Assembly (NCBI GenBank): GCA_020633435.1
Contig: JACKDP010000002.1
Location: forward strand, 631,788 to 695,787
DNA: 64,000 bases
Direction of reading: 5' to 3'
Source of the DNA: Myxococcales bacterium
GTDB taxonomy: Bacteria; Myxococcota_A; Bradymonadia; UBA7976; UBA1532
Shown: piece by piece, positions 1-64,000 of the stretch
Position numbering within the stretch: the first letter of the stretch is position 1
How the letters are laid out: each line of letters starts with the position of its first letter
The notes under the pieces: model-generated
Database searches by the model: none
The model's input: only the letters and a program-made list of their open reading frames with translations
Told to the model about the DNA's origin: nothing
Program-made: the position numbers and the translations under genes

Positions 1-1829
1 AGGTCGGCCTGGCCCTGGCCGAGGCGCACCACCGCGGCATCGCCCACGGCGATCTGAAGCCGTCCAACATCCTGCTGGTCGAGACGGAGGATCGCGTCTC
101 GGCCCGGGTGACGGACTTCGGGCTGCTGCCGCCGGTCGAAGACGTGCCCGAGCTGGCCGAGCTGCGACCCTCCGGCCGCCCGCTCTTCGGCACCCCCGCG
201 TTCCTGCCGCCCGAGCGCATCCTGCGCGACGACGCCCCCGACGCCCGCGGCGACATCTACGCCCTCGGCCTCATCCTCTACGAGCTCCTGAGCGGCGAGA
301 ACCCCATGCGCCGCGGCGGCCCCGGCAGCACCCTGCGCCGCCAGCTCGACCACGAGCTGCCCCCGGTGAGCGGCCGCCGGCCCCTGCCGGGCGAGCTCGT
401 GGAGCTGGTGCAGCGGATGACCGCCCGCCAGCCGGAGCTGCGCCCGACCACCATCGAGGAGGTCCTGGAGACGCTGTCGGCCGTCGACCTCGCCGATCCC
501 GCGCCCCAGACGGGCCGCCGCACCATCACCGGCCGCCAGGTCCAGATGGCGGACCAGTTCGCCGGCGCCTACACCGAGGTGGTGGCCGAGCGCGAGGATC
601 TGCGCAGCGAGATCGAGCACGAGCGCACCCGGGCGGCCATGGCCGAGCGGCGCACCCAGCGCTGGCGCGGCCTCGCCGTCATGGGCTTCACGCTGACGAC
701 GGCGTGCCTGGTGGCGGCCGTCTTCGCGCTCCTGCAGAGCCAGCAGATCATCGACAAGACGCTGGCCCCCGACGCGCAACCTCCTGTTTCTCAGCGGGAT
801 TTCGGACTCGATCCCGATCCGGCGGACGCCGAGGCCCCGCCCACGGCCGCGCCGGCGCCGCCGCCCACCGCGCCCCCCACGGCGGCCCCGCCGCCCCCGC
901 CCCCGACGGCCCCGCCCACCGTCGCCGCCCCCGTCATCTGGCCCGATCCGCCCCGGCCGGGGCTGGTGGCCCTGGTGCCCGTCGCCAACCAGGGCGCGCG
1001 CATGCTCTACGCCGGGCGCACGGAGGTCACCCGCGCCCAGTGGCAGGGCCTGATGGGGGGTGACGGCCCGGCCGACCAGCGGCCCGTCACGCGCATCGAG
1101 TTCTGGGAGGCCGTCCGCTTCTCCAACGCCCTCTCCGAGAAGGAGGGGCTGGCCCCCTGCTACACCTGCCGCACCCCGGACTGCGTCGACGCGACGCGCA
1201 ACGGGGCCTGCGTGGGCTATCGCCTGCCCACGAGCCTGGAGTGGGAGGAGATCGCCCGCGTGGCCAGCCCCGCCGGCCCCCCGCCCGCCGCCGAGGCCGT
1301 CTACGCCCGCCACGATCGGGAGGGCCCGGAAGACGTCTGCGCGCGCGGTGTCCACCACGGCTTCTGCGACGTCTACGGCAACGTCTGGGAGTGGACGTGG
1401 GAGGGCACCGCCACCCGGCGCGTCCGGCTGGGCGGCTCGTGGATGCACACCCGCGACGAGGCCCGGATGCGGGTGCAGCACAGCACCTCCAAGCGCACGC
1501 CCTACCTGGGCATCCGGCTGGTGCGATCCCTGGCGCCCACGCCGCCCATCGAGTTCGCGGGGCTGAGCATCGACCCCATGGCCGCCACGCTCCGCGCCCC
1601 GGGCCATGACGCCCGGCCCCTCGGCCCATCGGCGGCCGCCGTGCTCTTCGAGGGCCTGCGCGCCCGGGGCGAGCCCGTCACCCTCTCCGCCCTCGCCGCC
1701 CGCGACGGCCTCGACGTCGCCGCCGTCCGCCAGGGGGCCGAGCGCCTGCGCGCCGTCCTCGACGAGCTGGGCCAGCGGCTGCGCCTGGAGCCCGCCGACA
1801 CCGATGGCGTCCGCCTCGTGGTCCACTGA
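1..1829 (+). CDS. Ser/Thr protein kinase, 5'-partial (kinase domain continues upstream of the window; reading frame starts at nt 3), with a Pro-rich linker, one TM segment and a C-terminal FGE-sulfatase (formylglycine-generating-enzyme-like) domain
   Basis: Translation from nt 3 gives HRGIAHGDLKPSNILL (catalytic loop), DFG, and APE-like GTPAFLPPE kinase motifs. The ORF is open to 1829. The C-terminus carries an FGE/SUMF1-like signature (RIEFWEAVRFSNAL...GYRLPTSLEWEE...GGSWMHTRDEARM...PYLGIRLVRS), the kinase-FGE fusion typical of myxobacteria. Confidence 0.8.
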   Translation, partial: VGLALAEAHHRGIAHGDLKPSNILLVETEDRVSARVTDFGLLPPVEDVPELAELRPSGRPLFGTPAFLPPERILRDDAPDARGDIYALGLILYELLSGENPMRRGGPGSTLRRQLDHELPPVSGRRPLPGELVELVQRMTARQPELRPTTIEEVLETLSAVDLADPAPQTGRRTITGRQVQMADQFAGAYTEVVAEREDLRSEIEHERTRAAMAERRTQRWRGLAVMGFTLTTACLVAAVFALLQSQQIIDKTLAPDAQPPVSQRDFGLDPDPADAEAPPTAAPAPPPTAPPTAAPPPPPPTAPPTVAAPVIWPDPPRPGLVALVPVANQGARMLYAGRTEVTRAQWQGLMGGDGPADQRPVTRIEFWEAVRFSNALSEKEGLAPCYTCRTPDCVDATRNGACVGYRLPTSLEWEEIARVASPAGPPPAAEAVYARHDREGPEDVCARGVHHGFCDVYGNVWEWTWEGTATRRVRLGGSWMHTRDEARMRVQHSTSKRTPYLGIRLVRSLAPTPPIEFAGLSIDPMAATLRAPGHDARPLGPSAAAVLFEGLRARGEPVTLSALAARDGLDVAAVRQGAERLRAVLDELGQRLRLEPADTDGVRLVVH

Positions 1830-1928
1830 TCCGACGGGCACCGCCGCCTTCTTGCGTGGCGCGGGAGGTGTGCTAGCATCCGCCCACGTGCAGAGATCGA
1901 GTCCTCAGCAACGATCCTCGGGTTCGCC

Positions 1929-3143
1929 GTGAAGCAGGCCTACATCCTCCGTCGGGAAGGGCGCGACTACCAGGCGCCGGATCTCGACACGCTGCGCTCC
2001 TGGGCCCGTGATGGCCGCGTCCTGCCGAGTGACATGGTGTATTCGCCCCGGTACCAGGCCTGGTACCGGGCCCGCGACCTGCGTGAGCTGCGCGCCGTGC
2101 TGCCCGCCCAGGAGCCAGCGACGCGCTCCTCGGCGCGCCAGCAGTTCTGGCTGCGCAAGGGCGACCAGAACTACGCCACCGACAGCCTCGACACCATCCT
2201 GCGCTGGGCGTCCGAGGGCAACATCGACCCGGACGACTACATCTACCACCCGTCCTACGGGAAGTGGTTCCGCGCCGGCGACTCCCCCCAGCTCGCCAGC
2301 CGGTTCCCTGCCCACCTGAAGGAGCGCGACGAGCCCTTCACCGGGGTGGACCTGGAGCGGGCGGACTCGGTGGCCCAGACGGCCGTCGACCTGAAGACGG
2401 ACCAGATCCGGGCGGCCCTGCGCAGCCGCGTGCCCGTGGCGCCGGTGGTCGAGCCCGATCCGCTGGACGTCATCGATCCGCGCGACACCCGGCCCCTGGA
2501 CCAGGACGCCATCCTGCTGCACCGGCAGGATCCCGAGCCGGCGGTGCCCGTGGTCACGGCCATCCGCCCCAAGGCCGAGCCCCGCCCGACGCCGGAGCCG
2601 GAGCCGGAGCCGGAGATCACGCCCGAGCCCTCGGTGCAGCCCGAGCCCGTCGAGGCGCCGGCCTCCCCACCCGCCATGGAGCTGGACGAGGACGCCCGCT
2701 TCGAGGATCCCACCGGCGTCATGCGCCTCTTCTACGACGTCGCCCGCGTCTTCGTCGTGACCCGCGACCTGCGCCCCGGGGAGTTCCTGGAGGCCGAGTG
2801 CAAGCTGCCCAGCACCCAGGACGACTTCCGCGGGCTGAGCAAGAACGAGATCTACAGCACCCTCAGCCAGCGCATGGAGGCCCACCTCCACGGCCCCGTC
2901 GCCGGCGCCGGGACGGGGCTGGCCGCCGAGCACCAGCCGGGCTACCAGCTCCTCGTGTCCCGCGCGGAGGCCCTCATCGAGGCCACCGCGGCGGCGCTCG
3001 GCGTCATCGGCCAGCGCCCGCCCGAGCGCTTCGTCATCGGCAACCAGGCCCGGCCCAAGATGACGCCGCTGGAGGAGGAGGCGATGCTGCGCATCGACGC
3101 CGCCCTCACCGGGGTCATCTCGGTGCGTAAGCGCAAGAAGTAG
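1929..3143 (+). CDS. DUF4339/GYF-like domain protein (two N-terminal repeats), acidic Pro/Glu-rich linker, unknown function
   Basis: GTG-start ORF of 404 aa. Two repeats match the DUF4339 pattern (LRSWARDGRVLPSDMVYSPRYQAWYRARDL and LRWASEGNIDPDDYIYHPSYGKWFRAGD). Codon bias matches the host, and the antisense ORF 1905..2933 is low-complexity. Confidence 0.6.
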   Translation: MKQAYILRREGRDYQAPDLDTLRSWARDGRVLPSDMVYSPRYQAWYRARDLRELRAVLPAQEPATRSSARQQFWLRKGDQNYATDSLDTILRWASEGNIDPDDYIYHPSYGKWFRAGDSPQLASRFPAHLKERDEPFTGVDLERADSVAQTAVDLKTDQIRAALRSRVPVAPVVEPDPLDVIDPRDTRPLDQDAILLHRQDPEPAVPVVTAIRPKAEPRPTPEPEPEPEITPEPSVQPEPVEAPASPPAMELDEDARFEDPTGVMRLFYDVARVFVVTRDLRPGEFLEAECKLPSTQDDFRGLSKNEIYSTLSQRMEAHLHGPVAGAGTGLAAEHQPGYQLLVSRAEALIEATAAALGVIGQRPPERFVIGNQARPKMTPLEEEAMLRIDAALTGVISVRKRKK

Positions 3144-3177
3144 CGAAGTCTAAAGGCGTTTTCGGCCAGCAGCCGGG

Positions 3178-3585
3178 TCAGGCGCAGTCGTCGCAGAGGC
3201 CCTGGAGCTGCACCTCGAGCCCCCGCGCCATCAGGGCCGGATCGGCCCCCTCGATGGCCACCGACACCCCCGCCGCGCAGCGCACCGTCCCGCAGTCCCG
3301 GCAGATGATGTGGGGGTGGCCCGCCGCGGCGGTGCGCAGCTCGTAGCGCCAGACGTGATCCCCCGGATCGAACCGGTGCAGCAGGCCCGCCGCCGCCAGA
3401 TCGCGCAGGTTGCGGAAGACCGACGTGCGATCCAGCCCCTCCCCCTCCAGCGCCTCGGCGACGTCGGCGTGGGAGCGGGGCGCGTCCTGCCCGGCGAGCA
3501 GGCCGAGCACCCGCAGGCGGCCCCGGGTGGCCCGGAGGCCAGCGGTGTTCAGGAGCGCGCGGGCGCTGTCTTCGTGGGCGTCCAT
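3178..3585 (-). CDS. Fur-family metalloregulator (Fur/Zur-like), 135 aa from internal ATG
   Basis: C-terminal 135 aa of ORF 3178..3915 (MDAHEDSARALLNTAGLRATRGRLRVL...HHIICRDCG...CDDC) has the Fur winged-helix N-terminus and HxH/CxxC metal sites. The upstream part of the long ORF is Arg/Cys-rich nonsense and overlaps the next gene. Confidence 0.8.
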   Translation of the reverse strand: MDAHEDSARALLNTAGLRATRGRLRVLGLLAGQDAPRSHADVAEALEGEGLDRTSVFRNLRDLAAAGLLHRFDPGDHVWRYELRTAAAGHPHIICRDCGTVRCAAGVSVAIEGADPALMARGLEVQLQGLCDDCA

Positions 3586-3595
3586 CGCCGCCAGC

Positions 3596-4273
3596 CTAGC
3601 CGGATGAGCGGGCCACGTCGAGGGGTCCCACCACCCGGGCCCCGGCCACGCCGAAGGCGCGGTCGCCCGGCGCGAGCCGGCAGGTCGGCCCCCCGGAGAA
3701 CAGGCTGAAGGCCGGCAGCACCCCCACGCGGGCGCCCAGGTGGAAGCCTGGCAGCCGCACGCCGCCGCGCCCGCCCACCCGCACCGTCGGGTGCACATGG
3801 CCGCAGAAGACGTAGGCGTCCGCGTCGGGCTCGGGCTCGTGGCGGAAGAGGAACGGGCCCTCGCGCAGCGCCGGCACCACCTCGATGGGCCAGGCGGCGG
3901 GCAGGTGGGCCACATGGGCGTCGTGGTTGCCGGCCGTGAGCGTGACGGCGGCCCCCACGCCCCCGAGCCAGGCCGCCACCTCCGCGACCAGGCCCGGCGT
4001 CAGCCCGACGGCGCCGTGGATGAGGTCGCCCAGGACCACGAGGCGGCGGGCGGCGGTGCGGTCGAGGGCGGCGGCCAGGCGGCCCAGGTCGTCCGCCAGC
4101 AGGCGCGACGACACCGGGATGCCGGACCGCTGGAACGTCTCGGCCTTGCCCCAGTGCAGGTCGGCGACGACGAGGAGGCCGGCGGCCGGCCAGAACAGGG
4201 CGCGCTCCGGCAGCAGCCAGACGACCTCGCCCGCGACGTCCGCGGCCAGCGCTCCGGGGGGCAGGCTCGACAC
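3596..4273 (-). CDS. calcineurin-like metallophosphoesterase of the PdeM/TIGR04123 type (ligase-associated-type phosphoesterase); start placed at an in-frame GTG (uncertain)
   Basis: Motifs VVADLHWGK, GNHD and GHVHP, with the overall ~225 aa layout of PdeM-like phosphoesterases. Only 10 nt separate it from the downstream Fur-family gene on the same strand. Confidence 0.65.
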   Translation of the reverse strand: MSSLPPGALAADVAGEVVWLLPERALFWPAAGLLVVADLHWGKAETFQRSGIPVSSRLLADDLGRLAAALDRTAARRLVVLGDLIHGAVGLTPGLVAEVAAWLGGVGAAVTLTAGNHDAHVAHLPAAWPIEVVPALREGPFLFRHEPEPDADAYVFCGHVHPTVRVGGRGGVRLPGFHLGARVGVLPAFSLFSGGPTCRLAPGDRAFGVAGARVVGPLDVARSSG

Positions 4274-4401
4274 GACCGGCAGGATAAGTCGGCGCCCGCT
4301 GGATGGCCAGGGCCGCCATCGCCGATGCACCTGCCTGCACAGCCCGCTGGACTTCCCACGACCGGTCGCCAACACTGCACGCCAAAGCCCTCGGAGGTCC
4401 C

Positions 4402-5967
4402 ATGTCGCTGGCGCGCTGGTCGTTGCTGTTGGTGCTCGCAGGCTGCGGAGGCACGCGCCCCGGCGCCGGTCTCCCGGCGAGCGGCGGCCCGCCCACCGAG
4501 GAGGCCCCGGCCCAGGCGCTGCCGGCCCCGGGCCGCTTCTTCACCCCCGGCCTGGCCGACTACGCCGGCGCCGAGCGCCTGCCCGCCGACGCCCTCGAGA
4601 CGCGGCTGCGCCAGGCGCTGCAGCAGAGCATCGAGCCGCCGGCGAGCCTGGACTGCCTGGCGCGTGAGTACGCGGGGCGCTTCGCCGCCGACGCCCGCGA
4701 CGCCGATCCGGGCGCCATCCAGGCCATGGCGACGCGCTGCGGCTACTGGAGCCGGCCCGCCCACGTCACGGCCGCGACGGCGCTCTCGGAGGACGCCCTG
4801 CTGGCGCACTTCGGCAAGATCCCGCTGCAGGCCGTGCCGGGCCCCCTCGGCGTGGGCGTGGCGCGCCACCCGGACGGGCGCGTCACGGGCGTGCTCGTCA
4901 TCCCCCCGGGCGAGCTGCGGCTGGAGCCCATCGCCCGAAAGCCGAGCGGTTCCGCGGTGTTGCGTGGCCGCCTCCTCCGCGGTGATGGCGCGCTGGAGGT
5001 CTGGGTGGACGACGGGAAGCCCCGCGCCCTGCCCGTGAAGGCCGACCCGGCGGGGCGCTTCGAGGTCGCGCTGCCGGCGGTGGCCCCCGACGGGGCGCTG
5101 CAGGTGGAGGTCGTCCGGCACACCGGCCGCTTCCGCCGCACGATGGCCCTGCTCACCCTGGGCGTGGGTCGCCAGGATGGCTACGCGGCCCGGCCGCTGG
5201 CCGCCGTCGGTCGACCCGCCGCCACGGCCCTCGTCACGGCCGTGAACCAGGCTCGCCTCGCCGCGGGCCGCCCGCCCCTGCAGCCCGAGCCCGCGCTGCA
5301 CGCCCAGCTCGACGCGTGGATGGATCGGCTGGCCCAGGGCGAGGCCTCCGACGAGCCCCCGGGCATCGTGGACGAGCGCGGCTGGCCCTTCGCCGCGGTG
5401 GGCTACGGCTTCACCGAGGGCGCCGACCCTGGCCAGGCCATCGACCTGCTGCTCGAGACGCCGACGGGGCGAGACGTGCTGCTCGGCGCGAACCTCGACG
5501 AGGTCGCCGTCGGCACCCGGCCCTTCGAGGCCGGCCCCGGCTTCGACGCCGTGATCCTGGGACTGCAGCGGTTCCAGGGCCGCCCGGCCGAGGAGGTGCG
5601 CGCCACGCTCCAGCAGAAGCTCACGGCGGCCCGCGGCGGGCAGGCCCTCACGGCGGCCCCGGCCCTCCAGGCCATCGCCCAGGCCGTCGCCGATCGCGCC
5701 CTGGCCGGCAGCCTGCCCTGGAAGGACGCCGTGCCCGCCGTCATGGAGGTCGTGCGCGCCGAGAAGCCAGTGCGCGGGAACTTCGGCGCCGGCGCCTTCA
5801 CCGTCGTGAACCCGGCCGAGGCCGACACGGCGGGCATGCCCCACGCCCTCGATCCGGGCATGAAGTTCATCGGCATCGGGGTCGCGGCGGGGCCCCTCCC
5901 CGGCGGCGGCATCCCCCGCCACATCATCGTCTACCTGGCGGCCGAGGCCCTGCCGGGGGACGGCTGA
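4402..5967 (+). CDS. lipoprotein with a CAP/SCP/PR-1-like domain, unknown function
   Basis: ATG at 4402 gives the lipobox signal MSLARWSLLLVLAGCGG. The later region TALVTAVNQARLAAGRPPLQPEPALHAQLDAWMDRLAQGE fits the CAP-domain consensus. The ORF upstream of 4402 overlaps the phosphoesterase gene and has no signal peptide. Confidence 0.55.
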   Translation: MSLARWSLLLVLAGCGGTRPGAGLPASGGPPTEEAPAQALPAPGRFFTPGLADYAGAERLPADALETRLRQALQQSIEPPASLDCLAREYAGRFAADARDADPGAIQAMATRCGYWSRPAHVTAATALSEDALLAHFGKIPLQAVPGPLGVGVARHPDGRVTGVLVIPPGELRLEPIARKPSGSAVLRGRLLRGDGALEVWVDDGKPRALPVKADPAGRFEVALPAVAPDGALQVEVVRHTGRFRRTMALLTLGVGRQDGYAARPLAAVGRPAATALVTAVNQARLAAGRPPLQPEPALHAQLDAWMDRLAQGEASDEPPGIVDERGWPFAAVGYGFTEGADPGQAIDLLLETPTGRDVLLGANLDEVAVGTRPFEAGPGFDAVILGLQRFQGRPAEEVRATLQQKLTAARGGQALTAAPALQAIAQAVADRALAGSLPWKDAVPAVMEVVRAEKPVRGNFGAGAFTVVNPAEADTAGMPHALDPGMKFIGIGVAAGPLPGGGIPRHIIVYLAAEALPGDG

Positions 5968-5978
5968 GAGGAGAGCCT

Positions 5979-6431
5979 GTGCTGAACATCGGTGATTCTG
6001 CTCCGGATTTCGTCGCCCACACCGCCGAGGGCGACGTGACGCTGGCGGCGCTCTGCGCGGAGGGCCCCTTCGTCCTCTACTTCTACCCGGCCGACTTCAC
6101 GCCCATCTGCACGAAGCAGGCGTGCATGTTCCGCGACATCCACCCCGAGCTGGTGGCGGCGGGCGTGCGCGTGGTGGGGGTCAGCAGCCAGGGGGACAGC
6201 AGCCACGAGGCCTTCCGCCACCAGCACGACCTGCCCTTCCCGCTGCTGCCCGACAAGGACGAGGCCATTGCCGGCGCCTTTGGCGTAAAGGGGCCGTTCG
6301 GGCTCACCCGGCGCGCTTCCTTCCTCATGGACGGGGACGGCCGCGTCGTCGATCGCCTGGTCGCCGACCTGCGCGTCGCGCGGCACGAGGCCTTCGCCCG
6401 CAAGGCCATCGAGCGCTTCGGGAAGCGTTAG
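5979..6431 (+). CDS. bcp: peroxiredoxin, Bcp-type thiol peroxidase (thioredoxin fold)
   Basis: GTG start preceded by a GAGAGGAGAG Shine-Dalgarno. VLNIGDSAPDFVAHTAEGDVTLAAL...FVLYFYPADFTPICTKQACMFRD matches the Bcp/PrxQ active-site consensus, with peroxidatic Cys in TPIC. Confidence 0.85.
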   Translation: MLNIGDSAPDFVAHTAEGDVTLAALCAEGPFVLYFYPADFTPICTKQACMFRDIHPELVAAGVRVVGVSSQGDSSHEAFRHQHDLPFPLLPDKDEAIAGAFGVKGPFGLTRRASFLMDGDGRVVDRLVADLRVARHEAFARKAIERFGKR

Positions 6432-6596
6432 CAGGCTGTTGAAAGAAGCTCCCGTCGCATCGCCGGCGCGCGCGGGCCAGCTGCTGCGTCGTCAGAAGTC
6501 CTCGACAATGCTCGGCATTGCCTGCGGTCTTCCTCCTTGCATCTGGCCCACTCGCACTCGCCGAGTGCTCGGTCCACTCATTTCAACAGCCTGCTA
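6429..6596. repeat. 168-bp element bounded by a perfect 16-bp terminal inverted repeat (TAGCAGGCTGTTGAAA ... TTTCAACAGCCTGCTA) with an internal 7-bp-arm palindrome GCACTCGcCGAGTGC; MITE-like element or long bidirectional terminator hairpin between convergent genes
   Basis: Left arm 6429-6444 (includes the bcp stop codon TAG), right arm 6581-6596. Flanks are AGCGT on the left and GAGCGT on the right. No ORF inside. Confidence 0.5.
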
Positions 6597-6609
6597 GAGC
6601 GTCGATGCG

Positions 6610-9336
6610 CTAGAACGTCACGAGGCGGCGGAACACGGGCGCCGCGCCGTCGGGCGGCGTGCCGAGCGGCCCGGGGACGCCGTCCTGATCGGTGTCGCGA
6701 TCCGGGCTGAACTCCCCCGTCAGCCACGACTCGGCGATGAGCAGGCCCCCCAGGACGACCCGGTCGAAGAGGGCCGCGCGGCGCTCGCGCGCGCCCGCGA
6801 GGCCGATGCGCTGGCCCGCGCCGAGGGCGTCCAGGGCCCGGGCGGCGAGCCCCGGCGTCCAGGCGTAGGCCGGGACGCCCAGCGTCGTCTGCCACGTCCC
6901 GATGCCGGCGTCCCACCACCCCGTCTGCAGGCGATCCCAGAGGGCCACGGCGTCGCGGCGGGCCCCCTCGTCCCCGGCGTCGGCCACCGCCGCGAACGCG
7001 TGCAGTGCGGCGAGCTGCACCTCCAGGGACGGACGGCCGGCCGCCGTCACGTCGCCCTGGTCGTCCAGGCGCGTCCGCAGCGCAGCCACGGCCAGGCTCG
7101 CCGCCTCGAGCTCGCCCGACGCCACCAGGGCGACGGCCACCTCGGCGGTGGCGAGCGCGTCCACGTCCGTCGGCGCCTCCGTGGGCAGCCCCGTGGTCGC
7201 GTAGCCGCCCCCCGGCACCTCGGCGTGATCGCGCAGGGCCGCGCGGACGGCGGGCACGAAGCGGCGGGCCGCCTCGCCCAGCCCCGCGTCCCCCGCGAGG
7301 GGGGCGAGCGCGAAGGCCTCCGGCCGGTCGGCCTCCAGGTCGGCGGCCGTGGCCAGCGCCAGCAGCAGGCGGGCGTGACCCCGGGTGTCGAACGCGGGCC
7401 CTTCGGCGCGGATGGTCTCCAGGCGGCGCGGCAGACCCGGGCCGGCCTCCGCCTCGGTGACGCCCGCGCGGGCGACGTGGTAGCGGCCGGGCGCCAGCGG
7501 GGCCAGCGCGCCGGCGTCGGCGTCGTAGAAGCCGATCTGCGCGACGAGCCCGAGGAGCTGCGCCGCCGCGTCGATGGACCAGAGGCCCAGCAGCCCCTCC
7601 CGGCCGGCGCTGCCCACAGCGGGCGGGCTCTCCTCGCCCGGACCGAACGTGGCGCCGTCGTCGATCCAGGCGCGGACGGCCGCGATCTGCGCCGGGCTGG
7701 CCCGGTCGGGGGCGTGGCCGCCGGCGAGCAGGCCGCTCAGGGGCGAGTGCAGGCTGTCGCCGGGGACGACGAGGCCGGCGTCGAGGTAGGCCTGCATGTC
7801 GGGCAGCGCGGGCGGCGTCGCCCCCGGCTGGTGGCAGCCGGCGCAGCGCAGCGACAGGACGGGCTCGACGCTGCCCAGGCGGCCGGCCCCCGGGCGGTGC
7901 TGCCCGGCGGTGCCGGCCCGCGCCCGCGCCACATACGCCCGCAGCGCCGCCGCCGTGGTGCCCGGGGTGATCACCCGGTCGCTCCCCCGGGCGCCCTCCC
8001 AGCGCAGGGTGGCGAAGTCCTCCTCCCAGAGCGGCCGCCCGTCCGGCGTCATCGCGGTGGGCGGCGCCCGCAGAAAGGCAGAGATTCCACGCACATAGGG
8101 CAGCGCGACCGGGTGCGCGCCGGGCGGCACCGGCGCGCCGGCCGCCGCGGCCAGCGCCGCCGCCCGGGCGGCCCAGGCGTCGTCGAGGGTGGAGCCATCG
8201 CCACCAACGTCCTCGGCGGCGTCCAGCGCGACGGCGGGCCCGTACTGCGCGTGGATGCCCACGCCGCTCTGGAAGAGGGCCGCGTCGATGGCGGTGCGGC
8301 CGACGGCCCAGGCCGCCCAGTCCCGATCGAAGCTGCTGCCGGCGTCGCCCAGGGGCCCCGCGCCGTCGAGCAGCGCGGCGGCCAGCCAGAGGCCCCCCTC
8401 CACCGGGAAGCCCAGGGCGTCGGGCTCGACGCGGGGCTCGGCCGCGCCGCGCGGCCCGATGGTGTAGTCCGCCGCGCGCACCTCCTCGACGTTGCCCCCG
8501 GCGTCCGTCGCCCGGAAGCGCAGCATGGTGGGGCGCGCGATGGCCAGCGGGCCCACGTACTCAGCGCTGTCGGGGCCAGGCGCGGTGCCATCCAGGGTGT
8601 AGCGGATGGTCGCGCCCGCCTCGTCGGTGCTCAGGGCGACGCTGACGGGGCCCACGTAGTGGCCCTCGGGCGGCGTCGCGCGGGTCTCGGGTGGCCGGTC
8701 GTCGATGGTGTAGACGAGGGCGGGCTGGGTGAAGGAGTTGCCGGCCACGTCGATGGCCAGCAAGCGCAGCGTCGTGTCCCGCGCCAGCGGGATGCGGATG
8801 GGGTCGTCGGGGCCGGCTTCGGCCGTCTCGCCGCGGTCTCCGCCCACCACCGGCGCGACGCCGTCCGTCGTCCACCACACCGTCACCGGCTCCGACACCG
8901 TGACGAGCACCTCGATGGGGCCCGGGAAGTCGCCCCCGGCGGGGTCGATGTCGACGACGGGCGCCTCGCGGTCGAAGCGCACCTCCACCTCGCCCGGCTC
9001 CCCCAGGTTGCCCGCCAGGTCCTCGGCCACCCAGCGCACGCGGGTGTCGTTGACCAGGGGCAGGACGGCGGCGTTGCGGGCCAGCCCCCCCGTGCCCCGC
9101 CCCGGCTCGGCCCCGTCGGTGGTGTAGAAGACCGTCGCGGCCTCGTCCGCCTCGACGTGCACGCTCAGCTCGGCGGTGGGCACCAGCAGCACGCCGTCCA
9201 CCACCTCCACGCGGCTGCCGGTGGGGGTGACGCCGAAGACGCTGATCCCCGGCGGCGTGGTGTCCCCCGGCGGGGGCACCTCCTCGGGGCAGCCCGCCAG
9301 CACGGCGGCGAACAGCAGGAACGGGGCGCGGCGCAT
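6610..9336 (-). CDS. secreted lipoprotein: three chitobiase/FN3-like beta-sandwich repeats, a PSCyt1-like domain with a CxxCH haem-binding motif, and an alpha-helical C-terminal domain
   Basis: Internal ATG at 9336 has a GGAGGAG RBS and a lipobox signal (MRRAPFLLFAAVLAGC). Repeats VFYTTDGAEPG, VWWTTDGVAP and IRYTLDGTAPGP resemble the chitobiase/hexosaminidase C-terminal domain. LSLRCAGCHQPGATPPALPD...VVPGDSLHSPLSGLLAG...IAAVRAWIDDGA resembles the Planctomycete-type cytochrome PSCyt1 domain. The N-terminal 250 codons of the long ORF (to 10080) are low-complexity and overlap the upstream gene. Confidence 0.6.
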   Translation of the reverse strand: MRRAPFLLFAAVLAGCPEEVPPPGDTTPPGISVFGVTPTGSRVEVVDGVLLVPTAELSVHVEADEAATVFYTTDGAEPGRGTGGLARNAAVLPLVNDTRVRWVAEDLAGNLGEPGEVEVRFDREAPVVDIDPAGGDFPGPIEVLVTVSEPVTVWWTTDGVAPVVGGDRGETAEAGPDDPIRIPLARDTTLRLLAIDVAGNSFTQPALVYTIDDRPPETRATPPEGHYVGPVSVALSTDEAGATIRYTLDGTAPGPDSAEYVGPLAIARPTMLRFRATDAGGNVEEVRAADYTIGPRGAAEPRVEPDALGFPVEGGLWLAAALLDGAGPLGDAGSSFDRDWAAWAVGRTAIDAALFQSGVGIHAQYGPAVALDAAEDVGGDGSTLDDAWAARAAALAAAAGAPVPPGAHPVALPYVRGISAFLRAPPTAMTPDGRPLWEEDFATLRWEGARGSDRVITPGTTAAALRAYVARARAGTAGQHRPGAGRLGSVEPVLSLRCAGCHQPGATPPALPDMQAYLDAGLVVPGDSLHSPLSGLLAGGHAPDRASPAQIAAVRAWIDDGATFGPGEESPPAVGSAGREGLLGLWSIDAAAQLLGLVAQIGFYDADAGALAPLAPGRYHVARAGVTEAEAGPGLPRRLETIRAEGPAFDTRGHARLLLALATAADLEADRPEAFALAPLAGDAGLGEAARRFVPAVRAALRDHAEVPGGGYATTGLPTEAPTDVDALATAEVAVALVASGELEAASLAVAALRTRLDDQGDVTAAGRPSLEVQLAALHAFAAVADAGDEGARRDAVALWDRLQTGWWDAGIGTWQTTLGVPAYAWTPGLAARALDALGAGQRIGLAGARERRAALFDRVVLGGLLIAESWLTGEFSPDRDTDQDGVPGPLGTPPDGAAPVFRRLVTF

Positions 9337-9394
9337 GGGCTCCTCCAGGACGGACCGCCGCCATGGTGAGGAGTGGGGCCCCCTCGGTGCAACC

Positions 9395-11125
9395 TCAGGG
9401 CACCGTGATGCGCTCCAGGTCGAGGCCACCGGCGAAGAGGTAGGAGACGGCCTGGGAGTAGCCGTAGACCAGGACGCCGCAGCCGGTGGGGCAGTCGAGC
9501 CGCCGCTGGCCGGGGCGGACGGGGAAGCGGCCCCCGGCGAAGAGCTCGCCGAACGGGCGAAGCTGCCCGCCGATGTCCGTGCCGTCGAGCTGGACGGCCG
9601 CCCCCTCCCGGGCCACCACCGAGATGTACTGGGCGTCGTACTCCTGGGGCACCAGGAACGTGTAGTCGGTGCGGAACTGCTCCACGGGCACCGCGAACGC
9701 CAGGGCGGGGTCGCCGGCGGCGCCGTCGGTGGACTGCAGGAAGTGCCCCACCAGGACGGGGTTGCTGGCGGTGATGCGGGTGTCGCCGTTGATGAAGACG
9801 TCGCACGACGCCCCGGCGCGCAGGATGCCGCAGCGGCCCTGGGCCGGCGCCGGATCGAAGTCGACGCGGGTGTCGTCGCGGTGGGCCAGGATGCGCAGCA
9901 GGTCCGTCTCGCGCTTGCGCGGCTGGGTGCGGGCCACCGCGAAGTTCGAGCCCCACGTCGAGATGGGGAAGAGCTGCTCCTCGATGTGATCGGCGCAGCA
10001 CGACTGCTGCTCCGTGGGCAGCACCGTCGCCTCGTGGCCCACGAAGACGCCGAAGGGGGTGCCGTCCGGGCTGCGCACACGCGTGCCCGTGAGATCGCCG
10101 TCGGCCACCGCCTCCAGGTTCAAGACCTGGAACCGGTTCAGAGAAAACCGATGGGTTTCGCCGGGTTGCAGGGCCGTCACCTGGTCGCCTGCCCGAATGG
10201 CGGCGCTGGGCTCGACCTCGACGGTCGTGTTGTCGGCCACGGCCACGACCGTCACATAGCCGTTGTAGTCGTTGGTGTCCGGGCGCCGGGTCAGCGTCGG
10301 CAGGGTGAGCGCGAGGTACTGGCCGTCGTAGGCGTGCTCGGGCACCAGCAAGGAGCCGTCGTTGGAGAAGACGTCCACGTTGTCGAGGGGGTTGAACTGG
10401 TAGGCGACGATGGGCGCGCTGCTCGTCAGGTGGTACGCCTTCGCGCTGATGCCGGAGTGATCCAGCGACAGATCGGGGAAGCCGAGCGCCTGGGGGAACA
10501 GGCTCGCCAGCGCCCCCGGCGCTACCATCTCGGCGTGGCGGTTGCCGCGGGCGTCCTCCAGGACGACCTCGACGGGCTCGGCCTGCGGGTTGGAGACCAC
10601 GATGGCGAACGGCGACCGCTGGGCGTCGAGGGCGCAGATGGGGGCCGTCTGGCACTGGAAGCCGCGGGGGCAGGCCTGGCCGTAGTCGCAGACGCCCGCG
10701 GTGCCGCCCCCGCCATGGCAGGCCGGGATGTCATCGTGGACGGGGCTGCGGTTGCAGCGCCCGCCCGCGGGGACGCCGAGCACCTCCACGGCGTTGTCCA
10801 GGTCCACCGGCCAGTACGAGCAGCCCAGGTACGAGCGCGCCGCCGCGGCCTGGAAGCACAGGTCCCCGCCCCCGCCCCCGCCCCCGCGGCAGTTGTCCGT
10901 CGGCGTCTGGACGAAGCCGCCGCCCCGGCAGATCTGCTCGACCTCGCCCAGGCAGCGCGTCTCGCCCTCCGTGCAGAAGGCGATGACGGCCCCGTCGGCC
11001 CCGCCGCCCAGGGCGCCCGCCACCTCGTCGTCGGCGCACCCGACCAGCGCGATCAGCGCCAGCCACACACTGTGTGCAGACCCTCTCCCCACGGCGGCTC
11101 CTCTCCCGTATCGTGGCTCATCCAA
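9395..11125 (-). CDS. secreted lipoprotein with an IgGFc-binding-protein N-terminal-like domain (start codon uncertain: TTG at 11125 or a downstream GTG)
   Basis: Lipobox signal VWLALIALVGCADD. A Cys/Gly-rich N-terminal region is followed by a large beta-rich domain containing SCCADHIEEQLFPISTWG. It is 59 nt upstream of, and co-directional with, the 6610..9336 lipoprotein gene, so the two probably form an operon. Confidence 0.5.
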   Translation of the reverse strand: MDEPRYGRGAAVGRGSAHSVWLALIALVGCADDEVAGALGGGADGAVIAFCTEGETRCLGEVEQICRGGGFVQTPTDNCRGGGGGGGDLCFQAAAARSYLGCSYWPVDLDNAVEVLGVPAGGRCNRSPVHDDIPACHGGGGTAGVCDYGQACPRGFQCQTAPICALDAQRSPFAIVVSNPQAEPVEVVLEDARGNRHAEMVAPGALASLFPQALGFPDLSLDHSGISAKAYHLTSSAPIVAYQFNPLDNVDVFSNDGSLLVPEHAYDGQYLALTLPTLTRRPDTNDYNGYVTVVAVADNTTVEVEPSAAIRAGDQVTALQPGETHRFSLNRFQVLNLEAVADGDLTGTRVRSPDGTPFGVFVGHEATVLPTEQQSCCADHIEEQLFPISTWGSNFAVARTQPRKRETDLLRILAHRDDTRVDFDPAPAQGRCGILRAGASCDVFINGDTRITASNPVLVGHFLQSTDGAAGDPALAFAVPVEQFRTDYTFLVPQEYDAQYISVVAREGAAVQLDGTDIGGQLRPFGELFAGGRFPVRPGQRRLDCPTGCGVLVYGYSQAVSYLFAGGLDLERITVP

Positions 11126-11192
11126 TCACGAAGCGTGGACCGTGGCGCCCCTCCGGTGCAACGTCCCCGCATCCACCCCCGCGAGAGGGCTC

Positions 11193-14100
11193 ATGAATCT
11201 ACGCCTGCTCCCGCTCCTGGCCCTCGGTCTGCTGGCTGCCTGCACCGACCCGGTCAAGGACATCGATCGCACCCAGGGCAACCTCATCCGCAAGGCCGAC
11301 CTGGAGGGCGAGTGGTACATGCTCGAGACCATCGCCGGGGTCCCGCCCACGAGCTGGTTCACGTTCATCGGCGAGACGTCGAAGATGGAGCGCGTGAAGT
11401 TCGTGGTGCAGGAGTCGCTGCTGGTGGCCTACCGCAGCTACCCCCTGGTGCCGGGCGCCGACTCCCCCTCCGCCGGCGAGGCCTTCGACGGCACCGACAA
11501 CCCGGTGGCCGCCTGGCCCATCGTCGCCCACGTCGACGTCCGCCGCGACTACAACGCCTCCACCGGCGAGCAGAGCAACGTCATCATCGAGGACCAGGGC
11601 GACCGCCTCTGGCATGAGCGCGACTTCATCCGGGTCGACTGGACCCAGAACCAGGTCGCCAACTTCGACTTCATCGCGCCGACCACGGCCGAGACGAGCC
11701 TGGGCTACTTCGTGACGGAGGAGCAGGGCGGCGAGGACGCCTTCTACCGCGAGGAGAAGGACGGCGCCCTGAGCTACTTCGACGTGCTGGGCAAGCTCTT
11801 CGTCCAGCCCGACGAGTGGGGCTGCTACTTCGCGATGTACGGCTGGTCCCCCGAGGACTGCTCCTCCGCCGAGATCACCGTGCGGTCGAGCTTCTCGCGG
11901 GTGCCCGGGACGACCTACGAGCCCTTCCAGTACGACGACCGCCTCATGAGCCGCTACGGCTACTTCCGCAGCGAGCGGTACACCTTCGACGAGCAGCGCG
12001 GCGTGCGGGAGTCGAACCGCCGGTACCTCATCCAGCGCCACGACATCTGGAAGCAGAGCCACGACGAGAACGGGGTGCCCATCCCCATCCCCGACCGCGA
12101 GGTGCGCACCGTCCCCTACTACCTCAACACCGACTTCCCCGATGACGACCTGCTGCGCGACGCGGCCCGCGCCGCCATCGCCCAGTGGAACGAGGCGGCC
12201 CAGCAGGGCGTGAAGGCGGCCCAGGGCAAGTCGGAGGTGCCCGACGTCTTCGTCCTCTGCCAGAACCCCGTGGCCGCCGGCGACGCCCCCGCCTGCGGGG
12301 CCGAGGGCTTCTCGCCGCGCATCGGCGACGTGCGCTACAGCACCCTGCACTGGGTGGATCCCGAGACGCTGGATGGCCTGCTGGGCTACGGCCCCTCCGC
12401 CGCCGACCCCATCACCGGCGAGATCATCGCCGGCAAGGCCTACGTCTACGGCGCCGCCGTGAACACCTACGCCTCCTATGCCACCGACATCATTCGGTAT
12501 TTCAACGAGGACATCGACTTCGACACCCTCGTGCACGGCGGCCACTTCACCGACGACATCGTGGCGCGCCTGGAGGGCAAGCCCAGCGTGGTGCGGCCCT
12601 CCGAGCGCCTGGCCGACGTCCGCCTGGACCGCCCCCTGCAGAAGCCCGGCCGCGGCGCCCGGCCCGACCGCCGCCAGCGCCAGAACCTGCGCGCCTACGA
12701 CCCCGCGGCCGTCGAGGCCCGGCTGCAGAAGGCCCGCGACGCCGGGCTGACGGCTCGCCTGATGACGCCCGAGGTCCAGCGCGCCATGGCCCGCCGCGCC
12801 GGCATGCCCGCCGACGACCTCACGGCCGAGGATCGCGCCCGCCTCGATCCCACGCGCCTGTTCAACCCCGAGGCCCACAAGCGCCGCAACAAGCTGCGCG
12901 CCGAGGCCCGCGCCCGGGGCGTCGACTTCCAGGACCTGGTCTCCCCCGATCTGCAGGGCATCGTGCGCCGCTACCTGGGCCGCACGGACTACGACCAGAT
13001 GTGGCGGGAGCTGCGCGCCGAGGTCTTCGCCTCGACGGCCGAGCACGAGGTCGGCCACACCCTGGGCCTGCGCCACAACTTCCAGGGCAGCTACGACAGC
13101 CTCAACTACTTCGACACCTACTGGGATCTGCGCAGCGAGACGCTGAAGCGCAGCGAGACGGTGGCCGACCTGTACGACCAGGTCCAGCTCACCGACCGCC
13201 AGCACGAGGGCTTCATGCGCCAGCAGCAGTACAGCTCCATCATGGACTACGGCTACTCGTGGCAGAACGACATCATGGGCCTGGGCAAGTACGACGTGGC
13301 GGCCCTCATCTTCGGCTACACCGCCGGCTCGTACCGCACCGAGGGCGAGCAGTGCGGCAAGTACGAGAGCGTCCGCGCGGGCGCCGGCTGCATCGCCCGG
13401 CTGCCGGGCTACATCGAGGTCTTCACCAAGTCGAAGGAGGCCCTCGGCGAGGCCGGCTCGCTGCTCACGCGCGAGGAGCTGGGCTTCACCTACGACGATC
13501 CGGGCCTGCCGTCGGTGAACATCCTGGAGCGCTACGACTACAGCACGGTGGCCATGGCCTTCCCGAGCCTGGATGACCTGAAGGACCGAAAGCTGATGCG
13601 CTACGCGGACTTCCTGGAGGCCAAGGCCCGCGGGGGCGACCGCCCCGTCCGCGTCCCCCACCTGTTCTGCTCGGATGAGTGGGAGGGGGGCCTCGTGAGC
13701 TGCCGCGTGTTCGACCAGGGCGCCAACCCCTTCGAGCTGACGCTGAGCCGCATCCACGACTACCGGGCCTACTACCCCTTCGTGAACTTCAAGCGCGATC
13801 GGGTGGGCTTCTGGGAGGATGACCCCCTCTACACCTACTTCGACCGCGTCTTCCTGCCGCTCTCCGACTACTTCCAGAGCTGGTACTTCGCGCCCTATGG
13901 CTTCGACGACGCCTTCGATCGCAGCTACGAGCTGGCCATCAACTCCGGCCTGAGCCTGCTGGGCGAGGTGCTGGCGACGCCGCCCTACGGCGCCTTCTGC
14001 CGCGATCCCGATGGCAACTACGTCTGGCTCTCCGACGAGCCCGCCGCCCAGGGCGAGACCTACGCCACCGACTGCGTGGACGAGCGCCAGACCTTCGAGA

Positions 14101-15275
14101 TCGAGCGCGGCGTCGGCCGGCGCCCCTTCTCGGCCTACGATCCCGAGCAGGGCTACTACTTCAGCGACAAGCCCCAGGAGTCGGGCCACTACTGGACGAC
14201 GCTGGCCGCCCTCTGGGCCCTCTTCGATCCCGACGCCTACGTCGTGGGCTCCGAGGGCGACGCCGGGTTCTACGCCATCAGCTTCTATGACTGGTTCCCC
14301 GACGAGATCAACCGGCTGATGGCCAACCTCATGACGGAGAACTACACCGACTTCGCCCCCCGGGCCAGCGTCGACGGGCGCACGCTCGCCCTGACCTACG
14401 TGCCGGCCGCGCCGCTGTACGACTACGACGCCCAGGCCTTCTACGACGCCGAGACGGGCGCCCCCCTCGACGACATCGCCGGCGAGCCGGTGGAGAGCGA
14501 GCCCAGCTTCGGCCTGCAGACCGACATCCCGTTCTGGGGCTTCTTGCTGTCGACCGCCTCGTACAGCACCCGGTTCATCGACAACCTCAACGTGTTCCGC
14601 CCCGGCAACGACGCCCAGGTGGTCGTCGACCCGCGGGTGAGCGAGCAGATCGACTTCACCGATCCCCAGAGCGGCATTCGCTACGCGGCCGTGCAGCCCC
14701 GCTGCGACGGCCCGTCCGGCGGCTCGACGGCCGTCTGCGGCGTCTGCGACAGCAACGAGGAGTGCGTCGGCTTCACCGGCTTCATCGGCGGCACCTTCTG
14801 CCAGCCCATCAACGACGACGACGAGGTCTTCCGCTGCCTGATCGACTGCACGGACGATCCCGACAACTGCCGCGACGGCGAGACCTGCGACGTCAACGGC
14901 AACTGCGTGCCCGACGGCGGGGGCTTCTGCGCGGGCCCCGGCGCCTGCAGCCCCGCCGCCCCCCTGGGCGGCTGCCCCGACGGGCAGACCTGCTACGAGG
15001 GCGCCTGCACCGAGCGCGTCGAGCTGAGCGACCACTGCGACCTCATCCAGCCCGCCGACACCGGGGCCGTCCAGCTCGTCAAGCACGGCCAGGGCCTCGC
15101 CACGGCGTACAACCAGAGCCTGCGCGCCTGGTACGAGCACGACGCCGACGCCGACCCCGAGGAGGACGACCGCCTCGCCATCCAGTACTTCCGCAACAAG
15201 TACCGGCTGCAGCTCTTCGTCGACCTGCTCGAGACCACCATCGCCACCTACCAGATCTTCGGCCGGGTCTACTGA
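11193..15275 (+). CDS. zinc metalloprotease lipoprotein, metzincin (HExxHxxGxxH), ~1360 aa, with a Cys-rich C-terminal domain
   Basis: ATG at 11193 gives the lipobox signal MNLRLLPLLALGLLAAC. The motif AEHEVGHTLGLRHNFQGSYD is followed by a Met-turn region. The C-terminus (CGVCDSNEECVGF...CLIDCTDDPDNCRDGETCDVNGNC...) is Cys-rich. The ORF upstream of 11193 overlaps the convergent gene. Confidence 0.8.
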   Translation: MNLRLLPLLALGLLAACTDPVKDIDRTQGNLIRKADLEGEWYMLETIAGVPPTSWFTFIGETSKMERVKFVVQESLLVAYRSYPLVPGADSPSAGEAFDGTDNPVAAWPIVAHVDVRRDYNASTGEQSNVIIEDQGDRLWHERDFIRVDWTQNQVANFDFIAPTTAETSLGYFVTEEQGGEDAFYREEKDGALSYFDVLGKLFVQPDEWGCYFAMYGWSPEDCSSAEITVRSSFSRVPGTTYEPFQYDDRLMSRYGYFRSERYTFDEQRGVRESNRRYLIQRHDIWKQSHDENGVPIPIPDREVRTVPYYLNTDFPDDDLLRDAARAAIAQWNEAAQQGVKAAQGKSEVPDVFVLCQNPVAAGDAPACGAEGFSPRIGDVRYSTLHWVDPETLDGLLGYGPSAADPITGEIIAGKAYVYGAAVNTYASYATDIIRYFNEDIDFDTLVHGGHFTDDIVARLEGKPSVVRPSERLADVRLDRPLQKPGRGARPDRRQRQNLRAYDPAAVEARLQKARDAGLTARLMTPEVQRAMARRAGMPADDLTAEDRARLDPTRLFNPEAHKRRNKLRAEARARGVDFQDLVSPDLQGIVRRYLGRTDYDQMWRELRAEVFASTAEHEVGHTLGLRHNFQGSYDSLNYFDTYWDLRSETLKRSETVADLYDQVQLTDRQHEGFMRQQQYSSIMDYGYSWQNDIMGLGKYDVAALIFGYTAGSYRTEGEQCGKYESVRAGAGCIARLPGYIEVFTKSKEALGEAGSLLTREELGFTYDDPGLPSVNILERYDYSTVAMAFPSLDDLKDRKLMRYADFLEAKARGGDRPVRVPHLFCSDEWEGGLVSCRVFDQGANPFELTLSRIHDYRAYYPFVNFKRDRVGFWEDDPLYTYFDRVFLPLSDYFQSWYFAPYGFDDAFDRSYELAINSGLSLLGEVLATPPYGAFCRDPDGNYVWLSDEPAAQGETYATDCVDERQTFEIERGVGRRPFSAYDPEQGYYFSDKPQESGHYWTTLAALWALFDPDAYVVGSEGDAGFYAISFYDWFPDEINRLMANLMTENYTDFAPRASVDGRTLALTYVPAAPLYDYDAQAFYDAETGAPLDDIAGEPVESEPSFGLQTDIPFWGFLLSTASYSTRFIDNLNVFRPGNDAQVVVDPRVSEQIDFTDPQSGIRYAAVQPRCDGPSGGSTAVCGVCDSNEECVGFTGFIGGTFCQPINDDDEVFRCLIDCTDDPDNCRDGETCDVNGNCVPDGGGFCAGPGACSPAAPLGGCPDGQTCYEGACTERVELSDHCDLIQPADTGAVQLVKHGQGLATAYNQSLRAWYEHDADADPEEDDRLAIQYFRNKYRLQLFVDLLETTIATYQIFGRVY

Positions 15276-15430
15276 AGTCCCGGCGCGAACCCGTCTGATT
15301 TCAGGGAGTTTCCTGGCTTCGGCGCCTGCGGCAAGGATGTGGCGCGTCGGGTCAGACCGGCGGACGGCGCCGCCTGGAGGGGGCCGCCCCCGCCCGGTAT
15401 CCTCCTCGGCTCAACGACGAGGAGACCGCC

Positions 15431-15793
15431 ATGCGCCCCTGGCTCATCGCCCTGACCGCCCTCACCTTCGCCGCGTGCAAGGACGACCCGCCCAAGCCGC
15501 CGTCCGAGGTCACGGTCTACGCCCGGCAGCTCGACGCCCTGGCCGATCTCGCGCTCAAGAACCAGCTCGACTGCGGCAAGATGGCCGACGCCTTCGACGC
15601 CTGGTTCTCCGAAAATGGCAAGGACTTCGCGCCCTTGCACGCCAAGGCCACCAGCGGGAAGCTCAAGGCCGCCATGGGCAGCAAGGCGCTGGCGACCGCC
15701 GGCTCGGCCTCGGCATCCCTGAAGGTCTACGCCGGCAAGTGCGCGAAGAAGTCGGCGAAGCTGGCCGCCCTGCTGCAGGTGCACCGCCTCTGA
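15431..15793 (+). CDS. small lipoprotein (120 aa), unknown function
   Basis: GAGGAGA RBS. MRPWLIALTALTFAAC is a lipobox signal. Codon usage is GC3-rich like the host. The overlapping ORFs in the other frames (15337..15804 and 15269..15784) are Arg/Gly-rich nonsense. Confidence 0.55.
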   Translation: MRPWLIALTALTFAACKDDPPKPPSEVTVYARQLDALADLALKNQLDCGKMADAFDAWFSENGKDFAPLHAKATSGKLKAAMGSKALATAGSASASLKVYAGKCAKKSAKLAALLQVHRL

Positions 15794-15800
15794 TGGGAGG

Positions 15801-16418
15801 ATGATGACCGATCCCGCCTACGATCAGGCGTTCTGGGAGGCCCTCTGGACCCGGACGCTGGCCACCCACGCCGAGCACCTCGCCCACCGCCCCCCGGCCT
15901 CGATCGTCCTGGAGACGGCCGCGTCCCTGCCCCCCGGCCGCGCCCTTGACGCAGGATGCGGCCATGGGGCGGAGGCCCTCTGGCTGGCCTCCCGAGGCTG
16001 GCAGGTGCTCGGCGTCGACTTCTCGGCCAGCGCCCTGGCCCACGCCCGGGCCATGGCCGACGGCGCCGGCCTCGACGTCGCCTGGCAGGTGGCCGACCTG
16101 GGCACCTGGGCGCCTCCGCCCGCCGCCTTCGCGCTGGTCACCAGCCTGTACGTCCACTGCGCCGAGGGCGCGTTCGCCCGGGTCGAGCGCCTGGCGGCGG
16201 CCGTCGCCCCGGGCGGCACCCTGCTGCTGGTGGGCCACCAGCCCGTCGATCCGGCGACGGGCGCGCCCACCCGCGCGGCGGGTCAGGTGCAGGTCAGCGT
16301 CGAGGCCGCGCGGGCGGCCCTGGACGCGGCGCGGTGGCGGCTGGTGGTGGCGGAGGAGCGGCCGCGCGCGGGGGGCGGCGGCGTGGACGCGGTGATCGTG
16401 GCGCGGCGCCTGGCCTGA
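15801..16418 (+). CDS. class I SAM-dependent methyltransferase
   Basis: Motif I LDAGCGHGAEALWLA, an acidic motif II (VLGVDFS) and a post-I region (GGTLLLVGHQP), typical of the small Rossmann-fold methyltransferases. Confidence 0.8.
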   Translation: MMTDPAYDQAFWEALWTRTLATHAEHLAHRPPASIVLETAASLPPGRALDAGCGHGAEALWLASRGWQVLGVDFSASALAHARAMADGAGLDVAWQVADLGTWAPPPAAFALVTSLYVHCAEGAFARVERLAAAVAPGGTLLLVGHQPVDPATGAPTRAAGQVQVSVEAARAALDAARWRLVVAEERPRAGGGGVDAVIVARRLA

Positions 16419-16422
16419 GGCC

Positions 16423-17679
16423 TCAGTCCTCGCCCGCCGGCTCGATGGGCGACACCCGCAGCGACAGCAGCACCCGCGACGCCCGGTCGGCGTGCACGGC
16501 CTGCACGACGGCCGTCATGTCGTCCCCCAGCGTCACCTCGTCGCCGATGCGGGGCAGGCGCCCGAGGCGGTGGACGATGAGGCCCGTGAGGGTGTCCACC
16601 TCCAGATCGTCCTCGAACTCGATCTCCAGGCGGGACTCGATCTCAGCCAGCGGCATGAGCCCCTGGATGAGGTAGCGCCCATCGCCCTCGTCGATGAGGT
16701 TCGGCTCCTCGGTGTCGAACTCGTCCTGCACCGAGCCCACGAGCTGCTCGAGCACGTTCTCCAGCGTCACCACCCCCACGGCCGTCCCGAACTCGTCGAC
16801 GACGAGGACCATATGGGAGCGCTCCCGCCGCATCAGGCGCAGCAGGTCGGGCAGCAGGACCGTCTCGGGCACCCGCAGCATCCGGTGCGCGAGCGTCTGC
16901 AGGTCGACCGGCCCCTGGGGATCGATGAGCGTCAGGTCCTTGACGTGGATGAGGCCCACCACGTCGTCGAGGGACTCCTTGCACAGCGGGTAGCGCGTGT
17001 GGCGGTGCCGCCGGACGATCTCGAGGCAGTGCGTCAGCGTCCACTGAGGAAACAGCGTCACGACGTCGCGGCGCGGCACCATGATCTGCCGGGCGCGCGT
17101 CTCGTCGAAGCGGAACACGTTGGTGAGCAGCGTCAGCTCCTGGGCGCTGACCTCGCCGGACTCCACGCCCATGCGGATCATCGCCAGGATCTCGTCCTCG
17201 GTGGTGATCACCGGCGGCGCGCGCCGGGTGAAGACCTTGGAGACGTGCAGGGTGATGGCCACGAACGGGCGCATCACCTGCATCGTGGCCCAGAGGGGCG
17301 TGGCCACCCACGGCCAGAGCCCGTGCCAGCGCGTCGCCCCCAGCGTCTTGGGCAGGATCTCCGAGAGGAAGAGGATGCCCAGCGTGAGGAAGACGGAGAA
17401 GAGCGGCAGCAGCCCCACCCCGAGCACCTCGGTGGCCTGCATGCCCGCGAAGGTGGCGCCGGCGGTGTTGGCGACGGTGTTGAGGATGAGGATCGCCGCC
17501 GTGGGGGCGGAGATGTTCTCCTTCATCTGGAGGAAGCGCGTCGCCGCCTTCACGTGCCGTCCGTCGCCCCGGGCGGCGTCCAGCGTCGTGGCGCGCGTCG
17601 AGTAGAGCGTCGCCTCCATCAATGAACACAGCGCCGACACCAGGAGGGTTGCGACGACCAGGACGACCAGCAGGCTCAC
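16423..17679 (-). CDS. HlyC/CorC (TlyC) family transporter: DUF21 membrane domain + CBS pair + CorC_HlyC C-terminal domain
   Basis: In-frame GTG at 17679 preceded by GAGGAG. The N-terminus VSLLVVLVVATLLVSALCSLMEATLYS is the DUF21 signature, followed by two CBS motifs and a CorC-type C-terminus (LIQGLMPLAEIESRLEIEFED...TLTGLIV). The 146 codons upstream in the ORF are Gly/Asp-rich and lack membrane character. Confidence 0.85.
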   Translation of the reverse strand: MSLLVVLVVATLLVSALCSLMEATLYSTRATTLDAARGDGRHVKAATRFLQMKENISAPTAAILILNTVANTAGATFAGMQATEVLGVGLLPLFSVFLTLGILFLSEILPKTLGATRWHGLWPWVATPLWATMQVMRPFVAITLHVSKVFTRRAPPVITTEDEILAMIRMGVESGEVSAQELTLLTNVFRFDETRARQIMVPRRDVVTLFPQWTLTHCLEIVRRHRHTRYPLCKESLDDVVGLIHVKDLTLIDPQGPVDLQTLAHRMLRVPETVLLPDLLRLMRRERSHMVLVVDEFGTAVGVVTLENVLEQLVGSVQDEFDTEEPNLIDEGDGRYLIQGLMPLAEIESRLEIEFEDDLEVDTLTGLIVHRLGRLPRIGDEVTLGDDMTAVVQAVHADRASRVLLSLRVSPIEPAGED

Positions 17680-17823
17680 CAGCGCTCCTCGCGAAGGGCC
17701 GGAAGCTAGCGTGATTCGTTGGGGAATGCACCAGAAAGGAGGCGTGCGGGGCCGCCGATTCGAGCCGGTTGAAACGGCGGACCGTCTCGACCATGCTCCG
17801 ACCGTCGCCCGGAGGAGGTCGCC

Positions 17824-18228
17824 ATGGCCCAGGCCGTCACGCTGCCCAACGGGGTGCAGCTCATCAAGTGGACCCGGCAGGAAGAGCCCACCGCCGAGAC
17901 CGTCGCCGCCGAGATGGCGGCCTTCGGCTACGGCGTCTACGACCTGCAGACGGTGCCCGGCTGGTTCAACCGCAGCCGGCACGCCCATGACGAGCCCGAG
18001 ATCCGCGGCGCCGTCTCTGGCGTGATCACCTTTCATTTCGATGACTTCCCCGTCACCATCGAGGGGGGCGACATCCTGCTGATCCCCGGCGGGCTCGCCC
18101 ACGAGGTCATCGTGCACAACCCGCGCCCCTTCCAGGCCTACAAGGGCTCCGAGAGCGGCGTCCGCCGCGTCACGGAGCTGGGCGATGGCAAGGGCAGCGT
18201 CGAAGACCTGGCTGGAGGCCGCTCATGA
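17824..18228 (+). CDS. cupin-domain protein
   Basis: GGAGGAGG RBS. The conserved cupin motif-2 region is present (ITFHFDDFPVTIEGGDILLIPGGLAHEV). The stop overlaps the start of the next gene (ATGA). Confidence 0.6.
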   Translation: MAQAVTLPNGVQLIKWTRQEEPTAETVAAEMAAFGYGVYDLQTVPGWFNRSRHAHDEPEIRGAVSGVITFHFDDFPVTIEGGDILLIPGGLAHEVIVHNPRPFQAYKGSESGVRRVTELGDGKGSVEDLAGGRS

Positions 18229-18920
18229 CCCTCATCGCGCTGGATCTGGATGGCACCCTCGAAGACAGCCGCGCCGACATGGTGGCGGCCATCCACCGCG
18301 TCCGCGCCGCCCTCGGGCTGCCCGAGCGCCCGGACGCCGACCTGGAGCCGTTCGTCTCCAAGGGCATGGACACCCTGTACCTGCGCTGCTTCGACGACTT
18401 CGGCGTGGCCGACGACCCCGGGCGCTACGCCCGCGTCGAGGCCGCCTATGAGAACGACTACCTGGCCAACGTGGCCATCACCACCCGCCTGTACCCCGGC
18501 ATCCGGGCCGCGCTGCGCGACCTCTCCGAGCTGGGCACGCTGGCGGTGGTGACGAACAAGCCCGAGCGCATCTCCCGCGCCCTGCTGCAGGCCCTCGACA
18601 TCGCGCCCTTCTTCGCCACCGTCATCGGCGGCGACACCTGCGCCGAGTCCAAGCCGAGCCCGCTGATGCTGGCCACCGCCGCCGCGAAGGTGGGCCTCAC
18701 CCACGACCGCGCGGTGATGATCGGCGACTCCGGGGGCGACGTCGTGATGGGCCGGGCCTACGGGGCCATCACCATCTGGTGCGCCTGGGGCTACGCCCGG
18801 GCCATCACCGAGCACCCCGACCACGTCGCGCGCACGCCCGACGAGCTCGCCGGCATCGTGCAGGACGCCATCTCGTCCGTGTCGACCCTCTCGGGGCTGC
18901 AGGCCCGCCAGGCCCGCTAG
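18225..18920 (+). CDS. HAD-family hydrolase (phosphoglycolate-phosphatase-like)
   Basis: HAD motifs are all present: motif I LIALDLDGTL, motif II VVTNKP, and motifs III-IV K...MIGDSGGDV. Confidence 0.8.
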   Translation: MTLIALDLDGTLEDSRADMVAAIHRVRAALGLPERPDADLEPFVSKGMDTLYLRCFDDFGVADDPGRYARVEAAYENDYLANVAITTRLYPGIRAALRDLSELGTLAVVTNKPERISRALLQALDIAPFFATVIGGDTCAESKPSPLMLATAAAKVGLTHDRAVMIGDSGGDVVMGRAYGAITIWCAWGYARAITEHPDHVARTPDELAGIVQDAISSVSTLSGLQARQAR

Positions 18921-18947
18921 CCAGGCCCGTCAGGCCCGCTGGACGGC

Positions 18948-19718
18948 TCACCCGATCAGCGCCTCGACGGCCGCGGCCGCCGCCGCGAAGCCGAACGTCC
19001 CCGTCACGAAGGCCGCCGTCCCGAAGCCCGAGGCGCAGTCGAGGCGCAGGCTCTTGTCCTTGGGGACCTCGCAGATGGTGCCGTCCGCCCCCGGGAAGAC
19101 GGGGCGCTCGCGGCTGAACACCGCGGGGATGCCCCAGGGCCCCTCCTCGGGGAAGCCGTGCTCCCGGCGCAGCAGCCGGCGCACCTCGCGCAGCAGGCCG
19201 TCCTGCACGCTCGCCGCCAGGTCCCCGCGCATGACGGACGCCGGATCACGGCGGCCGCCGGCGCCGCCGACCGTCACCACCGGCACCCCCGCCCCCTGGC
19301 AGCGGCTCAGCAGCAGCGCCTTGTTGCGCGGGTGATCGATGGCGTCCACCACGCAGTCGAACCCCGGCGCCAGCAGCGTGTCCGCCGTCCGCTCGGTGAA
19401 GAACGCCGCCACGGGGCGGACGAGGCAGCCGGGGTGGATGAGCGCCACCCGCGCCGCCATCGCCTCGACCTTCGCGCGGCCCACCTGCCCCTCGACGGCG
19501 TGGAGCTGCCGGTTGGTGTTGGTGATGCAGATGTCGTCCAGGTCGATGAGGGTCAGCCGCCCGACGCCGGTGCGAGCCAGGGCCTCGACCGTCCACGAGC
19601 CGACCCCGCCGATCCCGACGACGGCGACGTGGGCCGCGGCCAGGCGCTGGCGGCCCGCTCGCCCATACAGGCGCTCGATGCCGCCAAACCGCGGATCTTC
19701 CTCGGGAATCTGCTCCAC
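18948..19718 (-). CDS. tcdA: tRNA threonylcarbamoyladenosine dehydratase (ThiF/MoeB E1-like, TcdA/CsdL family)
   Basis: FGGIERLYG...AHVAVVGIGGVGSW (Rossmann GxGxxG) and DLDDICITNTNRQ. GTG start at 19718 lies directly after the stop of the upstream gene. The earlier part of the long ORF (to 19961) overlaps that gene. Confidence 0.75.
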   Translation of the reverse strand: MEQIPEEDPRFGGIERLYGRAGRQRLAAAHVAVVGIGGVGSWTVEALARTGVGRLTLIDLDDICITNTNRQLHAVEGQVGRAKVEAMAARVALIHPGCLVRPVAAFFTERTADTLLAPGFDCVVDAIDHPRNKALLLSRCQGAGVPVVTVGGAGGRRDPASVMRGDLAASVQDGLLREVRRLLRREHGFPEEGPWGIPAVFSRERPVFPGADGTICEVPKDKSLRLDCASGFGTAAFVTGTFGFAAAAAAVEALIG

Positions 19719-19719
19719 G

Positions 19720-20430
19720 TCAGGCGTCTTCCCAGAGCGCGAAGGTCGCGCCCGTCGGATCGGCCAGCACCGCGAACCGGCCCATGCCCGGCAGCGGCGT
19801 CGGCGGCACGAAGACGCGGCCGCCCAGCGCGCGGGCTGCCGCCGTGCGCTCGGCCACGGAGGCGACCTTGAAGTAGGGCAGCCAGGCGTCGCGCTCCTCC
19901 TCCGGCCCCCCGGGCTTCTGCATGATGGAGGCGAAGGGCTCGCCCTCGACGGCGAACACATGGGCGGCCCCCTCCAGCGCGGCGGCGTCCCAGCCGTAGA
20001 CGGCCGCGTAGAGCGGCGCGGCCGCCTCGGCGTCGCGGGTGAGGAGCTGGACCCAGGCCAGGCAGGCGGGCGCCTCGCTGGCGCCCCCCGCGAGGGGGGA
20101 GGTCACGGCGCCGGTGGCGTCCTCGACCACGGCGAAGCGCCCGATGGGCAGGTCCATCGGCGGGACGCAGACCTGGCCCCCGGCCTCCACCACCCGGGCG
20201 CACGCGGCGTCGGTGTCGGCGACGCTGACGTAGCCGATCCAGTGGGACGGGTGCCCGGGCTCCATGGGCATCAGCCAGCCGACCGGCGCCCCGTCGGCGT
20301 GCATGGTGGGGGCGAAGTCCCCCGCGGCCTGCTCGAACGTCCAGCCGAAGAGGCCAGCGTAGAACGCCCGCGCCTCGGCCGGCGCCGTCGTCATCAAGTC
20401 GAAGCGGACGAACCGCCCAGGGGTCTGCAT
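19720..20430 (-). CDS. VOC (glyoxalase/bleomycin-resistance fold) family protein, two tandem VOC modules
   Basis: Two repeated beta-alpha-beta-beta-beta modules: FYAGLFGWTF...HWIGYVSVADTD...GGQV and LYAAVYGWDA...PYFKVASVA...GGRV. Confidence 0.65.
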   Translation of the reverse strand: MQTPGRFVRFDLMTTAPAEARAFYAGLFGWTFEQAAGDFAPTMHADGAPVGWLMPMEPGHPSHWIGYVSVADTDAACARVVEAGGQVCVPPMDLPIGRFAVVEDATGAVTSPLAGGASEAPACLAWVQLLTRDAEAAAPLYAAVYGWDAAALEGAAHVFAVEGEPFASIMQKPGGPEEERDAWLPYFKVASVAERTAAARALGGRVFVPPTPLPGMGRFAVLADPTGATFALWEDA

Positions 20431-20490
20431 CGCTTGCCTCCCGCGTGAGGCGCGAATTCTGCGCGCCCCGGCCGCCGCCGTAAACCCCGG

Positions 20491-21693
20491 TCAGTCCCCG
20501 AAGATCGTCCGGGCCAGCCGCTCGCCGAGGGCGTGGATGAAGGGGTCGGCGACCTGGTCGTAAGCGTACGCGCCGTCGTTCATGACGCGGTTGGGGTTGG
20601 CCAGCACGTTCACCGTGAGGAAGAACCCCTTCTTGGTCTTCGTGTCGACGACGTAGGCGTTCTCGATGCGGAAGCCATACGCCTTGCCGGCCTTGCTGTA
20701 GATGGTCCAGCGCTCCAGGGGGCCGACCCGCAGCAGGCCGCCGAGCACCGGCTTGAAGCGGCGAGGGTTGTACTTGTCCTCGGGGTAGACCGGGTCGGTC
20801 GACTCCCCCGGCCGCTGCCGCATGGCCTCCACCAGGAACTTCCGATCCGCCTCCTCCAGGCCGAAGCCCGGGAGGCCCAGATCCACGTCGGGGCGGGTGA
20901 TCATGACGAGCATGTTCTGCAGGTCCACGAGGGACATGCGGTTCTTCTCGGCGAAGGACATGGGCGCCTCCACCCGCTTGCCGGTCCCCGGCTCCAGGTA
21001 GGCGTCCCCCACCTCGACCCGCGGCATCGCGGCCGCCGGCAGAGCCAGCGCGCTGGTGGCCTCGGGCAGCGTCACGACGCCCCCCTTCGCGGCCAGGTCG
21101 ATGCGCGGCGTCTTGCGGTTCTCGTCGGTGGACAGGATGCGCGACAAGCGGTGGGTGAAGACCGTGCCGCTCAGCCCGGCGGCCTGCATCCGGCGGTTGA
21201 GGCCCTCGTGGCCCGAGAGCTCGTACAGGCGGTTGAAGGCCTCGTTGCTCGACACGATGGACATCTGCCGGATGAGGTGGCCCAGCGTGACCTTGCCGCC
21301 GTCGACGTGGCTGGCGTCCAGCCGGAAGACGCGCTCGCCGGGCAGCACCGGGTGGAACGTCAACGGCGTGTCGAGGCCCACCTGCTTGCCCGCCTTGCGC
21401 AGCTCGGCGAAGCGCTGCAGGGCCGCCACCGCCCCGCACGTCTTGACGGCGCTGGCCGGGTAGAAGTACTCGGCGTCCACCCGAAAACCGTGTCTTTCCA
21501 GCACCTTGCGTCCGCCTTTCTCCTTCACCACGCTCACCAGGATCTGGACGCGGTGCTCGGCGGCCTGGGCGGGATCGCGGGCGATGTCGAAGCCCTCCCC
21601 CACCATCAGGCCCGGCAGCCAGTCGTCGTCGAGGGGGTGGGCCAGCGCCGGCGAGGCCAGCGCGACGAGGGCGGCGAGGAGCAGGGTGCGCAT
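20491..21693 (-). CDS. secreted serine hydrolase, class A beta-lactamase-like (SxxK, SxN, KxG motifs)
   Basis: Internal ATG at 21693 gives the signal peptide MRTLLLAALVALASPALA. The three active-site elements are FYPASAVKTCGAV (S-x-x-K), VSSN (S-x-N) and KAGKAYG (K-[ST/A]-G-like). Confidence 0.7.
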   Translation of the reverse strand: MRTLLLAALVALASPALAHPLDDDWLPGLMVGEGFDIARDPAQAAEHRVQILVSVVKEKGGRKVLERHGFRVDAEYFYPASAVKTCGAVAALQRFAELRKAGKQVGLDTPLTFHPVLPGERVFRLDASHVDGGKVTLGHLIRQMSIVSSNEAFNRLYELSGHEGLNRRMQAAGLSGTVFTHRLSRILSTDENRKTPRIDLAAKGGVVTLPEATSALALPAAAMPRVEVGDAYLEPGTGKRVEAPMSFAEKNRMSLVDLQNMLVMITRPDVDLGLPGFGLEEADRKFLVEAMRQRPGESTDPVYPEDKYNPRRFKPVLGGLLRVGPLERWTIYSKAGKAYGFRIENAYVVDTKTKKGFFLTVNVLANPNRVMNDGAYAYDQVADPFIHALGERLARTIFGD

Positions 21694-21775
21694 GGCGGCC
21701 AGTCTTGGCGACTCGCCCCGGGATGTCCAGCGGGCGGGCGTTGACGCCCCCGAGGCGGTGCGGTACGTCGGCGCC

Positions 21776-23097
<1,322 letters not shown>

Positions 23098-23098
<1 letters not shown>

Positions 23099-24606
23099 TG
23101 CGCGCCCTCGCCCTCGCCCTGGTCGCCGCCACCCTCGCCGCGTGCGGCGCGGCCCCCACCGCCCCCGGGCCCGCCGCCGGCCCCCGCTTCGTCGTGCAGG
23201 AGGCCGCCGCCAACCCGCTCGTGGCCATCCGCCTCGTCTTCGAGGTGGGCGCCGTCGACGATCCCCCCGGCAAGGAGGGCCTGGCCGCCCTCACCGGCGC
23301 CATGCTGGCCGAGGCCGGCTCGGCGAAGCGGACGTACGCCGAGCTGCTCGACGCCCTCTACCCGATGGCCGCCCGCCTCGATCTGCATGTGGATCGGGAG
23401 CTGACGACGCTGTCGGGCACCGTCCACCGCGACAACCTGGACGCCTACGTCGACCTGCTGCTCGACCAGGTGCTCACCCCGCGCTTCGACGCCGCCGACT
23501 TCACCCGCCTGCGGGAGCGCGCCCTCGACGCCCTGACGAAGACGCTGCGCAGCGAGGACGACGAGGCGCTGGGCAAGGAGGCGCTCGAAGCCGCCCTGTA
23601 CGCGGGCCACCCGTACGGGCACCCGGTCGTCGGCACCGAGGCCGGGCTGCGGGCCATCACCCTGGACGACGTGCGGGCCTTCCACGCCCAGCAGCTCACC
23701 CAGGCCCGCCTCATCGTGGGGCTGGGGGGTGGCGTGCCCCCGGGCCTCGCCGACCGCCTGCGCGCCCGGCTGGCGGCGCTCCCCGCCACCGGCCCGGCCC
23801 GCGCGGCCCTGCCGCCGGCGCCGGCCCTCGTCGGCCAGCACCTCTTCCTGGTGGACAAGCCCGGCCGCTCCACGGCCATCTCCATCGGCCATCCCCTTGG
23901 AATCACTCGGAAAGACCCGGACTTCATCCCGCTGTTCCTGGCCGCCAGCTACCTGGGCGAGCACCGGACGTTCAACGGCGTCCTCATGCAGAACATGCGC
24001 GGGAAGCGGGGCCTGAACTACGGCGACTACGCCTATGTGGAGGCCTTCGTGCAGGACGGCTGGAGCACCTTGCCCCTCCCCAACATCCTGCGGCAGCAGC
24101 AGCGCTTCGAGATCTGGGTGCGCCCCGTCCCCGCCGACAAGGCCGGCTTCGCGCTGCGCCAGGCCCTCTACGAGACCGACCGCCTGCTCAAGGAGGGCAT
24201 CCCCGAGGCCGGCTTCGAGGAGACCCGCGACTACCTGCTGGCCTTCTCGCGCCTCTGGACGCAGGACGCCGACCGGCGGATCGGCTACGCGGTCGACGGC
24301 GTGCTGGCCGGCGGCGAGCTGGCCGCCGCGCTGCAGGCCCGCCTGCCGACGCTGACCCGGGACGAGGTGAACGCGGCCCTCCGCAAGCACCTGTCCACCG
24401 CGAACCTCGTCGCCGTGCTGGCGGGCCCCGACGCCGCCGCCCTGCAGGCGAAGCTGCTCTCCGGCGAGGCCACCCCGCTGGTCTATGACACCGAGGGCAC
24501 CCCGGCCGAGATCCTGGCCGAGGACAAGATCATCGAGGTCTACCCCCTGGCCCTCGACCCCGCCCGCATCCGCACCGTCCCCGCCGCGACCCTCTTCGAT
24601 CGCTAG
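23098..24606 (+). CDS. M16 family peptidase partner subunit, lipoprotein (no HxxEH; probably non-catalytic or beta-like)
   Basis: Lipobox signal MRALALALVAATLAAC. M16 fold signatures (LTGAMLAEAGSAKRTYAELL, GLGGGVP). Translationally coupled to the upstream M16 gene. Confidence 0.8.
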
Positions 24607-24647
24607 AAGAAAGCCCCGTCATTTCGGCAGGTTGTCGGCCCAGACCT

Positions 24648-27600
24648 CTACTCGCAGCCGAGGGGCGCGATGGAGATGGGCGAGCCGGCCCGGATGAGGT
24701 GCCAGCCGGTCTCCGGGTGCCGGACGATGCGCCCGTGGCCGCTCGCGCCCAGGTCGTCGCGCTCGATGGGCACGCCGTCGGGGGTCATCCACTGGATGAC
24801 CCAGTGGTTCGCCTCGAGATTCGGGAAGAAGCGCTCGTGGTAGATGGCGAAGCGCTCGCCGTCGAAGCGGATGTCCTCCGGGCGGATGTGCGGCTTGTAC
24901 ACCTGCGGCCGGTCCAGCTCGTTGACCTCGACCCGGCGCTCGACGACGCCGGCCCGGTTGATCACCGCGTAGTTCAAGGCCTCCGTGCGGCCGGCGTCCG
25001 CCAGGCGCTGGCGCCAGAAGATGCCGTAGCGCCCGCCGCCCAGCCGGAAGAGGTAGGCGTTGCGGTTGCCAGCCGTAACCATGGCCTCGCCCAGGTCGCG
25101 CCGCGCGCCGTCCGCGGCGCCATCGGCGGTGAGGGGCTGCACGAAGATGTGCGGGCTGCCGAAGTCGACGGTGTTCACCGCGTAGGCCAGCAGGGCGTCG
25201 GCGCCGCCGTCCTCCCAGGCGAGGAACGTCTCCTCGCGGGTGTCCCCATGCGCCTGGCCCACGTCGACGGGGCCCGCCAGGATGGTGCCGAGGCTGTCGA
25301 GGTCGATGCGGGACAGCTGGCGGTAGGCGTTGAAGAGCACGATGAAGCCGCGGCCGCCCACCCGGACCTGCGGGGAGAACCCCTTGCGCCCGCCGCTGAT
25401 GACGGGGTTCTGCCGGGGGATGGGCTGGCCGTCGTAGGTGACGCGCCGGAACGCGATGTCGCGGTTGCCCTGGTTGCTGAAGATGGACCAGGTGATGGCG
25501 TACTGGCCGTCCCCCTCGGCGAGGCTCGGGTAGTACACCGAGCTGGCCGAGTTGCCCCAGGGCGGAAAGTTGGTGCTGCCCAGGCCGTGGGGCCCCGCGG
25601 TGAAGTCGCCCGCCTGATCGATGAGGCCGAAGTCGACGCCATCGCCGGGGTTGCCGGTCACGATGGCCCAGCCGCCGCCGGGGCGCGGGAGGGCGTCGAG
25701 GCAGGTGAAGTTGGCCTGGAGGCCCGGCAGCGGGCGGGCCATCCCGAGGACGCCGGGGGTGTTGCAGGCCACGGCCCCCTGGCAGGCGCCGTCGACGCAG
25801 CGGCCGCCGTCGGCGTCGCAGGCCTCGACGACGCTCCAGTCGGTGCAGCCGTTGGCCTGGCGCACGCAGCGCTCCACCTCGTCGGCCGGGGTGCAGCGCT
25901 GGGCGTCCTGGTCGCAGGCGTCGGCGCAGGCGCGCGCGGCCCCCGGCGAGGGCGGCAAAGGGGCGAAGTCGCGGGCGTTGTCCTGGGTGTCCGTGTGGGC
26001 GGCGTCGCGGCTGAGCGACTCGGCCACGTCGGGCTCGGGCACCGGCGTCCCCTCGCCGGCGAAGGTGTCCGCCACGCCGAACAGGCCGTAGCCCAACGCA
26101 TCGAGCACCCGCGCGCCAAACCGGAGCTGGACGCTGTCGGGGCCGTTCTGGAAGTCGACGGCCCGGTCGAGCTGGTCCGCCTGGGCGGCCAGCGCGGGCG
26201 CCGCGTCCGGGTGGGCGACGACGTAGAAGCCGTCGCCCGGGATGGTCCCCGTCAGCAGGATCTGCGCGTAATCACTGCCATTCGAGCCGTTGACGCCCAC
26301 CAGGGTGGCGCCGGTCAGGTCGGTGCCCGGGGGGCCGTGGAGCTCCACGAACACGCCCGGCGCGTCGGCCCCGTCGATGTCGTACAGGATCTCGTTGATG
26401 ACGACGCCGACCGGCGCGGGCCGGGCGACGCAGTCGTCAACATCGCAGCGCTCCGTCGGCTGGCAGGCCTCCAGGCCGCTCCACTCCAGGCAGGGATCGG
26501 CGTCGAAGTTGCCGCAGGTCTGGCGGCGGCCGGCGTCGGCGCACCGGGTCTCGCCGGGGGCGCACTGGTCGTCGCACTGGATCTGGCAGGCCCCGCCCTC
26601 GCAGGCCTCGCCGGCGCCGCAGGCCGCGCCGCCGCCGTACTCCAGGCACGGGTCGGCGTCGAAGTCGCCGCAGACCTCGAAGCCGTCGCCCAGGCAGCGC
26701 CGGTCGCCCTCGCCGCACTCGTCGACGCACACCGGCACGCAGGCCCCGGCCTGGCAGGCCTCGGCGGCCCCGCAGGGCGTGGGCCCCGACCAGTCGCGGC
26801 AGGCGTCGGCGTCGAACTGGCCGCAGCGGCGCACGCCGTCGGGCACGCAGTCGGTCGCGCCGGCCACGCAGTCGTCCACGCAGTCGAGCCGGCACTGCCC
26901 GTTGGAGCAGCTCTGGCCTTCGGGGCACGCCAGCGCCGCGCCGAACTCCAGGCAGCCGTCGGCGTCGTGGTCGGCGCAGGTGCCGAGCTGGCCGCCCTCG
27001 CACCGCGTCGCCCCCGGCGCGCACTCGTCCACGCAGTCAGGCACGCAGAGGCCCTCGCCCTCGCAGCGCTCGCCGGCGCCGCACGGCACCGCCGCGCTCC
27101 ACTCGGTGCAGGGGTCGTCGTCCTGGTCGGCGCAGATCTGCACGCCGTCGCCCTGGCAGCGCAGGCTGCCCGCGACGCACTCGTCGTCGCAGGGCTGGGC
27201 CACGTCGACGCAGGCGCCGTTGTCGCAGCGCTGGTCGGCGCCGCAGGGCATGCCCGGGCTGTACTCCAGGCAGGGATCGGCGTTGAAGTTCCCACAGATT
27301 TCAACGCCTTGCGGACCACAGCGGGTCGCCCCGGCGGCGCAGGCGTCGGCGCAGACGGGCACGCAGGCCCCCGCCTCGCAGCGCTCGAAGCCGGCGCAGG
27401 GCACCCGCGCCGAGAGCTCCCGGCAGGGATCGGCGTCGTACTGGCCGCAGCGGCGGAAGCCCGCGCCGTCGGGCTCGCACTCCAGGTCGCCGTCGGTGTC
27501 GCAGGCGTCCTGGCAGGCCTCGGCCTCGGGGACGCACGCGCCGTCGTCGCACCGCTCCATCGCGCCGCACGGGGTCACGGGCCCGAAGGCCAGGCAGGCG

Positions 27601-28247
27601 TCGGCGGCGGCCCGGCCGCAGGTCACGAAGCCCTCGGCCTCGCAGCGCACCTCGCCGGCCGCGCAGGCGTCGACGCAGTCGGGCACGCACTCGCCCTCGC
27701 CCTGGCAGGACGACCCGGCGCCGCAGGGCGTCGTCGGCGACCAGTCCAGGCAGGCGTCCTCGTCGAACTGGCCGCAGCGGCGATAGCCGCCCTCCGCGCA
27801 GGCCCGCACCCCGTCGGCCGGGCAGGCGTCCTCGCAGGCCTGCCCCGCCGGCACGCACGCGCCGCCGTCGCAGCGCTCGTCGGCCGCGCAGGCCACGGGC
27901 GCGCCCAGCTCCAGGCAGCCATCTCCGTCGGTGTCCTCGCAGACGCGGCGGCCCCCGGCGCCGCAGAGCGCCTCGCCCTCGGCGCACTCGCTGCGGCAGG
28001 TGGCCTCGCAGACGCCGTCCGCGCACCGCGACCCCGCGGGGCACTCGGCGTCGCCGCCCCACTCCGGGCAGCCGTCGCCGTCCAGGTCGGCGCAGATCTG
28101 GGTCTGGCCCGCCGGGCCGCACTGGCGAGCGCCGACCGCGCAGGGCGCCTGACAGGCGACCCCCTGGTCCACCGCGGGCGGCGCCGCCGTCGTCCCGCCA
28201 TCGTCACAGCCCAGGAGGCCCACGGCCAGCAGCCACCACCTCTTCAT
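24648..28247 (-). CDS. giant lipoprotein (1199 aa): about 12 tandem ~45-aa Cys-rich repeats, a lamin-tail domain (LTD) and a large C-terminal beta-rich domain
   Basis: Lipobox signal MKRWWLLAVGLLGC. Repeats follow the pattern C-x-x-G-x-x-R-C-x(6-8)-C-x-D-x-D-x-D-x-C-L-E-x(6)-C-x(5)-C-x-x-G-x-C. The LTD is VVINEILYDIDGADAPGVFVELHGPPGTDLTGATLVGVNGSNG. The antisense ORF 24699..28283 is Ala/Gly-rich low-complexity. Confidence 0.75.
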   Translation of the reverse strand: MKRWWLLAVGLLGCDDGGTTAAPPAVDQGVACQAPCAVGARQCGPAGQTQICADLDGDGCPEWGGDAECPAGSRCADGVCEATCRSECAEGEALCGAGGRRVCEDTDGDGCLELGAPVACAADERCDGGACVPAGQACEDACPADGVRACAEGGYRRCGQFDEDACLDWSPTTPCGAGSSCQGEGECVPDCVDACAAGEVRCEAEGFVTCGRAAADACLAFGPVTPCGAMERCDDGACVPEAEACQDACDTDGDLECEPDGAGFRRCGQYDADPCRELSARVPCAGFERCEAGACVPVCADACAAGATRCGPQGVEICGNFNADPCLEYSPGMPCGADQRCDNGACVDVAQPCDDECVAGSLRCQGDGVQICADQDDDPCTEWSAAVPCGAGERCEGEGLCVPDCVDECAPGATRCEGGQLGTCADHDADGCLEFGAALACPEGQSCSNGQCRLDCVDDCVAGATDCVPDGVRRCGQFDADACRDWSGPTPCGAAEACQAGACVPVCVDECGEGDRRCLGDGFEVCGDFDADPCLEYGGGAACGAGEACEGGACQIQCDDQCAPGETRCADAGRRQTCGNFDADPCLEWSGLEACQPTERCDVDDCVARPAPVGVVINEILYDIDGADAPGVFVELHGPPGTDLTGATLVGVNGSNGSDYAQILLTGTIPGDGFYVVAHPDAAPALAAQADQLDRAVDFQNGPDSVQLRFGARVLDALGYGLFGVADTFAGEGTPVPEPDVAESLSRDAAHTDTQDNARDFAPLPPSPGAARACADACDQDAQRCTPADEVERCVRQANGCTDWSVVEACDADGGRCVDGACQGAVACNTPGVLGMARPLPGLQANFTCLDALPRPGGGWAIVTGNPGDGVDFGLIDQAGDFTAGPHGLGSTNFPPWGNSASSVYYPSLAEGDGQYAITWSIFSNQGNRDIAFRRVTYDGQPIPRQNPVISGGRKGFSPQVRVGGRGFIVLFNAYRQLSRIDLDSLGTILAGPVDVGQAHGDTREETFLAWEDGGADALLAYAVNTVDFGSPHIFVQPLTADGAADGARRDLGEAMVTAGNRNAYLFRLGGGRYGIFWRQRLADAGRTEALNYAVINRAGVVERRVEVNELDRPQVYKPHIRPEDIRFDGERFAIYHERFFPNLEANHWVIQWMTPDGVPIERDDLGASGHGRIVRHPETGWHLIRAGSPISIAPLGCE

Positions 28248-28310
28248 GCGCGCTCCCCCGTCGAAAGTCGGCGCGCACCATAGTGAATCCGGCGAGGCAG
28301 GGGAACCGGG

Positions 28311-36576: not shown

Positions 36577-39500
36577 CTACAGCTCCCGGCAGTCCGCCGG
36601 GATCTCCCGGGCGCCGAAGGAGTAGGGCCGGGCCTGCTTGACCAGCAGCCGGCGCTCGGGGCCGAGGAGCTTCAGCTCCACGTCCATCGCGAACCAGCGG
36701 TCCGCGCCCGCGGGATCGATGAGCGGGCGGAAGTGATCGTGGATGGCCTTCACGACGCACGCGGTGTGGATGATCTCGTCGTCGCTCAGGATGGGCTCGC
36801 CCCGGGTGAGGCTGCTGCGGCCCAGGATGTTGATGCGGGGCTGCCGCACGTACCGGTAGATGATCTGCTCGGTCGTCACGCCGGGGGCCGGGTTCGTCAC
36901 CGTCGCCTCGCCCCGCTGGATGTTGATGTAGGCGTCATCCCGGATGGGATCGATGATGTTGCGGGTGATCACGACGCCGTTGGCCTGCTCCGACAGGAAC
37001 GCCGGCTGGATGAGCACCCCCATGGCGACGCCATCCTGGGCGATGCCGTGGTAGGCGCGCTCGTCGAAGGCCCGGGTGTTGTAGAGGCTGGCCCAGACCA
37101 CCCGCAGGGCGTCCGCGATGGAGGCGTCGTTGTCCCCCAGGCGCCCGCTCGTCGAGGTGTAGAGCCCGGCCCCGTTGAAGCCGGGCAGGTCCTCCGTGTT
37201 GCTGCTGCTGCGGAAGCGGACCTTGGCGTCGCCGTAGTGCTGGGCCACGTAGGCCTCCACCTCGGCGAGCACGGCCGGATCGACGGGGTGGCGCCGGATG
37301 AGGTCGCGCACCTCGGCCAGGCCGGCCGCCCGGACGACCGGATCGGCGAAGTCGGGCCGCGCCTGGAGGGCGGCCAGCCGATCGAGGGCCCCGCTCGCCG
37401 CGTAGTGGTCGAGCGAGTGCGCCAGCGCCAGGCCAGCGGCGTCCCGGGGCACCTCCACCGGGCCCTCGCAGCCGCGGCGGCGCGAGACGACCCGCCCCAG
37501 CTCCGCGAGCTGGGCTGCCTTGGCGCCCACGCGGGGCAGATCGGCGATGCCGAGGCCCGCCAGCGGCAACACCCCGCGGGCCTCCCGATCGAGCCGCGGC
37601 ACGAGGGGCTCGCCCTGGGGCAGGCGCGCGTCCCAGAAGGCCTGGGCCTCGGCCGGGTCCGCCACCTCCAGGTCGAAGCCCCCGCCCCGCACGTTCAGGC
37701 GCACGAGCTGGCCCAGCAGGGCCGCGACGCGGGGGTCCTGGCGGGCGTCCCGCAGGGCCATGTTCGGGGTGTTCCGGTTGCGGGACAGCAGGTTGACGTG
37801 GGCCAGCGGCGTCTGGAACGCCTCGGTGATGAGGCCCCCGACCAGGGCGATGTCGTTGGGCACCTGGTCCGTGACGACGATGGTGCGCGGCCCCAGGGGT
37901 GTCGTCGCCAGGTCCTGGGTGGGCACGAACGTGAGCACCCCGAAGCCCACCGTCTCGGTCAGCGGCTGGTACACCAGATCCCGGAACGGCGCGTTGGGCC
38001 CGACCAGCGGCGCGAGGCCCCCGAGCGCAGCCATCTCCTCCACCTGGTCGCCGGTCTGCGGCCGCAGGAAGAACGCCTGCGGCTGCAGGACGTGGTTCAT
38101 CACCCCGAAGAAGGCCCGTCGCATCTGCTGGGCGATGATGTTGTCGCCCGGCGTGAACTCGACGGTGTGCAGCCCCGAGCCCCCGTGGTTGACCAGCGTC
38201 CCCAGCAGGTAGATGCGGTCCTCCACGCTGAAGTAGTTGATCTCACTGAAGGTTCGCCAGCCGATGCGCTGCTCGGCCTCCTGGACGGGATCGCAGCGGT
38301 CCAGGTGTGGCAGCCCCTCGATCTCCTCGCGCACGAAGGTGTAGTGCAGGTCCCACGCGGTGCTGAGCAGGTGCACGACGTCGCCGTTGGCCATGTCGAC
38401 CACGAACTTCACCGACTCGATGCCCGACGCGACGCCGCCCCCGCCGAGGGCGGCGAAGTCGCCCGGCGTGCGCAGGTGGCGGACGCGGTTGCCCACCGGC
38501 CGGCTGGCGAGCGGATCGCAGGCGTCGTTGGCGGCGCCCGGCGTGGCGCGGGCGCAGAAGCGGAAGCGGCCGGTCGCGTCGGGCTGGCGGGTCAGCGCGG
38601 CCCCCTCGGGCCACCACATGAAGTCGACGCGCTCGACGGGGAAGGCGCGGCCGTCCGCGAAGAGCGTCACGACGCCCTCGTACTCGGGCTCGGCGGCGAT
38701 GGGGGCCATGGCCGCGGCGGGCACGGGCACGGAGACGCGGGCCCCCGGCTCCAGGCGCGGGACGGGCCAGGCGAGGGCGGCCCCCTCCCCGACCACCGGC
38801 CACGGGACGCCCGGGCGGTGGGGCGCGACGCGCAGGTGGAAGCCCTCGAGCTCCACCACCTCGCCCGTCACGTTCAGCACCTCGATGAAGCCGGCTGGCC
38901 GCAGCGCGAGCTCGGTGATGGCGAGCGGCGTCGGCGGGAAGGGCCACGGATCTGCCCACTCATAGGGCGGGTACTCCACGTCGTCGGGGATCTCCGGCGG
39001 CGGCGGCGGGCCGCAGCGGCCGCCGTTGCTGCGCTCGGGCGTCGCCCAGCGGCAGAGGACGGGCTGGCCCCGCCCATCCGGGTAGCGCTGGAAGCTGTCG
39101 TTCGGCGTGGCCGGGGGCAGCTCGAAGGCGTCGATGCGCCGCCCCCCCGGGCTGAACAGGTAGAGCGTCTCGCCCCCCGCCGAGAGCTTGAACGGCAGGT
39201 GCCGCGGCCCCTGGGCCGGGGTGTCGTCCGCCCAGAACACGGCGGTCTCGCCCGGTCCCAGCTCGATGGCCGGCAGCGGGTGCCGCTCGTCCGGGTCGTC
39301 GGAGGCGCTGTAGCCGGCCAGCGACAGGGGCGCGTCGCCGGTGTTCACCAGCTCGAACCAGTCATCCGCCTCCCCCACCTCGTCGACCCAGGCGCCGTCG
39401 TTATCGGACATGGCCTCGTTGATCTGGATGGGATCCGGCGGCGGGCCGGCGTCCACGACCGCGTCGACGACGGCGTCCACCACCGCGTCGACGGGCGCGG

Positions 39501-39738
39501 CGTCGAGGGGCGCGGCGTCCCGGGCGGCCGCGTCCACGTCGGCGTCGCGGGGGGTCGCGTCGACCTGGGCGTCGCGGACGGTGGCGTCGACCCGGGCGTC
39601 CGGGGGGCCGGCGTCCATCACCCGCCCGTCCGCGGGCGGGCGGGCGTCGGTCGGCCGGGCATCCACGGAGCCAGCGGGGCCGTCATCACAGGCCACCCCG
39701 ACCAGCGGGAGGAGAATCCAGAGGAGTGTCGCGCGCAT
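36577..39738 (-). CDS. lipoprotein (1053 aa) with an N-terminal lamin-tail domain (LTD) and a C-terminal PPDK_N-type (PEP synthase/pyruvate phosphate dikinase N-terminal, ATP-grasp-like) domain
   Basis: Lipobox signal MRATLLWILLPLVGVAC. The LTD is IQINEAMSDNDGAWVDEVGEADDWFELVNTGDAPLSLAGYSASDD. The C-terminus has FRSSSNTEDLPGFNGAGLYTSTSG...VVWASLYNTRAFDERAYHGI...VAMGVLIQPAF...ANGVVITRNI, the nucleotide-binding signature of the PEP-utilising enzyme N-domain. Confidence 0.7.
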   Translation of the reverse strand: MRATLLWILLPLVGVACDDGPAGSVDARPTDARPPADGRVMDAGPPDARVDATVRDAQVDATPRDADVDAAARDAAPLDAAPVDAVVDAVVDAVVDAGPPPDPIQINEAMSDNDGAWVDEVGEADDWFELVNTGDAPLSLAGYSASDDPDERHPLPAIELGPGETAVFWADDTPAQGPRHLPFKLSAGGETLYLFSPGGRRIDAFELPPATPNDSFQRYPDGRGQPVLCRWATPERSNGGRCGPPPPPEIPDDVEYPPYEWADPWPFPPTPLAITELALRPAGFIEVLNVTGEVVELEGFHLRVAPHRPGVPWPVVGEGAALAWPVPRLEPGARVSVPVPAAAMAPIAAEPEYEGVVTLFADGRAFPVERVDFMWWPEGAALTRQPDATGRFRFCARATPGAANDACDPLASRPVGNRVRHLRTPGDFAALGGGGVASGIESVKFVVDMANGDVVHLLSTAWDLHYTFVREEIEGLPHLDRCDPVQEAEQRIGWRTFSEINYFSVEDRIYLLGTLVNHGGSGLHTVEFTPGDNIIAQQMRRAFFGVMNHVLQPQAFFLRPQTGDQVEEMAALGGLAPLVGPNAPFRDLVYQPLTETVGFGVLTFVPTQDLATTPLGPRTIVVTDQVPNDIALVGGLITEAFQTPLAHVNLLSRNRNTPNMALRDARQDPRVAALLGQLVRLNVRGGGFDLEVADPAEAQAFWDARLPQGEPLVPRLDREARGVLPLAGLGIADLPRVGAKAAQLAELGRVVSRRRGCEGPVEVPRDAAGLALAHSLDHYAASGALDRLAALQARPDFADPVVRAAGLAEVRDLIRRHPVDPAVLAEVEAYVAQHYGDAKVRFRSSSNTEDLPGFNGAGLYTSTSGRLGDNDASIADALRVVWASLYNTRAFDERAYHGIAQDGVAMGVLIQPAFLSEQANGVVITRNIIDPIRDDAYINIQRGEATVTNPAPGVTTEQIIYRYVRQPRINILGRSSLTRGEPILSDDEIIHTACVVKAIHDHFRPLIDPAGADRWFAMDVELKLLGPERRLLVKQARPYSFGAREIPADCREL

Positions 39739-39782
39739 GGCGCCAGCATAGCGGGCCCGGGCGCACGGGCCCAAGGGCCGCC

Positions 39783-40736
39783 TCAGCGGCGCAGGCGCGC
39801 GGCCTCCAGCGCGGCCTGCAGCTCGGTGGGATCCAGATCGACGCCGATCATCACCAGCGTCGTCCGGGGCGTCTCATCGGCCCGCCACCGCCGCGCCGTC
39901 TGCAGGCTGAAGAGGTCGTGCACGCCCTGCAGCACCACCCGGCGGCCGCCGCCCGCCCGGATGACACCCTTGTACCGATAGAGATCGTAGGGCCGCTCCC
40001 GCGACAGGCGGCGCAGCCAGGCGCCGAGCCGCCGCAGATCGTGCGGGCCGTCATCTTCGAGCACCACGCTGCCGAACGGATCGTGGGCGTGGCCGCCGAC
40101 CCGCACCAGCCGCCGCAGCCGGAAGCGCCCGAAGGCGTCCACGTCGAGCACCTGAGCCGGCTCGACGGCGCCGTGCAGCGCCTCGATGCGGGTCGCCGTC
40201 GGGTTGGCCTCGGCCAGGCGCGCGCTCACGGCCGCCATCGCCTCCGCGTCCACCAGGTCGGCCTTGCTGACGACCAGCACGTCGGCCAGCGCCACCTGCG
40301 TCTGGGCCACCGGGCTGTTGCGCAGGTCGACGATGCCGTGCCGGGCGTCCACGACGGTGACGATGGCGTCCAGGCGGAAGGCCTCGGCGATCTCGTCGCG
40401 CCGGCTGAACGTCTCGGCCACCCCCGCCGCGTCGGCCATGCCCGTCGTCTCCAGGATGACGCGGTCGAAGTCGATGTGCCCCCGCTTGCGCGCCTCGATG
40501 AGCGACCGGAACGTGTGCCGCAGGTCCACCTCGACGGCGCAGCAGATGCAGCCGTTGACCCGCCGCACCATGCCCGGGCTGATCTCCTCCAGGAGCTCCG
40601 AGTCGATGTTGGCGGCGCCGAACTCGTTCTCCACGACGACCACGCGGTGGGCGTCGATGTGGCGCAGCAGGTGCCGCAGCAGCGTAGTCTTCCCGGCCCC
40701 CAGGAAGCCGGTGAGGATGGTGACGGGCGTCGTCAT
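39783..40736 (-). CDS. COG0523/CobW-family G3E GTPase (putative zinc metallochaperone)
   Basis: ILTGFLGAGKTTLL (P-loop), the GCICC metal-binding motif, SKADL, and a CobW C-terminal domain. The start overlaps the stop of the upstream MutH-like gene (ATGA). Confidence 0.85.
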   Translation of the reverse strand: MTTPVTILTGFLGAGKTTLLRHLLRHIDAHRVVVVENEFGAANIDSELLEEISPGMVRRVNGCICCAVEVDLRHTFRSLIEARKRGHIDFDRVILETTGMADAAGVAETFSRRDEIAEAFRLDAIVTVVDARHGIVDLRNSPVAQTQVALADVLVVSKADLVDAEAMAAVSARLAEANPTATRIEALHGAVEPAQVLDVDAFGRFRLRRLVRVGGHAHDPFGSVVLEDDGPHDLRRLGAWLRRLSRERPYDLYRYKGVIRAGGGRRVVLQGVHDLFSLQTARRWRADETPRTTLVMIGVDLDPTELQAALEAARLRR

Positions 40737-41377
40737 GCGGGCAGCCCCAGGGCCCGGGCGACCAGGGCCTTGTGCGCATAGAACCCCACGAGATCACTCT
40801 CCTTTCCGCCGCGCGGCCGCGGGTGCACGAGCTGGCCGATGCGGCCGCTCAGGGCGTGGCGCCCCTCCCGCTGGACGACCCAGCGGATCTCCTCGTAGTC
40901 CTCGCGGACGGTGGCCAGCAGGGCCGGATCGTCGAGGTCGAAGGCCGACGCCCCGAGCACGATGGAGCGGGCCTCGGCGGACCCCTCGAAGCTGCGGGCC
41001 ACGACGATGAGGTGCCCGAGCTTCTCCAGCAGGTGGGAGTCCTCGAACTCGGTGACCTCCAGCTCGGCGGGCGTGAAGGCCGTGATGGCCATCGTCTCCT
41101 TGAGCCGCCACTGGCCATCGGCGCCGGCCACCAGGGGCACGACCTTCAGCTCCCAGTCGCCGAAGTCGGGCGCCTGCAGCGAGTCGGGCCGGCGGCCCAG
41201 GTAGCGCTCGACGGTGTGGCCCGCCCAGCCCTTGTTGCGGCGGCCGTCGATCCAGACGGTCACGCCGAAGGAGTCCGCGAGGGGGCGCAGGTCGCGCCCG
41301 CGCAGGGCGGCCAGGCGCACGAGGGCCTCGGCGCGGGTCAGCGGCGGTGGGGCCGGCAGCAGCTCAAGCTGGCTCAT
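40733..41377 (-). CDS. MutH/Sau3AI-family (GATC-nicking-type) endonuclease homologue
   Basis: 214 aa from the internal ATG at 41377. NKGWAGHTVERYLG...APDFGDWELKVVP (the D-x(n)-E-x-K catalytic core, as in E. coli MutH DFAALGVELK), LKETMAITAFT, FEDSHLLEKL and VREDYEEIRWVV are all collinear with MutH. The upstream part of the long ORF overlaps the divergent gene. Confidence 0.75.
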   Translation of the reverse strand: MSQLELLPAPPPLTRAEALVRLAALRGRDLRPLADSFGVTVWIDGRRNKGWAGHTVERYLGRRPDSLQAPDFGDWELKVVPLVAGADGQWRLKETMAITAFTPAELEVTEFEDSHLLEKLGHLIVVARSFEGSAEARSIVLGASAFDLDDPALLATVREDYEEIRWVVQREGRHALSGRIGQLVHPRPRGGKESDLVGFYAHKALVARALGLPA

Positions 41378-41505
41378 GCGCGCATGATGCCCGCCGCCGG
41401 TGGGGAAATGAAGGCCGGGGACACACCAGAGGTTCCCGGAGGCGCGGCAGGGCGCTAGACTGCGCCGCCCGGCCTCCTGGCCCACTCTGCACGAGGAGCT
41501 CGATC

Positions 41506-42325
41506 ATGCGCATGTCTTCCCTGACCCTGGTGGCGGCCCTGCTCGCCCTCGCCGCGTGCAACCCCGCCGACAAGCCCGGGGCCGCCCCGGCCAGCGCCGC
41601 CCCGCGAGCGCGGCGCCTGCGAGCGCGGCGCCGGCCACCGCGGCGGCTGCCCCGCGACGGCGGCGCCCGCCAGCGCCGAGGCCCCCGCCACCGCGGCGGA
41701 CGCCCCGGGCGACTCGGCCGCCGACACCGGCCAGGGCACCGCGGCGGGCGCGGCCAACCCCGCCCTGCTCGATCCCAGCAAGGCCACCGAGACCGCCCCC
41801 GACAAGTACACCGTCAAGTTCGAGACGACGAAGGGCGACATCCTCATCGACGTGGAGAAGGCCTGGGCCCCCAGGGGCGCGGATCGCTTCTACAACCTCG
41901 TGAAGATCGGCTACTACGACGACGTGGCCTTCTTCCGGGTCATCGGCGGCTTCATGGCCCAGGTGGGCATCAGCGGCGTGCCGGAGCGCAACAGCGTCTG
42001 GCGCAACGCCCGCATCGACGACGACCCGGTCAAGGGCAGCAACACCCGCGGCATGGTCACCTTCGCCACCGCCGGCCCCAACACCCGCACCAGCCAGTTC
42101 TTCATCAACTTCGCCGACAACAGCCGGCTCGACCGCATGGGCTTCGCGCCCTTCGGCAAGGTCCGCGACATGGCCATCGTCGACGCGCTGCACGCCGGCT
42201 ACGGCGAAGGCTTCCCCCGCGGCCAGGGCCCCGACCAGGGCAAGCTGCAGGCCGAGGGGAACACCTACCTGCGCAAGGACTTCCCCAACCTCGACTACAT
42301 CAAGAAGGCCTCCATCGTCCCCTGA
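41506..42325 (+). pseudogene. cyclophilin-type peptidyl-prolyl isomerase lipoprotein, disrupted or mis-assembled: signal peptide, Ala/Pro linker and PPIase domain lie in three different frames
   Basis: Frame 1 (ORF 41347..42351) encodes the lipobox signal MRMSSLTLVAALLALAAC...APASAAP, then Arg-rich nonsense. Frame 0 (ORF 41556..41903) encodes the (ASAAP)n linker. Frame 2 (ORF 41852..42325, with upstream extension) encodes DKYTVKFETTKGDILIDVEKAWAPRGADRFYNLVKIGYYDDVAFFRVIGGFMAQ, the cyclophilin fold. Two 1-nt deficits in C-runs within a 15-bp tandem repeat (CGAGCGCGGCGCC x2) would restore one ORF. Confidence 0.6.
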
Positions 42326-42347
42326 CGACGGCCCCCCGAGCATCCCA

Positions 42348-43373
42348 GTGAACGCCGATCTGCCCGGCCAGACGCTCCCCCTCGACGCGGGCGCGACCCT
42401 GGTGGTCGGCGCGCCCATCCGCCACGTCGACCCCCTCTCCTGGTTCCTCGGGCGCACGTCGTCCGGGGCGTCCGCCGTCATCGCCGTGACGATGGAGCCG
42501 CCCGCGCCGCGGCTCGACGCCGACGCGGTGGAGCGCCGACTGGGCGCGCTGCGGGGCCTGGCGCTGCCCGGCATCGCCGCGCCGCTGGGCTTCGGGCTGC
42601 TCGCCGATGGCCGGCTCTGGCTGGCCTGGCCGCAGGTGAGCGGCCACCCGCTGATCGAGGAGGTCCCCGAGGGGGCGGACGCCCCGACGCTGTTGCTGCA
42701 GGCGCTGCAGGCGCTGCGGCGCGTGCACGCCCTCGGCCTCGGCCACGGTCGCCTCACGCTGGCGTCCATCGTCGTGCAGCGCGTGCCGCCCGCCGGGTGG
42801 ATCACGCAGATCGTCGATCTGGGGGTGAGCCGGCTGATCGGTGAGCCGCCACCGGATGGGGGACAGGCGGCTGACCGGCTGGCGGCCATCGGGCTGGTGC
42901 GGCTGGCCCTGCGCGGGCCCGCGCAGCGAGACCGGGCCCTCGCCGAGGGCCTGCGCGATCTGGAAAAGGCTCACGATCTTCATGGGTTGGCGGAGCGCGT
43001 CCGCCGCCTGGTGGTGCCCCCCTCCCCGGTCCGGCGGGCCTCGCGAGTGGCGGTCGTGCTGCTCCCCGGCCTGCTGGCTGCGGCGGCCGGCGCCGCCGGG
43101 GTGCTCTGGTGGTTTGGCCGCGGCGCCCCCACCGAGGCCCCACCCGACGCCATCGCGCTCGGCGGCACCACCTTCCCCGACGCGGCGCCGGTGCGCGCGG
43201 TGCTGCCCCCCACCCGGCCGGAGGACGCGGCTCGCCCGTGGCTCGCCCCGTGGACGCGGCCGTCGCGGGTCCGGACGCCGCGCCCGCCACCGTGGCCGGC
43301 CCGGACGCCGCGCCGCCGATCATCGACGCCGCGGTGCCCAGCGCCCCGACGCCGCGGTGCCCAGCGCCCCTGA
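42348..43373 (+). CDS. membrane protein with a degenerate protein-kinase-like (pseudokinase) domain and one TM helix; its C-terminal DAAVPSAP-repeat and coiled-coil region continues in other reading frames to ~43719 (frameshifted or mis-assembled)
   Basis: GTG start. The relic catalytic-loop and DFG regions are LRRVHALGLGHGRLTLASIVV and IVDLGVSRLIG, but there is no Gly-loop or catalytic Lys. The TM helix is VAVVLLPGLLAAAAGAAGVLWWF. Downstream, the PDAAVPSAP repeats and an AEVARAEAARAQAEIEQLKAALEAA coiled coil are read in frames +2 and +1 (ORFs 43109.. and 42841..43719). Confidence 0.5.
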   Translation: MNADLPGQTLPLDAGATLVVGAPIRHVDPLSWFLGRTSSGASAVIAVTMEPPAPRLDADAVERRLGALRGLALPGIAAPLGFGLLADGRLWLAWPQVSGHPLIEEVPEGADAPTLLLQALQALRRVHALGLGHGRLTLASIVVQRVPPAGWITQIVDLGVSRLIGEPPPDGGQAADRLAAIGLVRLALRGPAQRDRALAEGLRDLEKAHDLHGLAERVRRLVVPPSPVRRASRVAVVLLPGLLAAAAGAAGVLWWFGRGAPTEAPPDAIALGGTTFPDAAPVRAVLPPTRPEDAARPWLAPWTRPSRVRTPRPPPWPARTPRRRSSTPRCPAPRRRGAQRP

Positions 43374-43545
43374 CGCCGCGGTGCCCAGCGCCCCTGACGC
43401 CGCGGGTGCCCAGCGCCCCCGACGCCGCGGTGCCGATCGTCGACGCCGCGGTGCCCAGCGCCCCCGACGCCGCGGTGCCCAGCGCCCTGACGCCGCCGCG
43501 CCCAGCGCGCCCGACGCCGCCGCGCCCAGCGCCCCTGACGCGGCC
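43321..43545. repeat. tandem array of about 9 copies of a 24-nt unit GACGCCGCGGTGCCCAGCGCCCCT (encoding DAAVPSAP) with unit lengths of 21-25 nt
   Basis: Direct reading of the sequence. The unit-length variation (23, 24, 24, 25, 21, 24, 23, 24, 24) moves the coding frame between units. Confidence 0.7.
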
Positions 43546-43669
43546 CCCTCAGCGTCGAACGAGGCGCGCCGCCGTCAGGCCGCCCTGGAAGCGCAGACGG
43601 CTGCCGATCAGGCCGCGGCGGAGGTCGCCCGCGCGGAGGCCGCCCGGGCCCAGGCCGAGATCGAGCAGC

Positions 43670-44578
43670 TCAAGGCCGCCTTGGAGGCGGCGCGGCCGGC
43701 GGCGCCGCCGAGCCGCTGACGGCCCCGCCCACCGGGGCCCGCACCACCCACAGCCCCGACGCCAGGATGAGCAGCCCGCCGAGCGGCGCGAGCGCCGGCA
43801 GGCGATCCCCCAGCACGAGCGCCCCCGAAGCGACCCCCACCATGGGCTCCAGGTAGGTCAGCACGCCGGCCTTGGCCGCCGAGACGTGCTGCAGGCCCCA
43901 CAGGAAGAAGAGGCCGCCGAGCGTCCCCGCGAGCGCCGCGCCGCCCATGATCCAGACGACGCCCCCCAGCGTCGGCGTCGGCGCCATCAGCGCCACCGGC
44001 AGCAGCAGCAGGCCTCCGATCCAGGTGTGCCAGACGAGCAGCTCGGCGGGCGTGAGCACGCTGCCCGACCGCTTCAAGATGAGGACCTGGGCGGCGTAGA
44101 AGAAGGCGGACGCCGCCCCGAGGAGCCCGGTCAGCGCCGCGGGGCCGATGGCGAGGACGTCGCCGCCGAGGAGCAGGCCGAGGCCGAGCAGCGCCACCGG
44201 CAGCGCCACCACCACCTGCCAGCTCGGCCACCGCCGCAGGATCAGCGGCGATCCCAGGGCCACCAGCACCGGCGCGAGGTAGTGCGAGAGCACCGCCACG
44301 GGGACGGGGCCGCGGTGCAGCGCCTCGAAGTACAGCCAGGCGTTGGCGGCGTCGGTGATGCCCGTGGCCCACAGCGGCCACCAGGCCGCGAAGCCCCGTG
44401 GGATGCGCCGCGGCAGCCAGGGCACCGCGCACGTCCCCATGGTGATGAGCGCGATGCAGCCCGCCAGCGGGCCGGCGATGCCCGAGAAGTGGATGGCCAG
44501 GCCCCACAGCCCCCAGAGCGAGGCCGAGAGGCCGATGGCGAGGCTGCCGCGCAGCTGGAAGTCGGGGGCGGTGGTCAT
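43670..44578 (-). CDS. DMT superfamily transporter (EamA-like, 10 TM helices)
   Basis: 302 aa with ten hydrophobic segments and a duplicated EamA-like organisation (for example AWLYFEALHRGPVPVAVLSHYLAPVLVAL). The 3' end overlaps, convergently, the tail of the preceding repeat-protein region. Confidence 0.8.
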   Translation of the reverse strand: MTTAPDFQLRGSLAIGLSASLWGLWGLAIHFSGIAGPLAGCIALITMGTCAVPWLPRRIPRGFAAWWPLWATGITDAANAWLYFEALHRGPVPVAVLSHYLAPVLVALGSPLILRRWPSWQVVVALPVALLGLGLLLGGDVLAIGPAALTGLLGAASAFFYAAQVLILKRSGSVLTPAELLVWHTWIGGLLLLPVALMAPTPTLGGVVWIMGGAALAGTLGGLFFLWGLQHVSAAKAGVLTYLEPMVGVASGALVLGDRLPALAPLGGLLILASGLWVVRAPVGGAVSGSAAPPAAPPPRRP

Positions 44579-44694
44579 GGCGCCCTCATGCCCGAGGCGG
44601 CGCGCGGACGCAACGACGGCGACACTCCCCCTGGTCCCGGGGGTCCGAAGTGTGGATCATGCGGGGCGACGGGGGCGCGCTCCAGGGAGGGATC

Positions 44695-47600
44695 ATGTCT
44701 GCACGGCCAAACCGGGTAATCCGTATTCTTTTCGCGGCGTTGCTGCCACTCTGGGGCGGCGGCTGCAGCGAGGATGACGGATCGGGGAAGGTCGCAGACG
44801 CGGCCCAGGACGCCGCCCAGGGGCGCCAGGACCAGTTCCGGCCGCAGCCGGACATGCAGCCGTTCGACCTGGCCGTCGTCCCGCCGCCCCGCGACGCGGC
44901 GGTGCCCGACGCCGCGCCGCTGGACGCCAGCCCGCCCGACATGGCCGTGCTGCCGCCCGACATGGCCGTGCTGCCCCCCGACATGGCGGTGTCGCCGCCC
45001 GACATGGGTGCCCCCGACATGGGCTGTGCGGCGCGGGAGACGTGCCATAACGGCATCGATGATGACTGCAACGGCATCGTGGACGACCCGCTCGTCTGCG
45101 ACCAGGAGCTGCCGCCCTGCGTGGCCGACATGCCCTGCTTCACCGGGCTCGTGGGCGTCTGCGCCGTCGGCACCAGCCGCTGCCCGAACGGGCCGGAGGG
45201 CGAGGCGGCCTGCGACGCCCTGGAGCAGCCGGCGGCCGAGGTCTGCGATGGCGCCCTCGACGAGGACTGCGATGGCAACGTCGACGAGGGCTTCGGCCTC
45301 GACGAGCCGTGCGAGGCCGGGGTCGGGAGTTGCCGCGCCCTCGGCGTCTTCGAGTGCGCCCCGGACGGCGGCGCGCGCTGCACCGCCGCCCCGCGGGGCG
45401 CCCGCCTCGAGCGCTGCGATGGCATCCCGGCCGACGAAGACTGCGATGGCACGGTGGACGAGGGCTTCGAGGACCTGGGCCAGCCCTGTCAGGTAGGCCT
45501 GGGCATCTGCGAGGCCGCGGGCGAGATCATCTGCGCGGCCAACGGCATCAGCACGCGCTGCTCGGCGCGGCCCGCGGGCCCCGGCAGCGAGTTGTGCAAC
45601 CAGGCCGACGATGACTGCGATGGCCGGGTGGACGAGGTCTTCCCGGAGCTGGGCCAGGCCTGCGTGCTCGGCCTCGGGGCCTGCCGCGCCGAGGGCGTGC
45701 GCGTCTGCTACAGCGAGAACCGGACGTACTGCAACGCCCAGCCGGGCCTGCCCGACCTGGAGACGTGCAACGCCATCGACGATGACTGCGATGGCAACAC
45801 CGACGAGGGCCCCGATGGCCGCCCGCTGACGGTGGCCTGCTACGGCGGCCCCGAGGGCACCGCCGGCGTCGGCCTCTGCCGCCAGGGTCGGCGGGCCTGC
45901 GGGGCCCAGGGGCTCGGGGCCTGCGAGGGCGAGGTCGATCCCGCCGAGGAGATCTGCGACGGCAGCGACAACGACTGCGATGGCCGCGTGGACGAGGGGG
46001 TCGACGGGGCGCCCATCCGCCAGCCCTGCTACGCCGGGCCCGACGGCACGGCGGGCGTGGGGGCCTGCCGCCAGGGCAACCGGACGTGCCGCAACGGGGC
46101 GCTGAGCCTCTGCGAGGGCCAGGTCCAGCCCCGCGTCGAGATCTGCGACTCCCTCGACAACGACTGCAACGGCCAGGTCGACGACGTGGCGGTCGGCGGC
46201 TGCGACTGCGTCCCGCTGGTGCGCCGCGCGTGCTACTCGGGGCCCGACGGCACCGAGGGCGTCGGTCGCTGCCGGGCGGGCAACCAGAACTGCCGCGCCG
46301 ACGGCACGGGCTACGGCGAGTGCTTCGACGAGTTCACGCCGAGCGCGGAGGCCTGCAACGGCGAGGACGACGACTGCGACGGCCGGGTGGACGAGGAGGT
46401 CGACGGCATCGGCGCGGCGTGCAACGTGGGCCTGGGGGCCTGCGGCGCGGCGGGCGTCTTCATCTGCGATCCGGCGCGGGGCCCGCGCTGCAGCGTGAAC
46501 GCCGGCGAGCCCAACCCCGAGACCTGCGATGGCATCGACAACGACTGCGACGGCGCCACGGACGAGCAGTTCCGGCTGGGCCTGGTGTGCCGGCTGGGCA
46601 TCGGGGCCTGCGCCCGCCAGGGCGAGGTCATCTGCGCGCCGGATGGCAGCACCTCCCAGTGCTCGGTGGAGCCTGGGCAGCCCGAGGAGGAGCGCTGCGA
46701 TGGCCTCGACAACGACTGCGACGGGCGCAGCGACGAGGGCCTGAACCTGGGCCTGCCCTGCGAGGTCGGCGTGGGCGCCTGCCTCGCGCGGGGTGTCCGC
46801 GTCTGCGGCAACGACGGGGTGGTGAGCTGCTCGGTCGCCCCGGGCGCCCCCCAGGCCGAGCGGTGTGACAGCCGCGACAACGACTGCGATGGCTCGACGG
46901 ACGAGGGCTTCGGGGTCGGCGACGCCTGCACGGCGGGCCAGGGCGTCTGCGCCCGGGACGGCCTGCGCCAGTGCTCCGCCGCCGGCGGCGTGGAGTGCAG
47001 CGCCGCGCCCGCGCCCGGCGGCGCGGAGCTCTGCGACGGCGAGGACAACGACTGCGATGGGCGCACCGACGAGGACTTCGCGCTCGGCGTGGCCTGCGCC
47101 GCGGGCGTCGGCCAGTGCCGCGCCAACGGCCAGACGATCTGCGCCGCCAACGGCCAGGGCACGACGTGCGGGGCCCAGCCCGGCGCGCCAGCAGCCGAGA
47201 CGTGCGACGACCGCGACAACGACTGCGATGGCCGCGCCGACGAGGACTTCGACCTGGGCAGCGCGTGCACCAACGGCGTGGGCGCCTGCTCGCGGGCCGG
47301 CGTGACGCGGTGCCAGGGGGGCGTGGCCGCCTGCGACGCGGTGCCAGGCCAGCCCCGGGCCGAGACGTGCGAGGGCACCGACCAGGACTGCGATGGCCGC
47401 ACCGATGAGGGCTTCCCCGTCGGCGACCGCTGCGAGGCGGGGGCGGGCGCGTGCCTGGAGGTCGGCGTGACGCGCTGCCTGGCCAACGGCCAGATCGAGT
47501 GCAGCGCCCGGGCCCATGACCCCGAGCCCGAGCTCTGCGACAGCCGCGACAACGACTGTGATGGGCGCGTGGACGAGGGCTTCGCGCTGGGCCAGGCGTG

Positions 47601-50600
47601 CAGCCGGGGCCAGGGCATCTGCCTGCGGGACGGCACCACGCGCTGCGGCCAGAACGGCCAGCTCGAGTGCAGCGCCCTGCCGGGCGTCGGCCGGGCCGAG
47701 ACGTGCGACGGCCGCGACGAAGACTGCGACGGCCGCACCGATGAGGGCTTCCCGGTGGGCCAGCCCTGCGAGGCGGGCGTGGGCGAGTGCTACCGGGCCG
47801 GGATGCTGCAGTGCGCCATCGGCGGCGGCACCCAGTGCAGCGTCCAGGCCGGCGCCCCGCGGGCCGAGCGCTGCGACGCGGTCGACAACGACTGCGATGG
47901 GCGGTCCGACGAGGGCCTGAACCTGGGCCAGGCCTGCATCGCGGGCGCGGGCCAGTGCGAGGCCGAGGGCACGCTCGCCTGTGGCCAGGCCGGCGCGGTC
48001 ATCTGCCAGGCCGAGCAGCCGATGGGCGGCGCCGAGGAGTGCGACGACCTCGACAACGACTGCGATGGCCGCGTCGACGAGGGCGGCGTCTGCCCCGACC
48101 TGGAGCCGCCGGACGTCACGCTGCTGCTGGAGCCCGTCTTCGTGCTCTTCAACGGCCTGGCCCGCGTCACGGTGACGGTCACCGATGACCAGGATCCCGA
48201 TCCCCAGGTCACCGCGACCATCGACGGGATGCCCATCCCCCTCGACGCCAACGGCCAGTACCTCTACCAGGCCAACGAGGCCGGGGCGCACGAGGTCGTG
48301 GCCGTCGCGGTGGACGCCGCCGGCCGCCGGGGCGAGGCGCGCGACTACTTCCGCGTCCAGAACCTCGACGACAACGAGCCGCCGGTGGTGCGCATCATCG
48401 CGCCCGCCGACACCAGCGAGCTGACGGGCGTGACCGAGATCCATGGCCGCCTGGAGGACCCGAACTTCTTCTCGTGGAAGCTCGAGATCAGCTTCGACCA
48501 GCAGAACTGGCAGGTCATCAACACGGGCATGACCAGCGGCCCCGACGTCATCGTGGGCTCGATCGATCCCACCGTGATGGCGCCTGGCTTCGTCTACGTG
48601 CGCCTGACCGGCGAGGACGAGAACAGCCTCAACCAGTTCCAGATCGTCACCTACCGCGTGCCGGACGGGGTCTCCCTGGGCGAGACGAAGCTGGGGATCC
48701 GCGACTTCGAGATGCCGGTGAAGGGCTTCTCGCTGGCCTTCGACCGCGAGTACGACAGCCGCCGCAAGTACCTCGACGGCGACTTCGGCTTCGGCTGGAA
48801 GCTCACGGCCACCCGCGTGGAGGTGCGCGAGGACCTGCAGAGCAACGTCATGGTCGCGCTGCCCGATGGCCGCCGCGAGGTCTTCGCGATCGCGTACAAC
48901 TTCCCGGGATTCTTCCCCTTTGGGACGATGAGCTACGTCGCGCCGCCGGGCGTGTACTCCACACTGACGTCGCCTCAGGCCTGCGCCGTGGCCAACACGG
49001 CCCAGGGCGTCGTCTGCTTCGACACGGGCCGGCCGCCCTCTTTCAGCGTCTCGAACTACGTGCTGACCACCCAGGACGGCACCCGCTACGAGATCCATGA
49101 CCAGCGCGGCCTGGACCGGCTCACCGATCGCGAGGGCAACCAGTTCACGTTCGCCCGCGACCGCATCACGTCCAACGTCGGCGTCGAGATCACGATGGCT
49201 CGCGACGCCTTCGGGCGCATCACGTCCATGACGGACCCGCGGGGCGGCATCATCGAGTACCGCTACGACGCGGTGGGCAACCTGACGGAGGTCGAGGATC
49301 AGGCGGGCGGCGTGCAGACCTACGTCTACGACGACGAGCACGGCCTGCTGCGCGTCCTCGGGCCGGACGGCAACCCGGTCATCCGCACCGAGTACGACGA
49401 GGACGGCCGCAAGGTCCGCGACGTCGACGCCCTCGGCAACGAGACCGTCTACGACTACGACTTCGACAACCGCATCCAGACGGTCACCAACCGCCGCGGC
49501 GACGTCATCGTCTACGAGTACAGCGAGATCGGGCAGATCCTGTCCCGCGTCGACGAGATGGGGAACGAGGCCACGTTCGACTACAACGCCCTCGAGCAGC
49601 TCGTCGGCGAGACCCTGCCGGATGGCTCGACGTTCGGCTACGCCTACGACGCCCGGGGCAACCAGACGCGGGTGACGCTGCCGACCGGCGAGTCCAACAC
49701 CTTCGCCTTCGACGCCTTCGGGCAGCCCGTCGCGATGACGGACCCGGCCGGGCACGTCAACCGCATGACCTACGACGCCTCGGGGCGGCTGACGTCCATT
49801 GAGAACGGGGCCGGCCACGTCCTGACGCTGGAGTACGACGCCAACGGCAACCGCCAGGCGGTCGTCGAGCCCGACGGCCAGCGGACGACCTACGGCTACG
49901 ACGCCCTCGGCAACATCACGAACATGGCGCGGGACGGCGGGTTCACCCGGACGTACGCCTACAACGCCGCCTCCGAGATGACGCGGCTGGTGGACTCCGA
50001 CGGCAACGCCATGGACCTGGACTACGACGCGGTGGGCCGGCTGCAGCGCGTGGTCGACCCGCTCGGCGGCGAGATCATCGCCGAGCGCGACGGCCTGGGG
50101 CGCATCACCCGCCTGACGGACGCCGATGGCTCGGTTCGCCGCTACCGCTTCGAGCCCCGCGGGCTGATGGAGGCCATCACCGACCCCAACGGCGGCGAGA
50201 CGACCTACGCCTACGACGCCGAGGGCGCGCTCGTCGGCCTGACCTACCCGGATGGCGCCGAGGTCCAGCTCACCCGCGACGCGGGCGGGCGCATCACCTC
50301 CCGGCGCGATCCGCTCGGCAACGTCGCCAGCTACCAGCTCGACGCCATGGGCCGGGTCATCAGCCGCACGGACCGCAACGGCGATCCCATCGTCTACGAG
50401 TACAACACGCTCGGTGACATGGTCCGGCGGAGCGACGCCGACGGCGAGACGACCTACGAGTACGACACGGTCGGCCGCCTGACGCGGGTCGTCAGCATCG
50501 AGGACGTCATCGTCTACGAGTACGACGAGGACGACCGCCTCGTGGCCGAGGAGCCCCTGGCCGGCTTCCGCCTGGAGCACACCTGGGACGCCGCCGCGCG

Positions 50601-52212
50601 CCGGGCCGCCACCCGCGGCCCCGAGGGCGAGTCCACGTTCGACTACGACGCCGGCGGCCGCCTGGCCACCGTGGACGACCCCGTCCTCGGCCCCATCGAC
50701 TTCGTGCGCAACCCCGAGGGGCGCCTGACGGGCATCCGCTACCCCAACGGCGTGGCCATCGACTACACCTACGACGCCATGGGCCGCCCCGTCCGCTGGG
50801 AGGCCCGCGCCGCGGGTGGCGCCGTCGTGGCCGGCGAGACGTGGACGTTCGACGCCGTCGGCCGCCCCACCCGCGTCGAGCGGGAAGACGGCCGCACGTT
50901 CGAGCTGACCTACGACGCGGCGGGCCAGATCACCCGGTCCGTCCTGCGCACCAACGGCGCCGTCACGCGGGACGTGGCCTACACCTACGACGCCCGCGGC
51001 GGCATGACCTCGCGCACCGTCAACGGCCAGCTCGCCGCGCACCAGCTCGACGCCGACCAGCGCCTCACCCGCGACGGCACCTGGACGTACCGCTACGACG
51101 CGGCCGGCAACCTGGTGGAGCGCACCCGCCTCGATGGGGCCGGGCGTGAGGCCTTCACCTACGACGCCGAGCGCCACCTGACGTCGTTCGCGCGCTTCAA
51201 CGGCCAGGGCGTCCAGCAGGCCGGCGTGATCTACCGCTACAACGGCCAGGGCGAGCGCGCCGCGCGCGTCGAGGGCGGCGTCGAGGAGCAGTACGCGACC
51301 AGCTTCGGCGAGCGCGGCTGGGTGCGCAGCCCGGCGGGCCAGACCACCCAGCGCTTCGTCTACGGCGACCAGTCCGACCAGGCCCTGGCCCTCGACAAGC
51401 CCGACGGCCCCGTCTACTTCGCCCTCGACGGCCGCGGCAGCGTGGCCGCCGCCTTCGACGGCGCGGGTCAGCTCGTCGGCCGCTACCTCTACGACGACTT
51501 CGGCGCCCTGCTCGACCAGGCCGGCCCCTTCACCTCGCCTCTGGGCTTCGAGGGCCGGCCCCGCGACCCGACGACGGGCCTCTACGACTTCCGCGCCCGC
51601 AGCTACGACCCGGCGGCGGGCCGCTTCCTCCAGCAGGACCCCGAGTCGGGCAGCCTGCAGCGGCCCATCACCCAGCACCCCTACCTGTATGGCGCCAACA
51701 GCCCGTGGTTCTACCGCGATCCGAACGGCCGGGCGGCGGCCATCAGCTACGCCTTCCTGTCGAGCCGCTTCGTCACGGGCTCCGGCAACGTGAACACGCC
51801 GAGCCATGGCGAGCTGCTGGGCGCGTTCATCGGCTTCATGCACGGCTTCTCGGCGGGCGCCTTCGTCTTCCTGGCCAACATCCTGGAGCTGAGCGGCACC
51901 GGGCAGGACATCAAGACCATCTGGGGCATCGCGACGAGCCGCACCAAGACGAAGCTCGACGAGATCGCCAACCTCCTCGGCCGCGGCGCGGCCCTGGACG
52001 ACAGCGGCTTCGCCGGCGCTTTCGTGAACGGCGCCAAGTTCCAGGTCGGCTTCAAGTTCTCCCTGAAGCTGCCCAAGCCCGTCAGCAAGGGCATCGCCCT
52101 CGCCGGCGGCAAGACGTCGAAGGGCGTCTGGGCCATCGAGAAGAGCGGTGGCGGCTTCAAGGAGGGCAACAAGCAGTTCCTGAACTTCCTGGAGCAGGTC
52201 GGCCCGCAGTAG
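44695..52212 (+). CDS. Rhs/YD-repeat polymorphic toxin lipoprotein (2505 aa): lipobox signal, PPDMAVL repeats, about 18 MopE-type Cys-rich repeats, YD-repeat shell, RHS repeat-associated core, C-terminal toxin domain of unknown type
   Basis: GGGAGGG RBS. The signal is MSARPNRVIRILFAALLPLWGGGCS. About 18 repeats carry E-x-CDG-x-DNDCDG-x-x-DEGF...C...G-x-G-x-C (for example ERCDSRDNDCDGSTDEGFGVGDACTAGQGVCARDG). There are dozens of YD repeats (YDAVGNLT, YDDEHGLL, YEYDTVGRLT and others). The RHS core is GLYDFRARSYDPAAGRFLQQDP...HPYLYGANSPWFYRDPNG, followed by about 160 aa of non-repetitive sequence with a hydrophobic stretch (LLGAFIGFMHGFSAGAFVFLANILEL). Confidence 0.85.
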   Translation: MSARPNRVIRILFAALLPLWGGGCSEDDGSGKVADAAQDAAQGRQDQFRPQPDMQPFDLAVVPPPRDAAVPDAAPLDASPPDMAVLPPDMAVLPPDMAVSPPDMGAPDMGCAARETCHNGIDDDCNGIVDDPLVCDQELPPCVADMPCFTGLVGVCAVGTSRCPNGPEGEAACDALEQPAAEVCDGALDEDCDGNVDEGFGLDEPCEAGVGSCRALGVFECAPDGGARCTAAPRGARLERCDGIPADEDCDGTVDEGFEDLGQPCQVGLGICEAAGEIICAANGISTRCSARPAGPGSELCNQADDDCDGRVDEVFPELGQACVLGLGACRAEGVRVCYSENRTYCNAQPGLPDLETCNAIDDDCDGNTDEGPDGRPLTVACYGGPEGTAGVGLCRQGRRACGAQGLGACEGEVDPAEEICDGSDNDCDGRVDEGVDGAPIRQPCYAGPDGTAGVGACRQGNRTCRNGALSLCEGQVQPRVEICDSLDNDCNGQVDDVAVGGCDCVPLVRRACYSGPDGTEGVGRCRAGNQNCRADGTGYGECFDEFTPSAEACNGEDDDCDGRVDEEVDGIGAACNVGLGACGAAGVFICDPARGPRCSVNAGEPNPETCDGIDNDCDGATDEQFRLGLVCRLGIGACARQGEVICAPDGSTSQCSVEPGQPEEERCDGLDNDCDGRSDEGLNLGLPCEVGVGACLARGVRVCGNDGVVSCSVAPGAPQAERCDSRDNDCDGSTDEGFGVGDACTAGQGVCARDGLRQCSAAGGVECSAAPAPGGAELCDGEDNDCDGRTDEDFALGVACAAGVGQCRANGQTICAANGQGTTCGAQPGAPAAETCDDRDNDCDGRADEDFDLGSACTNGVGACSRAGVTRCQGGVAACDAVPGQPRAETCEGTDQDCDGRTDEGFPVGDRCEAGAGACLEVGVTRCLANGQIECSARAHDPEPELCDSRDNDCDGRVDEGFALGQACSRGQGICLRDGTTRCGQNGQLECSALPGVGRAETCDGRDEDCDGRTDEGFPVGQPCEAGVGECYRAGMLQCAIGGGTQCSVQAGAPRAERCDAVDNDCDGRSDEGLNLGQACIAGAGQCEAEGTLACGQAGAVICQAEQPMGGAEECDDLDNDCDGRVDEGGVCPDLEPPDVTLLLEPVFVLFNGLARVTVTVTDDQDPDPQVTATIDGMPIPLDANGQYLYQANEAGAHEVVAVAVDAAGRRGEARDYFRVQNLDDNEPPVVRIIAPADTSELTGVTEIHGRLEDPNFFSWKLEISFDQQNWQVINTGMTSGPDVIVGSIDPTVMAPGFVYVRLTGEDENSLNQFQIVTYRVPDGVSLGETKLGIRDFEMPVKGFSLAFDREYDSRRKYLDGDFGFGWKLTATRVEVREDLQSNVMVALPDGRREVFAIAYNFPGFFPFGTMSYVAPPGVYSTLTSPQACAVANTAQGVVCFDTGRPPSFSVSNYVLTTQDGTRYEIHDQRGLDRLTDREGNQFTFARDRITSNVGVEITMARDAFGRITSMTDPRGGIIEYRYDAVGNLTEVEDQAGGVQTYVYDDEHGLLRVLGPDGNPVIRTEYDEDGRKVRDVDALGNETVYDYDFDNRIQTVTNRRGDVIVYEYSEIGQILSRVDEMGNEATFDYNALEQLVGETLPDGSTFGYAYDARGNQTRVTLPTGESNTFAFDAFGQPVAMTDPAGHVNRMTYDASGRLTSIENGAGHVLTLEYDANGNRQAVVEPDGQRTTYGYDALGNITNMARDGGFTRTYAYNAASEMTRLVDSDGNAMDLDYDAVGRLQRVVDPLGGEIIAERDGLGRITRLTDADGSVRRYRFEPRGLMEAITDPNGGETTYAYDAEGALVGLTYPDGAEVQLTRDAGGRITSRRDPLGNVASYQLDAMGRVISRTDRNGDPIVYEYNTLGDMVRRSDADGETTYEYDTVGRLTRVVSIEDVIVYEYDEDDRLVAEEPLAGFRLEHTWDAAARRAATRGPEGESTFDYDAGGRLATVDDPVLGPIDFVRNPEGRLTGIRYPNGVAIDYTYDAMGRPVRWEARAAGGAVVAGETWTFDAVGRPTRVEREDGRTFELTYDAAGQITRSVLRTNGAVTRDVAYTYDARGGMTSRTVNGQLAAHQLDADQRLTRDGTWTYRYDAAGNLVERTRLDGAGREAFTYDAERHLTSFARFNGQGVQQAGVIYRYNGQGERAARVEGGVEEQYATSFGERGWVRSPAGQTTQRFVYGDQSDQALALDKPDGPVYFALDGRGSVAAAFDGAGQLVGRYLYDDFGALLDQAGPFTSPLGFEGRPRDPTTGLYDFRARSYDPAAGRFLQQDPESGSLQRPITQHPYLYGANSPWFYRDPNGRAAAISYAFLSSRFVTGSGNVNTPSHGELLGAFIGFMHGFSAGAFVFLANILELSGTGQDIKTIWGIATSRTKTKLDEIANLLGRGAALDDSGFAGAFVNGAKFQVGFKFSLKLPKPVSKGIALAGGKTSKGVWAIEKSGGGFKEGNKQFLNFLEQVGPQ

Positions 52213-52237
52213 GCCGGCCGCCCCGGCTGGAGGTCCT

Positions 52238-52729
52238 ATGTCGGTCTTGCTCTCGGTGGCGCTGCTGGCGCCGCCCACCTGCGCCCCCGAGGCGCTCGCC
52301 AAGGTCGAGGAGGCGCTGGCGCAGGCGCCCGCGAAGCGTGCCCACGCGCTCGCCCTGCAGGGCGTGTCGGAGGCCTGCGCCCTGCCACCGAAGCTGGCGG
52401 CGGGCGTGCGGGGCGTGGCGGCCGCCCCACCCGACCAGGTCGCCCTGCTGGAGGCGCGGTGCATCACCCAGGCGACGGACCTGTGGACGCAGGCCTGCCC
52501 GGCCGGCGTGAAGGTCTTCGCCCAGCTCGCGAGCGCGGCCCCGGACGCCCGCCCGGCGCTCCTCCTCGCCGCCTGCCAGCTCGACCGCTTCGGCCTCACC
52601 CTGGCCCAGCTGCAGGGCGGGGACGTCTCGCCGCTGGGCGTCATGCTGGCCGCCGTCGTGCACGGTCCAGGCCGCGCCGCCCTCGTCCAGGCCCTCGTGC
52701 TCTCCCCCCGACCGGAGGCAACCCCTTGA
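52238..52729 (+). CDS. small protein (163 aa) immediately downstream of the Rhs toxin gene; candidate cognate immunity protein
   Basis: Starts 26 nt after the Rhs stop with a GGAGG RBS. The Ala/Leu-rich sequence has conserved Cys residues and a hydrophobic N-terminus (MSVLLSVALLAPPTC). The position is the one usually occupied by RhsI-type immunity genes. The stop overlaps the TTG start of the next gene. Confidence 0.45.
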   Translation: MSVLLSVALLAPPTCAPEALAKVEEALAQAPAKRAHALALQGVSEACALPPKLAAGVRGVAAAPPDQVALLEARCITQATDLWTQACPAGVKVFAQLASAAPDARPALLLAACQLDRFGLTLAQLQGGDVSPLGVMLAAVVHGPGRAALVQALVLSPRPEATP

Positions 52730-54201
52730 TTCGCCAGCTCTTTCTCCTCGCCGCCGTCGCCAGCCTCGTCGGCTGCGGCGGCGCTGCTACGCGGGCCCCG
52801 CGCCCCGACCTCGTCATCCTGCAGCTCAACGACGTCTACGAGGCCAACCCCGTGGGCGGCGAGGGCGGCCTGGCCCGGGTGGCGACGCTGCGCAAGCGCC
52901 TGGAGGCCGAGGGCGCGCCCGTGGTCACCGTCCTCGCCGGCGACTTCCTGAGCCCCTCCGCCATCGGGCTGGCCAAGGTCGACGGCGAGCGCCTGGCGGG
53001 CAAGCAGATGGTCGCCGCCTTCAACGCCCTCGGCCTCGACTACGTGACGTTCGGCAACCACGAGTTCGATGTCTCCGAGGCCCAGCTCCTCGCGCGCATC
53101 GGCGAGTCGAAGTTCACCTGGTTCTCCGGCAACGTCCTGCGGGGCAGCGGGGAGCCGTTCCCGGGTGTGCAGCCCCGCATCGTCCGCACCGTGCAGACGC
53201 CCTCCGGCGCCTGGACGCTGGGTCTGCTGAGCGTGACGCTCAACAGCAACCCCCACGACTGGGTCCGCTACGACGCCGACTACGTCGCGGTGGCGAAGCG
53301 CGAGGTCGAGGCCCTCAAGGCCGCCGGCGCCGACCTGATCGTCGCCCTCACCCACCTCGACCTGGACGACGACGAGGCCATCGCCGAGGACGTCCCGCCC
53401 GTGGACTTCATCCTGGGCGGTCACGAGCACGAGAACGTCCGCATCTATCGCGGCCGGGACTTCACCCCGGTCATCAAGGCCGACGCCAACGCCCGCACCG
53501 TCTACGTCCACCGCCTGACCCGCGGCGACGGCGGCGCCCCCACCCTGACGTCCGAGCTCGTGCGCATCGACGCCGCGATCCCCGACGATCCCGAGGTCGC
53601 GGCCGCCGCGAAGACGTGGACGGACCGCGCCTTCGACAGCTTCCGGGCCGACGGCCTGCAGCCGGAGCGCGTCGTCACCACCGCCTGGGTCGACCTCGAC
53701 GGCCGCGAGGCCAGCGTCCGCAACCGCAGCACCGACCTCACCCGGCTGCTCGCCGAGGCCGTCGCGGCGGGTGGCCAGGACGCCCAGGTGGCCCTCTACA
53801 ACAGCGGCTCCATCCGCATCGACGACACCATCCCGGCCGGCACCCCGGTCACGGAGTACGACGTCCTGCGCATCCTGCCGTTTGGTGGCCAGGTGGTCAC
53901 GGTCACCCTCACCGGCGCGGTCCTCAGCCAGGTCCTGGACGCCGGCCTCGCCAACCGCGGCAAGGGCGGCTACCTGCAGACGCTCGGCGTGGCCGGGACC
54001 CGCGGCGCCTGGACGCTCGGCGGCGCCCCTCTCGTGGCCGACCAGCCGTACCGCGTGGCGCTCAACGACTTCCTGCTGACGGGCAAGGAGGACAACCTGG
54101 GCTTCCTGAAGCCCGACGCCGAAGGCGTCAGCGACCGGCACGATGGCCCCGACCTGCGCCGCGCCTTCATCGACCGCCTGTCCCGGGGCGCCGACGGCTG
54201 A
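52726..54201 (+). CDS. bifunctional metallophosphatase/5'-nucleotidase (UshA-like) lipoprotein
   Basis: TTG start with a GGAGG RBS. The lipobox signal is LIRQLFLLAAVASLVGC. The calcineurin-like motifs ILQLNDVYE, GDFLSPS, GNHEFD and GGHEH are followed by a 5'-nucleotidase C-terminal domain. Confidence 0.8.
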   Translation: MIRQLFLLAAVASLVGCGGAATRAPRPDLVILQLNDVYEANPVGGEGGLARVATLRKRLEAEGAPVVTVLAGDFLSPSAIGLAKVDGERLAGKQMVAAFNALGLDYVTFGNHEFDVSEAQLLARIGESKFTWFSGNVLRGSGEPFPGVQPRIVRTVQTPSGAWTLGLLSVTLNSNPHDWVRYDADYVAVAKREVEALKAAGADLIVALTHLDLDDDEAIAEDVPPVDFILGGHEHENVRIYRGRDFTPVIKADANARTVYVHRLTRGDGGAPTLTSELVRIDAAIPDDPEVAAAAKTWTDRAFDSFRADGLQPERVVTTAWVDLDGREASVRNRSTDLTRLLAEAVAAGGQDAQVALYNSGSIRIDDTIPAGTPVTEYDVLRILPFGGQVVTVTLTGAVLSQVLDAGLANRGKGGYLQTLGVAGTRGAWTLGGAPLVADQPYRVALNDFLLTGKEDNLGFLKPDAEGVSDRHDGPDLRRAFIDRLSRGADG

Positions 54202-54243
54202 GACCGGCGCGGTCCCGACCCGGGTCCCGACGAGGAGCTGCGA

Positions 54244-54897
54244 ATGGCCCGGCCCGTCCCCAACCTGCACCCCGACGCCGCCCACCCCGGCGCCGCCCCC
54301 GACTGCGCCGCCTGCGACGGCTCGGGCTGGGTCGCGCTGGACGAGCCGACGATCACCGTCGCCCCGTGCGCCTGCGTTCAGGTCTGCCCCCGCTGCGGTG
54401 GGAGCGGCCGGCTCGCTGGCGGCCTCGAAGCGTGCGCCTGCCACGCCGGCGCGGGGCGCATCGACCTGCTCAACGCCGCGGGCCTGCCCGCCCTGGATGC
54501 CCCCCTCGACCCCCCATCCCCCGCCCTGTCGGCGTGGTTTCAGCGCTATCGACCGGAAGATGGCTGGCCCTGGCTGCTCGTCACCGGCCCATCGCCCGGA
54601 CCAGTGACCGCCCAGCTCATCCGCCTCATCACCGGCGTCGGCGTACCCACGGCCCGGGTGACCGCCCACACCGAGACCGTCGACTGGCGTGCCTGGCGTC
54701 GGCTCGTGGTCTGCTACGACCTCGCCCTCCACGGACCGCGGCGCGCAGCCCGGCTGGTCGACACCTGCGCCGACCACGGCCTGACGCTGGTGCTCTGGTC
54801 GCCCATGGGCCTCTACCCCTCCGCCGGCCCCGGCCTCGACACGGCCATCGGCGACGACGCCGCCGCGACACTGCTCGAGCGCTGCGCCCTCGCCTGA
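54244..54897 (+). CDS. hypothetical protein with two DnaJ-type CxxCxGxG zinc-finger motifs
   Basis: CAACDGSGWV and CPRCGGSGRL. GC3-rich codon usage. No other recognisable domain. Confidence 0.5.
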   Translation: MARPVPNLHPDAAHPGAAPDCAACDGSGWVALDEPTITVAPCACVQVCPRCGGSGRLAGGLEACACHAGAGRIDLLNAAGLPALDAPLDPPSPALSAWFQRYRPEDGWPWLLVTGPSPGPVTAQLIRLITGVGVPTARVTAHTETVDWRAWRRLVVCYDLALHGPRRAARLVDTCADHGLTLVLWSPMGLYPSAGPGLDTAIGDDAAATLLERCALA

Positions 54898-54930
54898 GCC
54901 AGCCCAACCCGCGCCCGCCCGGGTCCTACC

Positions 54931-55052
54931 GGTCCTACCGGGTAGCCCGGCGAGCGGGTGCACCCGTGCCGCGCTGCTGGAATCTGGCCATCCCGGTCAT
55001 ACCGGGTAGTCCGGTGGAATGGTGCAACCGTGCCGTGGGACTGGAATCTGGC
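54931..55052. repeat. two tandem ~58-bp direct repeats (54931..54988 and 54995..55052, ~80% identical), each containing the palindromic core CCGGT-nnn-ACCGGG/TACCGGGTA; REP-like element adjacent to the IS200-like transposase gene
   Basis: Copy A is GGTCCTACCGGGTAGCCCGGCGAGCGGGTGCACCCGTGCCGCGCTGCTGGAATCTGGC. Copy B is GGTCATACCGGGTAGTCCGGTGGAATGGTGCAACCGTGCCGTGGGACTGGAATCTGGC. They sit in the convergent intergenic region 3' of the RAYT gene, with an extra GGTCCTACC duplication at the left edge. Confidence 0.65.
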
Positions 55053-55222
55053 GGGGCGGGCTGGGTGTCGTGGGGCGCGTTGGAGGCCTGGCGACCCGTC
55101 AGGCACCGGCGACAGCGTCGCCGTGCGCGACCCAACCGCCGCCACGGGGGCTTCCGGGCGCACGTTCCCTGAGCGCCGGACCGGCTGCGCGCTTCAACGA
55201 CTTCGAGGGCGCCGGCGGGCGG

Positions 55223-56158
55223 TCAGGCCGCGCCGGCTCGGGGTCCCCTCGGGCGGGCGAAGGCCGGGGGCAGCGTGTGCGGCGGCCACGGGATCATCAG
55301 CTGCGTCGGGTCGGCCTGCCAGGCGTGGAAGGCCCGCGTCGCCCGCGAGTAGGCTTCGCGCAGGGCCTCATGGGCGTCGCGCCACTCCTGGTGGTGCTCC
55401 GGCGGGCCATGCACCACCGGGGCGGGACTCCGGTCTCGCACGCGCGGCTTCGTCATGGGGTCGAGGCGCCGCAGCGTCTCGGGATCGGGGATGCGCACGC
55501 CGGCCTTCTTCCGCTTCGGCCGCGCCTGGCTGGCCACGTCGTCAGCGAGCTGCCACATCAGCGCGCGGTGGTCCTTCGGGCTCAGGGCCTCGAGGCCGGG
55601 CAGCCGGTCGATCCGCACCGTCAACGTCCTGGGGTCCTGGCCGGCGTACGCAAACACGCCCTCCACCGGCTTGCCGAACAGCAGGAACGGCGTCGAGCAC
55701 GCGAAGAAGTCGTCGGCCGGGTGCCGCACCAGGAACTGCGCCGTGGCCTGGCCCATGATGTACTGCAGCCGCTGCAGGGCGTGCTCCTCGGTGGTGATCT
55801 GGATGCAGTGGTTCTGCTCAAGCAGGCTGCCGGTTCGCCCCAGCAACTGGTTGATCCGCCTGGAGATTTCTCGCAGCGTCCACTCCAGGAAGGCGCTCTT
55901 GTGGGCCAGGGTCGGCGCGCCGATGAGCAGGTGCAGGTGGTTGGACAGGAAGTGGAAGCCGTAGACGTCGATGAGCGGGAACTTCTCCTGGGCGCGGGCG
56001 AGGACGCCCTGGAGGATCTCGACGCACCTCTCGGTGGGGATGAAGGCGAAGCGGTCGTCGACGACCTTGCTGGTGATCTCGTAGAGCATCATCAGGACGC
56101 CGAGCCGGGCGCTCATGAAGGCGCGGTGGACGAGCTCGATCCTCAACTTCTGGGCCAT
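55223..56158 (-). CDS. IS200-like / REP-associated tyrosine transposase (RAYT, Y1 HUH family)
   Basis: From the internal ATG (MAQKLRIELVHRAF...). The HUH motif is FLSNHLHLLIGAP, and the catalytic Tyr region is GSLLEQNHCIQITTEEHALQRLQYIMGQATAQFLVRHPADDF (the W/Q-x-x-F-H-D...YI-x-x-NP-V pattern). The N-terminal 78 codons of the long ORF are Arg/Gly-rich and probably untranslated. Confidence 0.7.
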   Translation of the reverse strand: MAQKLRIELVHRAFMSARLGVLMMLYEITSKVVDDRFAFIPTERCVEILQGVLARAQEKFPLIDVYGFHFLSNHLHLLIGAPTLAHKSAFLEWTLREISRRINQLLGRTGSLLEQNHCIQITTEEHALQRLQYIMGQATAQFLVRHPADDFFACSTPFLLFGKPVEGVFAYAGQDPRTLTVRIDRLPGLEALSPKDHRALMWQLADDVASQARPKRKKAGVRIPDPETLRRLDPMTKPRVRDRSPAPVVHGPPEHHQEWRDAHEALREAYSRATRAFHAWQADPTQLMIPWPPHTLPPAFARPRGPRAGAA

Positions 56159-56406
56159 GGCGGGAGCCTCCGTGGTGAGTGCTCCCTTGCTTTCGGTCAG
56201 TCGCGGCGCGTGTCGCAGGATTTCTGAGAAAAAGTGCATCGGGCGACGCCCGCACGCTGTGGCCGCCGCTCCCCGCCGGGCCTGCCAACCTGGGACGCGC
56301 GCGCCCCACTTCGCCGGCCCACGCACCACCCCAGGCCCCCCCACGCGCTGGCACGGACGCTGCTTTCGCTCCCCCGCCGACAGGGAACGCACACCCGGGG
56401 GACTCG

Positions 56407-57783
56407 ATGCGCGCCGCTCTCTTCCTCGCTCCGCTCCTCGCCCTGGCCGGCTGCCAGGACGCCCGCCTCCGCAGCAGCGGCCCCAGCGGGCTGGTGGTGC
56501 CCACGGACGCGGGCGTGCCCCCCGAGAACAAGCCCGCCGTCGGCGACCCGCGGGACGTCGACGCGGGCCCGCGCCCCCTGCCCCCCCGACCGGACGCCGC
56601 CGTCTCCCCGCCGCCGCCCGAGCCGGACGCTGCCGCTGCGCCGCCGCCGCCCCCCGACTTCCCCGACGGGCAGGACGCGTGCGGCGACATCCGGGTGGCC
56701 GAGAAGGTCTACCACGGCACCCGCGAGCCCTCGGCCCTGCCCCTCACGCCCGGGCAGATCCTGGCGGTCGGCAGCTTCAACGGCTGCTCCGGCACCCTCA
56801 TCGCCGAGCGCTTCGTGCTGTCGGCCACCCACTGCGGCCACCGCCGCGGCGCCGAGTTCTGCATGGGCCCCGATCCCGATCGCCCCAACGCCTGCCTGCG
56901 TGCCGTGGCCGTGCACGAGAACCCCCGCGCCGACCAGACCATCCTCGAGATGGACCGCGACGCCAGCAGCGTGCTCCCCGGCGTGCAGCCCATCCCCATC
57001 CTGACCGAGGTGATGGACAACGGCTGGATCGGGCGCACCGCCGAAGCGGCGGGCTACGGCCAGACCGAGTACGGCGGCTTCAACACCCGCTGGTTCACCG
57101 CCGAGCCCATCGTACGGCTGTCCAGCGACACCGTGACCATCGACGGCCAGGGCCGGCGGGGCGTCTGCTTCGGTGACTCCGGCGGGCCCGTCATGGTGCA
57201 GGCCAGCGATGGCTCGGTGCGGGTGGCCGGCGATCTGAGCAACGGCGACGGGTCGTGCGTGGGGCGCGACAACTACACGCGCACCGACGTCTTCGTGGAC
57301 TGGATCGAGGGCTTCACGGGCCCGACGGTCGTCGACGGCGCGCCGTGCGGCCCCGTCACCGCCGAGGGGCGCTGCCTCGATGGCGTGGCGCAGTGGTGCG
57401 AGGGCGACGAGCTGCAGACCGACCGCTGCGCCGTCCGGTGCGGCTTCGATGCCCGCGCCGATGGCTACCGCTGCTTGCAGGGCGCCGACCCCTGCGGCGG
57501 CTACGACGCCGCCGGCGCCTGCGACGGCCAGACCGCCCGCTGGTGCGAGGCGGGCGCCCCCCGGGCGCGCGACTGCGGCGCCTGCGGCGAGTCCTGCGCC
57601 GTCGTCGCGGGCGTGGGTGCCGCCTGCACCGCCGACCCCTGCGCCGGCCTCGACTACCAGGGCCGCTGCACGGGCGACACCGCCGAGTGGTGCGACGACG
57701 GCGAGCTGCACACCGAAGACTGCGGCCAGCGCGGGCAGCGCTGCGGCTGGGTGAATCAGGAGATCGGCTACTTCTGCAACTGA
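56407..57783 (+). CDS. trypsin-like S1 serine protease lipoprotein with four C-terminal Cys-rich ~30-aa repeats
   Basis: Lipobox signal MRAALFLAPLLALAGC. The catalytic triad is present: LSATHC (His), D, and GDSGGPV (Ser). The C-terminal repeats follow C-x-x-G-x-C-x-G-x-x-A-x-WCE-x-G-x(5)-DC. Confidence 0.8.
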   Translation: MRAALFLAPLLALAGCQDARLRSSGPSGLVVPTDAGVPPENKPAVGDPRDVDAGPRPLPPRPDAAVSPPPPEPDAAAAPPPPPDFPDGQDACGDIRVAEKVYHGTREPSALPLTPGQILAVGSFNGCSGTLIAERFVLSATHCGHRRGAEFCMGPDPDRPNACLRAVAVHENPRADQTILEMDRDASSVLPGVQPIPILTEVMDNGWIGRTAEAAGYGQTEYGGFNTRWFTAEPIVRLSSDTVTIDGQGRRGVCFGDSGGPVMVQASDGSVRVAGDLSNGDGSCVGRDNYTRTDVFVDWIEGFTGPTVVDGAPCGPVTAEGRCLDGVAQWCEGDELQTDRCAVRCGFDARADGYRCLQGADPCGGYDAAGACDGQTARWCEAGAPRARDCGACGESCAVVAGVGAACTADPCAGLDYQGRCTGDTAEWCDDGELHTEDCGQRGQRCGWVNQEIGYFCN

Positions 57784-57882
57784 GCCCCGCCGGCCGCTTT
57801 CCCAGGGAACACGCGAGGTTGCGCGCGTGGCGCCGCGGCCGGCCGGGCGCTATGATGGGGCGTCCACCCCTCGGAGGTCCCC

Positions 57883-59253
57883 ATGGCACGCAGGCGGATC
57901 CGACTCCCCGGCCGACGGTTCGCGGCGCTGGTCGCCTGCGCCCCGCTCGTCGCCCTGCCGGCCCACGCCCAGGACGCCCCGCCCTTCGAGTGCGACAACA
58001 ACTTCGGCGAGTGCGGCACCCCCAACATGAGCGGCGGCGGGGGCGGCGGCGGGGGCGGCGGCGGGTCCATCCTCATCAACAACACCGACCTGGGGGACAC
58101 CTACCAGCACGCCGACGACTTCGATGACGACGGCCACGAGGATCCCACCGACAACTGCCCCCGCGCCCGCAACCCCGACCAGGCCGACGGCGACGGCGAC
58201 GGCCGGGGCGACGCCTGCGACAACTGCCTGGGCGCCGCCAACGCGGACCAGGCCGATCTGGACGGCGACGGCCTCGGCGACGCCTGTGATCCCGACCGCG
58301 ATGGCGATGGTGTGCCGGACGCCGAGGACTCCTGCCCGGGCGTGCCGAACCCGGCCCTCGGCGACGCGGGCCAGCCCGACCTGGATGGCGACGGCGTCGG
58401 CGACGCCTGTGATGAGGATCTGGACGGGGACGGCATCCCGTCCCTCGAGGATCCCTGCCCCCTGAACGCCGACGTCTTCGAGCCCGGCGAGGCCGCCGAG
58501 GCCGCGTGCTTCCCCGATCTGGACGGGGACGGCGTGGGTGAGCTGGATCCGCTGGCCCCCGACAACTGTCCGGCCGTGCACAACCCCGACCAGCTCGACC
58601 TGGACGGCGACGGCCTCGGCGACGCCTGCGATCCCGACGTGGACGCCGACGGCGTGCCGAACCTCCAGGACGACTGCCCGGCCGCGCCCAACCCCGACCA
58701 GGCCGACGCTGATCGCGATGGCCTCGGCGACGCCTGCGACGCGAAGTTCTGCTACACGGTCTTCGGCGACCAGCGAAACTGCCTCGATCCGGCGGCCCCG
58801 TTCGCTGTGTACTCCCCGAGCCTCCTCGTCCGCACCGGCGAGGCGGTGCGCCTGCGGCTCTTCGCCAACCGCGAGGGCCAGGCCATGCGCTACGTCTGGT
58901 CGCTGGAGTCCGCGCCTCGCGGGGCCCGCGCCAGCGTGCGGGCCGGCCGCGGGGCCGTGACGGAGTCGTCCCCGTACGAGTACCACTACGCCGCCGACGC
59001 GACCCCCACCATCACCCCCGACCGACCGGGCACCTACACCCTCAAGGTGTACGCCACCACGCTCTTCGAGGACGCGGTGAGCCGCGAGGTGGAGGCCAGC
59101 GCCTCCTGGACGCTGCGCCTCGAGGTGGAGGGCCCCGCCGTCGACGCCGAGCAGGCTGGCTGCCAGGCCGCGCCGGGCGCCCCCGCCGGTCGCTGGGCCC
59201 TGTGGCTCGGTCCCCTCGCGCTCCTCGTTCGCCGCCGCCGCCGCTGGGGCTGA
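57883..59253 (+). CDS. thrombospondin type-3 (TSP3) Ca-binding repeat protein with a C-terminal MYXO-CTERM sorting domain
   Basis: Signal peptide. About 14 D-x-D-x-DG-x-x-D-x-C-D repeats (for example DLDGDGLGDACDPDRDGDGVPDAEDSCP). The C-terminus GCQAAPGAPAGRWALWLGPLALLVRRRRRW is the MYXO-CTERM pattern (GC, hydrophobic helix, Arg cluster). Confidence 0.8.
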   Translation: MARRRIRLPGRRFAALVACAPLVALPAHAQDAPPFECDNNFGECGTPNMSGGGGGGGGGGGSILINNTDLGDTYQHADDFDDDGHEDPTDNCPRARNPDQADGDGDGRGDACDNCLGAANADQADLDGDGLGDACDPDRDGDGVPDAEDSCPGVPNPALGDAGQPDLDGDGVGDACDEDLDGDGIPSLEDPCPLNADVFEPGEAAEAACFPDLDGDGVGELDPLAPDNCPAVHNPDQLDLDGDGLGDACDPDVDADGVPNLQDDCPAAPNPDQADADRDGLGDACDAKFCYTVFGDQRNCLDPAAPFAVYSPSLLVRTGEAVRLRLFANREGQAMRYVWSLESAPRGARASVRAGRGAVTESSPYEYHYAADATPTITPDRPGTYTLKVYATTLFEDAVSREVEASASWTLRLEVEGPAVDAEQAGCQAAPGAPAGRWALWLGPLALLVRRRRRWG

Positions 59254-59254
59254 C

Positions 59255-60151
59255 TTGCCGGAGCACCACGCCCTCCACCACCGGGCCGCCGCGGGCGGGC
59301 GGCGCGCCTTCGGCCTCAGCGTCGCCCTCAACGTCGCGTTCGTCATCGTCGAGATCATCTTCGGCGTGCTGGCGGGCTCCGTCGCGCTGCTCGCGGACGC
59401 GGCCCATAACGTCGGCGACGTCCTCGGCCTGCTCTTCGCGTGGCTCGCCGAGCGCCTGGCCCAGCGTCGCCCCTCCCGACGGCGCACCTATGGGCTCGCC
59501 AAGGCCACCGTCCTCGCGGCCCTCGCCAACGCCGTCCTCATCCTCGTGGCCGTGGGGGGCGTGGCCTGGGAGGCCATCGTGCGGCTGGCGGCGCCGCCCC
59601 CCGTCGACGGCCCCGTCATCACCCTCGTCGCCGCCATCGGCGTGGGCATCAACACCGCGTCCGCCCTGCTGTTTCGCCGCAGCGCCGGCAGCGATGCCAA
59701 CCGCCGGGGCGCCTACCTGCACCTGCTGGCCGACGCGGCCGTGTCCGCCAGCGTGGTGGTCGTCGGGGCCCTCGTCTGGGTCACCGGCTGGCGCATCCTC
59801 GACCCCCTCATCAGCCTGGGCATCGGCGGCGTCATCCTCTGGACCGCCTGGGGCCTGCTGCGCGAGGCCTTCGACCTGGCGACCGACGCCGCGCCCGCCC
59901 ACATCGACGTGGACGCCGTGCGCGCTACCCTGGAGGCCGCCCCCGGCGTGCACGCCGTCCACGAGCTGCACATCTGGGCCATGAGCACCACGGAGGTCGC
60001 CCTCACGGCCCACCTGCAGATGGATCCGCGGGCGTGGTCGCTGGCATTGCTCAAGGAAATCGAAGAGTTGCTGCGCTCGCGCCATGGCATCGAGCACATC
60101 ACCCTGCAGCCCGAGCCCGAGCGGGACGGCCAGGGGGACGCCGCCGGCTAG
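59255..60151 (+). CDS. cation diffusion facilitator (CDF) family metal efflux transporter (CzcD/ZitB-like)
   Basis: TTG start overlapping the previous stop. Six TM helices with the metal sites HNVGDVLG and HLLADAAVSA, and a C-terminal cytoplasmic domain (HELHIWAMST). Confidence 0.85.
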   Translation: MPEHHALHHRAAAGGRRAFGLSVALNVAFVIVEIIFGVLAGSVALLADAAHNVGDVLGLLFAWLAERLAQRRPSRRRTYGLAKATVLAALANAVLILVAVGGVAWEAIVRLAAPPPVDGPVITLVAAIGVGINTASALLFRRSAGSDANRRGAYLHLLADAAVSASVVVVGALVWVTGWRILDPLISLGIGGVILWTAWGLLREAFDLATDAAPAHIDVDAVRATLEAAPGVHAVHELHIWAMSTTEVALTAHLQMDPRAWSLALLKEIEELLRSRHGIEHITLQPEPERDGQGDAAG

Positions 60152-61314
60152 CCGTCGGCCAGCACGTCGTGCAGGGACTCGTCCTCGGTGAGCACCCGCC
60201 GGGCGTAGCTGCACTGCGGCACGATGCGCTGGTGGTTGGCCCGGGCCCAGGCCACCCCGCGCATGACCAGCTTGCGGGCCCAGCCGCCGCCCCGCGCGGC
60301 CTCGCGCACCCCGGTGTGATCGACCCGGACCGTGTCGGCGTCCAGCCGCACCCACGTCATCTCGCCCAGCACCTCGCCCTGCTGGAAGAGCAGCACCTGG
60401 CCCTGATTCCCCTGGTCGTCCACCAGCAGGTGCGGCGCCTCCTCGGGCAGCGGCACGAACTCGTCGTCGCCGACCACCGGCGGGAACTCCCCGTTCTTCC
60501 AGGCCTTCTTGGCCTCCTCGATCCGCAGGGGCCGCGACGAGACGAAGTTCCAGGCCAGGTGGCGCGGACCATCCAGGGGCGCCCCACCGAGCAGGACAAA
60601 GTGGGCGCCCGTCGCCGACTCGAGGACCACGTCGACGCCCGGGCGGAAGACCAGCATCCGGGGGGCCGCGTAGACCTCGCCCGCGACCTGCACCTCGCCG
60701 ACCACCAGGTACACCGCCCGCTCCGGGGCGTCCGCCGGCACCGTGAGCCGCCCACCGGCGGGCAGGTCGGCGTCCGCGTAGAGGATCGGGCTGCACGTCC
60801 GCGCCGGCGAGCGCACGCCGAAGGCCTCGCCCACCAGGACCCGCACCGCCGCGTCGTCCACCTGGAAGCGCGGGAAGGTGGCCGGGGGGTAGTGCTGGAA
60901 CGACGGCTCGGCCTCCTCGTCGGCCGTGGGCAGCCCCACCCAGACCTGCAGGCCATGCAGGCGCTCCGCCCGCTGGGCGGACTCGGCGGGCGTCCGCTCC
61001 GAGTGCACGATGCCTCGGCCCGCGGTCATCCAGTTCAGCGCGCCCGGCTCGATGACCTGGTCGAAGCCCAGGCTGTCGCGGTGCCGGATTGCCCCCTCGA
61101 AGAGCCAGGTCACCGTCGCCAGGCCGATGTGCGGGTGCGGCCGCACCTCCAGGTCGTGGCCGGGCGCCACGACCGTCGGGCCGAAGTGGTCGAAGAAGAC
61201 GAAGGGCCCCACGCTGCGGACGGCGGCCTGGGGCAGCAAGCGCCGCACCGGCGGGCCACCGATGTCGCGGAGGGCCCCCTCGAGGACGTGGGCGATGGGG
61301 GAAGACGTCGACAT
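60148..61314 (-). CDS. pirin-family bicupin protein fused to a C-terminal GNAT-like acetyltransferase domain
   Basis: From the internal ATG (MSTSSPIAHV). The pirin signature is HPHIGLATVTWLFEG...HRDSLG...LNWMTAGRGIVHSE. The C-terminal ~95 aa (VLLFQQGEVLGEMTWVRLDADTVRVDHTGVREAARGGGWARKLVMRGVAWARANHQRIVPQCSYAR) is a YjdJ/Acetyltransf_CG-like GNAT module. The upstream 107 codons are low-complexity. Confidence 0.7.
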   Translation of the reverse strand: MSTSSPIAHVLEGALRDIGGPPVRRLLPQAAVRSVGPFVFFDHFGPTVVAPGHDLEVRPHPHIGLATVTWLFEGAIRHRDSLGFDQVIEPGALNWMTAGRGIVHSERTPAESAQRAERLHGLQVWVGLPTADEEAEPSFQHYPPATFPRFQVDDAAVRVLVGEAFGVRSPARTCSPILYADADLPAGGRLTVPADAPERAVYLVVGEVQVAGEVYAAPRMLVFRPGVDVVLESATGAHFVLLGGAPLDGPRHLAWNFVSSRPLRIEEAKKAWKNGEFPPVVGDDEFVPLPEEAPHLLVDDQGNQGQVLLFQQGEVLGEMTWVRLDADTVRVDHTGVREAARGGGWARKLVMRGVAWARANHQRIVPQCSYARRVLTEDESLHDVLADG

Positions 61315-61328
61315 GATGCTCCTGGCGA

Positions 61329-62438
61329 TCAGGTGTCCGGGCAGCCGCTCCGGTCGGGTGGGTAGAAGCGCACGCGCTTGTTGATCTGGCAGGTCTGCTC
61401 GTTGAGGCCCTGGCCGACGACGTTGGAGCACGACAGCGAGCCCCGCACGCGGCCCGCGCCGCAGGCGTCCCCCTCCTGGAAGTACACCTCGCTGCGGTCC
61501 GGTCGGCTGGCCACGCACCCCCGCTCGTCGTTGCCGCTCATCTGGATGTCGCACGCCACGGGGAACGGGGCCTCGGGCGGGCAGCTCACGGTCAGGCAGT
61601 CGCCATCCAGGACGACCGCCACCTCCACGATGCACTCATCCACGTTGCCGTCGCAGTTCTCGTCCACCCCGGTGTCGCAGAGCTCCTCGGTGGGCAGCAC
61701 CTGCCCCTCGCAGGGGCCCCAGCGACCGGCGGAGTCGCAGACCTGCTGGCCCGCCGCGCAGGGCCCCACGCCGATGCGAGCCGGGTTCTCCTCGAAGCAG
61801 GCGCGCCGCAGGTTGGGGTTGCACGGCTCGTCGCCCATCGGCTGGCGACAGGGCTCCTCGTCGAAGCGCCCGTCGCAGTCGTTGTCGGCCTGGTCGGCGC
61901 AGACCTCCTCCCCGCAGCCGCAGCCCTCGTCCACCTGGCCGTCGCAGTCGTCGTCCACGCCGTCGCCGCAGATCTCCAGCTCACCGCCGACGCACGGGCA
62001 GCCCTCGTCCACGCGGCCGTCGCAGTCCTGGTCCACCTCGTCCTGGCAGATCTCCTCGGTCGGCCCCACCGACCCCTCGCAGGGGCCGAAGAGCTCGCCG
62101 TTGGCGTCGCAGCCCCGCACGCCGTCCCGGCAGGCCCCGACGCCCCGGGCCGCCGGCGGTCCGGCGAAGCACGCGCTCGCCGCCGGATCGCAGCCGCAGC
62201 CCTCGTCCACGCGGCCATCGCAGTCGGTGTCGGCGCCATCGCAGGCCTCGGCGGCGGCGCAGCCATCGGGGCCGGGCGGCGTGGTGGCGTCCGCGCCCAC
62301 GGCGGCGTCCGGCACCGCGACCCGCGCGTCGAAGAGCGCCTGCCCCCGCGCCGCGTCCACGACCCCGGCGTCGAGCGCCACTGGCGGATCGGCGCAGCCG
62401 ACCAGCCCGACCAGGAAGAGCACGGCGTGGCGCGTCAT
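61329..62438 (-). CDS. lipoprotein with MopE-type Cys-rich repeats and a conserved ~110-aa C-terminal Cys-rich domain (paralogue of the next gene)
   Basis: Lipobox signal MTRHAVLFLVGLVGC. Repeats of the form CDG-x-D-x-DCDG-x-VDEGC. The C-terminal block CNPNLRRACF...IGVGPCAAGQQVC...VSCPPEAPFPVACDIQMSG...RGCVAS...YFQEGD...INKRVRFYPPDRSGCP is shared with the 62448..63915 gene. Confidence 0.7.
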   Translation of the reverse strand: MTRHAVLFLVGLVGCADPPVALDAGVVDAARGQALFDARVAVPDAAVGADATTPPGPDGCAAAEACDGADTDCDGRVDEGCGCDPAASACFAGPPAARGVGACRDGVRGCDANGELFGPCEGSVGPTEEICQDEVDQDCDGRVDEGCPCVGGELEICGDGVDDDCDGQVDEGCGCGEEVCADQADNDCDGRFDEEPCRQPMGDEPCNPNLRRACFEENPARIGVGPCAAGQQVCDSAGRWGPCEGQVLPTEELCDTGVDENCDGNVDECIVEVAVVLDGDCLTVSCPPEAPFPVACDIQMSGNDERGCVASRPDRSEVYFQEGDACGAGRVRGSLSCSNVVGQGLNEQTCQINKRVRFYPPDRSGCPDT

Positions 62439-62447
62439 GGCTCCCTC

Positions 62448-63915
62448 TCAGTTCGTCCGCGGGCAGCCGCTGCGATCGGCCGGGTAGTACCGCGTCGGCT
62501 TGTTGATGCGGCAGGTCTCCTCGGTGAGGCCCGCCCCGGGCACGTTGGCACAGAACAGCGTGCCCTGCACCCGGCCGGCGCCGAAGACGTCCCCCTCCTG
62601 GAAGTACACCACCGACTCGTCGGGCTGGCTGGCCACGCAGCCGCGGTGGTCACCGCCCGCCATCGCGATGTCGCACCCCACCGGGAACGCCGCCTCGGGC
62701 GGGCACCGCGTGGTGATGCAGTCGCCGTTCAGGTTCACCTCGACGGCGATCCGGCAGTTGTCGGCGTGGCCGTCGCAGTCGTCGTCCAGGCCGTTGTCGC
62801 AGATCTCCTCGCCCGGCAGGGTCGCGCCCTCGCAGGCGGCCCACCGGCCGTCGGGGCCGCACGTCTGCACCCCGGCCGCGCAGGGCCCCACGCCGATCTG
62901 GGCCGGGTTGCCGCCATAGCAGGCCCGCCGCAGGTTGGGGTTGCAGGCCTCGGGCCGGCCGTCGGGCATGGTGCAGGGCTGCTCGTCGATCTGCCCGTCG
63001 CAGTCGTTGTCGGCCCGGTCCGCGCAGATCTCGGCCGCGTCCGGGGCGCAGCCGCAGCCCTCGTCCACCTGGCCATCGCAGTCCTCGTCCACCTCGTTGC
63101 CGCAGACCTCGCGGAGCTGGCACGGGTCGTCGCAGCCATCGTCGATCAGGCCGTTGCAGTCGTTGTCGATGCCATCGTTGCAGGTCTCGGCCGGATCGCA
63201 CTCCGCGCACGAGTCATCCAGCTCGCACTCCAGGCACGACTCGTCCACCACCAGATCGCAGTCATCGTCGATCTGGTTGCCGCAGATCTCTTCGCCCTGG
63301 CAGCCGCAGCCCTCGTCCACCCGCCCATCGCAGTCGTCGTCCAGGCCGTCGCCGCAGCGCTCCTGATCGCCACACACGGTGCAGCCCTCATCGGCGATGC
63401 CATCGCAGTCGTTGTCGAGGCCGTCGCCGCACTGCTCGTCGGCGCCCGCGCAGTCCTGGCAGTCCTCGTCGGCCGTGGCGTCGCAGTCGTCGTCCTCGCC
63501 GTTGCAGACCTCGAAGCCCGGCCCGCCCCAGCCCTCGCACAGGCCGAAGAACTCCCCCGTGTCGTCGCAACCCCGCGTACCGTCGCGACAAACGCCGACA
63601 CCGCGCGTCCCGGGCGGCCCCCCGTAGCAGGCGTCGGGGGCGGCCGGATCGCACTGGCAGCCCACCTCGTCCACCTGGCCATCGCAGTCGTTGTCGGCGG
63701 CGTCGCAGACCTCCTCGCCGCAGCCGGTCAGGGGCACCTCGCCGCCCCCGGCGCCGCCCGGGCCGCCGCCCCGGCCCCCCTGCGCCCCCGCCGGCGCTGC
63801 CTGCGCCCGCGTCGAAGACCGGCGGCAGCGCGGCGTCCACCGCGGACGCCCCGCCACCCCCCTCGCCGTCGTCACAGGCCATCAGGACGAGCGCCAGTCC
63901 GACCAGATACCGCAT
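62448..63915 (-). pseudogene. paralogous MopE-repeat lipoprotein; the lipobox signal (ORF 63388..63915) and the body (ORF 62448..63875) are in different frames (frameshift or indel error in a G/C homopolymer, Gly-rich region)
   Basis: ATG at 63915 encodes MRYLVGLALVLMACDDGEGGGG in one frame. The 475-aa body with the MopE repeats and the conserved C-terminal block (CNPNLRRACY...RGCVAS...YFQEGD...RINKPTRYYPADRSGCP) is in another frame starting near 63875. The two genes are only 9 bp apart. Confidence 0.55.
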
Positions 63916-64000
63916 GGGACCTCCCCCGAGTCTGCGCCGATCGGAGCACGCGCGTCCCGATCACCGCAATCGCTATCGCCGGGGGGGAGTCCACCGTCGG

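Follow-up and report, generated by a model that had tools for sequence, protein, structure and literature searches.

A MutH-like endonuclease gene overlapping a COG0523 GTPase gene, and MutL proteins without endonuclease motifs, in a lineage of Myxococcota/Bradymonadia

E. coli is believed to descend from bacteria that domesticated a restriction nuclease and whose MutL endonuclease site decayed. GATC restriction-modification systems of the DpnII/MboI type contain adenine methylases of the Dam and DpnA classes, and the nucleases DpnII and MboI fall into a Pfam family other than MutH. A paper on MutH–DNA structures reportedly assigned K48, R184 and K186 roles in the recognition of GATC and its methylation. 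According to reviews, only a subset of Gammaproteobacteria relies on MutH for strand discrimination, every other MutL having an endonuclease of its own (PMC4390886, PMC3848065), and the DQHA(X)2E motif is described as missing only from the MutL homologues of MutH-using gammaproteobacteria (PMC3848065). Roles are also described for MutH residues E56, H112 and K116 and for a MutL-binding helix at residues 147–167 (bioRxiv 10.64898/2026.04.21.719898), as well as for Y212 (PMC3848065).

Within a 64-kb window (the whole stretch of DNA analysed here), we confirmed the presence of three minus-strand ORFs encoding a MutH-like protein, a COG0523 protein and an LTD/PPDK_N lipoprotein (Table 1). The layout described in the earlier note proved accurate: the stop codon of the MutH-like gene overlaps the start of the CobW-type gene as ATGA (40736–40733), and a 44-bp gap separates the latter from the same-strand gene for a 1053-aa lipoprotein, with coordinates and Pfam matches in agreement. 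This gap contains a GGGCCC...GGGCCC hairpin, which is not conserved in the sister locus L001, and no terminator-like site was found in it. The three genes are likely to be co-transcribed, and the ATGA overlap makes translational coupling of the first two likely. The 128-bp divergent intergenic region is presumed to serve as promoter region for both the cluster and the divergent lipoprotein gene, with no match to a sigma-70 consensus found there; the divergent gene itself is common only to the window and L001.

Table 1 Positions of the gene cluster and its boundaries in the window
Feature	Position	Strand	Details
MutH-like single-domain PD-(D/E)XK endonuclease gene	40733..41377	-	214 aa; Pfam MutH, AF2, Foldseek, dN/dS
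Catalytic motif DFGDWELK (D71, E76, K78 = MutH D70, E77, K79 equivalents)	41144..41167	-	Translation verified
ATGA stop/start overlap, MutH-like/COG0523	40733..40736	-	Read directly from the sequence
COG0523 (CobW/YjiA-type) G3E GTPase gene	39783..40736	-	317 aa; Pfam cobW + CobW_C
COG0523–lipoprotein spacer	39739..39782	-	44 bp, CobW stop (39783) to lipoprotein ATG (39738)
LTD/PPDK_N putative lipoprotein gene	36577..39738	-	1053 aa; Pfam LTD + PPDK_N
Divergent intergenic region, presumed promoter region	41378..41505	.	128 bp; presumed function
Upstream boundary: divergent lipoprotein-like gene (MRMSSLTLVAALLALAAC...)	41506..42351	+	No Pfam match
Downstream boundary: convergent HYR-domain ORF	33683..36310	+	Pfam HYR, 27 bits

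The product of the MutH-like gene, annotated in GenBank as 'hypothetical protein' (MCB9546079.1, H6706_09525), matched Pfam MutH (PF02976) with 36.2 bits against a cut-off of 23, while its scores for the NCBIfam MutH equivalogs stayed below the respective cut-offs (NF003458, 52 vs 243 bits; TIGR02248, 37 vs 230 bits). Its verified translation contains the catalytic motif APDFGDWELKVVP with D71, E76 and K78, the first and last of which are invariant across the Myxococcota clade. The best PDB matches of its AF2 model (pLDDT 90) in Foldseek were MutH–DNA complexes (2aoq, 2aor; TM 0.76, E = 1e-12), with Sau3AI ranking after them and MvaI and BcnI matching weakly, and the sequence profile aligned to MutH over the full length (E = 2e-14). 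Equivalents of MutH K48-G-W, E56, D70, E77, K79, E91, H112, K116, R184 and F-Y212 show little or no variation, with E57 and K119 of the protein corresponding to MutH E56 and K116, and the two activation residues (H112 and K116 equivalents) invariant. Conserved as well are the equivalents of residues implicated in the recognition of GATC and its methylation by MutH (N48-K-G-W, R187-P-R/K and F199-Y200). With the residues intact on alignment, and Pfam and fold in accord, the earlier reading of a clear MutH homologue with a D...E-x-K catalytic core stands. Judged by its residues, the protein is a genuine, catalytically intact endonuclease of the MutH/Sau3AI superfamily, and on the same grounds its active site is an Mg-type PD-(D/E)XK site rather than a Zn, Co or Ni site.

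Like MutH of E. coli and H. influenzae (PDB 1azo, 2azo, 2aoq, 2aor), the protein consists of a single domain (214 vs 229 aa), and the two share, besides the common fold, the catalytic and DNA-contact residues E56, D70, E77, K79, H112, K116, R184 and Y212. The helix equivalent to MutH 147–167 lies at residues 151–171 of the predicted structure, and this counterpart of the MutL-binding helix reads REDYEEI where MutH has REDWEEL. On the other hand, identity to MutH is only 24% and the equivalog cut-offs are far from reached, the catalytic D and E are spaced by four residues instead of six, the hosts are Myxococcota/Bradymonadia instead of Gammaproteobacteria, and the protein, unlike MutH, is probably co-translated with the COG0523 GTPase. 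Since the nearest relatives of the protein are nucleases linked to methylases, it appears to have an origin independent of that of MutH. Sau3AI, a GATC type II enzyme of the same superfamily (PDB 4pxg), ranked second in both the structural and the sequence comparison (E = 1e-10 and 5e-9, respectively), and GATC is the likely recognition site here too. Sau3AI comprises two MutH-like domains (~490 aa, with an effector domain at the C terminus) and has a C5 methylase linked to it, whereas the present protein is one domain with no linked methylase. A domesticated Sau3AI-like enzyme was, among the options listed in the earlier note, the one closest to this evidence.

All genomes compared were MAGs. 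Among the closest MutL clusters, 73 of 119 were without both DQHA(X)2E and CPHGRP, their N-terminal ATPase motifs being intact. In nine genomes with a MutH-like gene, the identified MutL was without DQHA(X)2E(X)4E and CPHGRP and kept its ATPase domain; these nine and the MutH-using gammaproteobacteria are thus alike in having a MutL without endonuclease motifs. The two genes lie on the same contig in P0055/P0288, P0035/P0303, P0061/P0273, P0004/P0408 and L009, occur in the same assembly in L007/P0289, and are linked by nearby GenBank accession numbers in P0067/P0310, P0089/P0318-P0404 and P0394/P0309. The window's own genome is almost certainly among the nine: the accession numbers of its MutH-like protein (MCB9546079) and of MutL (MCB9548195) are close to each other, and MutL P0297 was assigned to it via this accession block, not a shared contig. 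P0297 and P0309 are orthologues (78% identical), which matches the sister relationship between the window and L001. The motif-less mutL, whose product is labelled 'DNA mismatch repair endonuclease MutL' in GenBank, sits in the canonical mutL–miaA arrangement and, in two genomes, less than 10 kb from the MutH-like gene. The premise that this was a stand-alone MutH lacking a MutL context is contradicted by the motif-less MutL of the window's genome and of eight related ones.

An intact MutH-like enzyme combined with the loss of the MutL nuclease site suggests that E. coli-style repair arose a second time, outside Gammaproteobacteria. As a whole, the observations are best explained by a nickase for MutH-dependent mismatch repair whose origin was separate from that in Gammaproteobacteria, a reading to which we give a probability of about 0.5. 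The gene would descend from nucleases of restriction-modification systems with adenine methylases. Within one Myxococcota/Bradymonadia lineage it would have become fixed in the chromosome and vertically inherited, with the adjacent methylase gone, and the housekeeping MutL would have lost its metal-binding endonuclease site, its ATPase domain staying in place. MutS would detect the mismatch, ATP-bound MutL would activate the latent MutH-like nickase, and the nickase would cut one strand at a nearby GATC, from which excision would start, so that the overall scheme would be that of E. coli, evolved in parallel. As to a latent nickase activated by ATP-bound MutL, the helix at residues 151–171 and the invariant H112/K116 equivalents are suggestive only. 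More tentative, at somewhat under even odds, is a fuller account. In it, MutH-dependent mismatch repair, probably directed by GATC methylation, would have evolved independently in this lineage through domestication of a restriction nuclease while the MutL site decayed, and one sub-lineage would also have coupled the nickase translationally to a COG0523 GTPase as a possible new accessory factor.

The distant relatives of the MutH-like protein (<55% identity, from cyanobacteria and others) look like restriction-modification nucleases: a CcrM/DpnA-like beta-class adenine methylase adjoins the gene in 46 of 101 evaluable loci and a Dam-family methylase in four, the same two classes as in DpnII/MboI-type GATC systems. 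Based on these neighbouring methylases and on the conserved residues, the enzyme most likely recognises GATC and senses its methylation. It could be asked whether the gene encodes a solitary GATC type II restriction endonuclease acting in phage defence, with its methylase elsewhere in the genome and the loss of MutL motifs unrelated. We consider this unlikely, even though, beyond the clade, the most similar relatives (about 50% identity) have adenine methylases linked to them and PADLOC returned an REase_II match (34 bits). GATC frequency, a point raised in the earlier note, revealed no avoidance of the site in the window (310 sites; observed/expected ratio 2.0 from base composition, 0.86 under a Markov model), an abundance that requires either protection of the host DNA or restraint of the enzyme. 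Nevertheless, no methylase was found within ~8–10 kb of the gene in any of 28 Myxococcota/Bradymonadia clade loci, nor in the window, so that the linkage typical of DpnII/MboI systems is lost in this clade, and neither Dam nor SeqA was found in the window or in the clade loci examined. A hydantoinase gene adjoins the MutH-like gene in a conserved position in 13 loci, the pairwise identities of the two proteins are correlated (r = 0.82 over 78 pairs), and the Myxococcota clade is monophyletic in an NJ tree. The MutH-like gene is under strong purifying selection (dN/dS = 0.07, window vs L001), and GC3 is host-like for all three cluster genes (0.95–0.97). Taken together, the conserved hydantoinase locus, the correlation, the lack of a methylase, the low dN/dS, the host-like GC3 and the lack of GATC avoidance indicate a resident gene, vertically co-inherited with the hydantoinase gene, unlike sporadic mobile restriction-modification genes. 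Such a stable chromosomal position beside a housekeeping-type neighbour, with no defence-island context at the loci, argues against a solitary restriction enzyme, for which the repeated co-occurrence with a nuclease-dead MutL would also have to be coincidence.

All that strong purifying selection and vertical inheritance demonstrate is some cellular function of the gene, and the protein might nick or bind DNA in another housekeeping role unrelated to MutL, be it a different repair pathway, control of replication or segregation at GATC sites, or the breakdown of incoming DNA that is unmethylated. In Blastocatellia, a second clade with no methylase lies beside genes for RmuC, an AddB-like helicase-nuclease and a PolB-type exonuclease, not beside mutL, and in L084 the MutH-like gene adjoins a uracil-DNA glycosylase gene, both of which would suit such a role. 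We nonetheless regard it as quite unlikely, as it leaves the specific co-occurrence with the loss of the MutL endonuclease site unexplained and all catalytic and activation residues of MutH (including the H112 and K116 equivalents) are kept.

The product of the second gene has the domains (Pfam cobW, 155 bits; CobW_C, 78 bits) and the motifs (GxxGxGK, CxCC, ETTG, (N/S)KxD) of COG0523 G3E GTPases, verified here as the P-loop GFLGAGKT (40686–40709), ENEFG, CICC (40539–40550), ETTG and SKAD. YjiA of E. coli and the COG0523 GTPases ZigA, YeiR and CobW share the cobW/CobW_C domains and GxxGxGK, CxCC, ETTG and SKAD with it. In contrast to them, it falls below every equivalog cut-off, has no His-rich stretch and overlaps a nuclease gene, and no cob genes were found in its neighbourhood. 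Its best NCBIfam match was PRK11537/YjiA (222 bits vs a cut-off of 361); YjiA, CobW sensu stricto (153 vs 332) and ZigA (134 vs 600) were all rejected as identities.

The MutH–CobW pair was present in eight of nine distinct relatives whose MutH-like protein is at least 61.5% identical to that of the window, a recurrence showing that the arrangement is not due to chance. Called-gene overlaps of 4–14 nt were also seen in L083, L086/L087, L089 and L090, and the overlap is retained in no fewer than three different flanking contexts (window, L083 and L089), which exceeds the expectation from simple synteny decay and leaves room for a real functional link. Conservation of the pair in Myxococcota, as envisaged in the earlier note, thus holds among these relatives and is limited to their sub-clade. 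In L081 the MutH-like gene and CobW are separated by four genes, of which three run on the opposite strand; in sister lineages either 3.5–5 kb with opposite-strand genes lies between the two or there is no CobW; L085 has the same YtkA–cytochrome–hydantoinase block without CobW; and no CobW was found near the MutH-like gene in L084, L092, L013, L010 and L098, nor anywhere at the L007 locus. Since the pair is confined to one sub-clade and its sisters have no adjacent CobW, the nuclease does not depend on the GTPase. At distant loci CobW lies within a metal and cytochrome gene block, and it is under weaker constraint than the MutH-like gene (dN/dS 0.17 vs 0.07, window vs L001). The CobW and lipoprotein genes would have derived from a neighbouring gene block and, in the window's sub-lineage, come to lie behind the nuclease gene, the intervening CNNM, YtkA and cytochrome genes probably having been lost; the adjacency is probably a secondary juxtaposition giving co-expression with lineage-specific neighbours. 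A metal-loaded nuclease with a dedicated chaperone, as the earlier note proposed, is unsupported given the apparently Mg-type active site, and a nuclease–GTPase module in the wider sense, with the COG0523 protein as metal-insertion chaperone or as nucleotide-dependent activator in a MutL-like role and the lipoprotein perhaps as a third component, is distinctly improbable: the adjacency kept in the eight relatives (twice without the lipoprotein gene) and across flanking contexts, the requirement of MutH, a latent enzyme, for an NTPase activator and the loose link of a COG0523 protein to genotoxic stress in S. aureus (PMC13339975) speak for it, but the sister lineages, the L007 locus, the gene block at distant loci, the weaker constraint, the nature of the active site and the precedent of E. 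coli yjiA, a COG0523 gene that neighbours restriction genes as no more than a conserved boundary (PMC12707154), all speak against it.

The third gene product (Pfam LTD, 50 bits; PPDK_N, 68 bits) comprises a signal peptide with Cys17, a low-complexity linker, lamin-tail domain(s), a conserved central region with no Pfam match even at E ≤ 1, and a C-terminal PPDK_N domain. In the PDB, a profile of nine orthologues matched the N-terminal domains of PEP synthase (E = 3e-8), and the C-terminal ~300–400 aa of the protein resemble the nucleotide-binding ATP-grasp domain of PEP synthase and rifampicin phosphotransferase. It differs from these enzymes in its lipoprotein signal and lamin-tail domains and in that no swivel phosphohistidine domain or PEP/pyruvate TIM barrel was detected; with PPDK_N as the only such domain, and neither swivel nor substrate domain, an identity as PEP synthase, PPDK or rifampicin phosphotransferase was rejected. 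An extracytoplasmic location, in which no ATP would be expected, is predicted for the protein.

The link to CobW is the weaker part of the story; if real, it would give COG0523 proteins their first nuclease client or partner. The GenBank labels 'DNA mismatch repair endonuclease MutL' and, for the nickase, 'hypothetical protein' are probably both wrong for this lineage. If MutH-dependent repair did arise here, a second lineage combining an intact MutH-type nickase with a nuclease-dead MutL would offer a natural replicate of the transition that the MutH-using gammaproteobacteria went through, and would turn into testable questions how a restriction enzyme is recruited into repair, what forces or permits the loss of the MutL nuclease, and whether methylation-based strand marking must accompany the change.

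The three genes tabulated below are co-directional, and the ATGA overlap of genes 1 and 2 and the 44 bp separating genes 2 and 3 were borne out by the open reading frames (ORFs), Pfam matches and sequence, which confirms the cluster described in the earlier note. It is bounded upstream by a divergent lipoprotein-like gene starting at 41506, 128 bp away, and downstream by a convergent ORF with a HYR domain (Pfam). All three genes have a GC3 of 0.95–0.97, in a window of 73.5% G+C where spurious ORFs are plentiful. GenBank entry MCB9546079.1 (H6706_09525, 'hypothetical protein', Myxococcales MAG) is identical to gene 1. A scan of positions 36000–42000 for promoters and terminators gave no signal exceeding shuffled controls, and a hairpin in the gene 2–gene 3 spacer was dropped, being weak (z = −2.1) and absent from L001, the window's closest relative, a sister genome (L-numbers denote relatives' loci). 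A four-codon uORF (ATG-CGC-GCA-TGA) overlaps the gene 1 start codon out of frame.

Coordinates of the cluster, of other window features and of genes beside MutH-like genes in relatives
Feature	Source	Coordinates	Strand	Details
Gene 1, MutH-like	window	41377-40733	minus	214 aa; Pfam MutH 36.2 bits (cut-off 23)
Gene 2, COG0523 GTPase	window	40736-39783	minus	317 aa; Pfam cobW 155 bits, CobW_C 78 bits
Gene 3, lipoprotein	window	39738-36577	minus	1053 aa; Pfam LTD 50 bits, PPDK_N 68 bits
Four-codon uORF	window	41383-41385 to 41374		
889-aa ORF	window	30666-33335	plus	Pfam MVP_shoulder 41 bits, Vault_3 repeat 32 bits
3462-aa ORF	window	44575-54963	minus	no Pfam match
1524-aa ORF	window	10701-15275	plus	weak Met-zincin (DUF4953) match
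Dam-family methylase	L117	5683-6480		TIGR00571
Dam-family methylase	L020	8622-9401		TIGR00571
Dam-family methylase	L043	9034-9783		TIGR00571
Dam-family methylase	L103	9-455		TIGR00571
CarH-like regulator, uracil-DNA glycosylase	L084	9073-9981 and 10674-11699		

Gene 2 holds all COG0523 motifs (GFLGAGKT, ENEFG, CICC, ETTG, SKAD), is nearest to the YjiA model and falls under every equivalog cut-off. A CobW gene directly adjoins the MutH-like gene in eight of nine distinct relatives at ≥61.5% identity (L001, L089/L090, L002, L091, L004, L003, L008/L083 and L006), with called-gene overlaps of 4–14 nt in L083, L089 and L090; the lipoprotein gene is missing and the flanks are different in L089 and L083, while L007 is without CobW and has the lipoprotein gene directly behind the nuclease gene. 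At 55–61% identity, CobW lies 3.5–5.2 kb from the MutH-like gene (L081, L014, L016, L129), and in L081 the intervening genes are CNNM/CorC (−), YtkA (+), a multihaem cytochrome (−) and a hypothetical gene (−). The Bradymonadia locus L085 has a YtkA–cytochrome–hydantoinase block without CobW. No CobW was found near the MutH-like gene in L084, L092, L013, L010 and L098, and the association is absent outside the Myxococcota/Bradymonadia clade. Conservation of the MutH–CobW gene pair thus extends to the closest relatives but not to 55–61% identity or beyond the clade. In L084, a Myxococcota MAG, a CarH-like MerR/B12-binding regulator gene lies 20 bp upstream of the MutH-like gene on the same strand, and a convergent uracil-DNA glycosylase gene follows.

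In the simplest history, the CobW and lipoprotein genes would once have belonged to a metal/cytochrome block between the nuclease gene and the hydantoinase, and loss of the intervening genes in the window's sub-lineage would have brought CobW against the nuclease gene. Such a history gives co-expression, plus translational coupling in the window, without implying that nuclease and GTPase depend on each other functionally. A cautionary precedent is E. coli yjiA, a COG0523 gene that borders the Immigration Control Region, a restriction island, as its conserved boundary gene (PMC12707154). Persistence of the MutH-like/CobW overlap in three flank contexts leaves some room for the GTPase as a real functional partner of the nuclease, yet we consider such a partnership improbable. 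Most probably the coupling arose by an operon fusion peculiar to this lineage.

In the gene 3 product, a lipoprotein-type signal (Cys17) is followed by a low-complexity linker and one or more lamin-tail domains; then comes a central region, strongly conserved, for which no homologue was detected, and at the C terminus an ATP-grasp domain akin to those of PEP synthase and rifampicin phosphotransferase. Neither a swivel nor a substrate domain was detected. Residues ~620–665 contain an invariant stretch (VVTDQVPNDIALVGGLITEAFQTPLAHVNLLSRNR.TPNMAL), whose by-eye likeness to a PEP-utilizer swivel phosphohistidine motif is unsupported, with no Pfam match even at E ≤ 1. The predicted extracytoplasmic location of the ATP-grasp domain is odd. 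Elsewhere in the window, ~3 kb downstream of the cluster, an 889-aa ORF looks like a full-length bacterial homologue of the eukaryotic Major Vault Protein (MVP), its residues 306–865 aligning with MVP 274–842 in rat/human structures (phmmer, E = 9e−22). The 3462-aa ORF may be spurious at 74% G+C, because the opposite strand carries an overlapping ORF of 2520 aa.

Gene 1 scores far under the NCBIfam equivalog cut-offs of MutH and Sau3AI. Its AlphaFold model (pLDDT 90, pTM 0.86) best matches MutH–DNA complexes (TM 0.76/0.74, 24% identity), then Sau3AI, and matches MvaI and BcnI poorly. Positions equivalent to MutH K48-G49-W50, E56, D70, E77, K79, E91, H112, K116, R184 and F211-Y212 vary little or not at all. 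K48, R184 and K186 reportedly take part in GATC reading, according to the 2005 MutH–DNA structure paper. E56 is the metal-B ligand, H112 the DNA-pulling histidine and K116 the water-positioning lysine (2026 MutL–MutH cryo-EM, bioRxiv 10.64898/2026.04.21.719898), and Y212 reads the methylation state (PMC3848065). The helix of E. coli MutH bound by MutL (residues 147–167, REDWEEL; bioRxiv 10.64898/2026.04.21.719898) corresponds to gene 1 helix 151–171 (REDYEEI). Given the fold match, the conserved residues and this helix equivalent, the gene 1 product is, judging from sequence and predicted structure, a single-domain, catalytically intact MutH-type endonuclease, and the MutH homologue with a catalytic core that had been read from the sequence stands on both residue alignment and fold.

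Relatives of gene 1 occupy at least 803 protein-database clusters and at least 464 species genomes, from Myxococcota, Bradymonadia, Acidobacteriota (Blastocatellia, Pyrinomonadaceae), cyanobacteria and others. When neighbouring ORFs were clustered over 170 loci of the family, a beta-class adenine methylase (PF01555), whose nearest counterparts among solved structures are CcrM and a DpnA-type enzyme, was found directly upstream on the same strand at 46 of 101 evaluable loci with members <55% identical to the gene 1 product. It is replaced in four Pyrinomonadaceae(-type) loci by an adjoining Dam-family methylase above the TIGR00571 cut-off. Dam-family and DpnA/CcrM-like adenine methylases are the classes used by GATC systems such as DpnII. 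These linked classes, together with the conserved DNA-reading residues of MutH, make GATC the most likely site of gene 1. An MvaI/BcnI specificity (CCWGG/CCSGG), prompted by a weak Pfam match and the NCBI names of some relatives, was rejected because structural and profile matches are poor and the linked methylases are adenine-specific. Asn replaces the catalytic Asp (MutH D70 equivalent) in 48 of 159 family sequences (PNFGSWELK vs PDFGDWELK), mostly methylase-linked cyanobacterial and other members (e.g. L063, L074, L045) in which the remaining catalytic residues are invariant; these may cut as restriction enzymes, do so with reduced activity, or only bind GATC.

A neighbour-joining tree places the Myxococcota/Bradymonadia sequences in one methylase-less clade. 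Its sister is a methylase-linked grade, inside which the Blastocatellia form a second clade without methylase. There are hints that this second clade was likewise recruited to DNA repair: in Blastocatellia/Pyrinomonadaceae loci such as L034, L035, L038 and L039, the conserved surroundings ~3–4 kb upstream of the MutH-like gene include RmuC, an AddB-like helicase-nuclease and a divergent gene for a PolB-type 3'-5' exonuclease. Neither methylase class occurs near the gene 1 homologue at any of 28 evaluable Myxococcota-clade loci, and the 64-kb window is free of Dam and beta-class methylases as well as of mutL. In 13 loci a convergent hydantoinase/oxoprolinase gene lies downstream, and MutH-like and hydantoinase pairwise identities correlate (Pearson r = 0.82; 78 pairs, 13 genomes). 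Gene 1 has a dN/dS of 0.07 against L001 (93% identity). The MutH-like gene of this clade behaves like a resident housekeeping gene. The window shows no GATC avoidance, a signature of restriction: its 310 GATC sites are 2.0 times the number expected from composition and 0.86 times that expected from a Markov model. Without DNA methylation or latency of the enzyme, unrestrained GATC cutting would kill the cell.

In L084 and L009, mutL lies ~9 kb from the MutH-like gene (as mutL–miaA in L084), and the MutL C-terminal domain reads D[IV]AAAR.RVRFDRL, as opposed to DQHAAHER(I/V)LFEQL in endonuclease-type MutLs, and is also without the CPHGRP and ACR/ACH motifs. DQHA(X)2E(X)4E is found in every MutL homologue save those of MutH-using gammaproteobacteria (review, PMC3848065), to which MutH is restricted (review, PMC4390886). 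An initial query with the divergent C-terminal domain gave only three matches, candidates being swamped by low-complexity words; motif-less MutLs were then sought by exhaustive representative search with this domain, followed by full-length profile search. Both motifs are missing in 73 of the 119 closest MutL clusters, which keep all N-terminal GHKL ATPase motifs, and are present in the next-closest MutLs (other Myxococcota, deltaproteobacterial MAGs). The canonical mutL–miaA arrangement holds for the motif-less gene. GenBank labels the motif-less P0297, P0309, P0288, P0289, P0303, P0310 and ~70 more clusters (P-numbers denote protein clusters) 'DNA mismatch repair endonuclease MutL'.

The MutH-like gene occurs together with a motif-less MutL in nine genomes. 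Both genes share one contig in P0055/P0288 (242,042 bp; pairs give MutH-like protein/MutL), P0035/P0303 (81,034 bp, Bradymonadia), P0061/P0273 (124,516 bp), P0004/P0408 (268,961 bp) and L009, and one assembly in L007/P0289 (KLAP118); they have neighbouring GenBank accessions in MCK6571500/MCK6571366, MBU1431226/MBU1430385 and MEZ4474956/MEZ4472553 (L001's assembly). For the window's genome, MCB9546079 (MutH-like) and MCB9548195 (MutL P0297) are 2,116 accession numbers apart in a submission series averaging ~5,600 proteins per genome, P0297 being placed there by accession numbering and orthology to P0309, the MutL of L001's genome. Where the two motifs would stand, P0297 has DALLGVDVEAARAQVAHAAL and PSGGPAW. 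Its overall identity to P0309 (78%) parallels the window–L001 kinship, and the C-terminal domain, though degenerate, has stayed conserved in these sister genomes. A second MutL in genomes bearing the MutH-like gene is possible.

The earlier interpretation is supported in part: a MutH-type endonuclease and a CobW pair conserved in the closest relatives stand; CobW as a functional module is improbable, secondary juxtaposition being the simplest history. A literature search, with most subscription journals outside its scope, turned up neither MutH-type repair in Myxococcota nor a MutH–COG0523 pairing. As the likeliest mechanism, to which we assign a probability of about 0.5, gene 1 would supply the endonuclease that nicks one strand in MutH-dependent mismatch repair. 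This pathway would have originated in parallel in a Myxococcota/Bradymonadia lineage, out of a GATC restriction nuclease, and the MutL endonuclease site would have decayed alongside.

Follow-up and report, generated by a model that had tools for sequence, protein, structure and literature searches.

A conserved C-terminal domain with a glycine-zipper helix in a putative lipoprotein-type Rhs protein from Myxococcota, a candidate membrane-inserting cargo

Architecture of the rhs locus

The analysed window, a 64,000-nucleotide stretch of the Myxococcales bacterium assembly GCA_020633435.1 (contig JACKDP010000002.1, positions 631,788 to 695,787, forward strand), harbors a large Rhs gene whose C-terminal domain (CT) is the subject of this report. 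The features of the locus, in window coordinates, are as follows:

43670..44578 (-): EamA-family transporter gene, conserved upstream neighbour in orthologous loci, used as a synteny marker
44695..52212 (+): Rhs protein gene, ~2,505 aa, putatively lipoprotein-type (ORF call and start-codon reading)
44695..44766 (+): putative signal peptide MSARPNRVIRILFAALLPLWGGGC, ending in lipobox-like LWGGGC (direct sequence reading; putative SPII cleavage)
45040..48070, boundaries approximate (+): MopE-type Cys-rich repeats (PF11617), about 16-18 (Pfam E 9.6e-71, 18 stretches)
48679..51729 (+): plug (GETKLGIRDF...GDFGFGW), then the RHS/YD-repeat shell, which ends at the cleavage site (Pfam, PDB chain matches)
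51490..51729 (+): Rhs-associated core TIGR03696, including RARSYDPAAGRF and PWFYRDPNG (E 1.7e-16)
51730..52209, stop 52210-52212 (+): CT, 160 aa, member of a new unnamed family (translation, profile search, alignment, model)
52238..52729 (+): 163-aa orphan ORF, GGAGG at 52229-52233, 5 nt upstream; candidate immunity protein
52726..54201 (+): 5'-nucleotidase/metallophosphoesterase lipoprotein gene, TTG start

The longest mechanical ORF spans 44650..52212 (+) and opens with a GTG at 44650, but the ATG at 44695, with GGGAGGG upstream, is the likely true start and is favoured over it. The lipobox at the N-terminus is non-canonical; clearer ones (FVGC, MVSC, VWAC and LAAAC) occur in relatives within the family. 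It is followed by 18 MopE repeats, with DxDCDG motifs at residues 204-1135, and this region is interpreted as an N-terminal module for adhesion or display. Membership of the RHS/YD shell is indicated by Pfam family PF05593 (E 2.8e-89, 18 stretches), with PF25023 (TEN_YD-shell) also matched, and by PDB matches to the shells of Rhs proteins, teneurin-like proteins (TLPs) and teneurins, with E down to 1e-49. No NHL propeller was matched by Pfam at E<=1, and the YD repeats begin ~130 residues past the plug motif, which leaves no space for one; of the TLP and teneurin chains, residues 1151-1850 match the YD repeats and nothing else. The TIGR03696 match ends one residue before the CT. PWFYRDPNG, at 51703-51729, is an instance of the PxxxxDPxG cleavage motif defined in PMC13018210 and is the presumed autoproteolysis site.

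Pfam detected no PAAR domain in the Rhs protein, and no T6SS genes were present among the neighbours examined, which include EamA, cyclophilin, CobW, 5'-nucleotidase, trypsin-like and TSP3 genes. A 389-aa ORF elsewhere in the window (55223-56392, -) shows no similarity to the transposase-like genes that lie downstream of two other loci of the CT family (L010 and L012).

The C-terminal domain and its family

Residue 1 of the CT is the R encoded at 51730, directly after PWFYRDPNG, and the translation of the 3' end of the ORF matches exactly the one quoted in the preliminary description. The coding status of the CT is certain because GC3 is 0.97-0.99 across it in the coding frame and the protein family is conserved. 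An antisense ORF (51747..52172, -) with high GC3 was rejected as a high-G+C artefact, the protein of the + frame being conserved family-wide. The local dip in G+C at the CT (0.67 versus about 0.74) is due to amino-acid composition, not to foreign codon usage.

The CT found no match in Pfam, NCBIfam or PDB sequences. This bears out the preliminary description of an unrecognised domain at the toxin position of an Rhs protein, in which no nuclease, deaminase or ADP-ribosyltransferase signature could be recognised. Weak Pfam matches to P7_N_core, SLBB, HTH_39, C19orf12 and Lactocin 705 all lay far below threshold and were discarded, and none of the glycine-zipper families of Pfam matched any of 33 CT members at E<=1.

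An exhaustive profile search among 1.84 billion proteins, on which the family size rests, retrieved 42 cluster representatives at E<=1e-3; a single-sequence word-index search had given one fragment (P0001) and no orthologues, and the search for related loci used a six-sequence alignment. Nearly all members form the extreme C-terminus of large Rhs proteins, the N-terminal modules of which are MopE, He_PIG/cadherin-like, PKD, VWA, PA14 or HemolysinCabind. In every full-length relative the CT begins right after a D[PSA]xG motif and runs for 109-190 residues, mostly 137-171, to the C-terminus. A 3,095-aa extracellular-type protein with transglutaminase, Ig and PKD domains carries the first ~105 residues of the CT internally (residues 659-760), which implies that the module can be a soluble, non-terminal domain. 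The conserved elements of the CT in the window are:

51805..51891 (+): helix 1 (CT residues 26-54), hydrophobic, with glycine zipper and IGFx[HQ]GF...F motif (model, alignment, hydropathy)
51910..51993 (+): helix 2 (CT residues 61-88), polar to amphipathic, with W65, A68 and T72 conserved (model, alignment)
52006..52032 (+): conserved Gly-rich motif GF[AV]G[AG]Fxx-G101 (CT residues 93-101; alignment)
52150..52209 (+): GGFxxG (G141, G142, F143, G146) and amphipathic terminal helix ending LxP+, muH 0.61 (alignment, model)

The hydrophobic stretch reported previously is real: it covers CT residues 27-58 and peaks at 1.68 on the Kyte-Doolittle scale (19-mers), and FIGFMHGFSAGAFVFLANI has a Wimley-White octanol energy of -6.8 kcal/mol. 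It is the only TM-competent segment of the CT, no other helix being hydrophobic enough to span a membrane. The net charge of the domain is +7. The tail had been called Lys/Gly-rich, and its composition agrees (11 G and 10 K in the final 61 residues), but part of it is a variable, low-confidence loop; the conserved tail elements are GFxGxFxxG and, further on, GGFxxG followed by the amphipathic terminal helix.

The helix 1 zipper reads G31-x3-G35-x3-G39-x3-G43 in the window copy. Across the 33-member alignment, position 31 is occupied by G in 23 members and by A in nine, G35 is present in all 33 and G39 in 32, and T, A, P or G stands at position 43. The pattern [GA]xxxGxxxG is present family-wide, inside a hydrophobic helix predicted at pLDDT >90. 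Helix 1 fits the glycine zipper as reportedly defined by Kim et al. (2005), for whom the motif, lying in a hydrophobic helix, reads (G,A,S)xxxGxxxG or GxxxGxxx(G,S,T). The invariant or near-invariant positions are G35, G39, G101, G141, G142, G146, F40, F47, F143, Y7, A68 and T72, and His and Gln alternate among members at position 38. No Asp, Glu, Cys, Ser, Lys or Arg is conserved across the 33 aligned members. AlphaFold2 run with these sequences predicted helices at residues 26-54, 61-88, 94-100 and 143-157, with pLDDT >90 over residues 26-100 and 141-160; the CT model was taken from this run, as the run with 2 sequences gave a pLDDT of 61. The predicted fold resembles membrane-protein helical bundles, a likeness of generic long-helix bundles, and Foldseek searches of the model against PDB and BFVD returned nothing below E 0.9.

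Inheritance of the domain and the downstream ORF

Comparison of orthologous syntenic loci showed 88% amino-acid identity in the CT and a dN/dS of 0.21, a level of conservation equal to that of the shell and of the flanking EamA and 5'-nucleotidase genes. The orthologues retain the same CT under ordinary purifying selection, which speaks against the polymorphic toxin tip proposed in the preliminary description; the opposite case, that the region is simply the conserved C-terminus of non-polymorphic orthologues, applies in part. In 18 relatives, the identity of the CT to the window copy is similar to that of the adjoining Rhs core. The all-pairs correlation between CT and core identities is weak (Spearman 0.24), and exchange in deep time is neither shown nor excluded. 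A neighbor-joining tree of the Rhs core (160 aa, no bootstraps) placed the CT family in three clades with non-members interspersed, several of the placements being motif-splitting artefacts. The databases searched, which are sparse for this lineage, returned no close core joined to another CT, and a metagenome scan with the Rhs core yielded only cores at 29-39% identity, none of which bears the CT family. The CT appears to belong to an old, rare family that is vertically inherited with its shell in this lineage, rather than an actively exchanged tip.

The 163-aa ORF is a real gene, with GC3 of 0.90-0.97, 60% identity to its orthologue and a dN/dS of 0.46. Its stop TGA overlaps the TTG start of the 5'-nucleotidase lipoprotein gene (TTGA), an arrangement that indicates translational coupling of the two. 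The hydrophobic, signal-like N-terminus ascribed to its product, MSVLLSVALLAPPTC, is short, carries no charge and resembles a lipobox only loosely, and the protein has no TM segment. If the CT and this protein formed a classical polymorphic toxin-immunity pair, the former would be an interbacterial toxin and the latter the envelope-located protein that confers immunity to it. The ORF begins 25 nt past the rhs stop behind a good GGAGG, with no intervening terminator; sister genomes retain it at the same position; purifying selection acts on it; the ...LLAPPTC N-terminus and Cys15, Cys47, Cys87 and Cys112 are common to the two orthologues; and almost all TLP genes have an extra gene directly downstream (PMC13018210). 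However, homologues of the protein are confined to sister genomes (2 clusters from a search of 5.8 billion proteins), and neither tblastn nor blastp found a relative beside the other CT-family loci examined. Downstream of those loci lie a kinase, a MarR-like, a transposase-like or an oxidoreductase gene, genes for a 7-TM protein and an ABC ATPase, or nothing, and some of them have no adjacent small ORF. Moreover, the 163-aa protein diverges far faster than the CT that it would bind (60% versus 88% identity), it lacks the TM segments of immunities to known membrane toxins (Tsi5, PMC9637101), and its stop is shared with the start of the lipoprotein gene. These observations weaken the earlier proposal of an immunity protein and make such a pair unlikely.

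A candidate membrane-inserting cargo

The reading that we favour, with a probability of about one half, is that the CT is an effector that is encapsulated in the shell and inserts into membranes to form pores or depolarise them, and that it is the cargo of a Sec/lipoprotein-exported, adhesin-fused Rhs cocoon. The analysis establishes the position, family, motifs and predicted fold of the CT; its cleavage, encapsulation, membrane insertion and toxicity are inferred. After export, the aspartyl protease of the Rhs core would cut between PWFYRDPNG and R, and the ~17-kDa basic CT would stay inside the YD shell, as judged from other Rhs, TcC and TLP structures. On release at a target cell, the 29-residue helix with the glycine zipper would enter the lipid bilayer, possibly aided by the amphipathic helices and Gly-rich motifs, and the CT may self-associate via its small-residue face to form an ion-conducting pore or otherwise depolarise the membrane. 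Membrane activity had been suggested in the preliminary description and is still the best reading of the conserved hydrophobic glycine-zipper helix and the bundle-like predicted fold. The single TM-competent segment, the muH of the terminal helix and the positive net charge are consistent with it, the CT is about as large as the average shell-encased TLP CTD (~15 kDa; PMC13018210), and Rhs-type shells with non-enzymatic permeabilising cargo are known, namely those of Tse5-CT (PMC9637101) and BiTLP-CTD (PMC13018210). Nevertheless, the CT has no homology to any proven pore former, its fold likeness is generic (Foldseek best E 0.9), and just one helix is able to span a membrane. The family loci examined share no immunity gene, whereas the immunities to Tse5, colicins and CDI ionophores are membrane proteins; purifying selection at a syntenic chromosomal site is unlike that of arms-race toxins; and the module also occurs internally in the 3,095-aa protein.

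Metazoan teneurins have kept the shell but not a toxin function. Likewise, the CT might be a conserved non-killing module of its Rhs clade, either a membrane anchor or translocation device or a structural element of the lumen or plug, acting in delivery, attachment or cell-cell interaction. Vertical inheritance at a syntenic locus with the identity of its neighbours, CT identity at the level of the Rhs core in the 18 relatives, the lack of a conserved immunity gene at the family loci examined and the copy inside a non-Rhs extracellular giant protein all argue for such a module, and the authors of the TLP study leave open a role in cell-cell communication (PMC13018210). We consider it doubtful, as the slot after DPxG holds a released effector in every characterised Rhs protein, TcC and bacterial TLP (PMC9637101, PMC13018210), no sequence follows the CT for it to translocate, and the combination of basic charge with a glycine-zipper helix is typical of membrane-damaging toxins. 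Were the CT instead an enzymatic toxin of unrecognised fold, for example an envelope-acting lipid-modifying enzyme or glycosidase, it would be in keeping with the many Rhs and TLP CTDs that are enzymes (PMC13018210), and a new enzyme is still compatible with the lack of database matches. Yet the 33 aligned members have no conserved nucleophile, acid/base or metal ligand, their invariants being Gly, Phe, Ala, Thr and Tyr, and the model, where confident, shows a plain bundle of helices, all of which makes an enzyme very improbable.

The favoured reading, a membrane-inserting cargo, has several counterparts among known toxins. The pore-forming domain of colicins is a bundle of ten helices, ~200 aa long, that includes a hydrophobic hairpin, and colicin and CDI ionophore toxins have cognate integral-membrane immunity proteins. 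Neither group has a Pfam or PDB match to the CT; the likeness, according to PMC11630599, is that ionophoric CdiA-CTs and colicin pore-forming domains are C-terminal, non-enzymatic, membrane-inserting modules of large delivery proteins. Tse5-CT (RhsP1/PA2684, Pseudomonas aeruginosa), a pore-forming domain of ~149 aa that inserts spontaneously into lipid and forms depolarising pores, resembles the CT in being a ~150-aa domain just past the cleavage site of the Rhs core, with TM-like and amphipathic helices and no enzymatic motif (PMC9637101). However, Tse5 is a PAAR-type T6SS effector with the 2-TM immunity Tsi5, whereas the window protein appears to be Sec/lipoprotein-type, has MopE repeats and has no membrane-protein immunity. 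Neither the CT nor its 33-sequence profile matched a PDB chain at E<=0.1; the Tse5 entries 8cp6 and 9i9y, which may not include Tse5-CT, match the window protein via the shell only. Zipper toxins of the CdzC/CdzD, EsxX and TspA type, which act on or depolarise membranes according to PMC5380434 and PMC12744356, likewise have the zipper in a hydrophobic helix (VacA-type GxxxGxxxG), but they differ in size, architecture and secretion route (T1SS, T7SS), and no sequence relationship to the CT was found.

The TLPs (Raoelijaona et al., Nat Commun 2026, PMC13018210) share with the window protein a YD shell with N-terminal adhesion modules and the PxxxxDPxG motif. Those of Myxococcota have SPII/lipoprotein signals, and in TLPs the shell encases a CTD of ~15 kDa. 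Among PDB chains, those of TLPs (9pt5 and 9ifo) match the window Rhs core best (E 1e-41), and BiTLP-CTD is hydrophobic, permeabilises E. coli when acting from the periplasm and is toxic only if directed there (PMC13018210). On the other hand, the window protein departs from the FN-plug, NHL and YD-shell superfold by its lack of NHL (as judged by a Pfam scan and PDB chain matches), and the N-terminal half of its shell is closer to T6SS-type Rhs structures. No similarity links the CT to the 92-aa CTD of BiTLP, and the CT motif is absent from the text-form supplementary data of PMC13018210. TLP CTDs are also highly polymorphic with adjacent immunity genes (PMC13018210), unlike the pattern in the window. 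The CT is most likely analogous, rather than homologous, to Tse5-CT and the CTD of the Bacillus TLP, as far as sequence comparison can tell.

The CT family is hosted by Myxococcota including Bradymonadia, a Verrucomicrobiota MAG and cyanobacteria-like lineages. We propose, tentatively and as an improbable extension of the favoured reading, that the CT represents a new fold for membrane insertion or pore formation, carried as fixed cargo by an ancient, multi-phylum, Sec-exported and T6SS-independent Rhs clade, working without a dedicated immunity protein and reused in the giant transglutaminase surface protein. One possible reason for the lack of dedicated immunity would be that the CT targets prey or eukaryotic membranes rather than kin.

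For Rhs- and teneurin-like cocoons secreted without a T6SS, the delivery mechanism is not known and few cargo types have been studied. If the favoured reading is true, the window protein would be a tractable model for the release of cocoon cargo and the breach of the target membrane, and the CT would add a family of pore formers unrelated to Tse5, colicins and CDI ionophores. About 40 protein clusters with an unnamed C-terminus could be annotated. An Rhs cargo under purifying selection without a matching immunity gene would also bear on the question of predation or anti-eukaryote defence versus kin competition.

Architecture and predicted fold of the C-terminal domain

The rhs gene lies in a mechanical ORF at 44650..52212 (+) and most likely starts at ATG 44695, judging from the GGGAGGG just upstream. 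Its product has the following organization:

N-terminus, +, signal peptide ending in LWGGGC
45040-48070, +, very long array of about 18 (16-18) MopE-type 'putative metal-binding' Cys-rich repeats, C...DxDCDG (PF11617, E 9.6e-71)
Between MopE array and shell, +, Ig-like region and plug motif GDFGFGW
Shell, +, 18 RHS repeats with teneurin-type YD shell (PF05593, E 2.8e-89; PF25023)
Core, +, Rhs-associated core (TIGR03696, E 1.7e-16), ending at PWFYRDPNG (51703-51729)
51730-52209, +, C-terminal domain (CT), 160 residues directly after PWFYRDPNG

The MopE array gene is called as at least two ORFs in sister MAGs (2469-4490 and 4601-9985 in L002; 64-5856 and 5771-6757 in L003), probably owing to frameshifts or assembly breaks within the MopE repeats. 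The CT, present in one copy in the window, has a GC3 of 0.97-0.99 and therefore native codon usage; the local dip in G+C to 0.67 is an effect of its Lys/Phe/Ile/Asn-rich composition. Antisense ORFs (51747-52235 (-) and a 3,462-aa ORF at 44575..54963 (-)) were rejected as composition artefacts; long antisense ORFs with GC3 >0.95 overlie real genes throughout the window (G+C 73-75%).

The preliminary description of the CT is confirmed: the 160 residues encoded by 51730-52209 include a hydrophobic stretch at CT residues 27-58 (KD maximum 1.68) and, in the second half, a Lys/Gly-rich tail with 11 Gly and 10 Lys among 61 residues. The net charge is +7, and the Wimley-White octanol value of the best 19-mer is -6.8 kcal/mol. 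The domain had also been called unrecognized, and indeed Pfam, NCBIfam, and PDB sequences gave no credible match to it or to any of 33 family members. Alignment of these 33 sequences (mean column identity 29%) revealed four invariant glycines (G35, G101, G142, and G146) and conservation of at least 90% at Y7, G39, F40, F47, A68, T72, G141, and F143. With G or A at position 31 in all members and T, A, P, or G at position 43, the IGFx[HQ]GF...F motif of the hydrophobic helix contains a glycine zipper, [GA]xxxGxxxGxxx(small), that is common to the whole family. The other conserved blocks are W65-x2-A68-x3-T72, GF[AV]G[AG]Fxx-G101, and GGFxxG, the last followed by an amphipathic helix with an LxP+ end. 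No conserved nucleophile, acid/base, or metal-ligand position was found among the 33 members, which argues against an enzyme. An AlphaFold2 model built on this alignment (mean pLDDT 77; >90 for residues 26-100 and 141-160) predicted helices at 26-54, 61-88, 94-100, and 143-157; between the last two, the Lys/Gly-rich residues 105-137 are modelled with low confidence and differ in number from member to member.

Distribution and inheritance of the CT family

Searched exhaustively with the CT family profile, 1.84 billion cluster representatives yielded 42 proteins at E<=1e-3, including 10 at E<=1e-30. In every full-length match the CT starts immediately after a D[PSA]xG cleavage motif and runs for 109-190 residues (mostly 137-171) to the C-terminus. 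The N-terminal halves vary widely and include MopE (Myxococcota, Bradymonadia MAGs), He_PIG/Big_9, PKD, VWA+PASTA, and PA14+HemolysinCabind. The family also has a diverged member in a Pedosphaera (Verrucomicrobiota) MAG. The sole non-Rhs context seen is P0041, a 3,095-aa protein with transglutaminase core, Ig-like, F5/8-C, SQHop-cyclase-like, and PKD domains, in which a broader profile detected roughly the first 105 CT residues as an internal copy (residues 659-760, E 2e-20); the CT helical module is thus not strictly a C-terminal Rhs tip. The P0041 gene (complete genome GCA_029643245.1, CP116398.1, locus L030) adjoins flagellar genes (fliD, fliS, fliT) and a KdpD-type two-component system.

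The same locus, comprising EamA, the MopE/RHS gene, a 164-aa ORF, and the 5'-nucleotidase gene, is found in two MAGs (GCA_041389985.1 and GCA_041390005.1), whose CTs belong to the same family.

Amino acid identity and dN/dS between the window and orthologous locus L002
CT: 88%, 0.21
Rhs core, last 600 aa: 81%, 0.28
Rhs shell, preceding 600 aa: 90%, 0.13
5'-nucleotidase: 84%, 0.26
EamA: 83%, 0.18
Downstream small ORF: 60%, 0.46

By these values the CT is inherited vertically as a normal part of a chromosomal gene and evolves under purifying selection; diverging alongside the flanking genes, it does not behave as a polymorphic tip. In 18 more distant relatives, identity to the window is 25-58% for the CT and a close 28-65% for the adjoining core. 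Across all pairs, CT and core identities correlate weakly (Spearman 0.24), and in an unbootstrapped neighbour-joining tree of the core the CT-family members fall into three clades, interspersed with non-members; these data thus speak neither for nor against ancient exchange of the CT. No close Rhs core bearing a different CT was found by a metagenome core scan or by a word-indexed protein search, whose negatives are unreliable for giant proteins: its hits were all short proteins or fragments (<=452 aa), and it missed the multi-thousand-residue relatives recovered by the exhaustive search.

Downstream genes and the candidate immunity protein

The 163-aa ORF at 52238..52729 (+), ORF163, is a real gene, with GGAGG 5 nt upstream, GC3 of 0.90-0.97, and dN/dS <1; no terminator was found between rhs and ORF163. 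A search of 5.8 billion proteins gave only two clusters of homologues, neither from beyond the same or sister lineages. Pfam and NCBIfam gave no match, and ORF163 lacks a TM segment. The N-terminus is short and uncharged (MSVLLSVALLAPPTC); between the two orthologues, notable conservation is confined to this segment and four cysteines. ORF163 ends in a TGA that shares bases with the TTG initiation codon of the 5'-nucleotidase lipoprotein gene (ccTTGAtt) and is thus coupled at least as tightly to that gene as to rhs. The narrow distribution of homologues, the lack of TM segment and family match, the N-terminus, and the 5'-nucleotidase coupling weigh against the immunity role first proposed for ORF163, as does the lack of a relative beside other CT-family loci, where the gene 3' of the CT differs at each locus examined:

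L001 434-2203 and L016 6508-8277 (Nannocystaceae MAG), 7 nt after the Rhs stop, 589-aa Ser/Thr kinase with N-terminal CxxC...C
L010 6591-7874 and L012 2588-3871 (two Myxococcales loci), about 100 and 640 nt after the Rhs stop, respectively, 427-aa IS200-like transposase-like gene (MARKPRVDVAG...MPNHVHLVLL)
L020 8423-10149, after P0035 (VWA/PASTA-Rhs), 369-aa protein with about seven TM-like segments, no Pfam match, and an overlapping ABC-transporter ATPase gene
Other loci: MarR-like protein; oxidoreductase; 804-aa lipoprotein; 129/148-aa soluble protein; no ORF for about 400 nt

The kinase gene occupies the position expected of an immunity gene, and the L020 pair, in which one product is the sole membrane-protein neighbour seen across the family, resembles bacteriocin-immunity ABC systems. 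The transposase-like genes are a hint that mobile elements have been active at the 3' ends of some CT-family rhs genes. No similarity was detectable among these downstream proteins or to ORF163, so that position is the sole basis for assigning immunity.

Further downstream, at positions 54202-56400 of the window (G+C falling to 0.64-0.68), there is about 2 kb extra relative to L002 and L003, in which a trypsin-like gene directly follows the 5'-nucleotidase gene. This segment, perhaps a mobile element or other small insertion, holds two ORFs absent from those loci:

54244-54897, +, 217-aa ORF, weak DnaJ-type CxxCxGxG match
55223-56392, -, 389-aa ORF, no Pfam match, HUH-like 'NHLHLLI' motif

Relation to known Rhs and teneurin-like systems

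In the PDB, the C-terminal core of the window protein is matched best by chains of bacterial teneurin-like proteins (TLPs; 9pt5 and 9ifo, E 1e-41); T6SS Rhs proteins and Tse5 rank behind them. TLPs display an FN-plug/NHL/YD-shell superfold on the surface, with variable adhesin N-termini, SPII lipoprotein signals in Myxococcota, a PxxxxDPxG cleavage site, and polymorphic C-terminal domains (CTDs) of about 15 kDa enclosed in the shell (Raoelijaona et al., PMC13018210). The window protein shares this general design. However, it has no detectable NHL domain and, unlike TLPs, only about 130 residues between the plug motif and the first YD repeats, and the N-terminal half of its shell best matches T6SS-type Rhs structures. 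The hydrophobic CTD of the Bacillus inaquosorum TLP permeabilises E. coli only if sent to the periplasm (PMC13018210); the window CT is unrelated to it, and its motif was not found in the text-format supplementary files of that paper.

On analogy, the closest functional counterpart would be Tse5-CT, the C-terminal fragment (about 149 aa) of an Rhs protein, with TM and amphipathic helices and no enzymatic motif, which inserts spontaneously, forms depolarising pores, and is neutralised by the two-TM protein Tsi5 (PMC9637101). Glycine zippers recur in membrane-depolarising antibacterial proteins such as CdzC/D and EsxX (PMC5380434 and PMC12744356). The best available reading is a new, probably membrane-active C-terminal domain, to which we assign a probability of about 0.5. 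A serious rival, rated clearly lower, is a non-killing role as an anchor, translocation, or cell-cell interaction module. The polymorphic toxin-immunity framing of CT and ORF163 is not supported. Instead, the CT is a conserved cargo that lacks a shared immunity partner and belongs to an Rhs clade that is widely distributed though rare. Its sequence and fold define a new family, but the category is an established one: the non-enzymatic, membrane-targeting cargo of Rhs/teneurin-like cocoons.

Follow-up and report, generated by a model that had tools for sequence, protein, structure and literature searches.

A gene for an IS200-like tyrosine transposase that is followed directly by tandem repeats raises the question of whether gene and repeats belong together and, if they do, whether they form a domesticated RAYT with its REP sequences, as an earlier note on this DNA had proposed, or a mobile element of another kind. 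We analysed one such locus in the window, i.e. the whole 64-kb stretch of DNA under study, which belongs to the Myxococcales MAG H6706. Our analysis indicates that the window probably holds one intact copy of a multicopy, IS-like Y1/HUH element of a small Myxococcota lineage and that the repeat unit, from here on the module, is its candidate cis-acting 3' site. The features of the locus are collected in Table 1.

Table 1. Features of the locus, ordered along the gene strand (positions are those of the window)
Feature	Position	Strand	Remarks
AT-rich T-run/A-run palindrome ACTTTTTCTCAGAAATCC (gene strand)	56219..56235	minus	left edge of conserved core
Leader box CTGCGACACGCGCCGCGACTGACCGAA (gene strand)	56192..56218	minus	near-invariant in 28 aligned leaders from three assemblies
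Leader hairpin GGGAGC-n13-GCTCCC	56162..56186	minus	3 nt before ATG; predicted to enclose or occlude Shine-Dalgarno GGAGG
Y1 HUH protein gene	55223..56158	minus	311 aa; ORF intact (56158->55223)
Catalytic domain of the protein	N-terminal ~155 aa		H74, H76, Y133, Q137
C-terminal extension of the protein	~155 aa		conserved, helical; helices 194-219 and 253-282; basic motif RPKRKKAG
3' end of core, after stop codon	55154..55222	minus	conserved
Small hairpin AGCGC..GCGCT	55172-55193		within 3' end of core
Box ACGTGCGCCCGG (gene strand)	55154-55163	minus	within 3' end of core
Variable spacer	55050..55153	minus	C-rich on gene strand, G-run-rich on plus strand
Module copy 1, gene-proximal: ATTCCAGTCCCACGGCACGGTTGCACCATTCCACCGGACTACCCGGTATG	54998..55047	minus	nhmmer E 4.3e-7
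Module copy 2, distal: ATTCCAGCAGCGCGGCACGGGTGCACCCGCTCGCCGGGCTACCCGGTAGG	54934..54983	minus	nhmmer E 2.7e-6; TRF period 64
Reiterated 3' tip of module: CCGGTAGGA	54919..54943	minus	~2.2-2.6 copies; TRF period 9

A divergent, enlarged Y1 HUH protein

Judged from its sequence and its predicted structure, the protein is a genuine but very divergent IS200/RAYT-type tyrosine (HUH) enzyme. The HUH motif and the helix with the catalytic tyrosine, which the earlier note had recognised, were borne out by an alignment of 26 homologues, in which the residues of SNHLHLL (H74, H76) and LQYIMGQ (Y133, Q137) are near-invariant (at least 90% conserved) and the tyrosine motif of the family reads Y[IL]MGQ, i.e. 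Y-x3-Q. The family profile matched ISDra2 TnpA (E 0.0018) with both the HUH and the Y..Q motifs aligned. The predicted structure (pLDDT 90) has a Y1 transposase fold, and its best structural match was E. coli TnpA_REP (PDB 4ER8), the enzyme with which a comparison had been suggested, with 155 residues aligned. The protein did not reach the cutoffs of the curated families, scoring 13.6 bits vs 23 for Pfam Y1_Tnp (PF01797) and 18.9 bits vs 80 for NCBIfam REP_Tyr_transpos (NF047646), so that its assignment rests on the motifs, the ISDra2 TnpA profile match and the predicted fold. Remoter relatives of ~310 aa do exceed the PF01797 threshold (30-36 bits), and the wider ~310-aa family comprises 358 clusters (50% identity) at E<=1e-30. 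Searches with PADLOC and PHROGs and a plasmid tblastn gave no matches. With its conserved C-terminal helical domain, the protein is a putative single-strand DNA nuclease/ligase of the IS200/IS605-RAYT superfamily in enlarged form.

A linear module bound to the gene

The tandem repeat 3' of the gene consists of two copies of a ~50-nt module, a linear motif that reads ATTCCAG-N-GCA-N-TGCACC-N-ACCCGGTAG on the gene strand. TRF placed a tandem direct repeat at 54929-55052 (1.9 copies, 80% matches, score 164) and a repeat search aligned 54922-54985 with 54986-55049 at 77% identity; the direct repeats reported by the earlier note are thus present, with a period of 64 nt and not 58. The TACCGGGTAG core has only two sites in the 64-kb window, both in the tandem repeat (0.2 expected by chance), and pattern and profile searches found no module elsewhere in the window. 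Module copy 1 begins 176 nt past the stop codon (median of the other loci, 192). The reiteration of the module tip stops 21 nt short of where the neighbouring, convergent gene has its stop codon (54895-54897), and analogous reiterations, starting from GGTAG/GGTCG, were seen at L001, L024, L038, L006/L027, L031 and L069.

What had been taken for an embedded palindrome turned out to be the near-palindromic core TACC-G-GGTA of the linear motif. RNAalifold called no base pairs in the module and there was no covariation, single-sequence folding gave no hairpin excess (mean MFE z +0.19), and the module tails, the 40 nt after GTAG, folded no better than controls. A hand-picked GCA/TGC stem, which pairs in 64.7% of cells vs 63.7% in shuffles, was rejected, as was the module as a structured RNA or DNA altogether, given that units and tails fold like shuffled or control sequence. 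A sigma-54 promoter in the module was ruled out by eye, the GG-N7-GC spacing being wrong; a sigma-70 promoter scan found none.

Nearly all gene copies have the module behind them, with strand and spacing preserved, and away from the gene it is essentially absent. Of 41 related loci, 38 have modules in the orientation of the gene, as one to three copies that start 179-262 nt past the stop codon, and all copies are direct. We judged their dispersal from the window and ~430 kb around the gene copies of another MAG (ABC2.71). A total of 76 profile matches fall in these 492,644 bases: 65 immediately follow a gene copy (the window's two plus 63 at the loci), five immediately precede one and five adjoin partial or duplicated gene copies, leaving one orphan (L027:3592-3641). 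The same arrangement was found in the independent ENA contigs L043, L044 and L069, and module matches in loci and metagenome contigs reach E-values down to 1e-10. These results support the functional link between repeats and gene that the earlier note had proposed. They also leave practically no chance for a fortuitous, functionless local duplication in the intergenic region: there are indeed two copies only in the window, at 77-80% identity, but the profile matches at other loci refute it, the motif recurring with unchanged position and strand after gene copies of another genome (38 of 41 loci) and in independent metagenome contigs.

Copy number and the RAYT/REP model

The window's own genome encodes at least 19 proteins of the family, one of them twice, and the related MAG ABC2.71 carries 40 loci on many contigs, with the closest copies 88-99% identical in DNA. 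BLAST similarity between the ABC2.71 loci does not reach beyond the unit into the flanks, which are unrelated; none of the 40 loci shares the neighbouring genes or flanks of the window locus. About half of the copies are intact, the remainder being truncated or frameshifted, and relatives were found mainly on metagenome contigs of 1-4 kb, as repeats are. ENA short contigs combine two left flanks and three downstream variants in mixed fashion, i.e. they are chimeric across the repeat, and therefore can be used neither for empty-site nor for linkage arguments; for the same reason, what looked like a 'hypervariable zone' when L043 was compared with L044 is not trustworthy.

These numbers bear directly on the proposal that a RAYT (TnpA_REP), domesticated and present once, spreads REP/BIME-type palindromes throughout the genome. 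TnpA_REP is the best structural match, GTAG, a tetranucleotide that E. coli REPs conserve at their foot, is part of the module, and a distant relative, P0102 (L067), is flanked by inverted copies of the hairpin-forming GGTGCCAGACACCT, which recurs in the next intergenic region of L067 in a REPtron-like arrangement. However, the gene is multicopy with close duplicates, the modules are gene-linked, direct and on one side only (75 of the 76 matches in the 492,644 bases searched lie beside gene copies or fragments, against the dispersed family that had been expected), and a hairpin excess is absent. The model is thus contradicted on three defining features, and also by the grounds for refutation that the earlier note itself had named. 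In addition, the tyrosine motif here is Y-x3-Q and not the Y-x3-NP of class 2 TnpA_REP (PMC6006769). A degenerate module pattern gave 19 matches in metagenomes, about the chance level and none with a gene or a profile match, which would also speak against dispersed repeats, but the lineage seems to be absent from that collection and the scan is therefore uninformative. Overall we regard the RAYT/REP model as very improbable; a multicopy gene with a gene-bound repeat argues for an undescribed IS-like element instead.

Nor is the element an ordinary IS200, although the earlier note had named an ordinary active IS as the alternative: the protein has double the usual length, and neither clear IS200/IS605-type subterminal hairpins nor terminal inverted repeats (TIRs) were found. 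Over 39 loci, the best inverted 16-mers between flanks scored 13.05 vs 12.97 in the control, and an 18-nt inverted pair at 55154-55171/56381-56398, which had looked like a TIR candidate, was on this result rejected as chance.

The conserved core and its boundaries

Copies of the gene share a core of ~1.05-1.15 kb, made up of the AT-rich palindrome, the leader with its hairpin, the ORF and ~40-100 nt of 3' sequence; the window and L001 are 82% identical across 55182-56234. In every subfamily the similarity between copies begins at the T-run/A-run palindrome, which has a long form, ACTTTTTTC-N~20-GAAAAAAGT, in subfamily A and at the window locus adjoins a terminator-like match (hairpin and T-run) at 56249-56236. 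Insertion beside terminator hairpins was considered and rejected (MFE of the 40 nt before the T-run -14.3 vs -13.2 in controls). The left similarity boundary is sharp and the right one fuzzy, with small GC hairpins ~30-95 nt past the stop codon; these and the AT-rich palindrome are candidate ends only. From our reading of the alignments, a GTGCGYCC box and a GCNCC-7nt-GGNGC hairpin appear to recur in subfamily A. An Rfam scan of 54000-57000 (E<=1) gave no match.

The hairpin just 5' of the gene, which the earlier note had already described, was confirmed (MFE -16.1 kcal/mol, z = -3.7). Folding gave the same topology in 29 of 29 distinct leaders, with arms that vary by subfamily (GGAGAG/CTCTCC, AGGTGG/CCGCCT, GAGGA/TCCTC); RNAalifold on a MAFFT alignment did not call it. 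It recurs across the subfamilies and appears to sequester the Shine-Dalgarno sequence.

Similarity of genes and modules among copies

While gene cores may be 96-99% identical, spacer and modules are saturated. Where genes are at least 96% identical the modules are on average 58% identical, and where genes are less than 80% identical the modules are 55.5% identical, so that the similarities of module and gene are nearly decoupled, counter to a simple copy-and-paste of a unit of gene and module. At one pair of loci, L001 and L024, a stretch of 92.7% identity sets in exactly where the upstream module starts and runs to where the second of the downstream modules ends. An upstream module is a feature of only one subfamily (five loci) and is absent from the window copy.

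Further aspects of the data count against the IS-like reading: this restriction of the upstream module, the lack of a hairpin excess in module and tail, though characterised Y1 transposases recognise hairpins, and the dN/dS between paralogues within subfamilies (0.03-0.19), which reveals purifying selection, in itself a point for the reading, but is unusually low for selfish repeats. Nor did the data reveal a transposition event, an empty site, a circle junction or a target-site rule, so that the ends of the element are placed only approximately. The family could instead be a resident multigene family of old copies, each under selection, with cores homogenised by gene conversion and the module serving as a regulatory element (3'-UTR, termination or protein-binding site) rather than a transposon end. 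Strong purifying selection, near-identical cores beside saturated spacers and modules, the fuzzy right and sharp left boundary, the upstream module missing from most copies and a C-rich, rut-like spacer between stop codon and module all speak for this reading. GC skew over the 90 nt that lead up to the first module is -0.22 (36 loci) vs 0.00 in controls, and a G4-type motif occurs in this spacer in 22% of loci vs 1% of controls. We nevertheless consider a resident family rather unlikely: the HUH/Y residues on which a DNA-cleaving enzyme relies for catalysis are conserved, the 40 copies sit in unrelated contexts with about half of them decayed, the flanks of the window locus recur at none of the 40 ABC2.71 loci, and a non-mobile origin leaves the arrival of copies at dozens of sites unexplained.

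Alternatively, the ~1.1-kb core could be a mobile or homing cassette and the modules its landing pads, i.e. att-like targets or solo ends of earlier copies, with the enzyme nicking a module and the core being copied in alongside. This would account for the decoupled similarities and for core boundaries that are identical across subfamilies and genomes (T-run palindrome to about +40/+100), and the orphan module as well as module pairs without an intact gene (L037:8384-8496) would be vacant pads; an orphan density of ~1 per 400 kb would permit tens of unoccupied sites per genome. Against it, our sample has far fewer orphans than occupied modules, ~100-130 nt of unrelated spacer between core and module are unlike precise site-specific insertion, spacer and modules are shared together with the gene in L001/L024, and neither hairpins nor defined ends of the core were demonstrated. 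Landing pads therefore seem unlikely to us. A related and quite improbable idea is that gene core and module array have separate histories, the HUH enzyme nicking linear modules and thereby causing the gene cassette to be copied from one module-marked site to another, by nick-stimulated homing or gene conversion, or locally diversifying the spacer/module zone. If true, either would be a mode of propagation undescribed for Y1 HUH elements, in which the added C-terminal domain would serve to recognise an unstructured ~50-nt site in place of a hairpin in the DNA.

Under the preferred reading of an IS-like element, the module would mark the element's 3' end and act in cis as the site at which the enzyme may bind and may nick or rejoin one strand. 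It would be recognised as a linear sequence and not as a hairpin, possibly via the extra C-terminal domain. In the subfamily with an upstream module, direct copies may bound the unit, like LE and RE of IS200/IS605. Spread could occur via single-strand cut-and-rejoin transposition, nick-stimulated copying between copies, or both, and the short CCGGTAG-tip reiterations might be traces left when this site was processed repeatedly. The leader hairpin would restrain translation, as in IS200, which carries such a hairpin over its ribosome-binding site.

Implications

Almost all copies are annotated as 'hypothetical protein' and, together with the sub-threshold Pfam and NCBIfam scores, this means that IS annotation misses 20-40 copies per genome in this Myxococcota lineage. 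On a practical matter, assemblies of these genomes from short reads break or become scrambled at such 1-kb repeats, which are also candidate rearrangement hot spots. To our knowledge, wherever the mechanism of a Y1 HUH transposase or a RAYT has been characterised, the enzyme recognises DNA hairpins. With its doubled protein size and its tie to a linear, non-hairpin module, a large Y1 family such as this would widen the known modes of DNA choice and could supply a new sequence-specific 'HUH tag' for joining ssDNA. Finally, the wider ~310-aa family includes REPtron-like members, and IS-like and REP-like lifestyles may therefore pass into one another in this lineage.

Comparison with known Y1 systems

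With the IS200 group (IS608, ISDra2) the family has in common the Y1 HUH fold with HUH and Y-x3-Q motifs, multiple copies in unrelated contexts, highly similar as well as decayed or partial, the absence of terminal inverted repeats and the leader hairpin; similar sequences in direct orientation bound the unit as in IS200/IS605, although here in one subfamily only. It differs in that IS200-group proteins have ~130-155 aa (core only) and a DH[VI]H motif, whereas the protein here has 311 aa with the conserved C-terminal helical domain, reads NHLH and falls below the Pfam Y1_Tnp threshold. Furthermore, the flanking element is a ~50-nt linear motif without detectable hairpin that stands 3' of the gene in one to three tandem copies, most gene copies have no 5' counterpart to it, and tnpB is absent. 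The match in structure to TnpA_REP, the sequence-specific repeats beside the gene and their GTAG are shared with REPtrons, whose arrangement is approached by distant ~310-aa relatives (L067). Unlike in REPtrons, the gene is not single-copy, the repeats, confined to one side of the gene, are neither dispersed nor palindromic nor inverted, and the tyrosine motif ends in Q instead of NP.

In the classification of TnpAY1 proteins by Quentin et al. (2018, PMC6006769), Y-x3-Q is the class 1 signature. Subclasses 2.1/TIRYT and 2.3 comprise proteins of 238-325 aa with extra C-terminal domains, HTH-like or other, Y-x3-NP and NH[VY]H signatures and no REP hairpins, and subclass 2.3 reaches >5 copies per genome (PMC6006769). 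A long Y1 protein, an extra C-terminal domain and the absence of REP hairpins are common to these and to the family here, which differs from them in signatures and tail, by its 20-40 copies with subfamilies 88-99% identical and, from TIRYT, by lacking terminal inverted repeats (39 loci). Class 3, from Planctomycetes, Acidobacteria and Proteobacteria, has been described as intermediate between IS and REPtron, with a median of 178 aa, a Y-x4-Q motif and atypical flanking secondary structures that have a CnGA foot and may number up to ~600 copies per genome (PMC6006769). The family here, with Y-x3-Q, 311 aa, no structure and gene-linked modules, departs from class 3 in these respects and shares with it the NH.H form of the HUH motif, a W[TA] motif and a tyrosine motif of the Y..Q type.

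Copy number and genomic setting

We lean towards reading the element in the window as IS-like: a multicopy, unannotated member of the Y1 HUH superfamily, with a linear module of ~50 nt, present in one to three tandem copies, as its 3' cis-site. An earlier note had proposed a RAYT with an adjacent REP family, a model that fails on three counts: copy number, dispersal and palindromy. The 64-kb window itself holds only one copy of the family, whose product is MCB9546087.1 (H6706_09565) of the Myxococcales MAG H6706 by exact look-up. Five H6706 proteins fall within this protein's own 90% cluster, a count over all clusters gives at least 19 family members in H6706, distinguished by accession or locus tag, and one H6706 protein carries two accessions and therefore represents two identical copies. 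Scanning species-representative genomes gave 41 loci, 40 of them spread over many contigs of one MAG, ABC2.71 (JAWKQS01). The closest members of the subfamilies among these loci are 88-99% identical in DNA, and loci resemble one another only in the gene and the sequence directly around it. Of the 40 loci in ABC2.71, about 20 retain intact ORFs (about 310-325 aa) and the others are frameshifted or truncated. RAYTs are typically single-copy and lack close duplicates (Bertels et al. 2017, PMC5581495); judged from these sequence comparisons, the copy-number pattern is that of an insertion sequence, not of a RAYT.

Apart from its sub-threshold zinc-finger match, the convergent neighbour is uncharacterised; the window's module array stops 21 nt short of its stop codon. 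The ORF listing also contained a stop-free frame of 3,462 aa on the minus strand (44575-54963) overlapping plus-strand genes; in all likelihood it is no gene and simply reflects the ~70% G+C content.

Features of the element and its surroundings (window coordinates)
Feature	Position	Strand	Remarks
Convergent neighbour gene	54244-54897	+	217 aa; DnaJ CXXCXGXG zinc-finger domain, weak sub-threshold match (20 bits, cutoff 32.7)
9-nt reiteration (Tandem Repeats Finder)	54919-54943		module-tip reiteration CCGGTAGGA
Tandem repeat (Tandem Repeats Finder)	54929-55052		3' of ORF; period 64 nt, 1.9 copies, 80% matches
Tandem repeat (second search)	54922-54985 / 54986-55049		77% identity
Spacer	55050-55153		55050-55077, + strand: GGCGGGGCGGGCTGGGTGTCGTGGGGCG
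ORF	55223-56158	-	311 aa, intact; ATG at 56158, stop codon 55225-55223
Leader hairpin	56162-56186		GGGAGC-n13-GCTCCC; 3 nt upstream of ATG
Leader box	56192-56218		CTGCGACACGCGCCGCGACTGACCGAA; nearly invariant; after AT-rich palindrome
AT-rich palindrome, window version	56219-56235		
AT-rich palindrome, long form			two subfamilies; ACTTTTTTC-N~20-GAAAAAAGT
AT-rich palindrome, short form			other subfamilies; TTTTTCAGAAAA
Terminator-like hairpin	56236-56249	-	GCGTCGCCCGATGC then ACTTTTTCTC
Divergent neighbour gene	56407-57783	+	trypsin-like protease

Anatomy of the unit

Among close copies, conservation climbs steeply some 70-100 nt ahead of the ATG, remains at 95-100% across the gene and decays about 35 to 110 nt past the stop codon. 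The left edge of the unit is the AT-rich palindrome. The 5' hairpin described in the earlier note is indeed present; it is purine-rich/pyrimidine-rich, follows the leader box and encloses the Shine-Dalgarno sequence. One folding topology was seen in 29 of 29 distinct leaders despite differing arms (GGGAGC/GCTCCC in the window; GGAGAG/CTCTCC, AGGTGG/CCGCCT or GAGGA/TCCTC in others), the window hairpin being the most stable (-16.1 kcal/mol, z -3.7) and the mean z over all leaders only -0.73. Given this common topology around the Shine-Dalgarno sequence, the hairpin is probably a conserved translational-control feature and not an IS end. On the gene strand, the region's sole terminator-like match comes directly before the core, where it could stop transcription from reading in; no enrichment of an equivalent hairpin was found at other copies.

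Past the stop codon follow, in order, a short conserved stretch, a small GC hairpin, a GTGCGYCC box, a variable spacer and the module array. The spacer, analysed as the 90 nt before the first module at 36 loci, is rich in C on the gene strand (GC skew -0.22 versus 0.00 in controls). On the opposite strand it carries G-quadruplex-type runs in 22% of loci versus 1% of controls; it could represent a G4 or a tract resembling a Rho-utilisation site. Two ABC2.71 loci, L001 and L024, share 92.7% identity over a stretch that begins exactly at the first base of an upstream module and stops where the second downstream module ends. The unit in that subfamily is therefore bounded by direct module copies, as IS200/IS605 elements are by their left and right ends; at the window copy, no module lies upstream.

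A gene-linked linear module

The tandem repeats that the earlier note had placed 3' of the gene are there, with a unit of 64 nt instead of 58. Their conserved core TACCGGGTAGYCCGG occurs at only two sites in 64 kb, both within the tandem units (0.2 expected), and Tandem Repeats Finder detected similar repeats downstream of many loci when run on all downstream regions. A module profile built from a seed alignment by iterated nhmmer gave 76 matches in 492,644 bases (E<=0.05). Most of these (63) follow the gene on its own strand at 38 of 41 loci, with one module in 16 loci, two in 19 and three in 3, the first starting 179-262 nt (median 192) after the end of the protein match. Two more are the window's own, the first starting 176 nt past the stop codon; five belong to a single subfamily (L001, L024, L026, L031, L033), where they precede the ATG by 120-200 nt on the same strand; five adjoin partial or duplicated gene copies; and a single orphan lies on the opposite strand (L027:3592-3641). 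As 75 of the 76 matches stand beside gene copies or fragments, the unit is a gene-linked module, and the dispersal expected of a REP is not borne out in the sequence scanned. The same arrangement recurs in independent ENA contigs with H6706-type genes (L043, L044, L069). Scanning JGI metagenomes with a degenerate module pattern yielded 19 matches, about the number expected by chance, none with the gene or a profile match.

On the gene strand the module consensus is ATTCCAGCC-N5-6-GCA-N4-6-TGCACC-N10-12-(A/T)ACCCGGT(A/C)G(G/C), and the supposed palindrome TACCGGGTA is its most conserved block. No hairpin emerged in any test: RNAalifold predicted no base pair across 63 modules, modules folded singly had a mean z of +0.19 relative to dinucleotide shuffles, and the 40 nt past GTAG folded no better than control 40-mers (-12.5 versus -13.2 kcal/mol). 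A GCA/TGC stem chosen by eye was rejected, with pairing in 64.7% of cells versus 63.7% in shuffles. Terminal inverted repeats between the flanks were likewise not found (13.05 matches of 16 versus 12.97 in the control). The module is a linear motif whose 3' tip (..CCGGTAG..) is often reiterated over 9-40 nt in units starting GGTAG or GGTCG, in the window and also at L001, L024, L038, L006/L027, L031 and L069 (L069:3600-3760); L069 has three extra copies of GCGAGCGTACCCGGTAGGA.

Apparently different histories of gene and module

Within subfamilies, dS is 0.02-0.25 and dN/dS 0.03-0.19. Among ABC2.71 loci with genes at least 96% identical (n=56 pairs), first modules are on average 58% identical (range 40-79%), compared to 55.5% for gene pairs below 80% identity, so module similarity is almost independent of gene similarity (Spearman 0.30). 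From these comparisons, gene core and module array appear to have different histories. The discordance could stem from gene conversion between old copies in their cores, from a core cassette moving to module-marked sites, from local diversification, or from repeats having been partly homogenised when assemblies were polished. In ENA contigs (L042-L045, L069, L070), two left flanks and three downstream variants are freely mixed around the same or near-identical proteins (same 90% cluster), which suggests chimeric joins across the 1-kb repeat in short-read contigs; similarly, L006 matches L004 on its left side and L027 on its right. Recombination across this repeat has taken place either in the assembly of short reads or in the genomes. 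None of the ABC2.71 loci shares the window's flanks. The element may move by IS200-like single-strand transposition, by nick-stimulated copying between copies, or by both.

The enzyme and its relatives

The window protein alone scores below cutoff with Pfam Y1_Tnp (13.6 bits, cutoff 23) and NCBIfam REP_Tyr_transpos (18.9 bits, cutoff 80), and finds no match in PDB as a single sequence. In an alignment of 26 homologues, S72, H74 and H76 (SNHLHLL), Y133, M135, G136 and Q137 are near-invariant, and RPKRKKAG, SPAPVVHG and IPWPPxTLPPAFAR are conserved in the C-terminal half. The profile of these homologues matches ISDra2 TnpA (2xm3; E 0.0018) with HUH and Y..Q both aligned. The AlphaFold2 model is confident (pLDDT 90.1, pTM 0.88), and its best 28 Foldseek matches in PDB are all Y1 transposases; the original enzyme assignment is upheld. 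E. coli TnpA_REP (4er8), the comparison proposed in the earlier note, is the top match; going by the model, the enzyme is structurally closest to a RAYT. Its C-terminal half, mainly two long helices (194-219 and 253-282), has no structural match. In an exhaustive profile search, 358 clusters (50% identity) matched at E<=1e-30, rising to 1,480 at E<=1e-10. Proteins of 300-330 aa that span both domains make up most of the best 150 matches listed. Several members of the wider family exceed the Pfam Y1_Tnp threshold, and some carry the JGI labels RayT or 'Transposase IS200 like'.

Set against the signatures of 12 TnpAY1 subclasses tabulated by Quentin et al. 2018 (PMC6006769), the Y-x3-Q is the class 1 (IS200) motif, the NHLH resembles class 2 or 3, and no subclass among the 12 matches in length and tail. 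P0061, a distant member of the ~310-aa family, has no flanking repeats. Another distant relative of ~313 aa, P0102 (L067, ENA contig k141_870471), is flanked by inverted copies of a hairpin-forming motif, GGTGCCAGACACCT, three upstream (+) and two downstream (-), with two more in the next intergenic region (2795-2903, 4119-4192 and 5293-5348; 8 matches versus 0.04 expected). The CCAGACACC..TGCACC stretch of this motif loosely resembles the window module. The arrangement at P0102 is REPtron-like, unlike that in the window; REP-like and IS-like lifestyles thus both seem to be represented in the ~310-aa family.
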